In this document: positions 1-64,000 of the stretch, in pieces | Numbering within the stretch: position 1 is the stretch's first letter | How the letters are laid out: each line of letters starts with the position of its first letter | Origin: Candidatus Oxydemutatoraceae bacterium | GTDB taxonomy: Bacteria > Pseudomonadota > Gammaproteobacteria > Poriferisulfidales > Oxydemutatoraceae | Reading direction: 5' to 3' | DNA: 64,000 bases | NCBI GenBank assembly: GCA_965220085.1 | Contig: CBDCOZ010000003.1 | Span: 1,152,001-1,216,000 of the forward strand | The notes under the pieces: generated by a model | Database searches by the model: none | What the model was told of the DNA's origin: nothing | Seen by the model: only the letters and a program-made list of their open reading frames with translations | Made by a program: the position numbers and the translations under genes

Positions 1-1
1 C

Positions 2-580
2 ACCGTTGATATAAATAAGAGCTACCGGGTTGGCGGGCACCGACTCGCCCATGCGGGGCATTTCATTTATTTGGACGGTGTTCCTGTCGCGTCCGCCACG
101 ATTAATAACCTGCAAGGTGCGGTGGAGAGTGCGACCGGGATATGGATAGTCGGCGACAACAAACTCTGGATAATATCAAAACGCGGAGAGGTGTTGGATG
201 AGCTCTCGGCGCTGAGCGGATTGCCCGGTCTGGTGACCGGAATCGGACAAGATGCAAGAGGCAATATCATTGTCAGCGGGTTGCGCAATAACTGGCAGGT
301 CGAAGGAAGCATTGATGGTGATACGAGCGACTGGAAAGTTTATGCCGGACATCAAGTCAGATGGTCTGTGTCCGACAGCACACCTCGGGCGGCGTTGGCA
401 CATAGAGAGGCGATACGCACACATGCTCGCAACCACTTAATCAGCATTGAACGCGTCTTACTTGATTTGCACAGCGGTCGCCTGTTCGGCGCCGCGGGCG
501 TGTTGGTTGCCGATGCGGCTGCCTTCTTGTTGCTGTTCATTTCTGTGACAGGCATTCTCCTGTGGCTGCAAAGAAAGTAA
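2..580 (+). CDS. PepSY-associated TM helix domain protein (5'-partial)
   Basis: Frame is open from the window edge; C-terminal ERVLLDLHSGRLFG...SVTGILLW matches the PepSY-TM 'DLHSG' helix motif. Confidence 0.75.
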   Translation, partial: TVDINKSYRVGGHRLAHAGHFIYLDGVPVASATINNLQGAVESATGIWIVGDNKLWIISKRGEVLDELSALSGLPGLVTGIGQDARGNIIVSGLRNNWQVEGSIDGDTSDWKVYAGHQVRWSVSDSTPRAALAHREAIRTHARNHLISIERVLLDLHSGRLFGAAGVLVADAAAFLLLFISVTGILLWLQRK

Positions 581-718
581 AGTTTGGCGGCGCAAGAAAG
601 CAAACTCGCACCAACAACACTCCCCTTGCGGGGGAATATGCTTATACCAACTTTCATCTCCGGCACCGACACCAAAGCAAGTTATTCATACCGGCTTATT
701 AAATGAGATAATAAGCGG

Positions 719-2056
719 ATGAAAACCGATGCGGGATTATTTGAAACCGGGCGCACAGGCGAAGAACCACTCGCCGCCCGGATGCGCCCGCAAACGCTCG
801 AAGACTTTTGTGGGCAGCAACACCTGCTCGCTCCCGACAAACCGCTGTATCGCGTAATCCACAGCGGACGACCGCATTCAATGATCTTTTGGGGGCCGCC
901 CGGAACCGGCAAAACCACACTCGCCCGTTTGATTGGCAACCGTTGCGATGCTGACTTGATTGCAATCTCAGCGGTATTTGCCGGAGTCAAAGATATCCAC
1001 CGCGCGGTTGAACAGGCGCGCGCCGCCCCGCGCCGTTGCATCCTGTTCGTTGACGAAGTACACCGCTTTAACAAAGCCCAGCAAGATGCCTTCCTGCCCG
1101 AAGTCGAAAGCGGGCTTTTGACCTTCATTGGCGCGACGACCGAGAACCCGTCATTTGAATTGAACAACGCGCTGCTGTCCCGTGTTCGGGTCTATGTACT
1201 GAAGCGGTTGCAACACAAAGACCTGCTGCATTTAATTGCACGTGCTTTGGAGCACGATGCCGAGCTCGCCGCCGCCCGCTTGGATGTGCCCGACGATTGT
1301 CGCGAGTTGATTGCAGATGCGGCGGATGGTGATGCGCGCAAAGCGCTCAACCTGCTTGAGATTTGCGCCGGTCTCGCGCTCAGCGAAGCGGAGCAAGGGC
1401 AGGGTGCGAAGGTTGATATTGACACCGTGCGTTTTGCGGTCGGTGATCGCGTGCGTGGTTTTGATCGTCAGGGCGATATGTTCTACGACCAGATATCGGC
1501 ACTGCACAAATCAATCCGCGGCAGCGACCCCGATGCCGCATTGTACTGGTTTGCACGGATGCTGGACGGCGGCTGTGACCCGCTGTACATCGCACGCCGT
1601 CTCGTCCGGATCGCTTCTGAAGACATTGGCAATGCCGATACCCACGCATGGACTGTCGCACTCAACGCATGGCAGACCTACGAGCGCCTCGGCAGCCCCG
1701 AAGGAGACCTCGCAGTTGCACATGCGGTTGTCTATCTTGCCTGCACATATAAGAGCAATGCGGTTTATAAGGCCTTCAATGCGGTGATGAAGGACGTTAA
1801 AGACAGCGACAGCTTGCCGGTGCCCATGCATCTGCGCAATGCCCCGACCCGCCTGATGAAAGTGCTCGGACACGGAGAAGGTTACCGTTATGCGCACAAC
1901 GAGTCCGAAGCGTTTGCCGCCGGCGAAACTTACTTTCCCGAAGAGCTTGCCGGGCGCACCTATTACGAACCGCTGGCACAAGGGCGCGAGACCGGCATCA
2001 AAGAACGTTTAGAGCACTTCAGAGAACTGAACCGCAAAGCCCGCGCTGTTAAATAG
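719..2056 (+). CDS. rarA: Replication-associated recombination protein A (AAA+ ATPase, MgsA/RarA)
   Basis: PLAARMRP, Walker A GPPGTGKTT, DEVHRFNKAQQD, GATTENPSF, SALHKSIRGSDPDAALYW, VPMHLRNAPT. Confidence 0.96.
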   Translation: MKTDAGLFETGRTGEEPLAARMRPQTLEDFCGQQHLLAPDKPLYRVIHSGRPHSMIFWGPPGTGKTTLARLIGNRCDADLIAISAVFAGVKDIHRAVEQARAAPRRCILFVDEVHRFNKAQQDAFLPEVESGLLTFIGATTENPSFELNNALLSRVRVYVLKRLQHKDLLHLIARALEHDAELAAARLDVPDDCRELIADAADGDARKALNLLEICAGLALSEAEQGQGAKVDIDTVRFAVGDRVRGFDRQGDMFYDQISALHKSIRGSDPDAALYWFARMLDGGCDPLYIARRLVRIASEDIGNADTHAWTVALNAWQTYERLGSPEGDLAVAHAVVYLACTYKSNAVYKAFNAVMKDVKDSDSLPVPMHLRNAPTRLMKVLGHGEGYRYAHNESEAFAAGETYFPEELAGRTYYEPLAQGRETGIKERLEHFRELNRKARAVK

Positions 2057-3604
2057 TTATATTTTTACTGATGTTGTGATAGGCATCGTTGTGGCTTGTC
2101 AATTTATCGGTTAATATGAATTTTAAATATATTCATATTGCTGGGGAGGAGACAATTATGAAAATAAATTCTTTTGAGGCCAGGCACAGGGCAAGTCTTA
2201 CTTATCTTTTATTACTTCTTGTTTTCATATCAGCATCCATATCAGGTTGTACCTTTCCGCAAGCATATCACACAGTAACCCCTGACGGTAAGTGCAATGA
2301 CGAAGATGATTGCAGACGCTACTATCGTAAATACGCAGGATATGATTTGGCATTTGCTGAGTACACTGATTTCGGTAATGCTTATGACAATAAGAGAATA
2401 AATCGTATTATTAAAAAAATAGAGGAACACGCATATGGGGAAGGGGTTGTACTGGTTACTTTCATTCATGGGTGGAATCATAATGCAGATGAAGATGATT
2501 CACATTTCAAGGAATTTCATGAACTGTTAAAGAAGGTAAGTTCGAACGGTGAACTTCTAGCTGGGCGCCGGTTAGTCGGGCTGTATATAGGGTGGAGGGG
2601 GCAGTCTCTTTCCCTTTTTCCCTTTAAATATCTCAGTTTTTGGGACCGGGAAAGTGCAGCAAAATCTGTAGGTAAGGGTGTTTCAAAGCTTTTGGTGAAA
2701 CTGGACTCGGAGTTGGACATAGCAAATAAGCGTAGGACAACAAAGAATGCATCTATAACGTTTGCTCATAGTTTTGGTGCTCTTATGGCAGTTGAAGCCA
2801 TGGCTGAGGTATTGACTGAGGAGGTTGAGAGTACTACTTCTGAAATGAATGGTATAGGAGATGCTGTATTTCTATTGAATCCTGCGGTTGAAGCTAATCG
2901 AATACTCCATTTGTTTGAGAGTGTATTGAGCAATAAAAACCTTAAAACACAATATAATCTCCCTCTATTAGTTTCAATTAGCACAGATTCTGATTGGGCA
3001 ACACATTCTACTTTCTGGTTGGGAAAACTTTTTAGTCAGTTTATTTTCTGGAATCCAGAAGAGCTCCCCAGAGGCTATTCCACTAATAATATATCTGAAT
3101 ATGAGTTATCTAGAACGGCATTAGGAAATTTTGAGCCCTTTTTAACACATCGGCTGACACTGTTGCCTAATAATGACAACTCTAATATCAGAATAGAATT
3201 CCGTAAACCTTGCTGTAATTGTGAGGAACGCAAAGATTCTCAGGTGCATTCATATTGGGAAGACCCCCGTCGAGGTTCGTATTGGGAGTGTAGGGATACA
3301 TACCCTTTGTATTTTATAAAGACGGACGAAAATATCATGACTGGTCATAATGATATCTTTAATGATTCCTTTGTTACGTTCCTTCTGGCTATTCTTAATG
3401 ATGCTCTATATATACGTAATTCTCAGCGCTGGTCGTCCTTTGGTCAAAAGAGCTCAGATAGTAGAACGAGCAAGGGCTGTTCGCTAGAAGAGGTATCATT
3501 ACTAGCTTCATTAAGACTGGCTAAGGGTGAGGAGCAGTTTCAAAAATGTTTTGATGAGCGAATAAAAATGACTAAGGAAGAACTGAACCGCAAAGCCCGC
3601 GCTG
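2023..3604 (+). repeat. 26-bp direct repeat AGAACTGAACCGCAAAGCCCGCGCTG at 2023-2048 and 3579-3604
   Basis: Exact match read in both places; encodes ELNRKARA at the end of both rarA and the next ORF. Confidence 0.9.
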
Positions 3605-3612
3605 ACGATTAA
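2158..3612 (+). CDS. Putative lipoprotein, alpha/beta-hydrolase fold; AT-rich, probably acquired
   Basis: SD GGAGGAG before ATG 2158; lipobox-like SISGC; FIHGWNHNA and AHSFG nucleophile-elbow-like motifs. Confidence 0.6.
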   Translation: MKINSFEARHRASLTYLLLLLVFISASISGCTFPQAYHTVTPDGKCNDEDDCRRYYRKYAGYDLAFAEYTDFGNAYDNKRINRIIKKIEEHAYGEGVVLVTFIHGWNHNADEDDSHFKEFHELLKKVSSNGELLAGRRLVGLYIGWRGQSLSLFPFKYLSFWDRESAAKSVGKGVSKLLVKLDSELDIANKRRTTKNASITFAHSFGALMAVEAMAEVLTEEVESTTSEMNGIGDAVFLLNPAVEANRILHLFESVLSNKNLKTQYNLPLLVSISTDSDWATHSTFWLGKLFSQFIFWNPEELPRGYSTNNISEYELSRTALGNFEPFLTHRLTLLPNNDNSNIRIEFRKPCCNCEERKDSQVHSYWEDPRRGSYWECRDTYPLYFIKTDENIMTGHNDIFNDSFVTFLLAILNDALYIRNSQRWSSFGQKSSDSRTSKGCSLEEVSLLASLRLAKGEEQFQKCFDERIKMTKEELNRKARADD

Positions 3613-3628
3613 AAAGCAGTACCCGATA

Positions 3629-3662
3629 AAAAAGGGGCTCACCATTTGATGAGCCCCTTCGT
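3629..3662. terminator. Intrinsic terminator between convergent genes
   Basis: AAGGGGCTCA...TGAGCCCCTT hairpin with a flanking A-run. Confidence 0.8.
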
Positions 3663-3684
3663 TGCATACATTTAAGTATGTTGT

Positions 3685-4575
3685 TTAGAACGCATACTCC
3701 AGATTGATACCAACCCACGACTTATCGTCCAGATTCGCAGCTTCCTCTTCGGCTTCTTCGGCCTCATCAAGGTCACCTGCGGCTCTGGCTTCATCGGCTT
3801 CTGCAAGCTCATCGCGGCGTTGCCGACGGATGTCCTCACCGGCAAATACATGTCCGGCGTGAACGGTAACATACAGAGATCTGGTTACGGGCATAAACAT
3901 TTCCATACCGACTTGGTAGTGGTTAACCCCGTCGTACTCTTCGGTCACGAAGTCGTTGTCAAGCGCAACCAACGCGTAAGGGGTTATCGTAATATCATCG
4001 GCATGTATCTCACGGCTGAGTGCAAACACAGAGGCATAGCCGTTTTCCTCAAGGTCGTAAGTCACCTCAAGAGCGGCGGTCATATCCATCGGCAGGCACT
4101 CCTCACAAGCGAGTTCAACCTCAAGCTCGTGACCGTCATGGCCGTCTTCCTCGGCAGCTTTGCCGCCAAAGGTAAGGTAGGTATAAGCGACTTCAAGCTC
4201 AATCTCGCCTTCGGAATCTTCGCCCCATTCAATGTCCCACTCAATCTCTTTTCCAATAGAGAAGTTTGTTTCGTTGGCATTTGCCCCGTCACTTTGTCCG
4301 CTCCAGACACCGGCAAAAAAGCCGTTGTACTCGGCAACGAATTCGGTGGTGAACAGACCTTCACCGGCAAAAGCTTCTTCCTCTCTGCCTTCTTCGTCAT
4401 CAACATATTTTGATTGCCAACTGGCACTGGCACTGAAAGCAACATCGGATAAATGTCCGCTGCCACCATGGTCATCAGCAAAAGCTGTTTGCGTAAGTGT
4501 TAGTACCGCAAAACATGCGACTGAATACAACCATAAGCATGGCTTATCTTTTTCGTAGTCATTATATTTCTCCAT
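3685..4575 (-). CDS. Acidic outer-membrane beta-barrel protein
   Basis: Signal peptide (TAFA/DD), alternating amphipathic strands, C-terminal VGINLEYAF. Confidence 0.65.
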   Translation of the reverse strand: MEKYNDYEKDKPCLWLYSVACFAVLTLTQTAFADDHGGSGHLSDVAFSASASWQSKYVDDEEGREEEAFAGEGLFTTEFVAEYNGFFAGVWSGQSDGANANETNFSIGKEIEWDIEWGEDSEGEIELEVAYTYLTFGGKAAEEDGHDGHELEVELACEECLPMDMTAALEVTYDLEENGYASVFALSREIHADDITITPYALVALDNDFVTEEYDGVNHYQVGMEMFMPVTRSLYVTVHAGHVFAGEDIRRQRRDELAEADEARAAGDLDEAEEAEEEAANLDDKSWVGINLEYAF

Positions 4576-4843
4576 TGATATATATGGGTTTAAGTAGTTC
4601 GTTCTCTTCGTTTCCTCTAGAGAAAGGCGGACATTTTATATAGAATCTATACAATGTCAATTTTTTGACTCAAAGAAAAGTCATGTACCCGCAGGCAGTA
4701 ACCCATGAAATAAGCACTCCCACAGCGCGGGGACTCATATATACCGCTATTATCCAAGCCCACATATTATCCAAGCCCACACCCGGCTTGCTCCCCGATA
4801 GCAGGAGAGCCGACTTCAGGCTAATCTCGGGTAGTTAAACTTG

Positions 4844-4872
4844 TTGCTCTTTTCTACCGCTTAGGATACAAT
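4844..4872 (+). promoter_or_regulatory. Sigma70-type promoter for the stand-alone 23S gene
   Basis: TTGCTC-17 bp-TACAAT about 190 bp upstream of the 23S start. Confidence 0.6.
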
Positions 4873-5516
4873 TCGCTATCCAACTTTTTGAGATGGGGGC
4901 TGTGGTCTTCTGGCCGCAGTCGTTTTTTTACAACTGAATAATAGCCAAGGAATCGGAAAGTGTGATGCTTTCCGGTTTTATCAATTCACAAAAAATAAAG
5001 TCAAATTATTGTTTACGCAAAATAATCTTAAACATCTTTGAGATTGCTTAAGGTTATATGGTCAAGCAATTAAGTGCATATGGTGGATGCCTTGGCAGCA
5101 GAAGGCGATGAAGGACGTGGTAGTCTGCGATATGCTTCGGGGAGCTGACAAACGAGCTTTGATCCGGAGATTTCCGAATGGGGAAACCCGCCCGCTCCGG
5201 CGGGCATTTGCACCTGAATACATAGGGTGTAAAAGCAAACCTGGAGAACTGAAACATCTAAGTATCCAGAGGAAAAGAAATCAATTGAGATTCCCTTAGT
5301 AGCGGCGAGCGAACGGGGAACAGCCTTGCGCTCTTTAGCATTTTGTCTAGTAAAACGGTTTGGAAAGACCGGCCATAGTGGGTGATAGCCCCGTATATGA
5401 AAGACAGCTTGTGGAACTAAGTGCGCGACAAGTAGGGCGGGACACGTGAAATCCTGTTTGAACATGGGGGGACCATCCTCTAAGGCTAAATACTAACTGC
5501 TGACCGATAGTGAACC

Positions 5517-5547
<31 letters not shown>

Positions 5548-6230
5548 GGAAGGGGAGTGAAATAGTACCTGAAACCGTATGCATACAAGCAGTGGGAGCC
5601 GACTTCGGTTGGTGACCGCGTACCTTTTGTATAATGGGTCAGTGACTTGTTTTCAGTGGCAAGCTTAACTCCGAATATGAGGGAGGCGTAGGGAAACCGA
5701 GTCTTAAATGGGCGTCTAGTCGCTGGGAGCAGACCCGAAACCGGGCGATCTAGCCATGGCCAGGGTGAAGGTAAGGTAACACTTACTGGAGGCCCGAACC
5801 CACCTATGTTGAAAAATGGGGGGATGAGCTGTGGCTAGGAGTGAAAGGCTAAACAAGCCCGGAGATAGCTGGTTCTCCCCGAAATCTATTTAGGTAGAGC
5901 CTTGTGTTATTCACTTCAGGGGGTAGAGCACTGTTATGGCTAGGGGGTCGTCAAGACTTACCAAACCATGGCAAACTCCGAATACCTGAAAGTGCTATCA
6001 CAGGAGACACACGGCGGGTGCTAAGGTCCGTCGTGGAAAGGGAAACAGCCCAGACCGTCAGCTAAGGTCCTTAAATTATGGCTCAGTGGGAAACGATGTG
6101 GGAAGGCATAGACAGCTAGGAGGTTGGCTTAGAAGCAGCCATCCTTTAAAGAAAGCGTAATAGCTCACTAGTCGAGTCGGCCCGCGCGGAAAATGTAACG
6201 GGGCTCAAGCCATATACCGAAGCTACGGCT

Positions 6231-6469
6231 ACAGAAGGCAGACTTAATTTCATTACACTTATTTAATAGGAGGTAATACTATGGCAAAACATCCAAAGAG
6301 TGCGCCAAAAAATGCACCATCTAAAAACCCTGGTAAACCATCAGGGGGAGGACGGGGTAACAATCCCCCGCGCCAAAATCCTAATAAAAAGTAACATATG
6401 TGCTGCCAGAAGTGGTTTTCTAATTACTTCTGGTTAGCCATGCAATGTGAAATTAAGTCTGTCTTCTGT
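6231..6469 (+). other. 23S rRNA intervening sequence (IVS) at helix 45
   Basis: About 240 AT-rich nt replace the helix-45 loop between CGAAGCTACGGC and GGGTAGGGGAGCG; closed by a 22-bp stem ACAGAAGGCAGACTTAATTTCA / TGAAATTAAGTCTGTCTTCTGT (one G-U pair). Confidence 0.93.
6281..6394 (+). CDS. IVS-encoded 37-aa basic peptide MAKHPKSAPKNAPSKNPGKPSGGGRGNNPPRQNPNKK
   Basis: Perfect SD AGGAGGT at 6268-6274, ATG 6281, TAA 6392-6394, followed by a hairpin; below the ORF-track cutoff. Confidence 0.7.
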   Translation: MAKHPKSAPKNAPSKNPGKPSGGGRGNNPPRQNPNKK

Positions 6470-7096
6470 GGGGTAGGGGAGCGTTCTGTACGTCGCTGAA
6501 GGTGTGCTGTAAGGCATGCTGGAGACATCAGAAGTGAGAATGCTGACATGAGTAACGATAATGCGGGTGCGAAACCCGCACGCCGAAAACCCAAGGTTTC
6601 CTGTGCAACGTTAATCGGCGCAGGGTGAGTCGGTCCCTAAGGCGAGGTCGAAAGGCGTAGTCGATGGGAAACAGGTTAATATTCCTGTACTTCGCATTAT
6701 TGCGATGGGGAGACGGAGAAGGCTAGGTCATCCGGGCGATGGTTGTCCCGGTGCAAGTAAGTAGGGAGTGCTCTTTGGAAAATCCGGGAGCGCAATTCCG
6801 AGATACGATGCGGAGTTCCTTTTGGAGCGAAGTGACCGGTGCCATGCTTCCAGGAAAATCCTCTAAGCTTCAGATAATGCGGAACCGTACCGCAAACCGA
6901 CACAGGTGGGTAGGGAGAGAATCCTAAGGCGCTTGAGATAACTCGGGTGAAGGAACTAGGCAAAATAGCACCGTAACTTCGGGAGAAGGTGTGCCAATTC
7001 GGGTGAATGGACTTGCTCCAGGAGCTTGGGTTGGTTGCAATAACCAGGTGGCTGCGACTGTTTACTAAAAACACAGCACTCTGCTAACTCGCAAGA

Positions 7097-7135
<39 letters not shown>

Positions 7136-7178
7136 TAAATGATGGGGTTAGCTTCGGCGAAGCTCCGGATTGAAGCCT

Positions 7179-7262
<84 letters not shown>

Positions 7263-7524
7263 CGATGGCCATACTGTCTCCACCCGAGACTCAGTGAAAT
7301 TGAAATCGCTGTTAAGATGCAGCGTCCCCACGGCTAGACGGAAAGACCCCGTGAACCTTTACTACAGCTTTACACTGAACTTTGGACATATCTGTGTAGG
7401 ATAGGTGGGAGGCTTTGAAGCCGAGACGTCAGTTTCGGCGGAGCCAACCTTGAAATACCACCCTGATATGCTCGGAGTTCTAACCCAGACCCGTTATCCG
7501 GGCCGGGAACAATGTATGGTGGGT

Positions 7525-7566
<42 letters not shown>

Positions 7567-7690
7567 TACAAAGGTGTCCTGAGCACGGACGGAAATCGTG
7601 CGGTCAGTATAAAGGCATAAGGACGCTTGACTGCGAGACAGACACGTCGAGCAGGTGCGAAAGCAGGTCTTAGTGATCCGGTGGTTCTGC

Positions 7691-7744
<54 letters not shown>

Positions 7745-7773
7745 ACTGCCCAAGAGTTCATATCGACGGCAGT

Positions 7774-7851
<78 letters not shown>

Positions 7852-8221
7852 TGGTACGCGAGCTGGGTTTAGAACGTCGTGAGACAGTTCGGTCCCTATC
7901 TACCGTGGGCGTTTGAGACTTGAAGGAAGCTGCTCCTAGTACGAGAGGACCGGAGTGGACGTACCTCTGGTGTTCCGGTTGTCACGCCAGTGGCATTGCC
8001 GGGTAGCTATGTATGGACAGGATAACTGCTGAAAGCATCTAAGCGGGAAGCCTGACCTGAGATGAGGTCTCACCGGGGCTTCGGCCCCCTGAAGAACCCT
8101 TGAAGAAGACGAGGTTGATAGGCTGGGTGTGGAAGCGCAGTAATGCGTGTAGCTAACCAGTACTAATTGTTCGTGAGGCTTGACCTATAACACTTAAGCA
8201 AGTTTTGGAAGCAAGTTTATG

Positions 8222-8615
8222 GCACGCAAACAACACTCAGTTGTTTGCGGATTGTTTATGGTGCGCAAACACTCATATGCACACAAACAGTACTCAACTG
8301 TTTGTGGGTTATTAATTGTTTGCGGACTGTTAATGGTTTGCTGATTGTTTAAGGTGAGTCAAGTAACATGATTTGACTTCGTGAACTGGCTATACAGTTG
8401 TGTTTGAAGCCGTTGTGCAATTTTGCACAACGGCTTTTTTATTATTAAGCTTCATCATTGCGCATAGTTCCGCCTTCCCAAACGCCTTCCGACTATCCCT
8501 GCGTATGCACACAAACAACACTCAGTTGTTTGCGGACTGTTAATTGTTTGTGGGTTATTAATTGTTTGCAAATTATTAGTTGTTTGCGGGACGTTAATAG
8601 TCTGTAGGTTGTTTA
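8222..8615. repeat. CAAACAAC-hairpin plus degenerate ~18-bp TTGTTTGCGG..TTAA repeats
   Basis: Hairpins (G/A)CAAACA(A/G)...TGTTTG at about 8226, 8283 and 8512, followed by 18-mer runs; reverse copy at 32645-32693. Confidence 0.7.
8408..8441 (+). terminator. Intrinsic terminator after 23S; no 5S gene precedes it
   Basis: AGCCGTTGTGCAA-TT-TTGCACAACGGCT followed by a T-run. Confidence 0.85.
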
Positions 8616-8890
8616 TCAAGGCGTGCATCCGAGCGCCACGAATGCCCCCGCAAACCCGAAAAGCATGTGGAATATAGCGGTGTTTATAGCGGTTGCAAAT
8701 AAGAGTTGCCCCTTGTGGTGTAAACTTCCATGAGTCAGGACTTTGCATCTGCTTGGTTCAAAAGCAAATTAAGGAGGGAATGATGACAAGAAAAATTCAT
8801 GCCACGCCGATTAAAAAATTATCTTTGGGGCCGGATTGCGCGATGATGCTTCCGCTTACATCCGCTTTTGCGGCGCCTAAGATGACACGC
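8460..8890 (+). pseudogene. Diverged duplicate of the upstream region and first ~35 codons of the PQQ dehydrogenase gene at 11208
   Basis: MMTRKIHATPIKKLSLG...TSAFAAPK vs MMIRKIHITPIKKLSLG...TSAFAGPK; upstream DNA also aligns with 11003-11200. Confidence 0.8.
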
Positions 8891-8928
8891 AAGACCGAAG
8901 CTGTCGGAAGAAACCAAACGAAGGAGGA

Positions 8929-10551
8929 ATGAAAATGATTTATCACACAAACCGATGGTTGTTATTCGGGTGCTTGGTAATTTCCTGTGCGCCGGCTTTT
9001 GCCGAGGTTTCGGGGCAAATGGAATCTCAGGCTATGGAGTACCAAGCCGAAGAGATCAAAATTGCGGGCGCCGCAGCTCACGGCAACCCCTTGCGGTTGC
9101 CACGATTCAGCGAACAGGAAGAGCAAGAAATCCTCAAGTTAATCGAAGACAAAACGAGATTCTTTATCAGCATCCCCAGAGAGGCGAATGTCGGCGCCAA
9201 TCACTGGGAGAATGTCGGGCGAGAGGATGGCTTTGACATTTGGCAGTTACATATCTATTCGCCTGATGCCTTCAGCTTGCAAGTTGATTTTTCCGAATTT
9301 GCCTTGCAAGAATCCATGATGGTTAAGGTGTATGGAACAAGCGACAGCCAGATGCCTTATATCGGGGAATATACGAGCGCACGGGGGTACGAGGGCAATT
9401 TCACCTCCATATCCGTTCCCGGCGATACGGTGGTCGTAGAAGCATGGATGCCGGCTGGCAGCGGCGTAGTGGCGGATTTCCCCTTTAAGGTCAGGCGTAT
9501 TTATCATCAATTCAGGGACAGCGCAAACAATGTCAGGGGAGTGGAAAGTTTTTCGCTTAGCAATGAGCAAAGTCATTCTACATGCCCCCTTATAGACGGC
9601 AGATGTAATTATCAAGGTCAGCGATTCCAACCGTGGCGAGCCACTGTGCAAATGCGGGCTGGCGGTTATTCTTGTAGCGGAGCTTTAATTAATAGTCGGG
9701 GCTCTTTCCCTGCGGGCAGCGCTCTTGTTTTAACCGCTTACCATTGTATTGACAATCTGGCGGGCCCGGAAGCGGCAAGAGGCACACGCATAAATGCCAC
9801 GTTTGATATCGGCTCCTCACCTTGTGCGCCTGGTGATACATCTATTGCTGTTGCAAGTGGCGCCAGGTTTGTTGCCGCAAATGCGCAGGGTGATTACGCG
9901 CTATTGCTGGTTGAGAACATTGTAGCTACAGACCGAATAGTGTTTATGGGTTGGTCCGCCACAAGACAGCCTGTGAGATCAGTTCTTGACATATTTCACC
10001 ATGGGGAATCAATATCTACACAACAGTATGCACGGAGTGAAGTAACGGGTTTCTTAAGATCGGAGGGAAGGACGACCTCTGCCGGAACGCTTTTTTCCGA
10101 TTGCGGAAATTCTCCCGGCTGTTCACACTATGATCTCCACTCGGTAGAGGGGGGCATAAGAGAAGGATCATCCGGCGGGGGATACTTTATAAATGACAAT
10201 GGAACATTTCGCCTCAACGCTGTCGCTACGCATGGTAATAGGGCTACTTGCACACAAAGCGCTTCTTTGTTTCAGAAAATTTACGAAGATGGCAGGGTTC
10301 GGTGCGCCCTTGGCGGGGGAGGGTACGGTTATATTAGTCAAGGTCAATGCGATGATAGCAGACGCCCATCATATGCTGTTGACGAAGTTGTTGCCAGCGG
10401 CGGCGGCGGCGGAGGCGGTGCTATCTCGCTGACGGAGTTACTCGCCCTGTTTGGTCTTGTGGCGATTGTGGCGATGCGCCGTCGTGAAAGTCTTTTGCGG
10501 AAGCAACCGACTATTTGCGCAAAGAAAGTAACCCAATGCAATAGGAGATGA
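8929..10551 (+). CDS. Secreted trypsin-like (lysyl-endopeptidase-like) serine protease with GlyGly-CTERM anchor
   Basis: Signal peptide, pro-region, catalytic triad motifs TAYHC / GDYALL / EGSSGG, then poly-Gly, TM helix and RRR tail. Confidence 0.85.
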   Translation: MKMIYHTNRWLLFGCLVISCAPAFAEVSGQMESQAMEYQAEEIKIAGAAAHGNPLRLPRFSEQEEQEILKLIEDKTRFFISIPREANVGANHWENVGREDGFDIWQLHIYSPDAFSLQVDFSEFALQESMMVKVYGTSDSQMPYIGEYTSARGYEGNFTSISVPGDTVVVEAWMPAGSGVVADFPFKVRRIYHQFRDSANNVRGVESFSLSNEQSHSTCPLIDGRCNYQGQRFQPWRATVQMRAGGYSCSGALINSRGSFPAGSALVLTAYHCIDNLAGPEAARGTRINATFDIGSSPCAPGDTSIAVASGARFVAANAQGDYALLLVENIVATDRIVFMGWSATRQPVRSVLDIFHHGESISTQQYARSEVTGFLRSEGRTTSAGTLFSDCGNSPGCSHYDLHSVEGGIREGSSGGGYFINDNGTFRLNAVATHGNRATCTQSASLFQKIYEDGRVRCALGGGGYGYISQGQCDDSRRPSYAVDEVVASGGGGGGGAISLTELLALFGLVAIVAMRRRESLLRKQPTICAKKVTQCNRR

Positions 10552-10555
10552 AGAG

Positions 10556-10726
10556 ATGCCTGCTTATGCAACCAAAGATGTGCCTCCGGAAAAATTAGCC
10601 GACTACATAAAGAGGCTGAAAGCAAGCGGCGCAACCGCAGCTTTTGCTGATGAGCAACCCGATGGCAAGTACACCGTTACGTCAACATATCCTGACACGC
10701 AACCTGAAGAACATCCCGAAGAATAA
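10556..10726 (+). CDS. Small protein, 56 aa (MPAYATKDVPPEKLADYIKRLKASGA...QPDGKYTVTSTYP...)
   Basis: AGGAG SD 8 nt upstream; paralog at 24812-24955. Confidence 0.7.
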   Translation: MPAYATKDVPPEKLADYIKRLKASGATAAFADEQPDGKYTVTSTYPDTQPEEHPEE

Positions 10727-11207
10727 CACTTGCATAGCAAGGGACTGTCGCAGTCCCCAAGCGACAAGTGATCGCGATGGGTACGCCATTGCCGAGCGCC
10801 GCCTCGCGCCTGACTGATGCAGTGTCGGGGTTGCGCTGTCGAGGTCATAAAACAATCCGCAAACAATTCTGCCGCCATCGCCATCTTGCGCAAGTGCTGG
10901 CGCAAGCGCACACACCCTATTGCCGTTGCCCGGCATATTTCTCGCTACCGCCACACGGCCTGCGTCCCGTGCTCATTTTCTCGCCCGCAGGTTCCGCTAT
11001 CGCGCATAGATCCGTCTTCCCAAACGCCTTCCGCCCGCCCCTGCGAAGGCGTTCATCCGAGCGCCCCGTATGCCCCCCGCAAGCCGGGAAAGCTATTTAG
11101 AATATAGCGGCGCACATGGCGGCCGCAAACAAGAGGGGCATTCTGTGGTAGACTTCTAAGTTAGAACTTTGCTTTTGCTTAGTTAAAAAATAGATTTAAG
11201 GAGGGAA

Positions 11208-12488
11208 ATGATGATAAGAAAAATTCATATCACACCAATTAAAAAATTGTCCTTAGGGCTGGGTTGCATGATGATGCTCCTGGTTACATCCGCTTTTGCG
11301 GGGCCTAAGGTTACGCACGAAGTAGTTTTATCCGATTTGAGCAACCCATGGGACATGGCGTTTCTGCCGGATGGAACGATGTTCTTTACCGAGAAATGCG
11401 ACGGGCTGTCCGTGCTCATGCCATCGGGCAATGTAAACAAATTGCTCGGCATGAAAGATTCCAAGGGCTATGCCAGTTCTGCGAACGATCTCTTTTGCGC
11501 GGGTCAAGCGGGCATGCAAGGCGTGGCCGTCGATCCGGATTTCGCAAAGAATCGTCAGATATATGTCTATTCGACATCCGACAAGGCGGCGCCCGGCTCA
11601 AATCGCCTAATGCGCTTCAAAGTGAATGGCAGTTTCACCGGCGTATCCGACCGGACGGACATTATTCCTGATGTTCCGTATAAGCCCAAAGCGACCGAGC
11701 ATCCGTTCGGAGGGCCCGGCGCGCATAACGGCGGTCGTGTCCGCTTTGGACCGGATGGGTATATCTACCAAACGACCGGCGACACGCACAACGGCGTAGT
11801 GCCGCAAAGTCCGACCATGCTGGGCGGCAAGGTGCTCCGAGTTGACCGCGACGGCAAAGCGGCATCCGGCAACAAGCCGCCGAAAGGTTACGACAAGCGC
11901 ATCTATACCTACGGCCATCGCAACGTGCAAGGCATCGCTTTTCGTCCGAGCGACGGAACGCCGGTGGTAGCCGAACACGGCCCCTGGCACACCGATGAAA
12001 TCACGGTGCTCAAAAACGGCGGCAACGCCGGTTGGGACCCGCGTCCCAACATGGCGGGTCGCGGCGATTGTCCGGAAGGTTACTGCGGTTATATGCCGAA
12101 CCAGATGGAAGGCGTAGATCCCAAGGTACGGTCAAAGTTTATGCCGATGACCGACACCAAGACCTACCCCGACGCAATGCGCCCGGCGACTACGAACAAC
12201 GGCCTCTCCCAAGGCATGTCCAGCGCGGAATTCCTGCGCGGCAGCCAGTGGGGCGAATGGGACGGTCGTCTCGCTGTCGGCATTATGGGTATCGGCTTTG
12301 GCGGAACGCCGGTCGGTCAACGCATAGATGTGGTCAAGCTTGCCTCGGACGGCATGTCCGGCGAAGTGACCTCGGTGTCCTTGCCCATGGCGGCCGGTCG
12401 CTTCCGGTCTGTCGTGCAGGGGCCGGATGGCAGCCTGTATGCGGCTGTGGACGAAGGCACAATCTACAAATTAACACCTAAGAAGTAA
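11208..12488 (+). CDS. PQQ-dependent sugar dehydrogenase (GSDH / soluble aldose dehydrogenase family)
   Basis: Signal peptide; LSNPWDMAFLPDG, HNGGRVRFGPDG, IYTYGHRNVQG, GRFRSVVQGPDGSLY. Confidence 0.9.
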   Translation: MMIRKIHITPIKKLSLGLGCMMMLLVTSAFAGPKVTHEVVLSDLSNPWDMAFLPDGTMFFTEKCDGLSVLMPSGNVNKLLGMKDSKGYASSANDLFCAGQAGMQGVAVDPDFAKNRQIYVYSTSDKAAPGSNRLMRFKVNGSFTGVSDRTDIIPDVPYKPKATEHPFGGPGAHNGGRVRFGPDGYIYQTTGDTHNGVVPQSPTMLGGKVLRVDRDGKAASGNKPPKGYDKRIYTYGHRNVQGIAFRPSDGTPVVAEHGPWHTDEITVLKNGGNAGWDPRPNMAGRGDCPEGYCGYMPNQMEGVDPKVRSKFMPMTDTKTYPDAMRPATTNNGLSQGMSSAEFLRGSQWGEWDGRLAVGIMGIGFGGTPVGQRIDVVKLASDGMSGEVTSVSLPMAAGRFRSVVQGPDGSLYAAVDEGTIYKLTPKK

Positions 12489-12588
12489 TACTCTGTCTCT
12501 GCCGCGCTGCCCGACGGTGCGGCAGAGATTCTTCTCGCAGCAATTCTCAACCATACCTGCTAACACACGATCTCTTGCGGTTTCATCA

Positions 12589-12942
12589 ATGAAGATATTG
12601 ACCTTTTTTGTTTTTGTTTTGACGCTGATGCCGAACGCAGCGTTGGCCGAAGAGCGCGCGCCGGACAAGATGCCGACCGAGGCGATGGATACCGACACCG
12701 CGGCAAAAAAGTTTGCCGAGGTGTGTTCCAAGTGTCATGGCCCGACCGGACGAGGGATGGCCAGCTTCCCGCGGCTATCGGACAAAGAGAAAGATTATCT
12801 CGCCAACAGACTCAAGCAGTACCGAGCCGGAGAAAAGGTGGGGCCCAATACTCCTCTGATGGCTCCGCATGCGGTCAATTTGACCGACGCCGAAATCGAC
12901 GGTTTCGCGACTTACATCTCCGCAGTCTTGTCAACCAAGTAA
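12589..12942 (+). CDS. Periplasmic monoheme class I cytochrome c (c553/c4-like)
   Basis: Signal peptide, CSKCH heme motif, FPRL, YL..RLKQYR, distal Met. Confidence 0.9.
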   Translation: MKILTFFVFVLTLMPNAALAEERAPDKMPTEAMDTDTAAKKFAEVCSKCHGPTGRGMASFPRLSDKEKDYLANRLKQYRAGEKVGPNTPLMAPHAVNLTDAEIDGFATYISAVLSTK

Positions 12943-12984
12943 GGCCTAATGCCCCGCTAAGTCAGGCAACATAGCCTGACTGTA

Positions 12985-13110
12985 TCAGTATCCGCGCCTG
13001 CGTCCCCGGTTGAAGGGCATCTCCGCTAAGATGGTCGCGCGGCGGCAATCGGATGTGGTTTGCAGGGTCGCACAAGCGATTCCCGGCAGGGTTTTCATGC
13101 CGGATTAAGG
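12985..13110 (+). pseudogene. Degenerate copy of the 3' end of the LuxR-HTH gene
   Basis: Aligns with 13478-13603 (e.g. GCGCGGCGGCAATCGGATGTGG vs GCGCGGCGGCAATCAGATATGG). Confidence 0.7.
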
Positions 13111-13186
13111 CTATTTCCCGCTATCTTTGGCATTTTTGCTCGCTACAGTGCCGGCGAATCGCCGTGATATGTGTCAAGTAATTGGC

Positions 13187-13304
13187 AAATATACCTCATT
13201 TGGGGTATGTCTGGCATGCCATTCTGGCCAGAAACAACAAGCATCGATTCTAGGCAAATATACCCCATTTGAGGGATATACAGCATGCCACAGAAACATA
13301 CCAT
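13187..13304 (+). promoter_or_regulatory. Two copies of the ATAC(C/T)CCA-tt-TG(G/A)GG palindrome, the second with a -10-like TACCAT
   Basis: Cores at 13187-13210 and 13256-13278; TACCAT at 13299. Confidence 0.7.
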
Positions 13305-13332
13305 TAAAGACATAGCATACGGAAAAACCCAT

Positions 13333-13602
13333 ATGTCAGAAGAAGTAATAGATTTAACCAAGGAAGCTGCCAGTGAGCACCTGATTCGTATGTACGGCCT
13401 GACCAAAGCCGAAGCACGTCTCGCATTGGAAGTGACCGGAGGGCTGTTGCTGAAGGAGATTTCAGCAAGACGCAATATCAGTATCCATACTCTGCGCACC
13501 CACTTGAAGAGTATCTTCGTTAAGATGAAGGCGCGGCGGCAATCAGATATGGTGCGCAAAGTCATGCAAGCGACTTCCGGCGGGATTTTCAAGTCGGACT
13601 AA
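13333..13602 (+). CDS. Stand-alone LuxR-family helix-turn-helix protein (no sensor domain)
   Basis: YGLTKAEARLA...G..LKEIS..RNISIHTLRTHLKSIFVKM..RRQSDMV; start at 13333 chosen because it lies downstream of the predicted promoter. Confidence 0.85.
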   Translation: MSEEVIDLTKEAASEHLIRMYGLTKAEARLALEVTGGLLLKEISARRNISIHTLRTHLKSIFVKMKARRQSDMVRKVMQATSGGIFKSD

Positions 13603-13821
13603 GAACTGCTGTTTATTGTCTGGCGTTGAAACTTGCCCGGCGACAAGCGCCGGCAGATGCCGAGGTATGTCCGGTGTGGTCGCAATGGCGGAAGAACTTT
13701 GCGATCGCTACGGTGCGCCGGCGGATGCCGAGATGTGGTCAAGCAACCGGGAGATTTGCCAACGATGGAAGTTGTGATCGACGGCTTGAACGCGCGATGC
13801 CGAGATATGCGTCAGGTAATT

Positions 13822-13874
13822 GGGAAATATACCCCATTTGGGTGATGTCCGGGCAGGCGGAGAAGGTATATCAT
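13822..13874 (+). promoter_or_regulatory. Conserved palindromic box plus -10 (TATCAT) upstream of haloperoxidase 1
   Basis: GGGAAATATACCCCATTTGGGTGATG; TATCAT at 13869. Confidence 0.75.
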
Positions 13875-14011
13875 GAAAAACATAGCCTAAGTACATTTGA
13901 GCTTGGGAGGAGGCGCGCCGGACAATGGCAATATCTGAATATTTAACTGCTATACCGAGCCAGGCTAGAAACCCTGCTCTTACTAATTTATCTTATCGGA
14001 GGTAAAAAATT

Positions 14012-15916
14012 ATGAAAGATCGTCAACAAGCAACTTTTGATTTCCGTGTGAATGCCGCCAAGCTTGCTCGGGATCGTAACCATCCTGAGCACAGAGCAAA
14101 CGGCGAGGAACAACGATACGCAGGCGCAAACTATGCGATGAGCTTCACCAAAGGACTGAAGCATAACCGTAAAACCGGACTTATCTGTGACCCGACGCAT
14201 TTTGAGGCTTTCCGCAAAGCCATAGATGATGCTTTTATAGATCCCTTCACGCTCAATGTGCCGGTAGCTCCGGAGAAAAGAAGAGGTTGGGAAGCGCCGA
14301 CGGCCGGGGTAGCACACGATCTTGAAGGTCCCGATGCCCAAGCGGTGACTATGCCGCCGGCTCCGGAACTTGGTTCAAAAGAGCTCGCTTATGAGATGGC
14401 CGAAGTTTATGAGATGGCCTTGCTCCGAGACAATCCGTTGACTCAATTTCAAACACCAGCCGGAAACCCGCCACCGCCACCGCCAGTTGCGGCCACAATC
14501 GGTCGATTGAATGGTATTGATTATGCGATTGATGGCAGCGAAGGTCGCCCCCGAAAGAACACGAAAGGCGCATTGGATGAGCAGACCCTTTTCCGAGGCT
14601 CTTCGCCGGGTGTTGAGGCCGGGCCCTACTTGTCGCAATTTCTGCTAATTGGCGGCGGATGTTTGGAAGAAGATGTCGAAAGCGGGATGATTGATTATGG
14701 CGCTAATAGCATTGATCAGAGGGTTCCCGTAGCAAGCAAAGAGGATTATATGACCGAGAAAGATGATTACATTGATGTCCAAAATGGCGCAAATCCTTGT
14801 TTCGATAACGGTTGCGAATGCGATGATGCGGATGACAAATCATGCGGGTGCGGCAATGCCGAAGACGGGTGCAACGATGATTGCCGTTGCAGTAATCCAT
14901 GTGTGTGTGATCCTTGCTTGCGCGGGGATTGTCTTGGCGTAACGCTTGACCCGGACGCAAACCCGAAACGTCGTTTTATTTCAACTCCGCGTGATTTGGC
15001 AACCTATGTGCACGTTGATGCTCTGTATCAGGCCTATCTCAATGCGTGCATTATCTTGCTGAACAGCAAAGTGCCGTTTGACCCGGGGTTTGGCGCATTG
15101 TCCGGACAAGCGCCGCTATACCATTTGGGCTCTAAGAACCGGCGGCAGGCAGAAGGCTTTGCGCTCTACGGCGGCCCGCATGTATTGACTTTGGTGACCG
15201 AGGTGGCGACTCGTGCGCTTAAAGCAGTGCGCTATCAGAAGTTTAATAACCATTTGCGCTTGCGCCCGGAAGCATTGGCGGCGCGCATTCACTACAGAGA
15301 GAATATTCGTAAGAAAGTTTGCCCTGATTTTGGTAAGAAACTGACTACAGACTTGTACGCGCGTATTGGAGGTACGGTAGCAGCAATTTCCGGTCAGTCT
15401 GGGACTGAATTATTACCCATGGCTTTCAAAGAAGGTTCGCCGATGCATCCATCCTATGGCGCCGGACATGCTACCGTAGCCGGAGCCTGTGTCACCGTGC
15501 TAAAAGCATTTTTTGATACGAGCACAGTCTTCGTCAAAAGGAAAGTTAAATCGAAATCAGAGCCAGAGGAAGCAAGCACAGTAGTCGCTTTTCGCCGGTG
15601 CAAACGCGGCGACGAGCCCATAGCGTACACCTCAGACTTCAACATTGGTAAAGGAGTTGGAAATGAATTGGTGGAATCAAATCCTGATAAATTCCTCACG
15701 TTGGAAGGGGAGTTAAACAAGTTGGCCGCCAATATTTCTATTGCGCGCAACATGGCGGGTGTGCATTATTTTTCTGACTACTATGACAGCGTGCGTATGG
15801 GCGAGGAAATTGCCATTGGCATACTAGAAGAGCAAGCGCTTGGTTACCCGACCGACCGTTTTGTGATGTCGTTGACTACATTTGACGGCCGCTCCATACG
15901 CATCGGACGACGGTAA
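14012..15916 (+). CDS. Vanadium-dependent haloperoxidase (red-algal/cyanobacterial bromoperoxidase-like)
   Basis: RYQKFNNHLRLRPE, HPSYGAGHATVAGACVT, ELNKLAANISIARNMAGVHYFSD vanadate-binding motifs. Confidence 0.93.
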   Translation: MKDRQQATFDFRVNAAKLARDRNHPEHRANGEEQRYAGANYAMSFTKGLKHNRKTGLICDPTHFEAFRKAIDDAFIDPFTLNVPVAPEKRRGWEAPTAGVAHDLEGPDAQAVTMPPAPELGSKELAYEMAEVYEMALLRDNPLTQFQTPAGNPPPPPPVAATIGRLNGIDYAIDGSEGRPRKNTKGALDEQTLFRGSSPGVEAGPYLSQFLLIGGGCLEEDVESGMIDYGANSIDQRVPVASKEDYMTEKDDYIDVQNGANPCFDNGCECDDADDKSCGCGNAEDGCNDDCRCSNPCVCDPCLRGDCLGVTLDPDANPKRRFISTPRDLATYVHVDALYQAYLNACIILLNSKVPFDPGFGALSGQAPLYHLGSKNRRQAEGFALYGGPHVLTLVTEVATRALKAVRYQKFNNHLRLRPEALAARIHYRENIRKKVCPDFGKKLTTDLYARIGGTVAAISGQSGTELLPMAFKEGSPMHPSYGAGHATVAGACVTVLKAFFDTSTVFVKRKVKSKSEPEEASTVVAFRRCKRGDEPIAYTSDFNIGKGVGNELVESNPDKFLTLEGELNKLAANISIARNMAGVHYFSDYYDSVRMGEEIAIGILEEQALGYPTDRFVMSLTTFDGRSIRIGRR

Positions 15917-15978
15917 GCAGCACTGAAAAAACCAAATGAAAAAATTATTTCTTATAACAAACAAATCTGGAGACTAAC

Positions 15979-17079
15979 ATGAAAAAATTATTTTTTATTG
16001 GCCTATCTTTTGTCGCCCTGTTGCTGATGACAGCATCAGTGTCGGCTGAACACCTATGCAGAGGAGGTTGCGCATGCCTCGCTAGTAACCCCCTGTGTGA
16101 ACCTTCTTGCGATAACGATGTAAATTGTGTCTTCCGTGGCCATGAAGGCGGCGGCAACGGCAGCGGAGGCGGCGGCGGCAACGGTAGCGGAGGCGGCGAA
16201 GATTTCGTCGAGTGCCGAGCGCCTGCTGTGAACCACTCCGGTACTACATTCGTCGACTTTTACCAAAATTGCGAAGACTGCCGCAACAATCATGGTGGCA
16301 TATGCCAACCATTTGGTGACCGCAGTTGCCCGACCGGCTTCTCTCCGATTGAAGTGAGTCCAGGCACCTCCCGCCATTGCGTAACCAGCGCCGGCGGTGT
16401 CGAGGGCGACTACTGCCTGCAAGATGTCAGTAATAGAATTGAAGTTGTATCCGGTTACTCTTGCCATCAATGCCGCACCCTGTTTGACGGCAGCTGCCGC
16501 ACAAGCCAAAGTTGCCCCGCCGGCTACAGTAGAGATGAGAGCGTCACCGGCTTCTTTTGCACCCGTGGCGGCGGTAGCGGCGGAGGCGGTGGCGGCGGTA
16601 ACGATACCCACCCGCATCGCAATAGCGCAAGCCAACTGCAAATAGGAAGGAGCGCCTCAGGATCTGTCTCGATGCCGGGGGATGTCAATTACACCCGTGT
16701 CACACTGTCTAGGCGGATGTTTGTTACTATTCAAACCACCGGCGGAACTGACACAGTGGGACGACTGGAAAACAGTTCGGGCGGAGTGTTGATTACTAAC
16801 GATGACGGTGGCTCAACCCCTAATTTCAGCATTAGCGGAGTTCTTGAGCCAGGTACTTACTACATCAGAGTTTCAGGCTATGAGAATACGACAGGCAATT
16901 ACATGCTGACCACAACTGGCCGCGAACCCCGTGATGGTGATCCGGTCATCAGTAGCAGCGGCGGCGGCGGAGGCGGCGGCGGAGGCGCTCTGTCACTGGC
17001 CGCGTTGCTCGCGCTGTTGAGTCTTGTCGCGGTTGCGGCGATGCATCGTCGCGCAAGTCTTTTGCGCAGACAACCTTGA
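15979..17079 (+). CDS. Cys-rich secreted protein with PPC-like domain and GlyGly-CTERM anchor
   Basis: Signal peptide, Cys-rich modules with Gly linkers, DTVGRL...NDDGG...LEPGTYYIRV, poly-Gly/TM/basic tail. Confidence 0.75.
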   Translation: MKKLFFIGLSFVALLLMTASVSAEHLCRGGCACLASNPLCEPSCDNDVNCVFRGHEGGGNGSGGGGGNGSGGGEDFVECRAPAVNHSGTTFVDFYQNCEDCRNNHGGICQPFGDRSCPTGFSPIEVSPGTSRHCVTSAGGVEGDYCLQDVSNRIEVVSGYSCHQCRTLFDGSCRTSQSCPAGYSRDESVTGFFCTRGGGSGGGGGGGNDTHPHRNSASQLQIGRSASGSVSMPGDVNYTRVTLSRRMFVTIQTTGGTDTVGRLENSSGGVLITNDDGGSTPNFSISGVLEPGTYYIRVSGYENTTGNYMLTTTGREPRDGDPVISSSGGGGGGGGGALSLAALLALLSLVAVAAMHRRASLLRRQP

Positions 17080-17187
17080 TACCGCTCTGTAGAGGATATG
17101 ACAAATATAATTAAGAGAGACGAAAGCAAACCATACTCTTAACCCTCTGAGTAAGAAACAGTCAGATACTCTGATTGGTTGTGCCCT

Positions 17188-17221
17188 GAGCCACGGTACC
17201 GCCGGTGCCGTGGCTTTTTTA
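17188..17221 (+). terminator. Intrinsic terminator
   Basis: AGCCACGGTACC-G-C-CGGTGCCGTGGCT followed by a T-run. Confidence 0.8.
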
Positions 17222-17344
17222 TGTTGCGAGATCCGCTATCCGCAAAGCGCAGAACAGCAATAAGGAAACCGGACTATTGTCTCTGGCGTTGGAACTTGCC
17301 CGCAACAGGTGCTAACGGGTGTCAAGATTATGTATCAGGCAACC

Positions 17345-17396
17345 GGGAAATATACCCCATTTGGGGGATGTACAACATGTGGCGGAAGTGTAGTAT
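17345..17396 (+). promoter_or_regulatory. Conserved palindromic box plus -10 (TAGTAT)
   Basis: GGGAAATATACCCCATTTGGGGGATG; TAGTAT at 17391. Confidence 0.75.
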
Positions 17397-17436
17397 CTAC
17401 TGAAACATAAATATTAATTAAGGGAAGGCTTTTCAA

Positions 17437-19383
17437 ATGAACTTACGAAATAGATATTGTGTTAAGCGAGGGAAATTGCTGAGGCTATTCATTCCATCGT
17501 TCAGATGTAGTTTTAACAGTCGGGCGAGACTTTGCTGGCTATTGTTAGCGTGTTCGCTTTTTATGACTGCGTGTGGTTGGAGCTACAAAGATGAAGGGGC
17601 AATTGACTATCGCAAAGCTGAGATTTTAGTTAAGGATGGGAAAGCCATACTTGAACCTACCGCTTTCACGAACAAACCATCACAACCGCGTAATGAACAG
17701 CCGCGTAACGAACAACATGAGCTCATCCGTGTCGCGCGTCTGGACCGAAAAAATGTGTTACATGATAGCAGTGAAACAAAATTTTCTGATGACGACGCAA
17801 TTTGTATAAGACTTATATCTGCTTATATCGAGGAATATTCAGAAGGCCCACTCAGTATAGTAGGGGATGCTTTCTTTAAAGGACAATTCCGACCAAGAGG
17901 GGAAATTGCTGTTGTTGTCAATGCTTTTAAGATTACAGATGAAAAGAGTTTTGACTTTAGCGATGACAGTATAAATGAGGGGAAAATAGTTTTTTACTCT
18001 GATGATGTTGTTGAAGGGCAATTTCTAAATTTTAACAATATGCCTATTTATGGCCCCTACTCCGTCGATAAAATGAGAGGCATGGGTTTGGAGATATGGA
18101 TTATGGAGTTGGATATACAAGATGCGCTAACCGGCAAACTACTTGAGACCATAGCCGCACAAAGAGGGAAAGGAGTACTCACTGCATTGCCCGGGCATAC
18201 TATCTTGGAATCTTTAGGGAGCACTTTAATAAATTCTGTTAATACTGATAATTCTAATGACACCGATTTTCTCTATCGAGTTTTATTGGAACGCAAAGAA
18301 AACGCAATACTGCCGTATCCCGCTTTGGAGGTTGGGCATTATGTGTTTATTCGTGCCCCTCGAGGTAACGAAATATCCGGAATGCCTCTGGAACTTCCAG
18401 CTATCGAAGATATCAAAGATATCAGAAATATACTGGAAACCAAAGATATCAATTGGGCAAATTTGCGCCTTGATGAAAATACTGGACGATTATATAAAGC
18501 AGAGTGTGAGGACAATAACAACGATGTCGGAAAGGGTGCCAAAGATAGTCAGGAGAATAATAATAACAATGTGTCCGGAAAGAATGCCAAAGATAGTCAG
18601 GAGAATAATAACAACAATGTGTCCGGAAAGAGTGCCAAAGGTAGTCAGGAGAATAACAACAACAATGTGTCCGGAAAGAGTGCCAAAGGTAGCCAGGAGA
18701 ATAACAACAACAATAAGCCCGGAAATGGCGCCAAAGATAGTCAGAAAGGTAGTAAGAAAGGTGACAGCAAATGCAAATACCGAGAGTTCACAGATTATAA
18801 TTACTTAGTTATTAAGATTGACAAAGGTTCGGGCGACAATTTAAGTATCGTAAATAAAGCCTATGGTGATTTCACACGAGCTTTAAAAGCATCGGAGCTT
18901 AAGCGCAGTCGTAAAATCATAGATCGGGTTAACTTGAATGCGAGATTATCTGACCTTAAAGAGAAGTTTAGAAAGTATCGTAAAGATCATAAAGACAAGG
19001 CTGTTGATAATAAAGCTGATCTGGTGGCCTCCTTTAAACTTCTGTGGGCGGATATTCAGCCCTCTATAATGCAACATCGGTCGCCTAATAATCAAGCGGC
19101 GGTTGAACCTCCGGACTTTACGCGACGAGAATTAGAGGAGGTTGCCATTGAATTAGAGAGACAGATGGTCAAGACCTGTACCCCTAATGGCGACACTACT
19201 TCTAGTGGCAATAGTAGTCCGTACGATTGGTTTCCCTCTACACAGGAGACGCGTACCGAAACTGAGATTATCGACGCTATCAAAAATATCGAAACTAAAA
19301 TAGTTAAGCATATAAACGCCTGCATGCCGGTCAGCAGCAAACCTTCTTCAATCTCCACAAATTCTTCCCAAACAGGCAGTTAA
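17437..19383 (+). CDS. Hypothetical lipoprotein with Asn-rich 20-aa tandem repeats
   Basis: Lipobox-like FMTAC; long AT-rich ORF. Confidence 0.7.
   Translation: MNLRNRYCVKRGKLLRLFIPSFRCSFNSRARLCWLLLACSLFMTACGWSYKDEGAIDYRKAEILVKDGKAILEPTAFTNKPSQPRNEQPRNEQHELIRVARLDRKNVLHDSSETKFSDDDAICIRLISAYIEEYSEGPLSIVGDAFFKGQFRPRGEIAVVVNAFKITDEKSFDFSDDSINEGKIVFYSDDVVEGQFLNFNNMPIYGPYSVDKMRGMGLEIWIMELDIQDALTGKLLETIAAQRGKGVLTALPGHTILESLGSTLINSVNTDNSNDTDFLYRVLLERKENAILPYPALEVGHYVFIRAPRGNEISGMPLELPAIEDIKDIRNILETKDINWANLRLDENTGRLYKAECEDNNNDVGKGAKDSQENNNNNVSGKNAKDSQENNNNNVSGKSAKGSQENNNNNVSGKSAKGSQENNNNNKPGNGAKDSQKGSKKGDSKCKYREFTDYNYLVIKIDKGSGDNLSIVNKAYGDFTRALKASELKRSRKIIDRVNLNARLSDLKEKFRKYRKDHKDKAVDNKADLVASFKLLWADIQPSIMQHRSPNNQAAVEPPDFTRRELEEVAIELERQMVKTCTPNGDTTSSGNSSPYDWFPSTQETRTETEIIDAIKNIETKIVKHINACMPVSSKPSSISTNSSQTGS
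18510..18750 (+). repeat. In-frame 60-bp tandem repeat, about 4 copies (NNNNNVSGKSAKGSQE)
   Basis: GAGAATAA..AACAATGTGTCCGGAAAGA.TGCCAAAG.TAG.CAG recurs every 60 bp. Confidence 0.9.
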
Positions 19384-19424
19384 AGCGTTCATTTCGTGTG
19401 TGTTGACAATCAGTCGAAGGAGAA

Positions 19425-21515
19425 ATGAAAAAATTACTTTTGGTCATCCTGTTGCTGGGAGCGGCATCAGTGTGGGCAAACCCCATGACTGTGCCCCAGG
19501 ATGTGTTAACCATAGCCCAAGCCAATGACCCCGAACCGGATCCTTTGCGTTTGCGTTTGCGCGTATTCTTGGAAGGCCCCTTGCGAGGCGGCTCGTCTTC
19601 GGCCGGGGATCCCCGAACGGGGTCGCGAAGTGATGCGCGCGCACTAGCGCTGGGAAGAAACGTATCAGGAACTATCCAACCGGGCATTACCCATTACTAC
19701 CGTTTTACGCTGTCTTCGCGCGCACTGGTTGGTATTGGAACCACCGGCATGACTGACACCATCCTGCGATTGGAAAACAATGCGGGCACAGTGTTAGCTG
19801 AGAGTGGTAATATTAATATCGGAGGCGCAAACATCAGAATTGTTCGCACTCTTGAACCAGGCACCTATTACATAGCCGTTGCGGGCGTTGCTCCTTCAAC
19901 AACGGGAAGTTACACTCTGGTTCCAACAGCATTATCAACAACCGGACTTCCCCCGAAATTGGGAACAAGAATCTCAGGGACTATCCAACCAGGCATTGTC
20001 GATGCCTACGAATTTACGCTGGATAGGCGCTCAGAGGTTATTCTTGAAACCACTAGCACAATTGACACAGCCGGAATATTGGCAGACGGTATGGGCACAG
20101 TGTTAGCTACGGCCGATGACATTGATCGTAGTGGCGGAAACCTAAATTTCAGAATTAATGAGATTCTTAACGCAGGCACTTATTACATATCCGTTAGGGG
20201 CTTTGCTCCTGACACAACAGGAAGTTACACTCTGCTTAGAACCACAATACCCGTACTAACATTCGGTCTCTCCGAAGAAGGGGATATCTCACCGGAAGGG
20301 GATGTCGATGAATGGTCATTTGCGCTATCTGAGCGCTCAGAGGTTACTATTGAAACCGTTGCCAGTACTCCTTACACATTCGGACGCTTGCTACGCAGTG
20401 ATGGCTCAGTGTTGGCTGATAGTGATGATTTCTCCTCTAATGCTTTTTCTGGCGGAGCCCGTGTTAACGGAAACAAGAATTTCAGCATTACTCAGACTCT
20501 TGAAGCAGGCTCTTATTACATGCGGGTTTCGGCTTGCTGGCAGCGATTCCGCGACGGAGATTGTGACCGGTCTATAGCACAAGGAAGTTACGCTTTGTTT
20601 GCGACCGCCATACCCGCACTAAGCTCGATAGACAGGGCAGAAGAGGCTATCTCACCGGCAGGGGATGTCGATAGATACCAATTTATTCTGTCTTCGCGCT
20701 CAGAGGTTGTTATTCAAACCACCGGCATGACTGACACATTCGGACGATTGGAAAACAGCATGGGCACAGAGTTGGCTACGAGTGATGATATTAGCAAGGA
20801 TGACGAAAATTTCAGAATTACTCGCACTCTTGAAGCAGGCACTTATTACATAGAAGTTAGCGGTCATGATTCTGACGAAACAGGAAGTTACATTGTGTTT
20901 ATAGACACAATACCCGCACTAACATTGGGAGAAAGCGCATCCGGGGATATCTCACCGACAGGGGATCGCGATCGCTACCAATTTGCCCTGTCTTCGCGCG
21001 CGGAGGTTACTTTTGAAACCACCGGCATGACTGACATAATTGGAACATTGTTTGACAGTCGCTTCAACGAGTTGGCTGAGGATGCTGATATTAGCGGCGA
21101 AAACCTAAATTTCAGAATTACTCAGACTCTTGCAGCAGGCACTTATTACATATGGGTTGAGGGTGAGCGCGGAGCAACAGGAACTTACACTCTGATTACA
21201 AAAGGAGAACTCGTGCTAATATTGGGAGAAAGCGTATCAGGGGTTATCTCCCCGGCAGGGGATGTCGATAGGTACCGATTTACGCTGTCTTCGCGCACAC
21301 AGGTTACTTTTGAAACCACCGGCTCAACTGACACATTCGGAAGGTTGTATGACAGTGAGGACACACAGTTGACTAGTAATGATGACAGTGGCCCAGGATA
21401 TAATTTCAGAATTGTTCGCACTCTTGCAGCGGGCACTTATTACATAACCGTTGAGGAACATGGTAATAACAGCACAGGAAGTTATACTTTGATTACGACC
21501 ACAGCAACACCGTGA
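19425..21515 (+). CDS. Secreted protein with ~6 tandem PPC-like (pre-peptidase C-terminal) domains and an N-terminal RLRLRVFLEGPLR motif
   Basis: Signal peptide; repeated ISP.GD.D.Y.F.L...ETTG.TDT.G.L...NFRI..TL.AGTYYI.V units; no catalytic domain seen. Confidence 0.8.
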   Translation: MKKLLLVILLLGAASVWANPMTVPQDVLTIAQANDPEPDPLRLRLRVFLEGPLRGGSSSAGDPRTGSRSDARALALGRNVSGTIQPGITHYYRFTLSSRALVGIGTTGMTDTILRLENNAGTVLAESGNINIGGANIRIVRTLEPGTYYIAVAGVAPSTTGSYTLVPTALSTTGLPPKLGTRISGTIQPGIVDAYEFTLDRRSEVILETTSTIDTAGILADGMGTVLATADDIDRSGGNLNFRINEILNAGTYYISVRGFAPDTTGSYTLLRTTIPVLTFGLSEEGDISPEGDVDEWSFALSERSEVTIETVASTPYTFGRLLRSDGSVLADSDDFSSNAFSGGARVNGNKNFSITQTLEAGSYYMRVSACWQRFRDGDCDRSIAQGSYALFATAIPALSSIDRAEEAISPAGDVDRYQFILSSRSEVVIQTTGMTDTFGRLENSMGTELATSDDISKDDENFRITRTLEAGTYYIEVSGHDSDETGSYIVFIDTIPALTLGESASGDISPTGDRDRYQFALSSRAEVTFETTGMTDIIGTLFDSRFNELAEDADISGENLNFRITQTLAAGTYYIWVEGERGATGTYTLITKGELVLILGESVSGVISPAGDVDRYRFTLSSRTQVTFETTGSTDTFGRLYDSEDTQLTSNDDSGPGYNFRIVRTLAAGTYYITVEEHGNNSTGSYTLITTTATP

Positions 21516-21549
21516 TCGTATTACAGTAAATGTAGTCTTGTAACCGCCG

Positions 21550-21750
21550 GAGGCCTGAGGTGCAAAGTGCCAAAAGGGGTGACCAAAGGGCTGTCGCCGA
21601 AGGAAGTTTCAGAAGAGCGCTATGTCAGTATCCATGCCTTGCGTACCTAGTTGAAGAGCGCCTTCGCTGAGATGGGCGCACGGCGGCAATCGGATGTAGT
21701 GCACAGGGTCATGCAAGCGATTCCCTGCAATATTCTCACGCCGAATTGAG
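21550..21750 (+). pseudogene. Degenerate LuxR-HTH copy with in-frame stop
   Basis: Aligns with 13395-13603 (CAGTATCCATGCCTTGCGTACC-TAG-TTGAAGAG). Confidence 0.75.
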
Positions 21751-21825
21751 ATATTCCCTATTGTTTCTAGTCTTGGAGTTTGTCCGCTACAGTGTCGGCG
21801 GAGCCGAGGTATGTGTCAGGCAACC

Positions 21826-21878
21826 GGGAAATATACCCCATTTGGGTGATAGACGAGCATGCACAGAAGGTATAGCAT
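21826..21878 (+). promoter_or_regulatory. Conserved palindromic box plus -10 (TAGCAT) upstream of haloperoxidase 2
   Basis: GGGAAATATACCCCATTTGGGTGAT; TAGCAT at 21873. Confidence 0.75.
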
Positions 21879-21972
21879 CAAAAGTATGGCTAAGCATATT
21901 AACGCTAAGCTTAGTTTTATGAGTGGTAGTTTAGAGTACTAAACTGTTATAGCAATTGAGAGGAGAGAAAAG

Positions 21973-23820
21973 ATGAACAGATTTAATCGGTTTCGCCGCA
22001 AAGAAGCTTTCGCAGTCAGAACAGATGCCGCAGAAATGGCATCATCGCGTCCGCATCCGAGACACATAGCTAATGACGATGAACATCGTTACCCATGTTA
22101 TCCGGCCAGCTTCACCAAAGGGATGCCACACGACTATGATACCGGGCTGATTAGTAACCCTCAGGTGTTTGTAGATTTCATAAAGGCAATTGATAGCGGA
22201 GACCCAAGGGACTTTAAAGATGTCGCATTGGGTCCCAGTGGCGGAAAGTGTAAGCGCTCCTATAAGGAATGTAAGTGTCATGTTACTGAGGAATGGGAAT
22301 CTAAGATAGCGCAGTGCCTGCCTAAGTGCGAAAGGAAAGGAAAAGAGGCAAAGGTTAGGGCATGGGAAAGCCAAAGTGCTGGAAATGCCTTTGACTTGGA
22401 GGGGCCAGATGCCCAATCAGTGACTATGCCTCCGGCACCCGCTCTCGACAGTGATGAGTTAGTTGCGGAAATGGCTGAGGTTTATGCTCAGGCTCTGCTA
22501 CGGGACTATTCTTTTGAGGATATAGATAATGTTATAGGTGGTGTTGCACCCCCACCCAATCCTTGTGCAAAGGGGGACAATGTGCCACCGATTAAGGAGG
22601 TAATTGACTGCTTAAAGGATTTGGAGTTTTATAACAAGGTATCGAAATGTTGCAAGAAAGGCGCGAATAATAGGAATAGATTCAGGGGGAATACCTATGG
22701 TGATGATGTGGGGCCTTATATTTCACAATTCCTGTTAATAGGTAACACGGGCCTTAATAGGTGTGACAAAGAACCTGACAGGGACCAAGATTCTGACAGG
22801 AGTGAGGCATCGGGGCGTATCGCTTTCGGAGCCTTGGACATTGATCAACGCGTACGTGTTGCCGAACCCTGTAAAGACTATATGACGACATGGAATGAAT
22901 GGTTTGACGTTCAGCAAGGGGCGGATGTGAGAGGCCAAGAGGATTATGCTAATAAACCGCCGCGCAGATTTATTGCCACCCCACGAGACTTGGCAACCTA
23001 TGTGCATTATGACGCTCTATATCAGGCGTACTTGAATGCATGTTTAATTATGCTGGGCTCAGGAGTTCCTTTTGATCCGGGCATCCCATTTCAGGAAGAA
23101 GACTGCATTGATCACCAGCAGGGGTTTGCCCTGTTCGGCCCGCCACATATATTGACTTTGGTTACCGAAGTGGCTACTCGTGCTCTGAAAGCTGTGCGTT
23201 TCCAGAAATTTAATGTTCACCGCAGAATGCGACCGGAAGTTTTGGCAGCAAGGTTACACAATAGCGATGCAGTAGATAAAAAATTAGAACGACAATTAGA
23301 ACGAAAATCAGTAGAGAAAGTTACATTATTCGGCGATATGGCTGAGGAACCAGGACTGAAGTGTATCCTCGGATTAATCAATGGGAAGAACGGGGGTGCG
23401 CCAGGAGGAGCAAATTACCTATTGCCAATGGCCTACCCGGAAGGTTCTCCCATGCACCCGTCTTACGGTGCGGGGCATGCCACTGTGGCAGGAGCATGTG
23501 TCACCATCCTCAAAGCTTTCTTTGATACCAAGGCTGTTATACCGCAGGCATACATACCCAATCCTGCAGCTGGTTATACGACTTTAATACCAGACCCTAA
23601 AAATCCTTTGTTGACCGTTGAAGGGGAGCTTAACAAACTTGCTTCAAATATTTCCATTGGGCGCAACTGGGCAGGTGTTCACTTTTATAGTGATTACATT
23701 GAGTCAATCAGGTTGGGAGAACAAATTGCGATTGGTATCCTTGAGGAACAAAAGCTGACATACCATGAAAATTTCTCAATGACAGTTCCTCTATTTGATG
23801 GTGGCGCTATCAGGATATAA
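21973..23820 (+). CDS. Vanadium-dependent haloperoxidase, second paralog
   Basis: RFQKFNVHRRMRPE, HPSYGAGHATVAGACVT, ISIGRNWAGVHFYSD. Confidence 0.93.
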   Translation: MNRFNRFRRKEAFAVRTDAAEMASSRPHPRHIANDDEHRYPCYPASFTKGMPHDYDTGLISNPQVFVDFIKAIDSGDPRDFKDVALGPSGGKCKRSYKECKCHVTEEWESKIAQCLPKCERKGKEAKVRAWESQSAGNAFDLEGPDAQSVTMPPAPALDSDELVAEMAEVYAQALLRDYSFEDIDNVIGGVAPPPNPCAKGDNVPPIKEVIDCLKDLEFYNKVSKCCKKGANNRNRFRGNTYGDDVGPYISQFLLIGNTGLNRCDKEPDRDQDSDRSEASGRIAFGALDIDQRVRVAEPCKDYMTTWNEWFDVQQGADVRGQEDYANKPPRRFIATPRDLATYVHYDALYQAYLNACLIMLGSGVPFDPGIPFQEEDCIDHQQGFALFGPPHILTLVTEVATRALKAVRFQKFNVHRRMRPEVLAARLHNSDAVDKKLERQLERKSVEKVTLFGDMAEEPGLKCILGLINGKNGGAPGGANYLLPMAYPEGSPMHPSYGAGHATVAGACVTILKAFFDTKAVIPQAYIPNPAAGYTTLIPDPKNPLLTVEGELNKLASNISIGRNWAGVHFYSDYIESIRLGEQIAIGILEEQKLTYHENFSMTVPLFDGGAIRI

Positions 23821-23826
23821 GATTAA

Positions 23827-24795
23827 ATGCCGACTGAAAAAATGTTCAATCATAAAAAGAGAAGCGGGTTCTTCAGGTGCACACTGTTAGTTTTCGTAGT
23901 GGGCCTACAAGGCGGGTGCGCCTCATGGATTGGTAGTGACGAAGCTAATTTAGCGAAAGATGGTCCTGAACCAATATTTGATTCAGAGTCACTAGAGACC
24001 TACAAAGAAGATCAGAATAAGGCATACGATACCTTTGAGGAAATAGTTAGGAAGAGGGGTAATGCTAACCCTAGTGCTGACGATGTTATTTCAGCAGGGA
24101 TGCAGTACGCAGATGCTAGATGTTCTGAATATCTAGAGTCACTGTACTGGGTTGATAAACAACTAAAAGCTGACATAAAGGATGCTAATGCGGCAGGGAC
24201 ATTAGCCTCGGGTGTGCTGGGTGCCACGAAAGCGGCAGCTAAGGAAATAGCAAGTGTCGCAGTTTTGTTTGGATACCGTGAGGATGTTCTTAATAATGCC
24301 GGAAGTAGAGTGCTATTTGATCTTGATCCATCTACTATTCAATCACTGGTTGAACGTAGCCAAAAAGTATTTAGGGAGCGGTTGAAATCTGGGTATAAAA
24401 AAGCGGACGCTCTCTCAGTTATCAGAGAGTATGATACCCTTTGCTCATCCTCAAGGATAGAAGCAGAGGTTAATGACACTATGAAGAAGGTTGATCTAGT
24501 GGCAACAGAAGGAGATGTCGAGAAAGGTGAACCGCCCAAGGTTTCAGTCGATGACCCTAGAATCCACACCTATGGCTCTGATATTAATAGCTTGTTACTT
24601 GAATCGTATGCGTTCCCTGGAAACGAGAAGAACGATGCCGCGCATAAAGCATTGAAAGAGTGGATGGAAAAAGAAGGCATCGATATTCCAGTCGCGGTTT
24701 TTTTGATGTCTAGCGAACACAAGCCCAAATGGGAAAAAGCAGTTGACTACCTGTACAAACACGGTAATCCAAAATTGAAGGTGATTCCAAATTGA
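23827..24795 (+). CDS. Hypothetical lipoprotein
   Basis: Lipobox LQGGC; starts 6 nt after haloperoxidase 2. Confidence 0.7.
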   Translation: MPTEKMFNHKKRSGFFRCTLLVFVVGLQGGCASWIGSDEANLAKDGPEPIFDSESLETYKEDQNKAYDTFEEIVRKRGNANPSADDVISAGMQYADARCSEYLESLYWVDKQLKADIKDANAAGTLASGVLGATKAAAKEIASVAVLFGYREDVLNNAGSRVLFDLDPSTIQSLVERSQKVFRERLKSGYKKADALSVIREYDTLCSSSRIEAEVNDTMKKVDLVATEGDVEKGEPPKVSVDDPRIHTYGSDINSLLLESYAFPGNEKNDAAHKALKEWMEKEGIDIPVAVFLMSSEHKPKWEKAVDYLYKHGNPKLKVIPN

Positions 24796-24811
24796 AATAG
24801 GAGGTGAAGAT

Positions 24812-24955
24812 ATGCCTAGTCATGAAATTAAAAATGTGCCTGAGTCGAAATTAATTGGGGGGATAAAAAACCTGCTTCAAGACGGCGCAATTGAAGTCTG
24901 TGTTAGGAAGCAATCTGACGGCACTTACACCATTAAGGCAGCATATCCTAGTTAA
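24812..24955 (+). CDS. Small protein, 47 aa (MPSHEIKNVPESKLIGGIKNLLQDGAIEVCVRKQSDGTYTIKAAYPS)
   Basis: SD AGGAGGT; paralog of 10556-10726. Confidence 0.72.
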   Translation: MPSHEIKNVPESKLIGGIKNLLQDGAIEVCVRKQSDGTYTIKAAYPS

Positions 24956-25091
24956 GTTTGCATAATAAGGGTGCTGTGCCCGAAGCGATAAGTTTATCGT
25001 GATGGAGGCGCTATCGCTGGGTTGTGCCTCCCGCATGATTGATACGCTGCCGAAGTCGTACTCCCCGGATCATGCCCGTGGACATGCTTTT

Positions 25092-25685
25092 TAAGTTTGT
25101 TATACGGAGGAATGCCCGACGCTCACTGATGAAGAAATACGAAGGGTAAAGAATCCTAAGAGATACGGGGAGCTGTCCTGAAAGTGTTGTTCATAAGGGT
25201 GAGCATTACGCAATAGTTGAGATGAAATGGGATGGAAATCCCTGTTACGGTATCCATTGGTTTAACACTATTAAGGAATAGTTACCCACATTCACATGGT
25301 GATTCAACTTTCTAAAATAGATCGGGTTAACTTGCGTATAAGGTTATCTGACCTTAAAGAGAAGTTTAGAAAGTATCGTAAAGACAAGGATGATGATAGA
25401 TCTGATTTAGTGGCCTCCTTTAAACTTCTGTGGGCGGATATTGAACCCTCTATACTGCAACATCGATTGCCTAATAATCAAGCGGCGATTGAACCTCCGG
25501 CTTTTACGCGACGAGAATTAGAGGAGGTTGCCATTGAATTAGAGAGGCAGATGGTCAAGACCTGTACCCCCCCTGGTGCCGGTACTAATCTGTACAATTG
25601 GTTTGCCTCTATGGAGCCGCATACCATCGAAACTGGTATAGTTACTCGTATAAACAGCCAATCGTGCCGTAATGCGCCTTCCTAA
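25092..25685 (+). pseudogene. Chimeric pseudogene: frameshifted paralog of 27642-28040 fused to a copy of the 3' part of 17437-19383
   Basis: TTACGCAATAGTTG..ATGAAATGG and ATTCACATGGTGATTCAA are shared with the 27642 gene; IDRVNL..RLSDLKEKFRKYRKD...ELERQMVKTCTP is shared with the 17437 gene. Confidence 0.75.
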
Positions 25686-25789
25686 ATAGGTTTGTCTGGC
25701 ACAGGTTGTGCGCTACAAGAATGCAACAGGGGAATTGCGAGGATGATGCCGATAATGCTCGTTAATTCCCCGGTTGGTCCCAGTCAATA

Positions 25790-25860
25790 ATCGTCGGATA
25801 GATTATCTGCTATGGTTTAACACCCAACGACCACACTACGGACTAAAGCTTCGGGTGCTC
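25790..25860 (+). mobile_element. Transposase remnant (integrase-core C-terminus, IS3/IS481-like)
   Basis: Translates to DYLLWFNTQRPHYGL, resembling the YN..RPH..L motif; no intact IS visible. Confidence 0.45.
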
Positions 25861-25980
25861 ATGACCCACAACATTTGCCCATGTCCGACATGTCTTGGCA
25901 TCCTACATATTCTTTATGCTCTCTGGCGTTGGAATTTGCCGGCGACAGTATCGGCGGATGCCGATATGTGTCAAGCAACC

Positions 25981-26033
25981 GGGAAATATACCCCATTTGG
26001 GTGATGTCTGACATGCGGAGAAGGATATATCAT
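25981..26033 (+). promoter_or_regulatory. Conserved palindromic box plus -10 (TATCAT) upstream of the traT-like gene
   Basis: GGGAAATATACCCCATTTGGGTGATG; TATCAT at 26028. Confidence 0.75.
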
Positions 26034-26119
26034 AAAAAGATAACATATAGAAAAATCTATATATCAGAGAATGTAATGAATTTAACTAAAAGGAGGTAAA
26101 GACAGTATATTCTTTCAAA

Positions 26120-27058
26120 ATGCTCACTTATAAAAATATCAAGAGTATTTTTCTGACATTAATCGTGTGTGCTTTGTTGGCCGGCTGTGCCAGCGAGCCC
26201 CGCTATTCACAAGCGGCGATGCAGAAACGAACCGCGACAGGCGTTGCCATAAAACCCAGCGAGACCGGGCGCGCAATGACCCCGTCTGTGGAATATATCC
26301 GCGTAAAAATGGAAAGGAGCATCTTCCTAGACCCGCCGGAAGGCAATGCGAATACCTACGTGCGTGTTCGTGACACTTCCGGACGGAACTGGGGGATCGA
26401 ATTGGAAAAAGTGGTAGCGCAAGAGCTGAACAGACGAGGGTTTAGGGCGGTAAAAGATGCCACGAACGCGGCTTATGCCATCAATGTCAATGTGCTGTTT
26501 GTGGATGAAGCATCGGCAGCTGAGATTGCCCAACTGGATGAGACGGAGTATGGCCAAAGCCTCTCCGGACTGGTTGGTTCCACCCTAGTCGGCGCCGTTG
26601 CCGGCGGCGTCGGGGGAGGGATGATCGACGACGGAGGCCTTGGCGGTGTGGCCGTAGGCACCGTAGTAGGAGCGGCCGCCGGCGGACTGGCGAATACGCT
26701 CTACAGTGACAGTCGAGACGAACTGATCAAAGCACAACAGGAAACAAAGTTCTTTTCTGTGGTAGCCGACATCGAGGTACGCGAGAGAATCAAGAGCGGC
26801 ATCATCAAGCGAACGCACAAGACTGCCCGGCAAACGAAAAAGAAAGCCGGGTCCAGCGGTGACCTTGTCGATAACAGAGATTCCGGAGGACAAACAGTAA
26901 CACAGGCGAGCACGGAAGTCGCCGAGGGGGAGACGAGCAACTGGAAGCGACACCAAACCCGAATGACCGGCAAGGCAAAAGGCAAGCTGGTTGTCTTCGA
27001 AGATGTTCAAGGTGACTTTGCCATGAAGATGGCAAGATCATTAGCGGGGTTAATCTAA
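26120..27058 (+). CDS. TraT-family (complement resistance / surface exclusion) lipoprotein
   Basis: Lipobox LAGC; KMERSIFLDP, YVRVRDTS, glycine zipper, DIEVRER, WKRHQTR, C-terminal SLAGLI follow the TraT layout. Confidence 0.75.
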   Translation: MLTYKNIKSIFLTLIVCALLAGCASEPRYSQAAMQKRTATGVAIKPSETGRAMTPSVEYIRVKMERSIFLDPPEGNANTYVRVRDTSGRNWGIELEKVVAQELNRRGFRAVKDATNAAYAINVNVLFVDEASAAEIAQLDETEYGQSLSGLVGSTLVGAVAGGVGGGMIDDGGLGGVAVGTVVGAAAGGLANTLYSDSRDELIKAQQETKFFSVVADIEVRERIKSGIIKRTHKTARQTKKKAGSSGDLVDNRDSGGQTVTQASTEVAEGETSNWKRHQTRMTGKAKGKLVVFEDVQGDFAMKMARSLAGLI

Positions 27059-27059
27059 G

Positions 27060-27497
27060 ATGAAAAATCATACAAAAAATTCTCTTGCGCTGTTGTGCGC
27101 AGTCTCGATCTTCGTCTGTGTCGGTTGCAGCGCTCAGGCTTACAAGCAGATATCATGGACACATCCCTCCGGCAACGATTGGGATATAGACTCTGCTATT
27201 TGCTTGCAACATTCGGGTACGCTGACCGCAGCCGATCAAGCGGAGATAAAAAGGATTGAAGCATCCGCAAAAAGCGACAAGCAATCCGCGCAGGTCATGG
27301 CGGATACTTACCAGATTGGCGAAACTATGCAGTCATTGCAAGGTGTGCCGGTTGATGAAGATTTGGGCTTAGCTATGGATGTTGTGACCGGAGCGCTTTC
27401 TTTTGTGGCGTCTGCTGAGGAACAAACTGCCACAGAAGTAGTCAAGAAAAATAAGTTTGCTGCCTGTATGAGAAACAGAGGGTGGAGTGAAATTTAA
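27060..27497 (+). CDS. Hypothetical lipoprotein
   Basis: VGC lipobox; D...C and CM..RGW motifs typical of small lipoproteins. Confidence 0.7.
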   Translation: MKNHTKNSLALLCAVSIFVCVGCSAQAYKQISWTHPSGNDWDIDSAICLQHSGTLTAADQAEIKRIEASAKSDKQSAQVMADTYQIGETMQSLQGVPVDEDLGLAMDVVTGALSFVASAEEQTATEVVKKNKFAACMRNRGWSEI

Positions 27498-27576
27498 GTC
27501 GTGTAAGCAGCGGCTGACAAAGTTGCCGGTAAAAAGCTTAAAGCGTAAGCTTGTACTGTCGGACAGACTAACTTGC

Positions 27577-27607
27577 AACCGCCGCGCTTCGGTGCGGCGG
27601 TTTTTTT
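27577..27607 (+). terminator. Intrinsic terminator
   Basis: AACCGCCGCGC-TTCG-GTGCGGCGGTTTTTTT. Confidence 0.9.
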
Positions 27608-27641
27608 AACTGCAATCATTTTGTTATGAGGAGGATATCCA

Positions 27642-28040
27642 ATGTCTGCTGATAAGCTTACTCGCGAAGAGATATTAAGTGTAAGTAACCCTGTTAAGAA
27701 TGGGGGAAACTGCCCAGATCATTTCGTTTATACTGACGGCTACAATTACGCAATAGTTGCTATGAAATGGAGAAAAGATGAGGATAGCTCTTATGATTAT
27801 TGCTTGGGTATCCGTTGGTTTCGCCCCTTAAAGAATGGCTATCCATATTCACATGGTGATTCAAAAGAAGGGCGGTGGTTTGTTTTGCCAGATGCGCCAG
27901 ATACATTGAATAGGTGTATTCTGGAATTTGTGAAAAAAGAAAAACGTCGCCACCCTAATGAAAAAAGTCGCTTCCCTACTGATGAAGAATTAAGTGAGAT
28001 AGAACAGTTTCTCTTTTCTAAGAACTCTTGCAAAGAGTGA
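27642..28040 (+). CDS. Hypothetical protein
   Basis: GAGGAGG SD; degenerate paralog at about 25092. Confidence 0.7.
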   Translation: MSADKLTREEILSVSNPVKNGGNCPDHFVYTDGYNYAIVAMKWRKDEDSSYDYCLGIRWFRPLKNGYPYSHGDSKEGRWFVLPDAPDTLNRCILEFVKKEKRRHPNEKSRFPTDEELSEIEQFLFSKNSCKE

Positions 28041-28245
28041 AGCGGATAGGTTTGGTGTAAAGCGGTAGGTTTTGCGCCGGCTGATTCAGATCCCGTGAAA
28101 GCCGCTACCCCTTTTGTTACCTTCAAAATCTGTTCGTAATTTGTGCGGCGGTTTTCTTGACCTTCATATTCTTTGCTGATACCTTTGCAAAGGCTTTATA
28201 ATAGCCGGAGCAAATCTCATTAACCGACTTAAGGGGTACAAATAC

Positions 28246-28407
28246 ATGAAAAAAGAACGAGACGACGGGTTCCATGTGGACGACCTCGGGAATATAACTC
28301 GCAGTGTGGAAAGCTTATTAAATGATCCCGAGGTTATCAAGGACATGGAAAGAACCGGCAAGATTGTTCAAGAACATATAGAAAGACGCAAAAGGGAAAG
28401 TCGATAA
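28246..28407 (+). CDS. Small protein, 53 aa (MKKERDDGFHVDDLGNITRSVESLLNDPEVIKDMERTGKIVQEHIERRKRESR)
   Basis: AAGGGG SD-like sequence; ends 18 nt before the next gene. Confidence 0.55.
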   Translation: MKKERDDGFHVDDLGNITRSVESLLNDPEVIKDMERTGKIVQEHIERRKRESR

Positions 28408-28425
28408 TCTGCGATAGCTTCTCGG

Positions 28426-29253
28426 ATGCCTGTTAATTCATTTGCAATAGTTCCGCTTCTGGTGCTCCCGCTTCTGGGCGGTGTCCTTTTCATCACGAAC
28501 GCCCCCTACATAAAATACATAGTCCGCAACTTTTCCGGTCAATGGCTTATTCTATGGGCGGCCTTGGCAGGTGTTTTGTTGCTCGCAATAGCCCACCTCG
28601 TCGTTGTATTTGCCATATCGCCGATTTGGGCCGAATCACCCAATCGGTTTGCGTCACTTTGGAACGAAATATTCCCCGCTCCTTACTCTCTGTCATTTAC
28701 TCTGGCTTTTTTATTGGGTTGCTTGCCTTGGGTTCTGTTCACATTACTTGCCTGGTGTCCTTACACATCCAAAAAGGTTAAAAATCTGAATGACAAAATG
28801 GTAGGGAAAGCAATTAAGAGGTTTGGCAACGGGGCTGAAAACCTATTCTATGAAGCAACCAAAGGCAAACAACAAATATCTATCACAACCAAAAGCGGAA
28901 AAGTTTACATCGGATATATCATTCGCCGCAAACCCGTCGCATTGCATAGCGACTCATCCTATGTCGGAATTCTGCCGACCGCCAGCGGTTACCGGGATGC
29001 GGTCACGAAAAAGATGGAACTCACCACAGACTATCGTTGGATACGGGAGAAGGGCATCGCGGTGAATGCCAAAGAGGAGACCGCGCATAGCGCGACCCAT
29101 GCCGAGGAGGAAGCTGCAAATAGTGTGGATAAGGACATGGTGTTTGCCAAGTACTTCCCATTCTCCGAAATCGCCATTCTCTCAAGGTTTAACCCCAACA
29201 TCGACAGTTCCGGTTTCTCCGCAGAGGCGGATGACTTTGCCGACAAGAGATAG
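28426..29253 (+). CDS. Hypothetical membrane protein (N-terminal TM helices, soluble C-terminal domain)
   Basis: Three hydrophobic segments, then ITTKSGKVYIGYI. Confidence 0.7.
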   Translation: MPVNSFAIVPLLVLPLLGGVLFITNAPYIKYIVRNFSGQWLILWAALAGVLLLAIAHLVVVFAISPIWAESPNRFASLWNEIFPAPYSLSFTLAFLLGCLPWVLFTLLAWCPYTSKKVKNLNDKMVGKAIKRFGNGAENLFYEATKGKQQISITTKSGKVYIGYIIRRKPVALHSDSSYVGILPTASGYRDAVTKKMELTTDYRWIREKGIAVNAKEETAHSATHAEEEAANSVDKDMVFAKYFPFSEIAILSRFNPNIDSSGFSAEADDFADKR

Positions 29254-29269
29254 CATGCCCGCTTTATAC

Positions 29270-29780
29270 GCCATCCGCTTGCCGCGCATCTTGCTCGCTG
29301 CCGCCGCTGTCGCACCGAAGCCGCGCTCCCCGGGTCATGCTCGCTGATACCATCCGCATAGCGCCGTCGTCGGGCCGTGCGCCCGTATTGTTGCTACTCG
29401 GCGCATTGCTCATCGCCGCCATCTCAGGCGCCGCCTTGCTCGGCACGGCGCACATTCCGCCATACGACTTGCTGTCGGCGTCGTTGAACGAAACACAGCG
29501 AGCCATTTTGTACCACATCCGCTTGCCGCGCACCTTGCTCACTGCCGCACCCAAGGCGCGCTCCCCGGGTCATGCTCGCTGATACCATCCGCATAGCGCC
29601 GTCGTCGGGTCGCGCACCCGTATTGTTGCTACTCGGCGCATTGCTCATCGCCGCCATCTCAGGCGCCGCCTTGCTCGGCACGGCGCACATCCCGCTATAC
29701 GACTTGCTGTCGGCGTCGTTGAACGAAACACAGCGAGCCATTTTGTACCACATCCGCTTGCCGCGCATCTTGCTTGCCGC
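29270..29780 (+). repeat. 235-bp tandem duplication of the permease 5' end; truncated copy at 29337-29582
   Basis: [13 protein letters not shown] starts at both 29337 and 29572; a further remnant lies at 29270-29305. Confidence 0.9.
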
Positions 29781-30597
29781 CATCGTCGGCGCCGCGCTAG
29801 CCGCATCCGGCGCCGCCATGCAAGGCTTGTTCCGCAACCCGCTGGCGGACCCGGGGCTGATTGGCATTGCCAGCGGCGCCGCGCTGGCGGTAGCGGTGAC
29901 GCTGGTACTCATCGGGCCGGTCTCAAGCGCGCTGGGAATGTACAGCCTGAGCATCGCCGCTTTTTGCGGCGGCATTACTACGTGCTGGATCATCGCCCGC
30001 TTCGCAAAACTGACCGGCTCGTTTTCGGTCACGCATATGCTGCTTGCGGGCATCGCAATCAACGCGCTGGCAGCGGCAGGCGCCGGCTTCCTCACTTATA
30101 TAAGCGACGATACGCAGTTGCGCACGCTGACCTTCTGGACGATGGGCAGCATCACCGGGGCATTGTGGTCGGGTGTGTTTGTGGCGGCAACCGTCATCGT
30201 GCCGGTCGTATTCGCCCTCATCCGCAACGGCAAGATTTTAAACATCCTGCTACTGGGCGAGGACGAAGCGCGCCATCTGGGCGTCAACAGCGAGCGGCTC
30301 AAGAATGTAATCATGGCATGCGTTGCGCTATCGGTCGGCGCGGCAGTCGCACTCACCGGCATCATCGGCTTCATCGGTCTGGTCGCGCCACACCTAATCC
30401 GCCTTTTAATCGGGCCGGATCACCGCACATTAATTCCCGCCTCGGCAATGCTGGGCGCGCTGATGCTCGTCATCGCCGACACAGCCGCGCGCACCATACT
30501 CTCGCCCGCGGAAATCCCGGTCGGCATCCTCACCAGCCTGATCGGCGGGCCGTTCTTCCTATATCTTTTGCTAAGGCAATATCGCGGGCGGTCTTGA
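29572..30597 (+). CDS. hmuU: Heme/iron-chelate ABC transporter permease (FecCD family, HmuU-like)
   Basis: [63 protein letters not shown]. Confidence 0.85.
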
Positions 30598-31435
30598 ATA
30601 TGCTAGAGGCGCGCAACACCACCGCTGAGATTGGCGGCACGCGAATACTAAAAGACATCAGCGTTGCTTTCGCTCCGGGCGAAGTCGCGGCAATGCTGGG
30701 CGCGCTGATGCTCGTCATCGCCGACACAGCCGCGCGCACCGTACTCTCGCCCGCAGAAATCCCGGTCGGCATCCTCACCAGCCTGATCGGCGGGCCGTTC
30801 TTCCTATGCCTTTTGCTAAGGCAATATCGCGGGCGGTCTTGAATATGCTAGAGGCGCGCAACACCACCGCTGAGATTGGCGGCACGCGAATACTAAAAGA
30901 CATCAGCGTTGCTTTCGCTCCGGGCGAAGTCGCGGCAATGCTGGGCGCGCTGATGCTCGTCATCGCCGACACAGCCGCGCGCACCGTACTCTCGCCCGCA
31001 GAAATCCCGGTCGGCATCCTCACCAGCCTGATCGGCGGGCCGTTCTTCCTATGCCTTCTGCTAAGGCAATATCGCGGGCGGTCTTGAATATGCTAGAGGC
31101 GCGCAACATCACCGCTGAGATTGGCGGCACGCGAATACTAAAAGACATCAGCGTTGCTTTTGACCCGGGCGAAGTCGCGGCAATGCTGGGCGCGCTGATG
31201 CTCGTCATCGCCGACACAGCCGCGCGCACCGTACTCTCGCCCGCAGAAATCCCGGTCGGCATCCTCACCAGCCTGATCGGCGGGCCGTTCTTCCTATGCC
31301 TTCTGCTAAGGCAATATCGCGGGCGGTCTTGAATATGCTAGAGGCGCGCAACATCACCGCTGAGATTGGCGGCACGCGAATACTAAAAGACATCAGCGTT
31401 GCTTTTGACCCGGGCGAAGTCGCGGCAATACTGGG
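30443..31435 (+). repeat. 245-bp tandem repeat x4 spanning the permease 3' end and ATPase 5' end
   Basis: Stop codons recur at 30597, 30842, 31087 and 31332; junction at CGGCAAT(G/A)CTGGG microhomology. Confidence 0.95.
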
Positions 31436-32075
31436 CCCAAACGGCGCCGGCAAATCCACTTTGCTCAGGTGCTTAAGCGGCGCTCTGCATCCGGTCACAG
31501 GCGAGGTCTTGCTGGCGCAGCGCCCGCTGTCGGAGTTTGCCCTGAACGCACTGGCCAAAAGACGCGCCGTGTTATCGCAATCCGCTCCGATTGCATTCCC
31601 GTTCACGGCGGGGGAGGTTGCAATGATGGGCCGCAACCCGCACATCAACAACTACCCGGGCGCCGAAGACGAGGCAATCGTTGACGAAGCGCTGCGCAGT
31701 GTCGATGCCTACGACTTCAAAGCGCGCATTTTCCCGACCCTCTCCGGCGGCGAGCAACAGCGCGGGCAATTGGCGCGTGTGCTTGCCCAGATATGGGGGG
31801 AGAGGCGCGCCTGTCTGTTGCTGGACGAGCCGACCGCGATGCTGGACTTAAAACACCGGCACCATGTGTTATGCCTCATCAAAAGCCTCGCCCGCGAGTT
31901 GGAATGGACGGTCATCATCGTCATCCACGACCTGCATCTGGCAAAGATGTATGCTGACAAGGTGGTTTTCATAAAGCACGGCGCGATACACGACAGCGGC
32001 GGCGATGCGCTGGCATCTGAGAACATCAGCACAATCTTTGAGATACCGCAAGAGTTGGCGAAGGAGTACGGTTAG
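31335..32075 (+). CDS. hmuV: Heme ABC transporter ATP-binding protein (HmuV-like)
   Basis: GPNGAGKST, RRAVLSQ, LSGGEQQR..LARVLAQ, LLLDEPT. Confidence 0.85.
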   Translation: MLEARNITAEIGGTRILKDISVAFDPGEVAAILGPNGAGKSTLLRCLSGALHPVTGEVLLAQRPLSEFALNALAKRRAVLSQSAPIAFPFTAGEVAMMGRNPHINNYPGAEDEAIVDEALRSVDAYDFKARIFPTLSGGEQQRGQLARVLAQIWGERRACLLLDEPTAMLDLKHRHHVLCLIKSLARELEWTVIIVIHDLHLAKMYADKVVFIKHGAIHDSGGDALASENISTIFEIPQELAKEYG

Positions 32076-32092
32076 CGTTTCCCGCTCGCCAG

Positions 32093-32545
32093 TGCGTCTG
32101 CGGGCCACACCGTATCCGGCAACTTGCGCATCGTTGGTCACAGCCCTCGCCGATGCATCTGCGAGCGACGCCGTATCTGGCAACTTGCGCATGGTTGACC
32201 GCAACCTTCGCCGATGCATCTGCGGGCCACACCGTATCCCGGCAACTTGCGCATGGTTAGCCATAACCTTCGCCGATGCATCTGCGAGCGATGCCGTATC
32301 TGGCAACTTGCGCATGGTTGGCCGCAACCTTCGCCGATGCATCTGCGGGCCACACCGTATCCCGGCAACTTGCGCATGGTTAGCCGCAACCTTCGCCGAT
32401 GCATCTGCGGGCTACGCCGTATCCCGGCAACTTGCGCATCGTTGGCCACAGCCCTCGCCGATGCATCTGCGAGCGACGCCGTATCTGGCAACTTGCGCAT
32501 CGTTGGTCACAGCCCTCGCCGATGCGTCTGCGGGCTACGCCCTTG
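32093..32545. repeat. Non-coding 61/62-bp tandem array, about 7 units of two variants
   Basis: GATGC(A/G)TCTGCG recurs at 32152, 32213, 32275, 32336, 32398, 32460 and 32521. Confidence 0.9.
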
Positions 32546-32779
32546 TCTTGCCGATTCCCCCGCGAGAGGAGTGTCGCTTGCGCCTTGCGGGGAGCATTGC
32601 TTGTGATTGCGCCAACGGCGACCGGATTTGCCCATACCAGTAAACAACCCGCAAACAACTAATAACCCGCAAACAACTGAATGTTGTTTGCGTACCATAA
32701 ATGGCGTACCATAAATGGCGTACCATATATAATATGCGGTGGTATCCCGCCAAACCGAATCAACCGAAAGGAGTTACTA

Positions 32780-33241
32780 ATGAACGACATGGAAAAAAGC
32801 AAAGCGATTGAAATACTGAACCAGATTATGGAGACCGAGCTGGCCGGCGTAGTCCGCTACACACACTACTCGCTCATGGTATACGGCCATAGCAGAATTC
32901 CGATTACCCAGTGGATGAAAGCCAACGCGCAAGAGAGCCTGACCCATGCGGAACGAGCAGGGGAGATGGTCACATTGCTCGGCGGCCACCCCTCGCTCAA
33001 GATCGGCAGTTTGCTTGAAACCGAGCAACACGATATTGAAAGCATCTTGAGGGAGAGTCTGGAGCACGAGAAGCAGGCCCTCAAGGCGTACTACGAATTG
33101 ATGAGGCTCGCCGAAGGCGCTGACGAAGCGGTCTTGTTGCAGGAGTACGCAAGGGAGATGATTACCGGCGAGGAGATGCATGTTGACGAAGTCAATAAGA
33201 TGCTCCGCAAGCCCGGCGACATCCTGCCGTACTCATCCTGA
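32780..33241 (+). CDS. Bacterioferritin-like (ferritin superfamily) protein
   Basis: ETELAGVVRYTHY, ESLTHAE, EHEKQA, EEMHVDE diiron ligands; AGGAG SD. Confidence 0.85.
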   Translation: MNDMEKSKAIEILNQIMETELAGVVRYTHYSLMVYGHSRIPITQWMKANAQESLTHAERAGEMVTLLGGHPSLKIGSLLETEQHDIESILRESLEHEKQALKAYYELMRLAEGADEAVLLQEYAREMITGEEMHVDEVNKMLRKPGDILPYSS

Positions 33242-33319
33242 TGCCTGACTGGGGGGCAGGGGAATGCATACAATCGGCGGGCAACCTTAAGCGACCATCG
33301 TAAAACCAATTCGCGCGCG

Positions 33320-34528
33320 ATGCAATCGCTAATCCCCGCCGACCAGCCGCTGCTCGTCATGGCAGCGCTCCTCGCTATCGTCCTGTTCGGTTGCTGGGCG
33401 GAGAGAAAGCCGTGGGGCAAAACGATGACGGGCGCGGTGTGGGTGATACTCGCCTCAGTCATCCTGTCAAACGCAGGTGTCATACCGAAAGCGTCCCCGA
33501 CCTACGGCTTCGTATTCGCCTACCTGGTGCCGGCGCTGATCCCGTTGTTTCTAATCCACGCCGATGTGCGCCGCATCCTCGCTGAAAGCGGCCGGGTCGG
33601 AATATGTTTTATCCTCGCTTGCACCGGCACCACTCTCGGTGCGCTGCTCGGTGCGCACTTGCTCGACCTCGGCGCGCACGAGGACAAGCTCACCGGCATG
33701 TTCGCCGCCACCTACACCGGCGGCTCGGTCAATTATGCGGCGGTCGTTCAGGCCACCGGCCTTGATGACAACAACATCATATCGGCCGCCACCGCAGTGG
33801 ACAGCCTGATGGGCGTATCATTTCTGGCCATCCTGGTGATGATGCCCGCCTCCGCCTGGCTGATGCGCCGATTTGCCATCCGACAAGAAGGCGCCGGCTC
33901 TGCGACCGGCACAGAATCATTGCTCGGCGCCGAGTCCGGCGTAGGCAGCTTCGGCATTGCGGCGGCCATTGCATTTGCCCTCGCAGTCGTCGCGCTGTCG
34001 GATGTGACAGTCGCGCTGTTGAACGCCGTATTCCCCGCCACCGGCTTTGACTTCAATCTATTGCGCTATGTGTTTGTCACGCTATTTGCGGTCGTGCCCG
34101 CGACACTCTTCCCCTGGCACATGCAACAACTCAAAGGCGGGCGCAGCATCGGCTTCGTATTCGCATTCGTATTTTTTGCCGCCATCGCCGCCGGCGCCGA
34201 CATACAAAAGATGCTGGACACCGCGCCCATCCTGATCGGCTTTGCCGCCATCTTGCTCCTCGCGCATCTCGTCACCTTATTCATCGGCGGCGCCTTGCTA
34301 TGCCAAATCAGCAACCTCGTGAGCGGCGAACGCAACAACAAACTGGCGCCGAGCTTGCCGGAATTGATCATCGCATCCAACGCCGCAGTCCTCGGTGCGA
34401 CAACCGCCCCCGCACTGGCGCTGGCGCGAGGCTGGACGACATTGGTAACCCCCGGCGTACTCGTCGGTGTCGCAGGCTACATCATCGGCACACCGCTTGG
34501 CATCGCCATCGCCACATTATTGCTGTGA
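33320..34528 (+). CDS. DUF819-family integral membrane protein
   Basis: About 11 TM helices; ATYTGGSVNYAAV, ASNAAVLGATTA, PGVLVGVAGY. Confidence 0.8.
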   Translation: MQSLIPADQPLLVMAALLAIVLFGCWAERKPWGKTMTGAVWVILASVILSNAGVIPKASPTYGFVFAYLVPALIPLFLIHADVRRILAESGRVGICFILACTGTTLGALLGAHLLDLGAHEDKLTGMFAATYTGGSVNYAAVVQATGLDDNNIISAATAVDSLMGVSFLAILVMMPASAWLMRRFAIRQEGAGSATGTESLLGAESGVGSFGIAAAIAFALAVVALSDVTVALLNAVFPATGFDFNLLRYVFVTLFAVVPATLFPWHMQQLKGGRSIGFVFAFVFFAAIAAGADIQKMLDTAPILIGFAAILLLAHLVTLFIGGALLCQISNLVSGERNNKLAPSLPELIIASNAAVLGATTAPALALARGWTTLVTPGVLVGVAGYIIGTPLGIAIATLLL

Positions 34529-34569
34529 TATACTGATGCGCAACGTAGTATCGCCTTGGAGAATGCAAG

Positions 34570-35901
34570 ATGACTGAAACCGCAAACACAAGCCTTAACA
34601 AAAGTGATGTTGATGATATTGACAATATCATCACACTGTTTAACGAGTACGAGCAGAAGCGGGATGCGCAAAGACACCGGGGCTTGAACGACTTCAATCC
34701 ATTCACGATAGTATTAAAGGGACACTATGAAGTACAACTACACTCTCGTTTCCTGCGTCACTTGCTTGACCCGCATGCCGACCACTATCAGGGTGATTTG
34801 TTTCTGCAACTGTTTTTGGATAAATGCGGATTGCCAGATTTCTTCAATGACACCATGCGTTGCCAGACTTATAATGAATATGAATATATTGACATCTATA
34901 TCACCGATGGGAGCAAGCATCTCATCATTGAGAACAAGATATGGACAGGCGATCAACCCGACCAGCTTAAACGCTATGTGGAAGATATTGAGGAAGAGGG
35001 CGCAGGCAAAGAGAGCATAGCCGTAATATATTTATCTTTGGACAGAGATGGAAAAAAAAGATACCCGAATCTGAAGTCTGAATTTTCATCTGTTAAAGAA
35101 TTCGAATCCATTCATTATGATAAAGAAATCACCGAATGGCTGAAAGACGCCTATGAACAGGTTGCCAATATCACCAACCTGTCTCTGGGTATCCGTCAAT
35201 ATCAGGAAGTGATACAAAAATTATATGGAACCTATAGGAGGAAAGCGATGAGCTTAGAAGACTACATTACAGACAACATACCGGAAGACAAGCGAAGAGA
35301 AACAGTACAGACGATAGAGAAAATTATCCAAGAATATAACCACCGCAGACAGCCTGTAATGCAAAAATTCTTTGACGAGGTCATCAAAAGGCTGGAAGAC
35401 AAACTGAAGAGTCATCAGGAATGGGAAATGAAGTGTAATGAAGGTAATCTTAAAAACGGTAAAGGAGGGGCTCAACTAATAAGAATCCAACCAAAAGAGC
35501 CTGCAGGGGATTCTCTGATACGTTTTTCATTTGAATACGGCGAAAAAAATTTTCATAACCCCTATTGGGGCATCGTTAGCGGTGACCACAAGAAATTGAA
35601 AGAGTTACGAGAAAAGTACAAAGAAAAGCACCCTGACTCAAAGCTTTCCGAACTGCCTCATGCGGATTTGTGGATAAAAATAGAGTCAGTTTATAGCGAG
35701 GATCGCAACTGGAGAGAATATTGCGATCACTTCTCTGAGGTTATGATGAGGCTAGGTATAGAAAAAGCCGCTGAAAATTTTGTCACAAGGTTTTTTGATG
35801 AAATCATCACTGAAGACAATATGGAGTTAGTGAAAGAACTCAATGAGTTGTGGTCGGAGATAGAGAAAGGGGATAAAGGCCAAACCCCTGCGAATAACTA
35901 A
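34570..35901 (+). CDS. PD-(D/E)XK nuclease superfamily protein, copy 1
   Basis: E..LHSRFL..LLDP...H.QGDLFL..FL, IDIYI...IIENKI...DQ..QL..Y (PDDEXK_4-like). Confidence 0.85.
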   Translation: MTETANTSLNKSDVDDIDNIITLFNEYEQKRDAQRHRGLNDFNPFTIVLKGHYEVQLHSRFLRHLLDPHADHYQGDLFLQLFLDKCGLPDFFNDTMRCQTYNEYEYIDIYITDGSKHLIIENKIWTGDQPDQLKRYVEDIEEEGAGKESIAVIYLSLDRDGKKRYPNLKSEFSSVKEFESIHYDKEITEWLKDAYEQVANITNLSLGIRQYQEVIQKLYGTYRRKAMSLEDYITDNIPEDKRRETVQTIEKIIQEYNHRRQPVMQKFFDEVIKRLEDKLKSHQEWEMKCNEGNLKNGKGGAQLIRIQPKEPAGDSLIRFSFEYGEKNFHNPYWGIVSGDHKKLKELREKYKEKHPDSKLSELPHADLWIKIESVYSEDRNWREYCDHFSEVMMRLGIEKAAENFVTRFFDEIITEDNMELVKELNELWSEIEKGDKGQTPANN

Positions 35902-35942
35902 CTTCAAAATAAACCCAATGCTATCGCCTTAGAGAATGCAAG

Positions 35943-37250
35943 ATGACTGAAACCGCAAACACAAGCCTTAACAAAAGTGATGTTGATGATATTGACAATA
36001 TCATCACACTGTTTAACGAGTACGAGCAGAAGCGGGATGCGCAAAGACACCGGGGCTTGAACGACTTCAATCCATTCACGATAGTATTAAAGGGACACTA
36101 TGAAGTACAACTACACTCTCGTTTCCTGCGTCACTTGCTTGACCCGCATGCCGACCACTATCAGGGTGATTTGTTTCTGCAACTGTTTTTGGATAAATGC
36201 GGATTGCCAGATTTCTTCAATGACACCATGCGTTGCCATGCGCATAACGAATATAAACGTATTGACATCTATATCACCGATGGGAACAAGCGCCTCATCA
36301 TTGAGAACAAGATATGGGCGGGGGATCAGCCCGACCAGCTTAAACGCTATGTGGAAGAAATCGAGAAAGAGGGTGCGGGAAAAAATAGCATAGCCGTAAT
36401 GTATTTATCTTTGGATAGGGATGGAAAAGAAAGATACCCGAATCTGGAGTCTGAATTTTTATCTGTCAAAGAATTCAAATCCATTCACTACAACAAAGAA
36501 ATTACCGAATGGTTGGAAGACGCCCATAAGCAGGTTGCCAGTATTCCTAACCTGTCTCTGGGCATTCGTCAGTATCAGGAAGTGATACAAAAGTTATATG
36601 GAACCTACAGGAGGAAAGCGATGAATTTATACGACTACATTGCAGATACAGAAAATGTATCGCAGGGCAAGCGAAGAGAAACAGCACAGACGATAGAGAA
36701 AATTGTCAAAGAGTGTGACCATTGCAAACCGAATGTAATGAAAGACTTCTTTGACAAGGTTATCGCAGAGTTGAAGAAAAAACTAGAGAGCCCGGAATAT
36801 AACAATGATTGGGAAGTAGGGTGTCCTTGGGGTGAGGCCGAGCTTAAAGCTGGCAAGCGGTGGAAACGTTTAATAGTTCAACAAAAGAGTCCTGCAGAAC
36901 AGCAGCCTCCGATATATTTTGCATTTGAATACGACGCGAATAGTTACCATAACCCCGTTTGGGGCATTGCTAGAAGCAGTGACAAGATAGATTTAGAAGC
37001 TTTAACAAAAAAGTCGCGAAATACACCACAGGCAGCTTGGTGGATAGATATCCGGCCAGTTTATGAGAAAGATTACGATCATTTCTTTGAGGTTATGGCG
37101 CAAGGTGTAGAAAAAGCCGCTGAAGATTTTGTCACAAAACTTTTTAAGGAAGTCATCACTGAAGACAATATGAAATTAGTGATGAAACTCAATGAACTGT
37201 GGCTGGAGATAGAGAAAGGGGATAAAGGCCAAACCCCTGCGAATAACTAA
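35943..37250 (+). CDS. PD-(D/E)XK nuclease superfamily protein, copy 2
   Basis: Same N-terminal motifs; divergent C-terminal half. Confidence 0.85.
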   Translation: MTETANTSLNKSDVDDIDNIITLFNEYEQKRDAQRHRGLNDFNPFTIVLKGHYEVQLHSRFLRHLLDPHADHYQGDLFLQLFLDKCGLPDFFNDTMRCHAHNEYKRIDIYITDGNKRLIIENKIWAGDQPDQLKRYVEEIEKEGAGKNSIAVMYLSLDRDGKERYPNLESEFLSVKEFKSIHYNKEITEWLEDAHKQVASIPNLSLGIRQYQEVIQKLYGTYRRKAMNLYDYIADTENVSQGKRRETAQTIEKIVKECDHCKPNVMKDFFDKVIAELKKKLESPEYNNDWEVGCPWGEAELKAGKRWKRLIVQQKSPAEQQPPIYFAFEYDANSYHNPVWGIARSSDKIDLEALTKKSRNTPQAAWWIDIRPVYEKDYDHFFEVMAQGVEKAAEDFVTKLFKEVITEDNMKLVMKLNELWLEIEKGDKGQTPANN

Positions 37251-37291
37251 CTTCAAAATAAACCCAATGCTATCGCCTTAGAGAATGCAAG

Positions 37292-38632
37292 ATGACTGAA
37301 ACCGCAAACATAAACCTTAACAAAAGTGATGTTGACAACATCATCACACTGTTTAACGAGTACGAGCAGAAGCGGGATGCGCAAAGACACCGAGGCTTGA
37401 ACGACTTCAATCCATTCACGATAGTATTACATGGGCACGATGAAGTGCGTCTGCACTCCCGCTTCCTGCGTTACTTGCTTGACCCGCACGCCGACCACTA
37501 TCAGGGTGATTTGTTTCTGCAACTGTTTTTGGAGAAATGCGGATTGCAAGGTTTCTTCGATGATTCCACCCATTGCCAGACTTATAATGAATATGAACAT
37601 ATTGACATCTATATCACCGATGGGAACAAGCGCCTCATCATTGAGAACAAGATATGGGCGGGGGATCAGCCCAACCAGCTTCAAAAGCATGTGAAGAAGG
37701 TTCAAGATAAAAGTGCGGAAGGGGAGAGCACAACCGAAAAAAGTATAGTTGTAATGTATCTGTCTTTGGACAGAGATGGAAAAGAAAGATACCCGAATCT
37801 GGAGTCTGAATTTTCATCTGTTAAAGAATTAAAATCCATTCACTACAACAAAGAAATTACCGAATGGTTGGAAGAAGCCCATGAGCAGGTTGCTAATATC
37901 ACCAACCTATCTCTGGGTATTCGTCAGTATCAAGAAGTGATACAAAAGTTATATGGAACCTATGGGAGGAAAGTAATGAACTTATATGACTACATTACAG
38001 ATACAGAAAATGTATCGCAGGACAAGCGAAGAGAAACAGTACAGACGATACAGACGATAGAGAAAGTTATCCAAGAGTATAACAATTGCAAACTGGATAT
38101 AATGACAAAGTTCTTTGACAAGGTTATCGCGGGGTTAGAAGGTGAATTGGAGAGGCAGGGATGTGCTCAAGAATGGAAAGCAACATTTCATAAAGGGAAG
38201 GAAAGTGATGTTAAAGCTGGCAAGCATTATGGTCGTCGGCGTTTAATAGTCCAACAAAAAAGGAATACAGGGCATCATCCCCCGATATATTTTGCATTTG
38301 AATACAGTGCAAATGGTTATCATAACCCCGGTTGGGGCATCACCAGAAGCCGTCGAGAGGTAGATTTTGCTAAGTTAAAAAGGGCGTATGAGGCTGACCC
38401 TTGTTCTGGCATCGAGTTTCCCGCTTCTGACCCCCTTCCTGCGCATTGGTGGATAAATATTCAGTCAGTTTATGGAGAAGACTGCTATCATTTTCTTAAA
38501 ATTGTGGAATTAGGCGAAAAAGAAGCCGCTGAAAATTTTGTCACAAGGTTTTTTGCCAAAGTCATCACTAAAGAGAATATGAAGTTAGTGATGAAACTCA
38601 ATGAACTGTGGCCGAAGGTGGAGAAGAGCTAG
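37292..38632 (+). CDS. PD-(D/E)XK nuclease superfamily protein, copy 3
   Basis: Same N-terminal motifs; divergent C-terminal half. Confidence 0.85.
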   Translation: MTETANINLNKSDVDNIITLFNEYEQKRDAQRHRGLNDFNPFTIVLHGHDEVRLHSRFLRYLLDPHADHYQGDLFLQLFLEKCGLQGFFDDSTHCQTYNEYEHIDIYITDGNKRLIIENKIWAGDQPNQLQKHVKKVQDKSAEGESTTEKSIVVMYLSLDRDGKERYPNLESEFSSVKELKSIHYNKEITEWLEEAHEQVANITNLSLGIRQYQEVIQKLYGTYGRKVMNLYDYITDTENVSQDKRRETVQTIQTIEKVIQEYNNCKLDIMTKFFDKVIAGLEGELERQGCAQEWKATFHKGKESDVKAGKHYGRRRLIVQQKRNTGHHPPIYFAFEYSANGYHNPGWGITRSRREVDFAKLKRAYEADPCSGIEFPASDPLPAHWWINIQSVYGEDCYHFLKIVELGEKEAAENFVTRFFAKVITKENMKLVMKLNELWPKVEKS

Positions 38633-38793
38633 CGGGCAAGGGTTAAAACTCTGTGACTTGCTGACTTTGCAAGTGCATCCTGCCGGTCTTGCAAGTAAGA
38701 GGAAACGAGCCTGAATAGGGAGGAGAGGAACAGGCCCGTTTCCAATGCTGTTGAGGCGAGCGCTATCAGGCAAGCACGCCCTCCGCGTTGCCA

Positions 38794-39363
38794 TCAGCGG
38801 CTCGCGTTTGCAATCTCCTCAAAATCCACCTTGCGATAAGCAAACCGCTGTTCGCCGCTCAACTGAGCCCCGTAGCCGCTCACCCAATCCTTATGCAACC
38901 CAAGCGTTTGCGCAGCGGGCGGCAGAATCGTGAAGGTAACCTGATACAAATCGCTGCGCTTGCCGGGCAGCGCTATGTTGCGCGCGTAATGAAAGTTATC
39001 GATCAGATTGAGGTGCGGGGTGAGATCGACAAAAGTCCTCATTCCCGTCTTCTCATTCTTCACCTCCGCAACGATGTTGAGATAGGGCACGAACCCTCCG
39101 GCAGGAGTCCCCGCGGGAATATCTTTGCTGTCCCAGTTCACCCGCGCTTCGATATGCACATCGGTCTGCGCTTCGGGCAGGTGCATGCCTTTGGGCGCGA
39201 TTTCATCTTTGATAGCCCCTTCAAAGATGAACACGATTCCGGGCTCTGCGCGTTCCTTGCCGATGACAAGTTCAAGTGCGGCAACCGTGCCGCCCGCAAG
39301 CAGAAGGGCGGTGCCCAAGATTGCCGAAAGCGTTTTTCTGCTGCTTCTATTGTGTGTATTCAT
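38794..39363 (-). CDS. Periplasmic Fe2+ transport protein (P19/FetP/Tp34 family)
   Basis: Signal peptide; DVHIEA, GGFVPYLNI, FHYARNI..PG motifs; upstream Fur box. Confidence 0.75.
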   Translation of the reverse strand: MNTHNRSSRKTLSAILGTALLLAGGTVAALELVIGKERAEPGIVFIFEGAIKDEIAPKGMHLPEAQTDVHIEARVNWDSKDIPAGTPAGGFVPYLNIVAEVKNEKTGMRTFVDLTPHLNLIDNFHYARNIALPGKRSDLYQVTFTILPPAAQTLGLHKDWVSGYGAQLSGEQRFAYRKVDFEEIANASR

Positions 39364-39462
39364 GATGGTTTCCCTCCGTATTATTTAGGCGCCAAAAGAT
39401 GCCGACATAGGCAGTTAACATCCGGTTTTCGTTGTTGCTAAAGCCTTTCCAGCCTCTATAAG

Positions 39463-39482
39463 AATAAGAATGATTCTCAATT
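39463..39482. promoter_or_regulatory. Fur box between divergent genes
   Basis: TAAGAAT-G-ATTCTCA 7-1-7 inverted repeat resembling TGATAATnATTATCA. Confidence 0.75.
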
Positions 39483-39574
39483 ATAGGCTATGAGTCAGGA
39501 TTGTCAAGGAGTATAATCAGGAACCCTGCATCACGGCAGGGCAAGGTTTTGAGGCATCTATGGAGGGTGGCGTC

Positions 39575-40315
39575 ATGAAAAAGGACATAAGAAGGGACAT
39601 ATTTTATACAGGTCTGCTGGCAGCGCTGACAACGGCGCTCGGCCTATCATCGGCATCGGCGGATGAAGGTTTCTACGGCAGCATCATGTTTGGCGAGGAG
39701 TTTGCGGATGCTCGTCTGAACAAGCTCGTCGGTCAAACGAATGCGCGCGACAGCGAGAATGAGGAAGACATGATGTTCGGGATAGCGGTCGGCTATCAGT
39801 TTAGTCTGGCGCCGAGAACACACCTCAAGACCGAGTTGGACTTCGCCGCGCACAAGCAGGCCATTCACGGCTTTCTTGACGGCACCGGAACGGACCCCGA
39901 AGATGTCTGGCCGGGCGCGTGGTCGGTCGAAAAAAACCGCAGCGCGGGTCTGACTTTCAAACTCGGCTACGAACCCGAAGCAATCAACCCGATTGACTCA
40001 ATATATCTGCTCACCGGTGTGCGCTGGCTCCCGCTTACCGGCGAAGTGCATGCAAACGGCAACGCCGCTCCGAACCAACCGATAGCGGCGGTTTCACGCC
40101 GCGATTTTGATGTCCGCCCGTGGGTCATCGGCACCGGCGCAACCTTTGAAGCGCTTGAGACCGGCCAGTTCAACTTTGAATTGCGCTATATGGACTATGG
40201 CTTTGACTGGTTTTTCCCGGGTGACTCCGACCCCGCCGACACCATTATCCGCCACGACATCGATGTAAACGAATGGAAGCTGCTGTTCGGTTACTCGTGG
40301 GAACTGGATATGTAG
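39575..40315 (+). CDS. Outer-membrane beta-barrel protein
   Basis: Signal peptide, EGFYG start, amphipathic strands, C-terminal LLFGYSW. Confidence 0.7.
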   Translation: MKKDIRRDIFYTGLLAALTTALGLSSASADEGFYGSIMFGEEFADARLNKLVGQTNARDSENEEDMMFGIAVGYQFSLAPRTHLKTELDFAAHKQAIHGFLDGTGTDPEDVWPGAWSVEKNRSAGLTFKLGYEPEAINPIDSIYLLTGVRWLPLTGEVHANGNAAPNQPIAAVSRRDFDVRPWVIGTGATFEALETGQFNFELRYMDYGFDWFFPGDSDPADTIIRHDIDVNEWKLLFGYSWELDM

Positions 40316-40448
40316 TCGCCGCCGCTCGCCTTCTATGCCAGTCGCAAAATGGCTTGTAGAAGGTTTCGCATCCGAGCATACCGACGCTTATCACAAACAA
40401 CGCGCTGCCAACGGGCGTCATATTCCCAATGCGCTGACACGCGCAACA

Positions 40449-40504
40449 ATGTCATACAACTGTCATACAAGCGTCATGCGGATGTCATAGAGGCGGGCTA
40501 TCCT
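40449..40504 (+). promoter_or_regulatory. Double Pho box (four GTCAT half-sites) plus -10
   Basis: GTCAT at 40451, 40462, 40473 and 40484 (11-bp period); TATCCT at 40499. Confidence 0.85.
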
Positions 40505-40580
40505 GTGCATTAATAAGCAAGCGGCCACAGCGTCGCCGCTGTTTTTAGCAAATTGTTTTCACATTATGAGGAAAGTAAAA

Positions 40581-41702
40581 ATGAAACATAACTTTTTAAT
40601 CAGATGCGGTATTGCGCTCGTACTGATGGCGCTTCCGTTGCTGGCAACCGCCGCTAAGTTTAAGATTGAAGACGGTCCCGAGTTGGACATCTGGGGACTG
40701 GCCCAGCTTCAAGCGGAGGTCATTGACACAGATGCCGACGATGACGGCCTGAAGTTTGGCGCGGATCGCGTCCGCTTCGGTACCAAGATGAAGTGGGGCG
40801 ATTGGAAGCTGGACTTCCAATTCAATCCCAAAGACAGCAAAGGCGACGGCAGCGAAGGCACATTGGGCGATGACAGCTTTATCCGTGATGCGGTCGCTGC
40901 CTACAAGTTCGGCGACCATCTTGCGATGAAGTTCGGACAATACAAAACCCCGCTTGGCATGACATATAACATGAGCGGCACCCGGTTGCCGCTGATGAAG
41001 CGCGCGATGGCAAGCCGCTTGGCGCTGGATCGCACACTCGGCGCATCGCTTAGCGGTCGTTATATCGGCGGCGATAAAAAGACCGGCAGCTTCGGCTATG
41101 ACATCGGCGTATACAACCCGGCCGGTCGTTCCAAAGCCTATGCGGATACCAACCAGAACGGCGAAGGCGACACATACAGCTATGTCGGTCGCCTTGTTTA
41201 TGACTACGGCAAGGTGTTGCACTTTGAAGCCGCTTACGCGGAGGTTGAAGATGCCGGCTGTTCGCTATTTGATGTCGACGATCCGACATTGTGCATAGGC
41301 AGCGAAGACTACGAAGTCTTTGATCTCGGCGCCATGTATAAGAACGGCCCGGCGCGCATCCGCGCCGAATACATTGACGGCGAAAACGTCAAAGGCATGG
41401 ATGGCTTTGACGAGCAGTCGTGGTTCGTCGAAGGCGGCTATAAGTTCGCCGACATAGCAGAAGCGGTTGCCCGTTATCAGCAAAGCGAATGCGATGACTG
41501 CGACGGCGCCGTCGGCGCGGACGAAGAACTCAGCCGCATGGAAGTCGGCCTAAACCTCTTCCTCGGCCCGACTGACAGAACCGGTCGCGTCCAACTCTAC
41601 TACGCCGATGTCGGAGACGACGAAGAAGACTACTCCGGCATAGCCGGCGGCGGCAATAACAGGTACGACATGGTCGGCGCGCAGTTGCAGATGATGTTCT
41701 GA
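40581..41702 (+). CDS. Phosphate-selective porin (OprO/OprP family)
   Basis: Signal peptide, RVRFG, IRDA...FGQYKTP.G, C-terminal QLQMMF; upstream Pho boxes. Confidence 0.8.
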   Translation: MKHNFLIRCGIALVLMALPLLATAAKFKIEDGPELDIWGLAQLQAEVIDTDADDDGLKFGADRVRFGTKMKWGDWKLDFQFNPKDSKGDGSEGTLGDDSFIRDAVAAYKFGDHLAMKFGQYKTPLGMTYNMSGTRLPLMKRAMASRLALDRTLGASLSGRYIGGDKKTGSFGYDIGVYNPAGRSKAYADTNQNGEGDTYSYVGRLVYDYGKVLHFEAAYAEVEDAGCSLFDVDDPTLCIGSEDYEVFDLGAMYKNGPARIRAEYIDGENVKGMDGFDEQSWFVEGGYKFADIAEAVARYQQSECDDCDGAVGADEELSRMEVGLNLFLGPTDRTGRVQLYYADVGDDEEDYSGIAGGGNNRYDMVGAQLQMMF

Positions 41703-41738
41703 CTTGTAAACAGAGCAAAAAGTGGCTAAACTGCTCAT

Positions 41739-42953
41739 TTGTTTATGAATAGAGCAGACGCTAACAACAAAACTTTATGCCCCCGGGCGCTGATTGGCGC
41801 AGCGCTCGGGTGTGTCCTGCTTTTCTCCGCGCCGACGCAGGCGGCCAAAGAGAACGTCGCCATAGTCTCCATCATCGGCAACAACTTCACATCGGTCTCT
41901 GTCGCCGGCACGGCATTCAACATAGACAAGCACACTGCCAAAGTAAAGCCATGGCAAATAGATCGCTTCGTCACAACGACGATTGAAGACATCCTCGCCG
42001 AGAGCAAAAGCCTTCGCGTCAAAAATATCCGCATCAAACGCAAACCGCTGGCGAAAATATACGACACCAGCAAACACGGGTTTCTCGAAGAGGGCGACTA
42101 TGACTTGGATCAAATCGCCGATGTCATGCCGCGTCTGCGCGACAAGCAAATAGACAAACTGATACTGGTCATCGCATCCAAACTGTATGACCCGCTGCTC
42201 GATGCCAATACGGAATTCAGAGGCTACGGCATGTATCTCAACACCGCGTTTATAGAAAAATATTTCCTCTACGCGTATTTCAAAATACTGATTATCAATA
42301 CCGCCGATAACGAACTGCAACACGAAGAGGACATCCTCGCTTACCGGCCGATTGCCAAAAAGCGCTGGGCGTTTGACCTCGGCCAAACATCGGAGGCTCA
42401 CAAACGCGGTGTGCGCAACGCATTGAAACGGATGATGACAGAGAACATCGCGGTCGCACTGGCCAACGCCGGCGTCATCGCGCCGTCGCTTGTGCGCAAA
42501 CGGCAGGAAACAGAAAAAGCCGGGAAGCGCAAGAAGGGCATCAAGGGGATGCGAATCTCCGCAACCGACGAATACGTGCAAGCGATTAAGCGCGCATATC
42601 TGGCGCTGGACATGCGCCGGGTGTTTGAACGATACGCCCGCGAGTGGGTCGGCGGCAACACCGAGTTATACGCCGATACGATTCGCGATTGGGTGGACGA
42701 CCGCTTCGGCTGGAATAAAGTGCGCAGACCGCTGGTGCTGATGTATAGCAGACTCGGCCTGTCGGCGGATGAAATTAACGATCTGGCGGACCTCGCCGAA
42801 GGCAGCAGTGCGCCGCCGACCCGGGAAGAGATGCAGTCACTGCGCGGAATATGGGATGCGCTCGCCGACCGCGCCGCCCGCCGCTCCTTGCGCCAAGCAA
42901 TCAAACAACGCAGACAACTGATTATCCGCGAAGGCGAACGCCTCCGGCAATAG
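41739..42953 (+). CDS. Hypothetical exported protein
   Basis: Signal-peptide-like N-terminus (PTQA/AK); long ORF with host-like codon usage. Confidence 0.65.
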   Translation: MFMNRADANNKTLCPRALIGAALGCVLLFSAPTQAAKENVAIVSIIGNNFTSVSVAGTAFNIDKHTAKVKPWQIDRFVTTTIEDILAESKSLRVKNIRIKRKPLAKIYDTSKHGFLEEGDYDLDQIADVMPRLRDKQIDKLILVIASKLYDPLLDANTEFRGYGMYLNTAFIEKYFLYAYFKILIINTADNELQHEEDILAYRPIAKKRWAFDLGQTSEAHKRGVRNALKRMMTENIAVALANAGVIAPSLVRKRQETEKAGKRKKGIKGMRISATDEYVQAIKRAYLALDMRRVFERYAREWVGGNTELYADTIRDWVDDRFGWNKVRRPLVLMYSRLGLSADEINDLADLAEGSSAPPTREEMQSLRGIWDALADRAARRSLRQAIKQRRQLIIREGERLRQ

Positions 42954-42964
42954 CCCCGCCAACT

Positions 42965-43537
42965 AACACTTCTCCTCACCGCATCGTCCTTTGCCTTTGG
43001 CTCGGACTCTGCGACTGACTCTCCCGCAAGGGGAGAGCACAACCAACACTCCCCCTCGCGGGGGAGTCGGCAAGCGAAGCGAGCCGGAGAGGGGGCGCTT
43101 CCCCTCTGTAGGGAAGTCAGCGAGTCAAAGGCACTGACTAGCAGGCGGCTTGGCGGTAGCGACTCCGACATTCTTCCCTTGCGGTAAGTGCTCGCACGAA
43201 CACACTCTCCGTCCGTGTAGGGGAGTCGGCAAGTCAAAGGCACTGACTAGCAGGTGGCTTGGCGGTAGCGACTCCGACATTCTTCCCTTGCGGTAAGTGC
43301 TCGCACGAACACACTCTGTTCGTGCAGGGAAGTCAGCGAGTCAAGGGAGCTGACTAGCAGGCGACTTGGCGGTAGCGACTCCGACACTCTTCCCTTGCGG
43401 TAAGTGCTCGCACGAACACGCTCCGTTCGTGCAGGGAAGTCAGCGAGTCAAAGGCGCTGACTAGCAGGCGACTTGGCGGTAGCGACCCCGACACGCTCCT
43501 CTCGCACTATCCCCGCAGGCTATCGGAGAAAGGGGAA
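42965..43537. repeat. Cluster of REP-like palindromes with four ~108-bp tandem units
   Basis: CACTCCCCCTCGCGGGGGAGTCG and repeated AGTCAAAGGCACTGACTAGCAGG..CTTGGCGGTAGCGAC. Confidence 0.85.
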
Positions 43538-43595
43538 TGACAGAAAACCCTTTGCAATACACGGTTTCCGCCCCTATTGCCATATCAAGATGTTA

Positions 43596-43610
43596 TGTTA
43601 TACTATAACA
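43596..43610. promoter_or_regulatory. Zur box
   Basis: Perfect TGTTATA-C-TATAACA inverted repeat just upstream of zur. Confidence 0.9.
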
Positions 43611-43639
43611 ATAGTAACAAAACTAACTCTTACTAAAAC

Positions 43640-44101
43640 ATGCCTACTCACAGCACCGACAAATCTCGCATTGAGCGATCCGTGCGCAAAGCGGACGCAA
43701 TCTGTCGCGACAAAGGACTGCGCTTCACCGCACTGCGGCGCAAGGTGCTGGAAATAATCTGGGCCAACAGAACCCCGATCAAAGCCTACGACATTCTGGA
43801 CACACTCAAAGGCAAAAGCGCTTCGGCCAAACCGCCGACCGTATATCGGACATTGGACTTCCTGTTAGAAAACGGATTGATCCACAAACTGAACAGCCGC
43901 AATGCATACGTCGGTTGCCCGCATCCTCTTGAGCACGGCGAATGCTATTTCCTGATTTGCGAAAAATGCGGAAGGGCCGAAGAACATTGCGACAGCGATT
44001 TGAATGATGCCATCACACGCACCATCGATAAGAACAAATTTCGCCATACGCATACGAACCTGGAAATTGAAGGAGAATGCCGCCGCTGCGCGGGCAGATA
44101 A
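43640..44101 (+). CDS. zur: Zinc uptake regulator (Fur family)
   Basis: AYDILD, PPTVYRTLDFL, CEKC and CRRC; adjacent to znuCB and a Zur box. Confidence 0.9.
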   Translation: MPTHSTDKSRIERSVRKADAICRDKGLRFTALRRKVLEIIWANRTPIKAYDILDTLKGKSASAKPPTVYRTLDFLLENGLIHKLNSRNAYVGCPHPLEHGECYFLICEKCGRAEEHCDSDLNDAITRTIDKNKFRHTHTNLEIEGECRRCAGR

Positions 44102-44347
44102 TCGCTATGGACACACTGATAAAAGCACAAAACATAACCGTCACACGCCAGGACAAGGACATCCTCAAAGATGTATCCGTCAACCTGCGATAAGAACAAA
44201 TTTCGCCATACATTTATGAATTTAGAAACTAAAGGAGGGCGCCGCCGCTGCGCGGACAAACAATCATTATGAACACACTGATAAAAGCACAAAACATAAC
44301 CGTCACACGTCAGGGCAAGGACATCCTCAAAGATGTATCCATCGATC
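44023..44347 (+). repeat. 161-bp tandem duplication of the zur 3' end and znuC 5' end
   Basis: ATG(G/A)ACACACTGATAAAAGCAC occurs at 44108 and 44269. Confidence 0.9.
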
Positions 44348-45000
44348 TGGTGCGCGAGGACTTTATGACCGTCGTCGGCCCCAATGGCGCCGGCAAATCC
44401 ATGCTGCTCAAATGTCTGATGGGGTTTTATCCGCCGGACAGCGGCGCTATTGAGCGCAGCAAGAATCTCAAAACCGGTTATGTTCCGCAATCTCTGCTGC
44501 TAGACCACAGGATGCCAATTAGCGCAGAGCGTTTTCTCACTCTGCATAAGACAATCAACCCCGAAGATCTGCGCGTGACAGTGCATGAGACCGGTATTGA
44601 GCACACGCTCGAGCAACCGCTTGCGGTGTTGTCCGGCGGCGAGTTGCAACGGGTGCTGCTCGCCCGCAGTTTGCTCGGCAACCCCGAACTCCTGATTCTT
44701 GATGAGCCCGCGCAAAATCTGGACATTTCCGGCCAGATTGCTTTTTACAAACTGCTGCAACGCATCTACGCCGAACGTTCTCTGACCATTCTCATGGTCT
44801 CGCACGACTTACACATGGTGATGGCCGCGACTAAAAAAGTGGTGTGCCTGTTTCATCACATATGCTGTTCGGGAGAGCCGCACACGGTTACCAAAGACCC
44901 TGAATTTATCTCGCTTTTTGGCGACGATATGAGCAAGATGCTGGCGGTATATCAGCATCACCACGACCACACCCACACCGAAGGAGGCGACCATGTTTGA
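44269..45000 (+). CDS. znuC: Zinc ABC transporter ATP-binding protein
   Basis: GPNGAGKS, GYVPQ, LSGGELQRVLLAR, HICCSGEP, His-rich tail. Confidence 0.92.
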   Translation: MNTLIKAQNITVTRQGKDILKDVSIDLVREDFMTVVGPNGAGKSMLLKCLMGFYPPDSGAIERSKNLKTGYVPQSLLLDHRMPISAERFLTLHKTINPEDLRVTVHETGIEHTLEQPLAVLSGGELQRVLLARSLLGNPELLILDEPAQNLDISGQIAFYKLLQRIYAERSLTILMVSHDLHMVMAATKKVVCLFHHICCSGEPHTVTKDPEFISLFGDDMSKMLAVYQHHHDHTHTEGGDHV

Positions 45001-46012
45001 ATCATCTGTTTTGTATGGCATTGCGGCGGGTGTCGGCATCGCTCTGATTGCCGGCGTCGTTGGCTGTTTTATAGTATGGCGGCGAATGGCGTACTTTGGC
45101 GATGCGCTCGCCCACAGTGCGTTGCTCGGTATCGCGCTCGGATTAGTTGCCGGCATCAGCGCCGACATCGGCGTCCTCATCAGTTCGGCAGCATTTGCGG
45201 TCTTGCTGTTATGGTTGCAACAAAAGAAAGTGTTGGCGACCGACACACTCCTTGGCATCCTCGCGCATGCGTCATTATCGATTGGCATAGTTACCATCAG
45301 CCTGATACAGCGATATAAAGAACAGGCGGGGCATGCGGGGCATGCAGATCATGCCGAGCATGAAGGCCACGCAGAACATGCGGGGCATGCAGATCACGCC
45401 GAGCATGAAGCTCACGCAGAACATGCGGGGCATGCAGATTACGCCGAGCATGAAGGCCACGCAGAACATGAGGGGCATGCCGGTCACGCGAATCATGCCG
45501 GGCATGAGGGCCATGCGGGCCACGCCGACGACGGGCATATGGACCTGCATGCATATCTATTCGGCGACATTCTCGCGATCACACCGTACGAAATAGCCTG
45601 GATATATATCGGCGGCGGCCTGTTGCTGACCGCGCTAATAGCCAACTGGTCGTCGCTGGTGTTAATGACAATTCACAAAGACTTGGCACAAGCTGAGAAT
45701 GTGCGCGTATTCCTCATGCACATCCTGCTTATATCGGCGATGGCTATCGTCGTCGCACTCGCCATGCGCACGATCGGCATCCTGCTGATTGCCTCGCTGT
45801 TGATTATTCCCGCCGCAACCGCCCGCCAACTGGCGCGTTCGCCGGAAGCGATGGTCATCGTCGCATCACTGCTCGGTATCGTCGCGGTTCTCATCGGAGT
45901 GAACATCGCCGCCCACTTTGAGATTCCGTCGGGCGCCGCTATCGTCGCCACCTCGTCGGTCTTATTCATGCTGCTATTCCCGCTGTCCGGCTGGCTGACA
46001 AAGCGAGGCTAA
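44993..46012 (+). CDS. znuB: Zinc ABC transporter permease with a large His-repeat insertion
   Basis: GCFIVWRRMAYFGDALAH, DTLLGILAH, YLFGDIL, LLIIPAATAR. Confidence 0.92.
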   Translation: MFESSVLYGIAAGVGIALIAGVVGCFIVWRRMAYFGDALAHSALLGIALGLVAGISADIGVLISSAAFAVLLLWLQQKKVLATDTLLGILAHASLSIGIVTISLIQRYKEQAGHAGHADHAEHEGHAEHAGHADHAEHEAHAEHAGHADYAEHEGHAEHEGHAGHANHAGHEGHAGHADDGHMDLHAYLFGDILAITPYEIAWIYIGGGLLLTALIANWSSLVLMTIHKDLAQAENVRVFLMHILLISAMAIVVALAMRTIGILLIASLLIIPAATARQLARSPEAMVIVASLLGIVAVLIGVNIAAHFEIPSGAAIVATSSVLFMLLFPLSGWLTKRG

Positions 46013-46435
46013 CGCGCAAGACCTCCTTGCAGTAAGCGCTCGCACCCGCCAACACTCCCCTCTCGCGGGGGGAGTCGGCTTGACTGATGTCGCGCAAGAC
46101 CGCGCGCATCCACACACTCTCCCTCGCGGGGGAGTCGGCTTGACTGATGTCGCGCAAGACCGTGCGCATCCACACACTCCCCCTCGCGGGGGAGTCGGCG
46201 AGTCAAGGGGCTGGCTGGCAGATGGCCTGACGGCAGTTGCTCCGACACGCTCCTCCCAAACTATCCCCGCAAGCTGCCGGAGAAGGGGAGGAAGCAGACT
46301 TCAACGAACTTCGTGCCTTCGCCAAACTTCCCCCCATCCTTCGCCTACGGCTTGGACTTTGCTACTCCCCCACAAGGAGAGGGCAGCGGTAACACGCTCC
46401 TCTCGCGCTATCCCCGCAAGCTGCCGGAGAAGGAA
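46012..46435. repeat. REP-like palindrome cluster with ~61-bp tandem units
   Basis: Three ACACTC.CC.CTCGCGGGGGAGTCGGC copies; two CTATCCCCGCAAGCTGCCGGAGAAGG copies. Confidence 0.85.
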
Positions 46436-46509
46436 AATGCACGCGCCGGATATGCTCGCTAATCAAGTGACGATTTGACCTTGCCGCCGATAGCGGCGAT
46501 AATTTTTTC

Positions 46510-46872
46510 ATGAACAAACAACCCCGCGAGCCGACAAAGCTGCCGGCGCTGACTGATGTAGAGCGCGATGAAGAAGGCTTTCTGCTCAATGCGCAAGAGT
46601 GGCACGAAGGCATGATAGAGCCGCTCGCAAAAGAAATGGAAATTACCCTCACACCCGAACATCTGGAGATCGTGCGCTATGTCCGCAATTATTTTGAAGA
46701 ACGCCAGACGGTTCCCGAGTCGCGCACGTTGCTCAAGCACTTAAAAGAAGCATGGGGTTCCGAGAAAGCCACCCGCCGCTACCTGTACCGTCTGTTTCCC
46801 TATGGCTACGGCCAGCAGGCTTGCAAGATTGCGGGGATGACCAAGCCGCGCAAACTGATGCTGGATGTTTAA
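46510..46872 (+). CDS. TusE/DsrC-family sulfur relay protein
   Basis: DEEGFL, LTPEH, YLYRLFPYG..QQACKIAG; the C-terminal Cys of canonical DsrC is absent. Confidence 0.85.
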   Translation: MNKQPREPTKLPALTDVERDEEGFLLNAQEWHEGMIEPLAKEMEITLTPEHLEIVRYVRNYFEERQTVPESRTLLKHLKEAWGSEKATRRYLYRLFPYGYGQQACKIAGMTKPRKLMLDV

Positions 46873-47014
46873 CTTGGGGGGAGTGCCAGCAAGCCTCCTC
46901 CTCGCAGCAGCGCTTGCACGAACACACTCCCCCCTCGCGGGGGAGTCGGCGAGCCAAGGGCGTAGCCCGCAGGCTGCCGGAGAGGGGGAGGAGGGAGCGG
47001 TGCCGGTGTCGGCT

Positions 47015-47836
47015 TTACACGCCGAGAGCGAGCCAGTAGCCGCCCCAGACGATCATAACCACGCCGGTAACTGTGCGCCCGATGCCGATCGGAATCAGCG
47101 TCTTTTCAAAAAAGATGAACAGCGTCAGCGCCAGCAACCAGAGCATATTCATCATACCGACGGCAAGCATGATCAACATCAGCGCCCAGCAACAGCCGAC
47201 GCAAAAGAGTCCGTGCCCGGCGCCGAGCCGCAACGCCGCGACATAACCGTCGCGCCAACGCGGCACGAGATAGCCCATCGGCATCTGGCAATGCTTCAAG
47301 CACGCTTCCTTCAGCGGCGTCCACTGGTATATGCCGGCAATTAACAGAATCACCCCGCTCAAAAGATAGCTGTCGCTCTCCATCGCCGGCGTAATCAGTT
47401 GCTCGACATGCAGGTAATACTGCAAAACCGTCGCAAACACGCTGTACACAGCCCACGCGAGCAGATAGCCCAGCACAAACACAAAAGTCGGCGCGGCAAC
47501 CCCGCCTTGCATGCGCTTAGTCGCGCTGATGTTGGCATACAACGCGACAAAGGGAACCACCGCCGGCAACATCATCGCCAGCATCATCATCACCCACATC
47601 ACAAACAGCATCGCAAAATCAAACGCCGTCCACACAGCGTCGCTGCCGTGCGGCGGCGACCACAAGCCGCCGTGCGAATGCGCGGCGTGCACACCGGTTG
47701 CGGAAGAATCGGCCGTCCACGCCATGTAAGAAAAATAGACCCAGCCAATCAGCAACAAGCCGCCGATGATCGCAAAGACCGTGCGCGCCAGTTGCGGCGG
47801 CAAAGTTCTTATCGGCATCCAGTCGTAGGAAATCAT
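47015..47836 (-). CDS. DUF2182-family metal-binding membrane protein
   Basis: MWVMMMLAMMLP, YQWTPLKEACLKHC, CVGCCWALM. Confidence 0.9.
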   Translation of the reverse strand: MISYDWMPIRTLPPQLARTVFAIIGGLLLIGWVYFSYMAWTADSSATGVHAAHSHGGLWSPPHGSDAVWTAFDFAMLFVMWVMMMLAMMLPAVVPFVALYANISATKRMQGGVAAPTFVFVLGYLLAWAVYSVFATVLQYYLHVEQLITPAMESDSYLLSGVILLIAGIYQWTPLKEACLKHCQMPMGYLVPRWRDGYVAALRLGAGHGLFCVGCCWALMLIMLAVGMMNMLWLLALTLFIFFEKTLIPIGIGRTVTGVVMIVWGGYWLALGV

Positions 47837-48057
47837 CGGTACGCAGTAATCTATGAAACGGTATCAATAGGGAGTCATTTTAACCTATCCCGCGCCCGAT
47901 AAGGCACAACAACTGCTTGCCAGAGAGGGGGCTCCCGCACCCGGCGCGCCCCCCGCAAAAGCAAGCCCAGAGCGGCGATTCGGCGCATTATAGCCCGCGG
48001 GCTGATAGGAATCTCCCTATATGGTAGAATGAATCCATTCAATTCACAGGAGGAATT

Positions 48058-48663
48058 ATGTCTGATTGGAATATGAAAGGACACTACTTTGAAGCATGCT
48101 CATGCGATGTCGTCTGCCCCTGTATCTTTCTCAAAGACCCGACCCAAGGGATTTGTGAAGGCTACTTAGTGTGGCGCATAGATGACGGCCATCTGGAAGG
48201 CGTGCAACTCGGCGGCTTAAATGTCGCGGTTGCGCTGCACGCCGGCGGCAACCTGACCAAGGGCGGGCTGAAGTTCGTGTTCTATATTGATAAGAAAGCC
48301 AGTGACGAGCAGGTTGCGGCATTGACCAAGATTTTCAAAGGCGAAGTTGGCGGACATCCGGCAGTTATCGCGGGACTTGGCGATGGCAATGCCAGCTTTG
48401 AAACCGCTGAGATGAAAGTCTCGTGCGAGGACAAAGTCAAAACGCTTGAAATCGTCGGTGTCGGCGGCATCTCGATGACCGCGCTGACTGGCGGCGATGA
48501 AAGCAAACCGGTAGTAGTGGACAACAATCCGCTCGCCGTCTCGCCCGGCCAACCGGTCACCATCCACGATGTGGAAAATGTTGACCATGACCACGGTGGG
48601 ATGCAGTTCAAGTACGCGGGTACTGGCGGCTTATCGGCGCCGTTTGAGTACGCTGCCGGTTAA
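48058..48663 (+). CDS. DUF1326-family protein
   Basis: W.MKG.YFEACSCDVVCPC...PT.G.C, YIDKKASDEQ..AL..IF.G..GG. Confidence 0.9.
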   Translation: MSDWNMKGHYFEACSCDVVCPCIFLKDPTQGICEGYLVWRIDDGHLEGVQLGGLNVAVALHAGGNLTKGGLKFVFYIDKKASDEQVAALTKIFKGEVGGHPAVIAGLGDGNASFETAEMKVSCEDKVKTLEIVGVGGISMTALTGGDESKPVVVDNNPLAVSPGQPVTIHDVENVDHDHGGMQFKYAGTGGLSAPFEYAAG

Positions 48664-48684
48664 GGCAAGCTCAGGCGATGCAAA

Positions 48685-48719
48685 CAAAAAATCCCCGCCT
48701 GTGCGCGGGGATTTTTTTT
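48685..48719 (+). terminator. Intrinsic terminator
   Basis: AAAAAATCCCCGC...GCGGGGATTTTTTT. Confidence 0.85.
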
Positions 48720-48846
48720 GCCAAGACCGAACTGCCCGCCTTGCCGAGGAAAGCTCGCATACTGCGCCGGAGCCATTCTTGCCGTTGCCCCGAAACTGAT
48801 TGACTGTATATAATTTGATGCGACCCTATCATGAACCGACAGTTGT

Positions 48847-50424
48847 ATGAAAACAAAACCAAATGACAAAATTAAGACAAGGCCGAGCGAGTATGCGGAA
48901 AAGCGCGGCCTTGATTATATTAAGTCTCAGTCCCAAGTCGCCATTAACGATTTGGGGCAGTATCATACTCCGCCGGCAGTCGCCGAATTTATTGCTAAAA
49001 ACTTCGACCTCACAAAAATACCCGATGTCATCAGAGTATTAGATCCCGGAGCAGGGGCGGGAATTCTCTCGTGTGCTCTTTGTGAACAGTTGGCTCATGG
49101 AAAGAATCGGCCAAAAGAAATCAACCTTACCGCATATGAAATTGACGAAGCCATTATCCCGACTCTGGAAAAAGTTTGCGCTCACTTGAAAAAATGGCTC
49201 TGCCAAAATGATATAGAACTGAAAGTCAAAATTCATAATAAAGACTTCGTTCTCACAAATGCGGATATATTGAGCGGGGCTTTCCAAGAAAAGCTATTCA
49301 TTCCCCATAAAGAAGGGAAATTTGACTTGGTTGTGGCTAATCCGCCTTATTTCAAAATATCAAAATCTGATCCCAGAGCAAGAGTTGCCTCATCAATAGT
49401 TCATGGTCAACCGAATATCTATGCGTTATTCATGGCGGTTGCAGCCGAACTTTTAAAGACGAGCGGACAACTTGGCTTTATTACTCCTCGCAGCTACGCC
49501 TCGGGCTTATATTTCAAAAAGTTTAGGCAAAGTTTTTTCACGCATATGAGACCTTTCTTCATTCATATATTCGAACTGAGAGATAAAGTTTTTGGCAAAG
49601 ACAATGTGTTACAAGAGAATGTTATCCTTCACGCAACCAAGGCAGGGAAGTCTGATGTATCCGAACATAACGTAAGAGTATCAAGCAGTAACAATTTGAA
49701 AGACACAGACCGAGCAAGCGTTATCAATATTCCGTTATCGGAGGTAATGACACATCGGAACGGACACATACTCCGCATCCCGACACAGGCCGCGCATCGT
49801 AATATCGTTAAACTTATCGCTTCTTGGAATCAAAATTTGCATTCGCTGTGACTTGAGGTCTCAACCGGCCCGATTGTCGCATTTCGCGCAAAACGATTCC
49901 TTGAGTCTGAGCGCGCTCATGATTCGTATGCCCCTCTGTTATGGCTGCACAATGTCAGGCCCATGAAGGTACTTTGGCCGGTTGACTCGAGAAAGCCAAA
50001 ATACGTAGCAGTCAGCGAAGAATCCGGCAACATTTTATTGCCTAATAGAAACTATGTCTTGATAAGAAGGTTTAGCGCAAAGGAAGAAAAGAGACGGCTT
50101 GTTGCGGCTCCTCTGATACGGAAGAATATAAACTCCGAACATATTGGGATTGAAAACCACCTCAACTATATTTACCGGAAAGGCGGCCAGCTAAGCGAAG
50201 TCGAGACGACGGGTTTGGCGGCTATTTTGAGTAGCAGTCTCCTTGATTCCTACTTCAGGATTTTTAGCGGCAATACACAAGTCAGCGCGACAGAATTAAG
50301 AAATTTTCCGCTGCCGCCGCAACAAATTATCCGGAAGATTGGCGCAATGATACAAGAGCAAGGCATTGATTTTGATCAAGGCGATGAAAGAATTACCAGT
50401 GTAATCAGAGAATATGCCACGTAA
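48847..50424 (+). pseudogene. N6-adenine DNA methyltransferase (BsuBI/PstI, Eco57I-like) interrupted by one in-frame TGA
   Basis: GQYHTP, LDPGAGAG, NPPY; TGA at 49849-49851 is followed in frame by LEVSTGPIVAFR...RRFSAKEEKRR...GNTQVSATEL. Confidence 0.85.
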
Positions 50425-50475
50425 AAAAGACATCGATCAAAAAATTAAAGAAGCACAGAAAATATTACAAGAGAG
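50414..50475 (+). pseudogene. 5' remnant of the cognate restriction endonuclease
   Basis: Overlaps the MTase end; KIKEAQKIL resembles BsuBI/PstI-family N-termini; sequence switches abruptly to the 3' flank of the convergent gene. Confidence 0.5.
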
Positions 50476-50486
50476 TGTCGCGCGCG

Positions 50487-51540
50487 CTATCGCAACGGGC
50501 CTTCAAGGAAGAGGCGCAAGCGCAAGCGCACAGGCACATGGTCCTCTGTCACCTGAGCGCCTATGCTACACAGCGGCCCTTCCGATGCGGGCGCGGAAAA
50601 CTGATCCTTGAAAGAAACGCAGGCGCGTACGTACTTGTCCACATCGGCCGGGAAGGGCGCGAAGTTCGAGGCAGTGACAGCGGTTGCCGCAACGCCCGCT
50701 ATGTCAGCATAGGCATCGGCTGCGGGAGCGCCATTGGCGGGCGCATCGGCCTGTTGCCACTGCCAACTCAGGGTGTCGACATTGATGCCGTTGTTCTCCG
50801 TCACACCGGCGATGGAAGCTCTGATCATGCCCGTGGCGGTGGTGACTGTGGGTGCGCCGCTGGCGGCCATCTGCGTGGATGCGCTCACCAGGTTGATGGT
50901 CATGATGGCGGAACTTCTATCAGACTGAAATATAAAAGTAAAGTCGGTATAGCCAGTGGCGATGGAAATAGCATCGGCAGGCGGGGCGTATCTGAAACGA
51001 AGATGATTCCCAGGGGGATTAGCGAAATCAAATGTGCCAAAGAAGGCAGTCTGTTCATGCAAACCCACATTGTCAGCAAGATCCCCGCCATCCCCTCTGG
51101 TCAAGGTGCCGCGATCAGGATAGGTTTCAAAGTACAGCGAGGTGTCCTGGGGGAAGCCGGGGAAGTCGGCCAATACGAAAAGGTGGCTGCCGCCAAGGGG
51201 GACATTAACGCTGCTGTCTTGGGCGGTTTGAGCGTTCGCCTGGGTTGCGCCCAATGTCAAAGACAATGCCAGCAGGCAACGCATGGCGCATCCGACCACG
51301 GTGCGGCCGGCGCCTGCCGCCCGCGCGAACGACGGGCGGACCACAACAGACCGCAACCGCAACAACAATCCGCGCACAGCCGGTGCGCACGGTCGCTTTG
51401 CGGATGGCGGGTTGCGATATGCGAGTGATAAAAAACGAGTGAGAAGGCGATACAGCGAAACGCCGACAATCCCCTTACCTACAAGGCTAGGGGGAGGGGG
51501 GGGGGGGGGGGGGGGTAGTGTTAAAAATTTGTCGATTCAT
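50487..51540 (-). CDS. Secreted Ig/cadherin-like protein with C-terminal RLRLRLFLEGPLR; frameshifted at a C20 tract
   Basis: AGGAGG SD and ATG at 51540; poly-C at 51515-51496; the downstream frame is open from the tract to the stop at 50487. Confidence 0.7.
51490..51515. repeat. Homopolymer G5-A-G20
   Basis: Read directly from the sequence. Confidence 0.95.
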
Positions 51541-52018
51541 ATCTAATCCTCCTATGACAAGTAAACGCGATAGTCTAACCATTGCCGGCACTATCACAAA
51601 TGTAAGCCATCCTATGGCACGTAAATGTGGTTGGGTAATCATTGTCGGCACTATATCACAAACATAAGCCATCCGCAAGTGCCTTTGGATTCTAGCCTCA
51701 CCCCTTTCCGGCTCAGGGTATTTGCACTATATATAGGCTGGCTACGAGGATGGTGTGCTATGCCGATGCGGGGTATTTACACTATATATATAGAGGATAT
51801 GGCGGCATTGCGACCCTCGCCGCTATTGCCATGCGAAAACAGCGACTAAACACCGCTGTTTACAACAGTTTCCGCTGTTGCCGGACAGAGCCAAGTACAT
51901 AAGCCCCGATATTCCCCGATATTTCATGACCGCTCAAGTTGTGTTAGTATGGCATTCTGTGTAGAATAAGCAATGCATGATTATCTGCATTGCAAAAAAG
52001 ATTAAGGATTAAACGGTT

Positions 52019-52137
52019 TGCCTGGCGGCTATAGAGCACTGGTACCACCCGATCCCATTCCGAACTCGGAAGTGAAACGGTGCATCGCCGATGGTAGTGT
52101 GGGGTCTCCCCATGCGAGAGTAGGACACTGCCAGGCG
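52019..52137 (+). rRNA. rrf: 5S ribosomal RNA, unlinked from 23S
   Basis: TGCCTGGCGGC...CCCATTCCGAACTCGGAAGTGAAACG...GCCGATGGTAGTGTGGGGTCTCCCCATGCGAGAGTAGG..ACTGCCAGGC. Confidence 0.98.
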
Positions 52138-52177
52138 TTTATTCCGCTTCCCGTTGTTATTTCCCGGTACTACCGCC

Positions 52178-52924
52178 ATGGGCTTTGATATTGAAACTTT
52201 TCTCGTCGCAGGCACCGCTGTCACGGGCTTGTTGCTCGTCATCGCGCGCTTCGCGAATACCGCCCGCCCGCGCTGGTTGTTTGATACGGCGCAGTCGTTT
52301 TTCCCCGTACTGGCGATTGTTCTGATTCTGCGCAGTTTCATCATTGAGCCGTTTAGAATCCCCTCGGGCTCCATGTTGCCGACATTGGAAATCGGCGATT
52401 TCATCGTTGTCAATAAGTTTTCCTACGGCGTAAAACTGCCGCTGCTACATTGGCAGTTGCTAGAAGTCGGCGCGCCGCAACGCGGGGATGTGGTCGTCTT
52501 CCGTTATCCGCACGACCCATCGCAGGATTACATCAAGCGCCTGATCGGCTTGCCGGGCGATCACATCGTCTATAAAGACAAACAACTGACTATCAACGGC
52601 AGAAAAATCGCGGCGGACGATGCTCGCCCGTATCCGCAGCCCGAGACCTATCCGCTGATCATGGAGCGTCGCAGCGAACAGTTGGAAGGCGCCGCTCACG
52701 ATATTCTCTTGACACCGGCGCGCCGGCAGCACGACGGGGAGTGGACGGTACCCGCGGACTCCTACTTCGTGATGGGAGACAATCGCGACAACAGCAACGA
52801 CAGCCGCGTTTGGGGGTTTGTCGCCAAGGAGCATTTGGCCGGCAAGGCATTTTTGATTTGGATGAGTTGGGACTACGATGAAAACAACATCAAGTTCCCC
52901 CGCATATGGACGAGTATCCGCTGA
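52178..52924 (+). CDS. lepB: Signal peptidase I
   Basis: RSFIIEPFRIPSGSMLPTL, DYIKRLIGLPGD, GDNRDNSNDSR. Confidence 0.96.
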   Translation: MGFDIETFLVAGTAVTGLLLVIARFANTARPRWLFDTAQSFFPVLAIVLILRSFIIEPFRIPSGSMLPTLEIGDFIVVNKFSYGVKLPLLHWQLLEVGAPQRGDVVVFRYPHDPSQDYIKRLIGLPGDHIVYKDKQLTINGRKIAADDARPYPQPETYPLIMERRSEQLEGAAHDILLTPARRQHDGEWTVPADSYFVMGDNRDNSNDSRVWGFVAKEHLAGKAFLIWMSWDYDENNIKFPRIWTSIR

Positions 52925-53583
52925 TGCCCGACTTAAAAGACTTGCTCCCGGCGGAGTTTTTTAAGACCCCCCAATTCAATACGGCGATTACCCACCAGAG
53001 CGCGGGTTTTCCTAACAACGAACGGATGGAATTTCTGGGCGATGCCGTATTGCAGCTTGCCATCAGCGAAACGCTCTACCTCTCGAGCGCAAAAGACGAA
53101 GGGTATCTGACAAAGTTTCGCGCCTATCTGGTATGCAAGGACACGCTGTCCGAGTTGGCGCAGGAATGTCGGCTGGGCGATCTGATCAAGCTCGGCCCCG
53201 GCGAGAACCGAGACAACATCACGAAATCTATTCTGGGCAATGCGTTTGAAGCGATTATTGCCGCGGTGTATCTGGCGCACGGTTGGGATACGGTGCGAGG
53301 ATTTATCGAGACGGTTTATGCGAGCCGTCTGGAGCACATGCCGACCTTGGAAAAACTCAAGGATGCCAAAACAAGATTGCAGGAGTATTTGCAATCGCTG
53401 GGACACGCCTTGCCGGTCTATGCGCTGACAAAGAGCGGCCCCGGCAACGCGCCTGTGTTTGAGGCGCGGTGCAGCATCGACGAGTTGGATGTCGTGACCC
53501 GCGGGCGCGGAGCGACCAGACGCGCCGCCGAGCAGGAAGCGGCTGTCCGCGCGCTGGAGTTGTTGCAAGCCGGACTGTCGTGA
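52924..53583 (+). CDS. rnc: Ribonuclease III
   Basis: NERMEFLGDAVL, FEAIIAA, DAKTRLQE dsRBD. Confidence 0.96.
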   Translation: MPDLKDLLPAEFFKTPQFNTAITHQSAGFPNNERMEFLGDAVLQLAISETLYLSSAKDEGYLTKFRAYLVCKDTLSELAQECRLGDLIKLGPGENRDNITKSILGNAFEAIIAAVYLAHGWDTVRGFIETVYASRLEHMPTLEKLKDAKTRLQEYLQSLGHALPVYALTKSGPGNAPVFEARCSIDELDVVTRGRGATRRAAEQEAAVRALELLQAGLS

Positions 53584-54431
53584 GCGCGAAGCAACAATGC
53601 GGAAGCGTGGCCATCATCGGCGCTCCCAACGCCGGCAAATCCACATTATTTAACCGCTTGATCGGACGGCATCTGTCGGCTGTGACGCACAAGCCGCAGA
53701 CGACCCGTCGCAATATCAGAGGGGCGCTGACCGAAGGGGCGGCGCAGATGATCTTTATTGATACGCCGGGCATCCACAAAGGGCGGGCGGGCGCGCTCAA
53801 TCGCGCGCTCAATCGCAACGCAAAAAGCGTCCTCTACGATGTCGATGTCATCATCCTGATCGCCTCGTGCCGGCGCTGGACGCGACAGGATCAGGACATA
53901 CACGACTTGATTGCCGATATTCCGGCGCCGTGCCTGCTAGCGCTCAATAAGATCGACCTGCTTGCGGACAAATCCGAGATGTTGCCGCTGATAAAACAGA
54001 TGGACGAGCGCAACCGCTTTGATGCGATTATTCCGATTTCGGTTTTGCGCAACAAAGCGATTGCCGCGCTGAAACAGGAGATCGTATCTCGCCTGCCGCA
54101 ACGGCCGTTTCTGTTCGGCGACGATACGATCAGCGACCAGAGCGATGAGGTGATCATCGTTGAATTGATTCGCGAGAAACTGATGCAATACTCTCACGGC
54201 GAGTTGCCGTATATAACCGATATCCGAGTGGAATCCATTGAGCAAAAGGGGCCGCGGCGCAATATCACCGTGAACATTCTGGCTGACAAACCCGGGCGCA
54301 GAGCGATATTGATTGGCGCCGGCGGCTCCAAATTGAAACTGATCGGTTCCACCGCCCGCAAACGGATAGAGCAGGCGCTCGGCGCCCGCACATACCTCGA
54401 CTTGCGGGTGAAAGACAAGAAGACCGCATGA
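53580..54431 (+). CDS. era: GTPase Era
   Basis: GAPNAGKSTL, KPQTTR, DTPG, NKID, ELPY, KH domain; GTG start overlaps the rnc stop. Confidence 0.95.
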   Translation: MSAKQQCGSVAIIGAPNAGKSTLFNRLIGRHLSAVTHKPQTTRRNIRGALTEGAAQMIFIDTPGIHKGRAGALNRALNRNAKSVLYDVDVIILIASCRRWTRQDQDIHDLIADIPAPCLLALNKIDLLADKSEMLPLIKQMDERNRFDAIIPISVLRNKAIAALKQEIVSRLPQRPFLFGDDTISDQSDEVIIVELIREKLMQYSHGELPYITDIRVESIEQKGPRRNITVNILADKPGRRAILIGAGGSKLKLIGSTARKRIEQALGARTYLDLRVKDKKTA

Positions 54432-54437
54432 GAGCAG

Positions 54438-55169
54438 ATGATTGCTTTTCAAGACGAACCGGCCTTTGTCATTCATAAACGCGCCTATAACGACCGCAGC
54501 GATCTGGTGCAAATTTTAACGCCCGGACACGGGCGGCTGACCGTGATTGCCCGCTCGTCCGTGAAGATGATCGGCAAAGTGCTGCAACCGTTTATCCCGG
54601 CCAATGTCAGTTGCGGCGGCAGAGGGGAGATACCGAGCTTGCGCCAGTTTGAGCCCGAAGGCGCACAGATACTGACCGCTGCCGAACAGCGTATCGTCGG
54701 CATGTATGTGAATGAGTTGCTGACCAAGTTGACGCCTTTTCGCAGCGCATCCCGCACTTTGTTTCATTTGTATTCCCGTTGCATAACCGCTATCGGCGGC
54801 ATGTCCGACATGCGCGCCGACCTCGCCGCAGTGGAAAAGATACTGCGGAACTTTGAAGCGGATTTGCTTGAGTTGGTCGGCAACGGTTTGCAGTTGCAAT
54901 ACGAAAGCGGCGGCATGCAAGCGCTACAACCCGACGCATATTACCGCTACGATATTGACCGCGGAGCGGTGCGAGCGGGCGGCGGTGATGCGAGCGAATT
55001 CGTATACACCGGCGCGGCTCTGATTGCGCTGCGCGAACGTCTCACAACCTGCGATCGCCCGTTGATGACCGAAGCAAAGCAACTGTTGCGGCAGGTCATC
55101 GACTGCCACCTCAACGGCAAAGCGATAGAGACCCGCGCCCTGTTTTCGTATTTGCAAAACCTGACTTGA
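54438..55169 (+). CDS. recO: DNA repair protein RecO
   Basis: AFVIHKRAY, LQPF, GMYVNELL, LRNFE..LL; gene order. Confidence 0.92.
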   Translation: MIAFQDEPAFVIHKRAYNDRSDLVQILTPGHGRLTVIARSSVKMIGKVLQPFIPANVSCGGRGEIPSLRQFEPEGAQILTAAEQRIVGMYVNELLTKLTPFRSASRTLFHLYSRCITAIGGMSDMRADLAAVEKILRNFEADLLELVGNGLQLQYESGGMQALQPDAYYRYDIDRGAVRAGGGDASEFVYTGAALIALRERLTTCDRPLMTEAKQLLRQVIDCHLNGKAIETRALFSYLQNLT

Positions 55170-55227
55170 AAGCGGGGGGCGATTAGCAGTACTATGGGTA
55201 ACTTCGCCGTAATATGACCGGATAAAC

Positions 55228-55959
55228 ATGGTTCAAACGCACATCAATGCCGCTTTATGGGTCAATATCGACCACGTCGCGACCTTGCGCGAGGCGCGCA
55301 AGACGCCATACCCCGACCTCGCCGAGGCAATCGCGCAAGCCGAAGCCGGCGGCGCTTCCGGCATCACGATGCACTTGCGCGAAGACCGCAGGCATGTGCG
55401 CGATGACGATGTGCGCATGGCGCGGGAGCGAGTGACGACAGCGCTGAATCTTGAGATGGCGGCAACCGATGAGATGGTCGCCATCGCGGTTGCGACAAGG
55501 CCGGATGAGTGTTGCATCGTGCCGGAGAAACGCGAGGAATTGACGACCGAAGGCGGTTTGAATGTCCGCGCACAGTTGGCGCAAATCAGCGATGCGTGTC
55601 GCGCATTGAAGGCCGCCGCAATCAAGGTATCGCTGTTCGTAGAAGCCGATCGGCGAACGCTGGATGATGCGGCGGCGGTCGGGGCGGACATCGTTGAGCT
55701 GCACACCGGCCAATACGCGCTCTGCGAGGGCGAAGCGCAACAAGCCTGTTTGCGGCGGATAGCGGATGCCGCCGAATATGCCGCCGGGCTCGGTTTGCAA
55801 GTCAATGCCGGGCACGGCTTGCGGCGTGAAAATGTCGCCCCGATTGCCGCCATCACACAGATGACGGCGCTAAACATCGGTCACGCTGTCATCGCCGATG
55901 CCGTGTTCATGGGATTGCGCGAGGCGACCGCGGCGATGTATCGGGCGATGCAAGCATGA
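55228..55959 (+). CDS. pdxJ: Pyridoxine 5'-phosphate synthase
   Basis: VNIDHVATLREAR, HLREDRRH, PEKREELTTEGGL, NAGHGL. Confidence 0.97.
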   Translation: MVQTHINAALWVNIDHVATLREARKTPYPDLAEAIAQAEAGGASGITMHLREDRRHVRDDDVRMARERVTTALNLEMAATDEMVAIAVATRPDECCIVPEKREELTTEGGLNVRAQLAQISDACRALKAAAIKVSLFVEADRRTLDDAAAVGADIVELHTGQYALCEGEAQQACLRRIADAAEYAAGLGLQVNAGHGLRRENVAPIAAITQMTALNIGHAVIADAVFMGLREATAAMYRAMQA

Positions 55960-56315
55960 TACACGGTATCGGCATAGACATCGTGGATGTTCGCCGCATC
56001 GTCAGGTTGTTGCGACTCTATCCGTTGCGTTTTCCGCGTCGCATCTTACACCCGACAGAGCTGTTGACATACCAGCAGAAGCGCGACAAGGCCGGCTATC
56101 TCGCGCGCCAATTTGCCGCCAAAGAGGCGATCAGCAAGGCATTAGGGTGCGGTTTTCGCAACGGCTGCTATGCCGGCACGATGATAGTGGAGCGCGATGC
56201 GGCGGGACGTCCGGTTGCCAGCGTACCGGCGGCGGGCGCCGATATAGAGCTCAAAGTCAGCATCTCCGGCGAGAAAGATTATGTGGTGGCTCAAGCGCTT
56301 GCGCTCAGAACCTAA
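55956..56315 (+). CDS. acpS: Holo-ACP synthase
   Basis: GIGIDIV, FAAKEAISKALG. Confidence 0.95.
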   Translation: MIHGIGIDIVDVRRIVRLLRLYPLRFPRRILHPTELLTYQQKRDKAGYLARQFAAKEAISKALGCGFRNGCYAGTMIVERDAAGRPVASVPAAGADIELKVSISGEKDYVVAQALALRT

Positions 56316-56319
56316 TCCA

Positions 56320-57495
56320 TACCATTACCCGCGCTCGCGCTTCAATTCCGCCTTCAGCGCGCAGAGTTGCTCCAGCGCTTCCTTCGGGCTCAGGCGGTCG
56401 GGGTCCAGTTGCTCCAGCGCCTGTTGCAACCCGCCATCGGTTTGCGGACGGGCGGACTCGGTGTCGTATCATGACCCGCGCTCGCGCTTCAATTCCGCCT
56501 TCAGCGCATAGAGTTGCTCCAGCGCTTCCTTCGGGCTCAGGCGGTCGGGGTCCAGTTGCTCCAGCGCCTGTTGCAACCCGCTATCGGTTTGCGGCCGGTC
56601 GGGCTCGGTGTCGTATCATGACCCGCGTTCGCGCTTCAATTCCGCCTTCAGCGCGCAGAGTTGCTCCAGCGCTTCCTTCGGGCTCAGGCGGTCGGGGTCC
56701 AGTTGCTCCAGCGCCTGTTGCAACCCGCTATCGGTTTGCGGACGGGCGGACTCGGTGTCGTATCATGACCCGCGCTCGCGCTTCAATTCCGCCTTCAGCG
56801 CATAGAGTTGCTCCAGCGCTTCCTTCGGGCTCAGGCGGTCGGGGTCCAGTTGCTCCAGCGCCTGTTGCAACCCGCTATCGGTTTGCGGCCGGTCGGGCTC
56901 GGTGTCGTATCATGACCCGCGTTCGCGCTTCAATTCCGCCTTCAGCGCGCAGAGTTGCTCCAGCGCTTCCTTCGGGCTCAGGCGGTCGGGGTCCAGTTGC
57001 TCCAGCGCCTGTTGCAACCCGCTATCGGTTTGCGGACGGGCGGACTCGGTGTCGTATCATGACCCGCGCTCGCGCTTCAATTCCGCCTTCAGCGCGCAGA
57101 GTTGCTCCAGCGCTTCCTTCGGGCTCAGGCGGTCGGGGTCCAGTTGCTCCAGCGCCTGTTGCAACCCGCTATCGGTTTGCGGCCGGTCGGGCTCGGTGTC
57201 GTATCATGACCCGCGCTCGCGCTTCAATTCCGCCTTCAGCGCATAGAGTTGCTCCAGCGCTTCCTTCGGGCTCAGGCGGTCGGGGTCCAGTTGCTCCAGC
57301 GCCTGTTGCAACCCGCTATCGGTTTGCGGCCGGTCGGGCTCGGTGTCGTATCATGACCCGCGCTCGCGCTTCAATTCCGCCTTCAGCGCATAGAGTTGCT
57401 CCAGCGCTTCCTTCGGGCTCAAGCGGTCGGGGTCCAGTTGCTCCAGCGCCTGTTGCAACCCGCTATCGGTTTGCGGCCGGTCGGGCTCGGTGTCG
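56320..57495 (-). repeat. 147-bp tandem repeat x8 of the mutS 3' end
   Basis: Units start at 56320, 56467, 56614, 56761, 56908, 57055, 57202 and 57349; the last is the real gene end. Confidence 0.97.
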
Positions 57496-59924
57496 GCTTT
57501 GAGGCTAAGGCCGAGTTGGGGTGTCTCATCGCTGCCATCATTGCGGGCCGCCTCCAGCGAATGCAATTTATCTTGCGCCTGTGCGATGACACTTTCCGGC
57601 ACCCCGGCCAGGCGGGCGACTTGTAAGCCGTAACTCTTGCTGGCCGGGCCGGGTTTGACTTTGTACAGGAAAACAATTTTTTCCTTGTGCTCGGTGACAT
57701 CGATATGCACATTGCTGATAGTCGGGAACTGTTCGTGCAACGTCGTCAACTCAAAGTAGTGGGTTGCAAACAATGTATAGGAATGATTGTGCTGCGCAAT
57801 GTGGGCGGCACAAGCCCACGCCAGACTCAGCCCGTCAAAGGTACTCGTGCCGCGCCCGATCTCGTCCAGCAACACCAGGCTTTTGTCGGTCGCGTTGTTG
57901 AGGATGTTGGCGACCTCCGTCATTTCCACCATAAAGGTGGAGCGCCCGGATGCGATGTCATCGGACGCCCCGATGCGGGTGAAGATGCGGTCTACCGGAC
58001 CGATGCGAGCCGCTTCGGCGGGCACCCAGGCGCCGATGTGCGCAAGCAATACGATCAGCGCGGTCTGGCGCATATACGTCGACTTGCCGCCCATGTTCGG
58101 GCCGGTGATGATGCGTATGCGACCCTTGTCGCTCAGCGTCAGGTCGTTGGGGACAAAAGGCTGGTCGGAAATGTTCTCTATGATCGGGTGGCGGCCGTTT
58201 TTGATTTCAATCATCGGCTCGGCGGCGAATTGCGGCCTGCTGTGGTCGTAGAGTTTGGCGCAGTGGGCGAGGGTCGCCAGCACATCCAACTCCGCCAGCG
58301 CGCCAGCGCAAGCATAGAGTTTCTGCAGATACGGTTTGAACTCTTCGAGCAACTTTTGATACAGCGCCTTCTCGCGCGCCAACGCGCGCGTCTGCGCGGT
58401 CAGCACCTTGGCCTCGTAATCTTTCAACTCGGCGATGGTGAAGCGCTCGACATTCTTCAGGGTCTGCGTGCGCATATAATCGGCCGGCACTTTCTGCGCC
58501 GACGCTTTGCCGACCTCAATATAAAAGCCGTGCACTTTGCTGTAAGAAAGTTTGAGCGAGTGGATGCCGCTGCGCCGCTGTTCCCGTTGCTCGAGTTCCA
58601 GCAGGTAGCGGTTGGCGCCGTCGTTCATGCTGCGCAACTCATCCAACTGCGCGTCAAAGCCCGCTTTCAATACGCCGCCGTCGCGGATCGTCACCGGAGG
58701 CTCGTCGATGATGGCTTTGTCCAGCAACGCCAGCAACTCGGGTTGTTCGGCGACGGTCTGACGAAGACTTTTAAGCAACGCGCTTGTCGTTGTCTTCAAC
58801 GCGGATTTGATCTGCGGCAGCAGGCGCAAACTTTCGCGTATGCCGATGATGTCGCGCGGACGCGCGTGCAACATGGCGATGCGCGATGTGATGCGCTCAA
58901 TATCGGCGACCGACCCAAGCGATGCGCGCAAGGTCTCGCGACCGGCTTCGTCCGTCAGCCAAGCGATGGCATCCTGCCGCGCGATGATGCGGGCATGGTC
59001 TTTCAAAGGTTGGTTGAACCAGCGCTTAAGACAACGCCCGCCCATCGCCGAACTGACATGGTCGTAGATCGCAAACAAGGTGTGTTCCCGATTCCCCGAT
59101 ATGGATTGATCGATTTCCAAACAGACCCGGCTGACCGAGTCTATCTCCAGATATTCGCCGCCGGATTCCACCGTCAGTTTTCGCAGATGGGGCACCGCGC
59201 TGCGCTGCGTCTCTTTGGCATAGGAGAGCAGGGCGCCGGCGGCGGAGATGGCCGAATCCATATGTTCGCAACCGAAACCCGACAGGTCGCGGGTTCGCAT
59301 CTGCTCGCATAATTTGCGCCGACACGTATCCGCCTCAAAGTGCCACGCAGGGTAGGCGCGACCGTCAATCGGCAGCGTGCCTTCCTGTTCCTCGCTGATC
59401 AATATTTCCGCCGGGCGCAACCGTTGCACTTCGTCCATGACTTCGCTGTCGCTGTCGCACTGGCGCAGGCTGAAGATACCGGCGCTCAGTTCCAGCGCCG
59501 CAATCCCATAGCGGTGGGTGTCGTGCTGGCGAAAGACGGCCATCAGATAATTGTCGCTTTTGGCTTGCAGCAAAGTCTCCTCGGTCAAAGTGCCGGGGGT
59601 GACGATGCGGGTGATTTTACGCTCCAACGGACCCTTGCCCGCCTTGGGGTCGCCGACTTGGTCGCATATCACGACCGACTCGCCGTAGCGGATTAACTTG
59701 GCGATGTAGGAGTCCATCGCGTGCACCGGTATGCCGGCCATCGGAATCGGTTTGCTATTGGCTTGGCCGCGCGAGGTCAGCGTCAGATCGAGCAGGCGCG
59801 AAGCTTTTTCCGCATCAGAATAAAAGAGTTCATAGAAATCGCCCAATTGATAGAACAGCAACAAATCGGGATACTCTGACTTAAACGCCAGATACTGTTG
59901 CATCGCTGGTGTCGGTTTGTTCAT
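57351..59924 (-). CDS. mutS: DNA mismatch repair protein MutS
   Basis: [51 protein letters not shown]. Confidence 0.98.
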
Positions 59925-60264
59925 TATCAATCAATCGAGGTAAAGGGTAGTAATACGATCTCCTGGTTTCAGGCTAACTCGCATTTTAGCAAACTCGCCA
60001 TATTCCCCCTTTTTGCCCGCGCTTGTGAGGGCAGGCCAGCGGGATATTTTGTATCATCCGGGCATTGCCACAGAGGAAAGCGCCGCCGAATCATGCCGCA
60101 AACACCCCAAATTTCAGGCATCATACAGGGGGGGTGCAAATATCTTATCTGTGGTATAATCACTGGTCGTTAGGATGTGTTTGAACCCTCATGAGGTTCT
60201 GCTATGGCAAAAAGACGGCGCACATCCCCACGCTTTGCAACTAAGATGAAGAGGAAAATACCAC

Positions 60265-61546
60265 ATGCAGTTTTCACCGGAACCACAGGATGCCCTGACA
60301 ACGTACGATTATATTAATACCCCCCCCCTTGTACGAGAGGCATCCGGTGGCGCGGCTTAGCCTCTGGTCGCTCGCTCTGCTCGCCCTGATTGCAATCTGC
60401 GCTCAGGCACAGGCGCAGACCGCACCCGTCGCTGGGGACAACACCATAGAGGTGTACGTCACCGCAACCGCCGACAATCCCTACGTCTTCGAGAAGAACG
60501 ATTTTCCCTTTGAGGATGACGACAAGCACGCCTTTGCCAGGGTGGATCTGGGCAGTGTGCCCACCGTCGGCACCCTGAGGACGGGCGCTGTCGCCTCAGC
60601 GATGGGGCATCAATTTTATGCGAATCCCACCGGCAGTCAGAGCGGGTTTTCCGACCTTACCTACTACCCGGCGCCGGGGCAGAGCCCGACCGAGGGCTAC
60701 GCCAGTTTCACATTCGGCGTACGCGATTCCTCCGGTGCGCTCAGCCATGCTCTTGCCACCATCACCATAGATCTGGTGCGGGCGCCGCAACTGCCGGCAA
60801 CCGGCGCGCCCGCGGTCACGGCGCCCATGGGCAGCACAGCCTGGCACGAGGATGTGACCCTGACGGCATCCATCGGCACTGTCAGAGATGCCAATGGCAT
60901 TAGCACCGACACCATAGCATGGCAATGGGAACATGCCGCCGCTCCCGCCAGCGGCATCCCGGCCACCAGCGCATACGCCGCCATAGCCGGGGCCGACGAC
61001 GACACATTCACGCCCCTGCAGGATCATGTGGGCGACTATGTGCGGGTATGCGTCTCTTTCATGGACAACTTCATGGTGCCCGGCGACGAGCGGCGATGCA
61101 CCGCGGGCAATGTCATCGTCAATGTCAATGATGCGCCCGCCAGCGCCGATGCCTTTGTCAATGTGCCGATTACCGCAACCGCCGATATGCCGTTCTACTT
61201 TAGCGCCGGGCATTTTGCGTTCATGGATGAGGATGTCGGCGACAATGCGGACTTTGAAAGCGTCAGCATAAGCCTCCCCGGCAGGAGCAACATTGCCGGC
61301 ACATTGCGCCTCGGCGCCGAGCCGGGGTTTGCAAGAGGCACCGCGACCAGCGTTAACTTTGACGACATAGCCACGCTCAACTTTTATCCGAACACGGACC
61401 AGCAGGCTACCACCGCCTATTCCACATTCTCATTTGCCGTGTACGATGGCGCGACGTACAGCGAAATCCACACCATGACCATCAACCTGGTGCCTGCCGA
61501 CATACGCTTGCGGCTGCGCCTCTTCCTGGAAGGCCCGTTGCGATAG
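60265..61546 (+). CDS. Secreted Ig/cadherin-like protein with C-terminal RLRLRLFLEGPLR; frameshifted at a C9 tract
   Basis: GAGGA SD and ATG at 60265; C9 at 60320-60328; main frame 60329-61546 has a signal peptide and VNVNDAP; paralogous to the 50487 gene. Confidence 0.7.
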
Positions 61547-61707
61547 CGCAAGCGACACCCCTTCGCATATCCATGTTTTAGGCGTGTTTTAATAATTTTC
61601 GTGCCGCTTATCGGACGGATAGGGCATTCGGTCAGAAACCCCTGATGCCCCCGCCGAGTGTGGGATAATATGCGAATAATCTATTCATTATTATTGGGAG
61701 AAGTACA

Positions 61708-62757
61708 GTGGATGAGACTCGAAAGAAAGCGTTATCGGTCGCCTTGTCGCAGATTGAAAAGCAGTTTGGCAAAGGTTCAATTATGCGGCTCGGCGATGTC
61801 GGCGCGAAATTGGATATCGATGTTATCTCAACCGGAGCGTTTGCGTTGGATGCCGCGCTCGGTATCGGCGGCCTGCCGCGCGGGCGCATCGTAGAAATTT
61901 TTGGGCCGGAGTCATCCGGCAAAACGACATTGGCATTGCATGTGGTGTCCGAGTGTCAGGCGAGCGGAGGCACGGCGGCTTATGTCGATGCCGAACACGC
62001 GCTGGACCCGGTCTATGCCAAGAAGCTCGGCGTCAATGTGGAGGAGTTGCTGATATCGCAACCCGACACCGGCGAGCAAGGGCTTGAGATTGTGGACATG
62101 CTGGTGCGCTCCGGCTCGGTGGATATGATTGTCGTCGACTCGGTCGCCGCTTTGACACCGCGCGCCGAGATAGAAGGGGAGATGGGGGATTCCCATATGG
62201 GTTTGCAGGCGCGCCTGATGTCGCAAGCGCTGCGCAAACTGACCGGCAACATCACCCGTTCCAATGTGTTGGTGATTTTCATCAACCAGATTCGGATGAA
62301 GATCGGCGTGATGTTCGGCAACCCCGAGACGACTACCGGCGGCAATGCGCTGAAGTTTTACGCTTCGGTGCGGCTTGACATTCGTCGTATCGGCGCGATC
62401 AAAAAAGGCGACCAGTTCTTGGGCGCCGAGACCCGTGTCAAGGTGGTGAAGAACAAACTCGCGCCGCCGTTTAGAACCGCCGAGTTTGAAATTTGGTTTG
62501 ACGAAGGCATTTCCAAATTGCCGCAGTTGATAGACATGGGAGTGCGTCACGAGATATTGGAAAAGCTCGGTTCCTGGTACAGCTATAACGGCGACAAAAT
62601 CGGCCAAGGCAAGGACAACGCCCGCGTCTGGCTAAAAGAACACCCCGAGGCGGCGGCGGAAATCGAGCAACGCTTGCGCGATGCGATATTCGGCGCCGGC
62701 AAGGAGGAAGAGGTCGCGGATGCCGCGCTGACAGACAAAGCCGGCGATGGCGACTAA
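61708..62757 (+). CDS. recA: Recombinase A
   Basis: [44 protein letters not shown]. Confidence 0.99.
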
Positions 62758-63208
62758 ACAGCGCGCGCCGGCATTGGAAAAGGCGCTGGAGTATCTTGGA
62801 AGAAGAGAGCATTACAGGCGGGAGTTAAAGCAGAAACTTAAGGCCAAAGGCTACTCCCCGGCGGAGATAGACGAGGCCCTTGAGCGGTTGCAACAGAGCG
62901 GGAAGTTATCCGAGCAACGTTATCTGGAGGCCTACATCTTTGAGCGTCAGCGTCGGTTGTACGGCCCGCGATGGATACGCGCGCAACTGATATGCAAAGG
63001 CTTTGCTGCCGAGGCGACGGATGCGGCATTGTCCGACGATACGATAGATTGGCATGAGAATATGCGCCGCTGTTGTGACAAAAAATTTGGCGAGGGCGGA
63101 ACCACGGATGCGAAAGAAAAAATCCGGCGCAGAGACTACCTTTACCGGCGCGGTTTTATGCCGGAGATGATCAATCGGTTATTCGGTGAGTACGACGATA
63201 TTCAGTAA
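62747..63208 (+). CDS. recX: Regulatory protein RecX
   Basis: LGRREH..ELKQKL, YGP.WI..QL..KG, YLYRRGF; follows recA. Confidence 0.93.
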
Positions 63209-64000
63209 TGCAGACCCTGCTTCCGGTCTTGGCGTTTACCTGCGTCTGCTCGGTTATGTCAGAGGCTATGCCAAATATTTCCTGATCGCTTTCGTCGGCA
63301 TGGCGCTCTATTCGCTGGGCGATGCGGGCTTTGCCGCGCTGGTGAAGCCGCTGTTTGACGAGAGCCTGATCAAGCAAGACGACAGCGTCACCGGCTTGCT
63401 CGCGTTGCTGGTCGTCGGCGTGTTGTTCATGCGCGGCTTGGGAGCTTTTCTTACTTCCGCTTTTCTGGCATACGTCAGCGAGGGCATCACGCGACAGTTG
63501 CGGCTTGAATTGCTGCGGCATATGTTGCGGATGGAAATCGGTTACTACGATGCCAACTCAAGCGGCAAATTGATCTCGCGCCTGACCTTTAATGTCAGCG
63601 GCGTATCGCAGGCCCTGACCAAGACTCTGACGGTTATGATTCGCGATACCCTGACGGCGCTGGTCTTGCTCGGCTGGATGTTTTACCTGAGTTGGGCGCT
63701 GACCTTGGTGCTGGTGTTGGTGTCGCCGCTGATGGGCTTGTTGCTGGTCTATGTCAACAAGCGCTTTCGCAGCGCCCGCGGGCGCTTGCAGGATGCGATG
63801 GGGCTTTTGACCCGCGACATTGAGCAGATGGTGCGCGGCATACACGTGATTAAAATCTTCGGCAATCAGAAGTTTGAGAGCAAGGAGTTTGAGCGCGACA
63901 ACAATGCGGTCTATCGTTATGCGTTGAAAATCGCGCGGACGAAAGCGATGGCGACACCGGTCGCCATTTTTGTTATCGGGCTCGCGCTGGCCGGGGTTAT
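63186..64000 (+). CDS. msbA: Lipid A export ABC transporter MsbA-like (3'-partial)
   Basis: My translation: YLRLLGYV...YYDANSSGKLISRLTFNV...IRDTLT..LLGWMFYLSW.LTL; absent from the ORF track because it runs off the window. Confidence 0.8.
   Translation, partial: MSTTIFSNADPASGLGVYLRLLGYVRGYAKYFLIAFVGMALYSLGDAGFAALVKPLFDESLIKQDDSVTGLLALLVVGVLFMRGLGAFLTSAFLAYVSEGITRQLRLELLRHMLRMEIGYYDANSSGKLISRLTFNVSGVSQALTKTLTVMIRDTLTALVLLGWMFYLSWALTLVLVLVSPLMGLLLVYVNKRFRSARGRLQDAMGLLTRDIEQMVRGIHVIKIFGNQKFESKEFERDNNAVYRYALKIARTKAMATPVAIFVIGLALAGV

What the first reader, a model, noticed from the sequence alone, without database searches (positions are those of the whole stretch)
6231..6469. 23S rRNA intervening sequence carrying a sense-strand 37-aa peptide gene with a perfect Shine-Dalgarno
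Seen: helix 45 is extended by a 22-bp stem enclosing AGGAGGT-6 nt-ATG, the ORF MAKHPKSAPKNAPSKNPGKPSGGGRGNNPPRQNPNKK and a 3' hairpin (CCAGAAGT...ACTTCTGG). Established: IVSs are excised by RNase III and fragment the 23S; the protein-coding IVSs I know encode ~120-150-aa four-helix-bundle proteins, not a short K/P/N/G-rich peptide. Inference: the excised RNA would be a mini-mRNA made stoichiometrically with every 23S, potentially yielding an abundant basic disordered peptide (ribosome-associated or host-directed).
Basis: partly seen in the sequence, partly recalled or inferred. Interest (0 to 1): 0.82.

Follow-up and report, generated by a model that had tools for sequence, protein, structure and literature searches.

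The report
rRNA insert carrying conserved small-protein gene
A removable insert in this bacterium's large ribosomal RNA gene carries an intact gene, with a strong ribosome-binding site, for a small basic protein from a widespread unnamed family, and it is not known whether the protein is made.

Summary
The single 23S rRNA gene (window 5060-8187) has about 230 extra bases exactly where E. coli has helix 45. They are closed by 22-nt arms (25 bp as RNA) and contain AGGAGGT, a 6-nt spacer, ATG, a 37-codon ORF and a 3' hairpin.

Twenty-four related genomes have only a 14-24 nt hairpin at this site, and a twenty-fifth shows a 19-nt gap.

The ORF is not a chance frame. It belongs to a large small-protein family absent from Pfam and NCBIfam. 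The family has an invariant core, N-x-P-S-x-T-G-x-x-S-G-G-G-R-G-N-N-P-P, kept at the amino-acid level across many phyla.

None of 168 other family loci lies inside a 23S or 16S gene. No other genome of the order has a member. The ORF's GC3 is 0.29, against 0.65 for the genome's long ORFs.

My best reading is a horizontally acquired helix-45 intervening sequence whose cargo is a complete small-gene cassette. RNase III would release it as a roughly 0.2-kb potential mini-mRNA. Excision and translation are inferred, because no RNA data exist. The "host-directed" and "ribosome-associated" ideas have no support. I rate it a new variant of a known kind, and the peptide family is itself worth study.

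The parts
5060..8187 (+). Single-copy 23S rRNA gene that hosts the insert. It is unlinked from the 5S and 16S genes.
   Evidence: Rfam RF02541, 2885 bits, model positions 1-2925. The IVS occurs once in the genome.
6231..6252 (+). 5' arm of the IVS closing stem, the putative RNase III substrate.
   Evidence: 22-nt inverted repeat, 95% complementary. It forms a 25-bp stem in the RNA fold.
6268..6274 (+). Shine-Dalgarno sequence AGGAGGT, 6 nt upstream of the ATG.
   Evidence: Sequence. It is complementary to the 16S 3' end ACCTCCT. Only 26 AGGAGGT-N4-8-ATG sites exist in the genome. The first 4 nt are predicted to be paired in the isolated IVS fold.
6281..6394 (+). 37-codon ORF plus stop. The product is a basic, disordered small protein (7 K, 2 R, 8 P, 6 N, 5 G, no acidic residues).
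   Evidence: ORF list. Composition, GC 0.46 and GC3 0.29. Family profile E = 3.6e-11.
6311..6370 (+). Codons 11-30, the conserved family core NAPSKNPGKPSGGGRGNNPP.
   Evidence: All 12 invariant columns of alignment A1 are present. The 20-residue core is identical to a Ramlibacter ORF in L040.
6402..6437 (+). 3' hairpin after the stop codon (core 6406-6413 / 6426-6433), with no U-tract.
   Evidence: Inverted repeat I5. Extended stem in the RNA fold. The terminator scan did not call it.
6448..6469 (+). 3' arm of the IVS closing stem.
5038..5067 (+). 5' flank and first bases of the 23S, which pair with the 3' end and flank (~8178-8208). This is the classical 23S processing stem.
   Evidence: Co-fold of 4990-5075 with 8170-8270, -61.7 kcal/mol. 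Coordinates are approximate.
52963..53562 (+). RNase III gene (rnc), the enzyme expected to cut the IVS stem.
   Evidence: TIGR02191, 190.4 bits, above its cut-off, with an open 233-aa frame.

Best explanation
This is a horizontally acquired intervening sequence (IVS) in helix 45 of the only 23S rRNA gene. Its cargo is a complete small-gene cassette: a consensus SD, an ATG, 37 codons, a stop codon and a 3' hairpin. The gene belongs to a widespread, uncharacterised family of basic, disordered small proteins with the core N-x-P-S-x-T-G-x-x-S-G-G-G-R-G-N-N-P-P.

Shown:
- the position of the insert in the 23S gene;
- the closing stem;
- the absence of an insert in related genomes;
- the family membership of the ORF;
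- the foreign base composition;
- the presence of an RNase III gene.

Inferred:
- The insert is transcribed from the rRNA promoter as part of pre-23S rRNA.
- RNase III cuts the 22-25-bp stem, leaving a 23S held together as fragments of ~1.17 kb and ~1.72 kb.
- The cut releases an RNA of about 200-235 nt whose two ends stay paired.
- That RNA can be bound by ribosomes at the SD and translated, so peptide output would follow rRNA synthesis.

My estimates are about 0.97 that the ORF is a true family member, about 0.85 that the insert is excised, about 0.5 that the peptide is made at a detectable level, and about 0.25 that it benefits this host. The peptide's own function is unknown. My guess is an adaptor or tail that binds a very conserved nucleic-acid or protein surface, because the same motif occurs as a terminal tail on unrelated enzymes.
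For: Position and structure:
- The insert replaces E. coli 23S ~1164-1185 inside a full-length LSU hit.
- The arms are 22 nt and 95% complementary, and the fold has z = -8.76.

Sporadic presence:
- 24 related genomes have a 14-24 nt hairpin between the same anchors, against 243 nt here.
- G019 shows a 19-nt gap by BLAST coordinates.
- No DNA relative of the IVS was found in 399 other genomes of the class.

The gene is real:
- phmmer against 1.84 billion representatives gave one hit (E = 4.9e-4, 69% identity).
- That hit seeded 150 small proteins with E <= 1.
- 104 relatives were found in genome contigs and 157 in metagenome contigs.
- All 12 invariant columns of the alignment are kept.
- There are 120 distinct nucleotide codings of SGGGRGNNP, using all synonymous codons including both Ser and both Arg codon boxes.

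Expression signals:
- The 7-nt SD matches the 16S tail.
- Such sites are rare in this genome (26).

Foreign origin:
- IVS GC is 0.40 against a genome GC of 0.557.
- ORF GC3 is 0.29, against a mean of 0.648 (sd 0.096) for 1157 long ORFs, of which only 2 fall below 0.30.
- The family was not found in the 52 other genomes of the order, and there is only one copy in this genome.

Processing machinery:
- The rnc gene is present.
- The flanks of the 23S form the usual processing stem.

Assembly check:
- A 408-nt contig from a public run spans 6153-6560 with 0 differences. This run is probably the source sample, so it is not independent.

Precedent:
- IVSs of several bacteria, Coxiella included, are excised by RNase III (PMC4990558 abstract and Introduction).
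Against: - No RNA data exist, so excision, RNA stability and translation are all untested.
- In the predicted fold of the isolated IVS, the first four SD bases and the UG of the AUG are mostly paired (unpaired probability 0.01-0.12).
- In the best-studied coding IVS (Coxiella), the excised RNA is rapidly degraded and the ORF is not translated in vivo (PMC4990558 abstract).
- The unameliorated composition means the intact frame may simply reflect a recent arrival and not selection in this host.
- Only one genome carries the insert, so no conservation test of the IVS copy is possible.
- 0 of 168 other family loci are inside a 23S or 16S gene, so rRNA residence is not a property of the family.
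- No promoter-like site lies inside the IVS, so any expression depends wholly on the rRNA transcript.
Confidence: 0.6

Rival explanations
1. Neutral hitch-hiker. The IVS arose from a recently captured foreign DNA fragment that happened to contain a small gene. The insert is excised and degraded like other IVS RNAs, the peptide is not made in meaningful amounts, and the only effect is fragmentation of the 23S.
For: - The composition is foreign and unameliorated (GC3 0.29 against 0.648).
- The insert is unique to one genome.
- The family is never otherwise found in rRNA (0 of 168 loci).
- Part of the SD is paired in the predicted fold.
- In Coxiella the IVS RNA is labile and its ORF is not translated (PMC4990558 abstract).
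Against: - The cassette is complete, with a 7-nt consensus SD at ideal spacing, an ATG, every invariant residue and a 3' hairpin.
- The Coxiella ORF was reported to have a poor SD (PMC4990558 Introduction), so that precedent does not transfer directly.
Confidence: 0.33
2. The insert is kept as an rRNA expansion segment. It is not cut, stays on the surface of the 50S subunit at helix 45, and the ORF is irrelevant or is read only from the precursor.
For: Nothing here shows cleavage. Helix 45 tolerates extensions (PMC4990558 Introduction).
Against: - A near-perfect duplex of 22-25 bp is a standard RNase III substrate (established knowledge).
- The rnc gene is present and intact.
- The IVSs that PMC4990558 names as tested (Salmonella, Leptospira, many Alphaproteobacteria and Coxiella) are cleaved by RNase III.
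Confidence: 0.05
3. Assembly artefact or chance ORF. Either the insert is a chimeric join, or the frame is an accident of AT-rich sequence.
For: The genome comes from a mixed sample with many other 23S types. Only one run holds the sequence.
Against: - A separately built 408-nt contig spans both junctions with 0 differences.
- The insert replaces the helix-45 loop exactly and restores a perfect stem.
- The family profile scores the ORF at E = 3.6e-11.
Confidence: 0.02

Closest known systems
Helix-45 IVS of Coxiella burnetii, and those of Leptospira, Xanthomonas and Brucella, which carry an S23p ORF (PMC4990558: abstract and Introduction read)
   Same: - The site in the 23S is the same (helix 45).
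- Both are bordered by complementary arms.
- Both sit in a single-copy 23S gene.
- Both appear to be horizontally acquired.
- Both carry a sense-strand ORF.
- The expected fragments (~1.2 kb and ~1.7 kb) match those reported for Coxiella.
   Different: - The cargo is unrelated: a 37-aa disordered basic peptide of another family, against a ~120-150-aa four-helix-bundle protein.
- This insert is about 240 nt, against 428-444 nt.
- The SD here is a consensus 7-mer, whereas the Coxiella ORF has a poor SD and is decaying.
Non-coding helix-45 and helix-25 IVSs of Salmonella, Yersinia, Campylobacter, Proteus and Providencia (as listed in the PMC4990558 Introduction)
   Same: An extended stem-loop replaces a small terminal loop. 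Distribution among relatives is sporadic. RNase III excises the insert without religation.
   Different: That those IVSs carry no protein gene is my recall and was not checked here. This one holds a full translation cassette.
The small-protein family with core N-x-P-S-x-T-G-x-x-S-G-G-G-R-G-N-N-P-P. Its members are labelled 'hypothetical protein' in, for example, Acidovorax soli and Lautropia sp., and tblastn matches to the family occur in records titled Massilia glaciei and Ramlibacter sp.
   Same: The invariant core, the small size, the lysine- and arginine-rich C-terminus and the N-terminal MAK start are all shared.
   Different: All 168 other loci examined are ordinary chromosomal or mobile-island sites with no conserved neighbour and no flanking long inverted repeat. 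Only this copy sits inside an rRNA gene.
Pentapeptide mini-gene inside E. coli 23S rRNA (the 'E-peptide' of Tenson and Mankin).
   Same: An SD plus a short ORF lies on the sense strand of 23S rRNA and could be translated if the rRNA segment becomes accessible.
   Different: That ORF lies in mature rRNA, has 5 codons, has no family outside rRNA, and is active only from rRNA fragments. The ORF here lies in an excisable insert and has hundreds of homologues.
Protein-coding insertions in rRNA genes of CPR bacteria (PMC11270868; only the search listing and the start of the abstract were seen)
   Same: Both are inserts in rRNA genes that carry ORFs.
   Different: Those ORFs are largely homing endonucleases in intron-like elements. 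Here there is no Rfam match other than the rRNA, no endonuclease, and a plain stem-closed IVS.

Membership tests
23S rRNA intervening sequence (IVS), helix-45 type | Lies within the 23S gene and replaces the terminal loop of helix 45 | tested here: met
   Alignment to an annotated E. coli 23S shows that the insert replaces ~1164-1185, inside a full-length Rfam LSU hit.
23S rRNA intervening sequence (IVS), helix-45 type | Bordered by complementary sequences that form a long stable stem | tested here: met
   The arms are 22 nt and 95% complementary. They form a 25-bp stem, with z = -8.76.
23S rRNA intervening sequence (IVS), helix-45 type | Sporadic: absent from the same site in relatives | tested here: met
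   24 relatives have 14-24 nt between the anchors, against 243 nt here. G019 shows a 19-nt gap. G016 is masked at this site. 14 of the 40 relatives searched had no 23S match.
23S rRNA intervening sequence (IVS), helix-45 type | Excised from the precursor by RNase III without religation, giving a fragmented 23S | not testable with these tools
   The rnc gene is present, but no RNA run is available.
S23p / '23S rRNA intervening sequence protein' (four-helix bundle) | ORF product matches the S23p family model and is ~120-150 aa | tested here: not met
   0 Pfam and 0 NCBIfam families at E <= 10. The product is 37 aa.
Small-protein family with the NxPSxTGxxSGGGRGNNPP core (unnamed) | All invariant core residues are present and the family profile match is significant | tested here: met
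   The 12 invariant columns of A1 are N11, P13, S14, G18, S21, G22, R25, G26, N27, N28, P29 and P30 (the window peptide was itself one row). Profile E = 3.6e-11. The core is identical to L040.
Small-protein family with the NxPSxTGxxSGGGRGNNPP core (unnamed) | Conservation acts on the protein, not on the DNA or RNA | tested here: met
   There are 120 distinct codings of SGGGRGNNP, with third-position entropy of 0.9-2.0 bits. The rows were selected by the amino-acid pattern, so first and second codon positions are fixed by construction.
Small-protein family with the NxPSxTGxxSGGGRGNNPP core (unnamed) | Stand-alone gene at an ordinary, non-rRNA locus | tested here: not met
   0 of 168 other loci have 23S or 16S flanks. 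The window copy lies inside the 23S gene.
Group I / group II intron or other Rfam RNA family in the rRNA | Match to an intron or any other Rfam RNA family model | tested here: not met
   The only Rfam matches at gathering score are the LSU and 5S rRNAs. The insert is 239 nt.

The most novel reading that the evidence does not exclude
An rRNA intervening sequence serves as an expression platform. A mobile small-protein gene has been placed in helix 45, so that every 23S transcript releases one stem-capped mini-mRNA after RNase III cleavage, and peptide supply is tied to ribosome synthesis.

The peptide belongs to a previously undescribed, cross-phylum motif family. Its near-invariant 19-residue core also serves as a terminal tail on a prokaryotic viperin, an HNH nuclease and tandem ubiquitin-like domains. 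This suggests a universal docking peptide for a conserved cellular target, perhaps the ribosome or nucleic acid, that is used in conflict or stress systems.
Probability: 0.2. Interest if true: 0.85.

Novelty: new variant of a known kind. Interest (0 to 1): 0.62.

Why it matters
IVSs are usually treated as neutral or selfish spacers. The only recurrent protein cargo known is S23p, which appears not to be translated in Coxiella. Here the cargo is a complete, strongly signalled gene from a different, widely conserved family.

If it is translated, it would be the first case of a conserved protein expressed from an excised piece of bacterial rRNA, with output tied to ribosome production.

Separately, following this ORF uncovered a small-protein and tail motif family. 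It is found in many phyla and in some viral contigs. It has no Pfam or NCBIfam model. None of the 10 peptide substrings I searched returned a paper on it. The extreme conservation of its core implies an important, unknown binding partner.

Tried and rejected
- **Chance ORF.** Rejected because of the family homology.
- **S23p or another known family.** Rejected: Pfam and NCBIfam gave nothing for the peptide. NCBIfam also gave nothing for 8 family members.
- **"The family is generally IVS-borne."** I suspected this because many metagenomic members sit on ~3.2-kb contigs. It is rejected for the loci I could fetch: 0 of 168 have 23S or 16S flanks, with positive controls. The 9 viral loci were not tested for rRNA.
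- **Hairpin-flanked mobile cassette, MITE or integron-like origin.** Not supported. The longest exact inverted repeat flanking 149 other family genes is 6-12 nt.
- **Conserved partner gene.**
  - None found. The largest neighbour cluster covers 7 of 80 loci, all related Chloroflexota.
  - The commonest Pfam family among 131 neighbour ORFs is HTH_3, in 3 of them.
  - ORF calling for these two tests was a crude longest-ORF heuristic.
- **Relatives of the IVS DNA.** None in plasmids. Only chance-sized hits of 38 nt or less in 399 genomes of the class.
- **ESM Atlas.** Only unnamed "hypothetical protein" clusters came back, with a best score of 0.91.
- **PADLOC.** 1 of 10 longer motif-bearing proteins matched a defence model (pVip).
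- **PHROGs.** Genes beside the viral Ubl-motif fusions gave only PhoH-like and unknown families.
- **Expression.** No RNA holder was listed for the IVS. The laid runs were DNA or contigs, and the Hi-C sample did not cover the insert.
- **Literature.** The substring searches returned 0 and 6 papers, none about this motif. Supplements were not searchable.
- **Organism.** The 23S is closest to Gammaproteobacteria (85.8% at best). No finer name was sought.

Full report
**What is in the window**

Rfam finds one complete bacterial 23S rRNA gene at 5060-8187 on the + strand, and a 5S gene 44 kb away at 52021-52136. The window has no 16S or tRNA gene. The 16S lies about 690 kb away on the same contig, so the three rRNA genes are unlinked and single-copy.

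The 23S is about 200 nt longer than the model. An alignment with an annotated E. coli 23S places all the extra sequence where E. coli has the hairpin at about 1164-1185. That this hairpin is helix 45 is my recall. It is the same site described for other IVSs in PMC4990558 (Introduction).

The insert has these parts:
- Closing arms of 22 nt at 6231-6252 and 6448-6469, 95% complementary. As RNA they form a 25-bp stem.
- AGGAGGT at 6268-6274, then 6 nt, then ATG at 6281.
- A 37-codon ORF ending at 6394.
- A hairpin at 6406-6413 / 6426-6433.

The 251-nt fold has dG -95.7 kcal/mol and z = -8.76, and 0 of 200 shuffles fold as well.

**Is the insert specific to this genome?**

The IVS occurs once in the 2.49-Mb genome. 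Of 40 relatives in the same family and order, 26 gave a 23S match:
- 24 have only 14-24 nt between the same flanking anchors, against 243 nt here.
- G019 has a 19-nt gap by BLAST coordinates.
- G016 is masked with N at this site and cannot be read.

No DNA relative of the insert was found in 399 other scored genomes of the class (hits of 38 nt or less, E >= 4e-4) or in plasmids.

A 408-nt contig from a public run spans 6153-6560 with no difference. This argues against a mis-join, although that run is probably the source sample.

**The ORF is a real gene by descent**

Pfam and NCBIfam give nothing. phmmer against 1.84 billion representative proteins gave one hit, a 52-aa protein that repeats the core twice (E = 4.9e-4, 69% identity).

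Searching with that protein returned 150 small proteins at E <= 1. The ones I read (50) share a nearly invariant core, N-x-P-S-x-T-G-x-x-S-G-G-G-R-G-N-N-P-P, followed by K/R. In a 32-row alignment the window peptide keeps all 12 invariant columns.

Pattern scans found:
- 104 relatives in one-genome-per-species contigs. By record title these include Beta- and Gammaproteobacteria, Bacteroidota, Chloroflexota/Dehalococcoidia, Myxococcota, Planctomycetes, Verrucomicrobia, Campylobacterota and Clostridiales.

A Ramlibacter ORF has the identical 20-residue core NAPSKNPGKPSGGGRGNNPP.

Across 120 distinct nucleotide versions of SGGGRGNNP, every synonymous codon is used, including both Ser and both Arg codon boxes. 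The constraint is therefore on the protein and not on an RNA or DNA motif. The rows were picked by the amino-acid pattern, so only the third positions are informative.

A family profile scores the window ORF at E = 3.6e-11 in its genome, and there is no second true copy.

**Where the family normally lives**

None of 168 other family loci has 23S or 16S sequence beside the gene. These are 80 genome loci, 80 metagenome loci and 8 from a class-wide search. They were tested by blastn with the window's 23S halves, its 5S and the genome's 16S, and positive controls worked.

The one exception of any kind is a degenerate relative 73 nt downstream of a 5S gene in G064.

Other tests of the family's context:
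- No conserved neighbour: the largest cluster covers 7 of 80 loci, and the commonest Pfam family among 131 neighbour ORFs is HTH_3, in 3 of them.
- No flanking long inverted repeat: 6-12 nt in 149 loci.
- Neighbours include integrases, DNA methylases and ArdC-like and AbiEii-like proteins, which suggests variable islands.

The family is patchy. It was found in 7 of 399 other genomes of the class and in 0 of 52 other genomes of the order.

**Foreign origin of the insert**

- IVS GC is 0.40 against 0.557 for the genome.
- ORF GC3 is 0.29, against a mean of 0.648 (sd 0.096) for 1157 long ORFs. Only 2 of those fall below 0.30.

Together with the absence of both the insert and the family from relatives, this indicates horizontal acquisition that has not been ameliorated. 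It also means the intact frame cannot be taken as evidence of selection in this host.

**How it most likely works**

Shown:
- a helix-45 insert with a long duplex;
- an intact RNase III gene in the same window, 52963-53562;
- 23S flanks that pair into the usual processing stem;
- a 7-nt SD complementary to the 16S tail ACCTCCT, a signal that precedes an ATG at 4-8 nt only 26 times in the genome;
- no internal promoter-like site.

Inferred:
- The insert is transcribed within pre-23S.
- RNase III cuts the stem, as it does for IVSs of Salmonella, Leptospira, Alphaproteobacteria and Coxiella (PMC4990558).
- The cut leaves fragments of ~1.17 kb and ~1.72 kb and releases a ~0.2-kb RNA with paired ends that carries SD, ORF and hairpin.
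- Ribosomes may translate this RNA.

Against translation:
- The predicted fold pairs the first four SD bases and part of the AUG.
- In Coxiella the IVS RNA is labile and its ORF is not translated. That ORF, however, has a poor SD.
- No RNA run exists for this organism.

**What the peptide might do**

This is unknown. The peptide has 7 K, 2 R, 8 P, 6 N and 5 G, with no acidic or hydrophobic stretch, so it is a basic, disordered cytoplasmic peptide.

Longer proteins carry the same core as a terminal tail:
- P0155 is a prokaryotic viperin (PADLOC pVip, E = 2.9e-76).
- P0161 carries an HNH_5 domain (precomputed Pfam).
- A set of 95-aa proteins, and longer proteins of about 166-170 aa with two tandem copies, have domains with weak ThiS, SAMP2 and UBX-like matches. 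Five of the nine viral loci carry this form, and in the two I scanned (L224, L226) a PhoH-like gene lies nearby.
- Some carry SMP-like repeats.

A short, near-invariant tail on unrelated enzymes suggests a docking peptide for a very conserved target. I could not identify that target. Nothing supports a "host-directed" role.

**Comparison and novelty**

As an IVS, the insert meets every testable criterion. As a coding IVS, it differs from the S23p type in its cargo and in the quality of its translation signals.

None of the 10 peptide substrings I searched returned a paper on the motif. Supplements and non-open papers were not searched.

I rate it a new variant of a known kind, with interest 0.62. 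The arrangement is unusual and directly testable, and the peptide family is a lead in its own right. But it rests on one genome, with no expression evidence.

Noticed in passing
window 5060-8187, 52021-52136; genome C3 ~1.849 Mb: The three rRNA genes are single-copy and unlinked. The 23S and 5S are 44 kb apart, and the 16S is about 690 kb from the 23S. The 23S appears to be its own transcription unit, with a terminator-like hairpin at 4898-4921 and a promoter-like site at 4985-5012 upstream.
   Followed up: partly
window 52963-53562: The RNase III gene (rnc) lies about 830 nt downstream of the 5S rRNA gene, on the same strand.
   Followed up: no
window 8225-8249, 8282-8306, 8406-8437: Two similar 10-bp hairpins (CGCAAACAAC.../CACAAACAG...) and a 14-bp terminator-like hairpin follow the 3' end of the 23S.
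   Followed up: no
L209 (G064) 1186-1590: A degenerate relative of the peptide (MGKSKGSSDRLKNMPSTTGKLPGRRRGNNPPYSSSG) starts 73 nt after a 5S rRNA gene. A 116-nt piece resembling an internal part of the 23S abuts the 5' end of that 5S. This is the only other rRNA-adjacent family member seen, 1 of 168 loci.
   Followed up: partly
P0155 (metagenomic protein, 325 aa): A prokaryotic viperin (PADLOC pVip, E = 2.9e-76) ends in the family core KNAPSKTGKPSGKGRGNNPPKKK. An HNH_5 protein (P0161) and several uncharacterised proteins of 200-240 aa carry the same tail after an acidic linker.
   Followed up: partly
L221, L222, L224, L225, L226 (IMG/VR contigs), about 3500-4100 in each: One or two tandem ~75-aa domains with weak ThiS, SAMP2 and UBX-like matches are fused to the family core at the C-terminus. 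They sit in syntenic arrays of marine viral contigs, near a PhoH-like gene in the two arrays scanned (L224, L226). This may be a phage ubiquitin-like protein with a conserved tail.
   Followed up: partly
L028 (G016) 1744-3063; also G038: About 1320 bases are withheld (read as N), starting inside the 23S of G016 just before helix 45. A possible insert in that relative therefore cannot be assessed.
   Followed up: no
runs X1-X3 laid on window 6000-6700: The sample holds many other bacterial 23S types. One has a 28-nt helix-45 hairpin in place of the insert. The host genome is therefore one member of a mixed community.
   Followed up: no

Follow-up and report, generated by a model that had tools for sequence, protein, structure and literature searches.

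The question raised by this locus is why exported proteins of different architecture carry the same short peptide. The window, the whole 64,000-nucleotide stretch analysed here, belongs to the 2.49-Mb genome (G000) of an uncultured, symbiont-type bacterium; its features, with related ones elsewhere in that genome, are collected in Table 1. An earlier note on this DNA had placed three copies of the peptide in the window, and all three lie where it put them: P0001 and P0002 end in RLRLRLFLEGPLR directly before a stop codon, and P0003 carries RLRLRVFLEGPLR. P0001 and P0002 are paralogues, as had been claimed (36% over 247 amino acids, E 1.6e-25, compared without the tags), and P0003 has no significant match to P0001 (best E 0.63). 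Homology to its paralogues assigns Ig/cadherin-like modules to P0001, which has no family in Pfam or NCBIfam; an NCBIfam scan of P0002 gave no match either. A homologue search with P0002 returned 56 proteins, four of which, on short ENA contigs, end without the tag. The P0003 tag lies about 23 residues past the likely signal cleavage site and is one of three N-terminal placements in the genome. The DNA likeness that continues past the stop in the two C-terminal copies is real, and recent duplication is the likeliest source of the short common stretch. An Rfam scan of the window found rRNA only. Two further window proteins have GlyGly-type tails, which a GlyGly-tail regular expression overlooked, so the scaffold protein described below need not be the sole substrate of this kind.

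Table 1. Coordinates of features in the window and, with the prefix C3, elsewhere in G000.
Feature	Position	Strand	Remarks
P0003, PPC-repeat exported protein	19425..21515	plus	696 aa; Pfam PPC E 8e-35
P0003 internal tag RLRLRVFLEGPLR	19548..19586	plus	near mature N-terminus; Gly/Ser linker after tag
P0001 stop codon and short DNA common to P0002 copy	50475..50489	minus	
P0001, exported tagged protein	50487..51377	minus	296 aa counted from GTG; tag C-terminal
P0001 tag RLRLRLFLEGPLR, putative donor strand	50490..50528	minus	stop 50487-50489
P0001 poly-C tract, C20 on coding strand	51496..51515	minus	eight codons past upstream ATG; out of frame with ORF
P0001 Shine-Dalgarno-like AGGAGGA and ATG (51540)	51538..51553	minus	
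P0002 upstream ATG (60265) and C9 tract (60320-60328)	60265..60328	plus	out of frame with ORF
P0002, exported tagged protein	60329..61546	plus	405 aa counted from TTG; tag C-terminal; P0001 paralogue
P0002 tag RLRLRLFLEGPLR	61505..61543	plus	stop 61544-61546
gsp-like cluster	C3:452100-466032		read by eye
Catcher gene	C3:469169-470137		signal peptide, then module minus first strand
Scaffold gene	C3:470148-474257		1,369-aa product; next gene after catcher

The motif search that the earlier note had proposed, which allowed that the peptide might be confined to these three genes, showed it to be genome-wide. The pattern FL[EQ][GD][PAS][LV][RQ], run over all six frames of the whole genome, gave 222 matches, 217 of them directly before a stop. 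The reversed motif gave one match, and five hexamer shuffles gave 0, 0, 0, 0 and 1. About 190 exported proteins share the common 13-residue peptide, range from 116 to over 15,000 amino acids (the largest 15,193) and are encoded by a fifth of the genome. The tag is conserved as protein and is under strong purifying selection: 118 identical tag peptides are encoded by 101 different DNA strings, and the tag codons show a pS of 0.385 and a pN of 0.019, a pN/pS of about 0.05. As the earlier note had held, the tag is unlike GlyGly-CTERM, since a C-terminal hydrophobic (membrane) stretch occurs in 0 of 188 tagged ORFs. The autotransporter barrel PF03797 had no match in G000; the control search gave a signal in 3 of 14. 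With neither a membrane stretch nor a barrel of their own, the cargo proteins need an outside anchor. A Pfam scan of 34 tag peptides returned nothing relevant.

Relatives carry the tag as well. The strict pattern ending in Arg matched only G000 among 41 genomes, and looser patterns together with a tag profile found variants in 17 of the 19 genomes of the family, other genomes searched being at background level. These 19 genomes are kin and do not count as independent cases, and the tags of two of them, G004 and G013, were read by eye at ORF ends from weak scores (E 2.3, 0.13, 0.35). The tag is kept across six genera on unrelated cargo. It tolerates N-terminal placement, as in the three cases in G000, and C-terminal extensions of up to 13 residues in relatives.

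The origin of the peptide is suggested by a widespread, uncatalogued C-terminal module of about 215 residues, in which a beta-sandwich is succeeded by two dockerin-like calcium loops. Sequence comparison identifies the tag as the first beta-strand of this module, and a separate gene, here called the catcher, as the module minus that strand. The search profile, built from 24 intact environmental domains trimmed of their first strand, found a single ORF in G000, at E 2.8e-27, with the next at 0.17. The mature catcher chain begins where the strand ends (profile-profile E 1.7e-45). Because the intact set had been chosen by the pattern VKVFLEGPY, the match of tag to domain is itself circular. The reverse test, with a strandless catcher profile as query, found 15,224 representatives; among the best 150 of these, after correction by hand, 106 bear the strand in cis, 36 consist of a signal peptide and a strandless catcher, and 8 are fragments. 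A VKVFLEGPY-type pattern run over 400 Pseudomonadota genomes gave six matches, none of them the domain. The co-occurring partner that the earlier note had suggested looking for is, in all probability, this catcher. That note also allowed that the tag might be just the terminal strand of an already-described domain. The tag does derive from an existing domain, one that folds within a single chain in other bacteria and in one relative, G001; yet it does not close a domain of the cargo, being instead the first strand of a domain whose remainder is encoded in a separate gene.

The module is present in 17 of the 19 family genomes and in 0 of 34 others of the order. G001, which has no free tag, contains 25 intact modules, on ORFs of 687-17,496 amino acids, whose matches start at model positions 3-10 and so include the strand; matches outside G001 start at position 18 or later. 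The dockerin in cis on cargo, present in these 25 copies, is absent in G000, where the stand-alone catcher is the sole module match. In G009 tag, linker and catcher are re-fused, and this fusion groups within the catchers (support 100). In G014, which is 85% complete, tags and cohesin-like matches are present and the catcher was not found; G008 has neither tag nor catcher and has a cohesin-like match. Quick trees, in which one catcher row (L332) trimmed at the wrong end was kept, placed the catchers on one side (support 94), and a grouping of G001 with the catchers was not rejected (p-AU 0.43).

The dockerin-like character of the module is seen in profile searches. Dockerin_1 matches five of eight intact domains, two of them over its cut-off, and the module profile reaches solved dockerins with a best E of 0.0006; the G000 catcher itself has no match in Pfam or NCBIfam. 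A predicted model of the intact domain (pLDDT 66) has weak fold matches, with a best Z of 5.9, and XDoc entries (Z 5.1-5.3, E above 0.05) are tied with other transthyretin/CnaB-like sandwiches. The nearest clusters in the ESM Atlas are unnamed proteins of 215-253 amino acids, one cluster having Dockerin_1 in 19% of its members.

In each of the 25 catcher loci displayed, the catcher is followed by a gene for a long signal-peptide protein; in four of the 25, a tagged gene lies directly upstream of the catcher. In G000 this next gene encodes the putative scaffold, whose N-terminal domain, as modelled (pLDDT 71), folds as a cohesin: the best Foldseek match to cohesins has E 3.7e-6, and the top 20 VIA rows are all cohesin, with Z 12.2 and an rmsd of 3.0 over 140 residues. 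Sequence searches with 22 scaffold domains matched the cohesin family in 0 of 22, and the scaffold domain as a lone query found G000 and one weak match only. The scaffold C-terminus reads by eye as a GlyGly-CTERM-like tripartite tail (Gly-rich, hydrophobic, basic); the GlyGly_CTERM model TIGR03501 did not match it, and a choice-of-anchor U score of 30.3 falls just under the cut-off of 32. The adjoining gene encodes a rhombosortase (TIGR03902, 96 bits against a cut-off of 84) and stands beside type II secretion genes, among them GspD (428 against 351) and a GspK-like protein under its cut-off (107 against 130); PF03934 failed to recover the GspK gene of G000 and is uninformative here. In 9 of 18 genomes the protein encoded immediately upstream of the rhombosortase has a GlyGly-like tail.

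These parts suggest a mechanism of five steps. In this bacterial family the module would have been split after its first strand, which remained on the cargo as a tag of 13-15 residues. Cargo and catcher, both with signal peptides, would cross the inner membrane by Sec; the tag would then insert into the catcher and complete its beta-sandwich, as homology and the complementary boundaries indicate. The dockerin-like end of the catcher would bind the predicted cohesin-fold domain of the scaffold. By analogy with Vibrio, rhombosortase would process the GlyGly-CTERM-like tail of the scaffold, and type II secretion would place the scaffold on the surface. Finally, slippage in the poly-C tracts seen near start codons would determine which of the approximately 190 cargo genes are switched on. 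The whole repertoire would share a single catcher and a single cohesin, with one cargo per scaffold molecule. We give a probability of roughly 0.7 to the central reading, that cargo attaches to the catcher by strand complementation and is kept on a surface-anchored scaffold through binding of dockerin to cohesin. The first two steps, export by Sec and completion of the catcher by the tag, are highly probable, and the chain as a whole, from export to poly-C switching, is likely. Counted against the chain is the size of the cargo, which at up to 15,193 amino acids would have to pass a secretin. The earlier note's proposal of a portable beta-strand by which different cargo docks on a common partner is supported, with a strandless gene as that partner; the docking itself would be binding to this partner, as the sequence relationships suggest.

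Switching of the tagged genes is suggested by the poly-C tracts, which occur in 83 of 188 tagged genes and in 5 of 1,613 other genes of G000. Among the 83, the tract leaves 20 in frame and 56 out of frame, and 7 have no candidate ATG. Contigs break at the C20 tract, itself a candidate slipped-strand on/off switch for P0001. The earlier note had counted P0001 and P0002 from GTG and TTG codons; with an ATG upstream of each and poly-C frame shifts in the assembly, these are probably not the main starts, and the ATG at 51540 is the probable one for P0001. Phase-variable contingency genes such as Neisseria opa and pilC have repeats in the signal-peptide region. The likeness lies in homopolymer tracts a few codons past the start with most copies out of frame, whereas here 83 loci fall in one 2.5-Mb uncultured symbiont-type genome and switching is a prediction from the tracts. 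Phase variation of pilC is mentioned in PMC13533445.

The alternative that survives best, itself unlikely, has the catcher bind the tag transiently in the periplasm, as a chaperone or an export adaptor passing tagged cargo on to type II secretion, the cohesin protein having a separate role and the cargo being released or held otherwise. The catcher cassette of G000 does adjoin gspN and the rhombosortase gene, a single catcher gene would serve the roughly 190 cargo genes, and the first dockerin-like (calcium) loop of the G000 catcher is degenerate, interrupted by an insertion; moreover, the intact modules of G001 come with no match to the cohesin profile. A separate role fits poorly, however, with a cohesin-like gene following the catcher in 25 of 25 displayed loci and with the catcher's retained second dockerin-like loop. 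The cassettes of g4, g5 and g6 lie away from the rhombosortase gene, and the intact homologues are permanently part of their proteins.

A PilY1-like role for the tag, as a terminal strand completing the sheet of the minor pilin PilX, with the cargo on type IV pilus tips, is quite improbable. Such a mechanism is shown for PilC/PilY1 in PMC13533445; the fimT-pilV-pilW-pilX-pilE cluster of the family contains no pilY1 gene, its G000 copy includes two tagged genes, and Pfam T4P_PilY1 (PF05567) matches in 0 of 19 genomes, its control being likewise silent. This reading leaves the strandless catcher unexplained. PilW homologues of the cluster also occur in G001 and G008, both lacking free tags, and the PilX sequences, viewed by eye, extend past the usual end as if supplying their own strand. 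The extreme C-terminus described in PMC13533445 is deeply buried, whereas the tag also stands N-terminally and before extensions.

Equally improbable is a reading in which the DNA of the tag marks a boundary of recombination or of cassettes, with the peptide as by-product, a view close to the earlier note's idea that the tag spread by recombination at its DNA. About 6 nt are conserved after the stop in G000 (0.6-1.0 bit per base), the final Arg codon is CGA or CGG in 213 of 217 tags, 29 short orphan tags include 12 less than 400 nt from another tag, 120 of 219 neighbour distances are under 3 kb, and shared modules link 184 of 188 cargo ORFs. Against this stand the excess of silent over replacement change in the tag and the use of all three stop codons; in the relatives the peptide persists although its codons differ, post-stop conservation is weak and different, and no downstream DNA is shared. 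Duplication and gene conversion account for the local likeness, and the diversity of DNA strings behind one peptide tells against spread at the tag DNA. Least credible is a functionless stump of a once-truncated domain, copied with its genes while the catcher acts alone: simple truncation could put a stop just past the first strand and G008 lacks both tag and catcher, but the peptide is under strong purifying selection, is retained in six genera on unrelated cargo with N-terminal placements too, and is matched by a catcher with its own signal peptide that starts at the complementary point.

Display on a catcher and scaffold has partial counterparts. In chaperone-usher donor-strand complementation and in the engineered SpyTag/SpyCatcher pair, a strand from another chain completes an incomplete beta-sandwich, as proposed here; unlike these, the present system is natural, with no polymer, no usher and no sign of a covalent isopeptide link. 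The clostridial XDoc/type II cohesin systems (CipA/ScaA, SdbA-type anchors) are alike in a beta-sandwich with dockerin-like loops ending secreted proteins and, in cellulosome anchoring, in a cohesin-fold domain on a cell-anchored scaffold; structure and profile matches include PDB 4u3s, 5g5d, 3kcp and 2b59 of this group, the X-module match being weak (Z about 5). They differ in that the module here is split, a 13-residue strand staying on the cargo and one shared catcher supplying the rest; further, the host here is Gram-negative, the anchor is of the rhombosortase type, the cargo resembles adhesins instead of cellulases, and each scaffold has one cohesin. Strand addition by PilC/PilY1 and MshQ to PilK/PilX, as set out in PMC13533445, similarly uses a short C-terminal strand to fill out the sheet of a partner in trans and so keeps an adhesin on the cell, and strand-partner fusions exist for such large, Sec-exported adhesins. 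Compared with that account, a protein other than a pilin is the partner here, the strand is common to about 190 cargo proteins, no beta-propeller domain was found in 20 cargo proteins scanned, and the tag is not limited to the extreme C-terminus. GlyGly-CTERM anchoring (PMC6219818) likewise has a rhombosortase directly after a Gly-rich-tailed protein near the secretion cluster; here the tag lacks a hydrophobic segment and is not this signal, and it is the scaffold that bears the signal-like tail. Strand addition, cohesin-dockerin binding and rhombosortase thus have precedents, and their combination was not found in the literature searched, which is why we regard the system as a distant variant and not as one already known.

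With about 190 exported proteins carrying the missing first strand of one protein, many interchangeable surface proteins are probably clipped onto a single membrane-anchored scaffold. We lean towards the broader view that this is a sorting signal read by fold completion, not by an enzyme or translocon, in a natural tag-catcher pair that would serve some 190 frameshift-switched adhesins and enzymes, at either cargo end, through one cohesin scaffold. If true, this would be a further mode of Gram-negative surface display, with one strand of a split domain serving as the sorting signal. A 13-residue tag, usable at either terminus with a soluble partner, would be the natural counterpart of engineered tag/catcher tools. 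For the uncatalogued parent domain, with over 15,000 protein clusters, the finding would indicate a role as a cohesin-binding anchor, and it is a first functional lead for this very common unnamed domain. For small-genome host-associated bacteria it would offer a testable route to varying the surface, with one catcher gene as the single control point.

The three copies of the 13-residue tag reported in the earlier note are present in the window (C3:1152001-1216000) as described, two at the C-terminus of a protein and one within a PPC protein (see the table). A six-frame scan of the whole genome (2.49 Mb, 99% complete, three contigs) with the pattern FL[EQ][GD][PAS][LV][RQ] finds 222 matches, against 1 for the motif in reverse and 0 or 1 in each of five shuffles. 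A stop codon directly follows the tag in 217 of the 222 (TAG 136, TAA 53, TGA 28); among non-terminal matches, three lie just behind a signal peptide and two run on. The stop-adjacent tags include 188 that end frames of at least 100 codons (the longest 15,193) and 29 short orphans. Tagged genes, 182 of the 1,795 in a heuristic gene set, make up 19% of the genome. Tandem duplications of 156-174 nt, covering the tag and its flanks alone, have produced orphan tags at two places, and similar short terminal duplications are seen at many untagged genes. A type IV minor-pilin cluster lacking pilY1 has an insertion between pilV and pilW that consists of two tagged genes and a degenerate copy of the tag; in the same cluster the pilE end recurs as four short repeats.

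By a simple heuristic, 173 of the 188 tagged frames have a signal-peptide-like start, versus 455 of 1,170 untagged genes; a C-terminal membrane stretch occurs in none of the 188. Among 20 tagged proteins picked for diversity, five of them represented by their last 3,000 residues only, 13 have Pfam matches (cadherin, fn3, Ig-like, Calx-beta, subtilase, PPC) and seven have none. The genome has no match to an autotransporter barrel. Shared modules link 184 of the 188 cargo proteins, with tag-adjacent segments forming 17 groups; the cargo is a mosaic and not a set of wholly unrelated proteins. Two window proteins, one with a PPC domain and one trypsin-like, have GlyGly-CTERM-like tails; PPC cargo of the window would thus be anchored in two different ways, on some proteins directly by such a tail and on others through the tag.

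The string VKVFLEGPY, which we take to begin a domain, is the end of one protein in the relative G006. A metagenome scan with the motif returned 29 loci, in most of which it opens a module of about 215 residues, usually C-terminal, with conserved DW and HRNH and two dockerin-like loops. In the predicted model of the intact module, residues 3-10 form a strand; known folds matched weakly, X-dockerin chains among them. A profile was built from the 24 of the 29 loci with more than 120 residues beyond the motif, after removal of the first strand. It matches a single ORF in the genome under study, with an E-value of 2.8e-27 (next best 0.17). This protein, the catcher, has 322 residues and passes directly from its signal peptide to a conserved Met, which in intact modules lies a few residues beyond the first strand. 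Since the intact set had been picked by motif, the test was also run in reverse: with a profile of the strandless catcher as query, 15,224 cluster representatives match, and the best 150 of these comprise 106 with the strand in cis, 36 with a signal peptide and strandless catcher, and 8 fragments, after hand correction of the regex classes in 11 rows. The tag corresponds to the opening strand of this larger module. The earlier note had imagined a portable strand with a common partner, and the catcher, found by profile as the module without that strand, is a good candidate for that partner; tag and catcher very probably pair.

The motif search was extended to relatives. Across 400 sampled genomes of the class, the loose tag pattern does not rise above background (0-2 per genome, as for the control), one family member excepted. 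Within the order, it occurs in 5 of 5 genomes of genus g3 (17-48 matches) and 4 of 5 of g4 (6-27), counts that include a few chance matches. A tag profile adds genera g2, g5 and g6, with variants including RIRVFLEGAVIP, RLRVKVYLGGAVR and VNVKVFLEGPYEYR. Altogether, free tags are present in 17 of the 19 family genomes, the exceptions being G001 and G008. A variant-pattern scan of a species-genome collection gave at least 100 stretches; each of the 80 listed comes from a record titled Ca. Oxydemutatoraceae, Ca. Porisulfidus or uncultured Chromatiales, organisms we take to be sponge symbionts.

The intact-domain profile matches in 17 of 19 family genomes and in none of 34 others of the order. In G001 the profile has 25 matches, within frames of 687-17,496 residues, whose starts fall between model positions 3 and 10, whereas domain matches in all other genomes start at position 18 or later. 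All 16 of the 25 that were read have the strand in cis, 15 of them C-terminal and one just behind a signal peptide, a placement that mirrors the PPC protein of the window. At least 25 G001 proteins carry an intact module, and the cohesin profile used has no match in this genome. G008, a 97% complete genome in one contig, lacks both tag and catcher but does have a cohesin-profile match; in G014 (85% complete, 230 contigs) tags are present and a catcher was not found. One G009 protein fuses its own genus's tag, a short linker and a catcher. In quick trees it nests among catchers (support 100), and catchers split from intact modules with support of only 94. This 650-residue protein has a cohesin-like N-terminus, is flanked by a free catcher on one side and a second scaffold on the other, and is possibly a chain-extending adaptor. 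Loci L327 and L329 (G006 and G010) have three divergent catcher genes in tandem followed by one scaffold, which suggests that these catchers differ in tag or cohesin preference.

The scaffold gene starts 10 bases beyond the catcher and encodes 1,369 residues with a signal peptide and a C-terminal tail in which consecutive Gly residues, a hydrophobic segment and basic residues follow one another; the curated GlyGly_CTERM model does not match it. The next gene encodes a rhombosortase scoring above the curated cut-off, and 3 kb upstream is the end of the type II secretion gene cluster. The fold of the scaffold's N-terminal domain, predicted with 21 homologous stretches of mean identity 20%, resembles cohesins (best Foldseek E-value 3.7e-6, Z 12.2; the top 20 VIA rows are cohesin entries). 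No cohesin family matches it by sequence, nor does Dockerin_1 match the catcher of this genome, where the cohesin-like domain is the only one. These negatives, the missing GlyGly_CTERM match, and the cohesin-profile results in G001 (no match) and G008 (a match but no catcher) count against such an anchor.

The homology, domain boundaries, gene order and distribution observed here lead us to propose a chain whose binding steps and localisation we infer. Sec would export cargo and catcher, the tag would complete the catcher's sandwich, the dockerin-like end of the catcher would bind the scaffold's cohesin, and rhombosortase with type II secretion would put the scaffold on the surface. Such placement has been shown for VesB in Vibrio (PMC6219818). 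We put the probability of the whole chain at roughly 0.7. In each of the 25 displayed catcher loci, those of relatives and of this genome, the catcher is followed by a gene for a long protein with a signal peptide; in 4 of the 25 a tagged gene lies directly upstream of the catcher. That the system is instead a transient export adaptor seems unlikely. Strand addition at a pilus tip would work in a similar way, as in PilY1 (PMC13533445), but here the strand is not confined to the extreme end and there is no evidence of pilin binding, and we consider this quite improbable.

The earlier note also held that the tag spread by recombination at its DNA. When 12 codons of the tag are compared among its 217 copies, silent differences amount to 0.385 per site and replacement differences to 0.019, and 101 DNA strings encode 118 identical tag peptides: constraint acts on the peptide. 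In this genome, conservation reaches about 6 nt past the stop; among 105 copies from relatives it is weak with different consensus letters. Given these features and the varying silent sites, the recombination claim is unsupported, and we read the likeness beyond the stop as recent duplication rather than a recombination site. One oddity at the DNA level is the last Arg codon of the tag: 213 of 217 copies use CGA or CGG, versus 70 of 158 other Arg-ending genes. A DNA cassette boundary is very doubtful, and a functionless stump, set against the near absence of replacement differences, is the least probable reading.

Runs of at least eight C near the 5' end mark 83 of 188 tagged genes versus 5 of 1,613 others. 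They lie a few codons downstream of an ATG, which in most cases has a Shine-Dalgarno-like site, and may serve in switching. Of the 83 genes, 20 have their best ATG in frame and 56 out of frame, and 7 have none; the in-frame share is near the one in three expected for random lengths, although these counts rest on assembly, where long homopolymers are error-prone. As assembled, neither of the window's two C-terminally tagged genes is in frame.

Among other genes of the window (see the table), the 23S and 5S rRNA genes are unlinked, about 44 kb apart. The HPSYGAGH paralogues, one with a weak PAP2 match (E 0.005), are presumably vanadium haloperoxidases.

Coordinates of features in the window, elsewhere in its genome (G000) and in relatives
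Feature	Location	Strand	Remark
23S rRNA gene	window 5060-8187		
Trypsin-like protein	window 8929-10551	+	
HPSYGAGH-motif paralogues	window 14012-15916, 21973-23820	+	about 620 aa; flank PPC-repeat genes
PPC-domain protein	window 15979-17079	+	
P0003, PPC protein	window 19425-21515	+	internal tag
TraT-family lipoprotein-like gene	window 26120-27058	+	Pfam TraT E 1.7e-30
PD-(D/E)XK nuclease paralogues	window 34570-38632	+	three in tandem, 435-446 aa (Pfam PDDEXK_4)
Adenine methyltransferase-like gene	window 48847-50424	+	two ORFs, both match TIGR02987 below cut-off; directly beyond end of P0001
P0001	window 50487-51377	-	C-terminal tag
5S rRNA gene	window 52021-52136		
P0002	window 60329-61546	+	C-terminal tag
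Minor-pilin cluster	L111:8634-15294 (G000 C3:156133-162793)		
Catcher	G000 C3:469169-470137		
Orphan-tag duplications	G000 C3:513720-514230, C3:909000-909480		
Fused tag-plus-catcher protein (L345)	G009 C1:652198-655890		
Intact module, example	G001 C1:838839-839534		

The literature searched, subscription journals lying outside it, yielded no account of the tag motif and none of a dockerin module in split form. Cohesin-dockerin display works alike, but here the dockerin is absent from the cargo. The proposed system departs from this mode and from PilY1 strand addition on a tested feature each and belongs to neither; the observation behind it is real.
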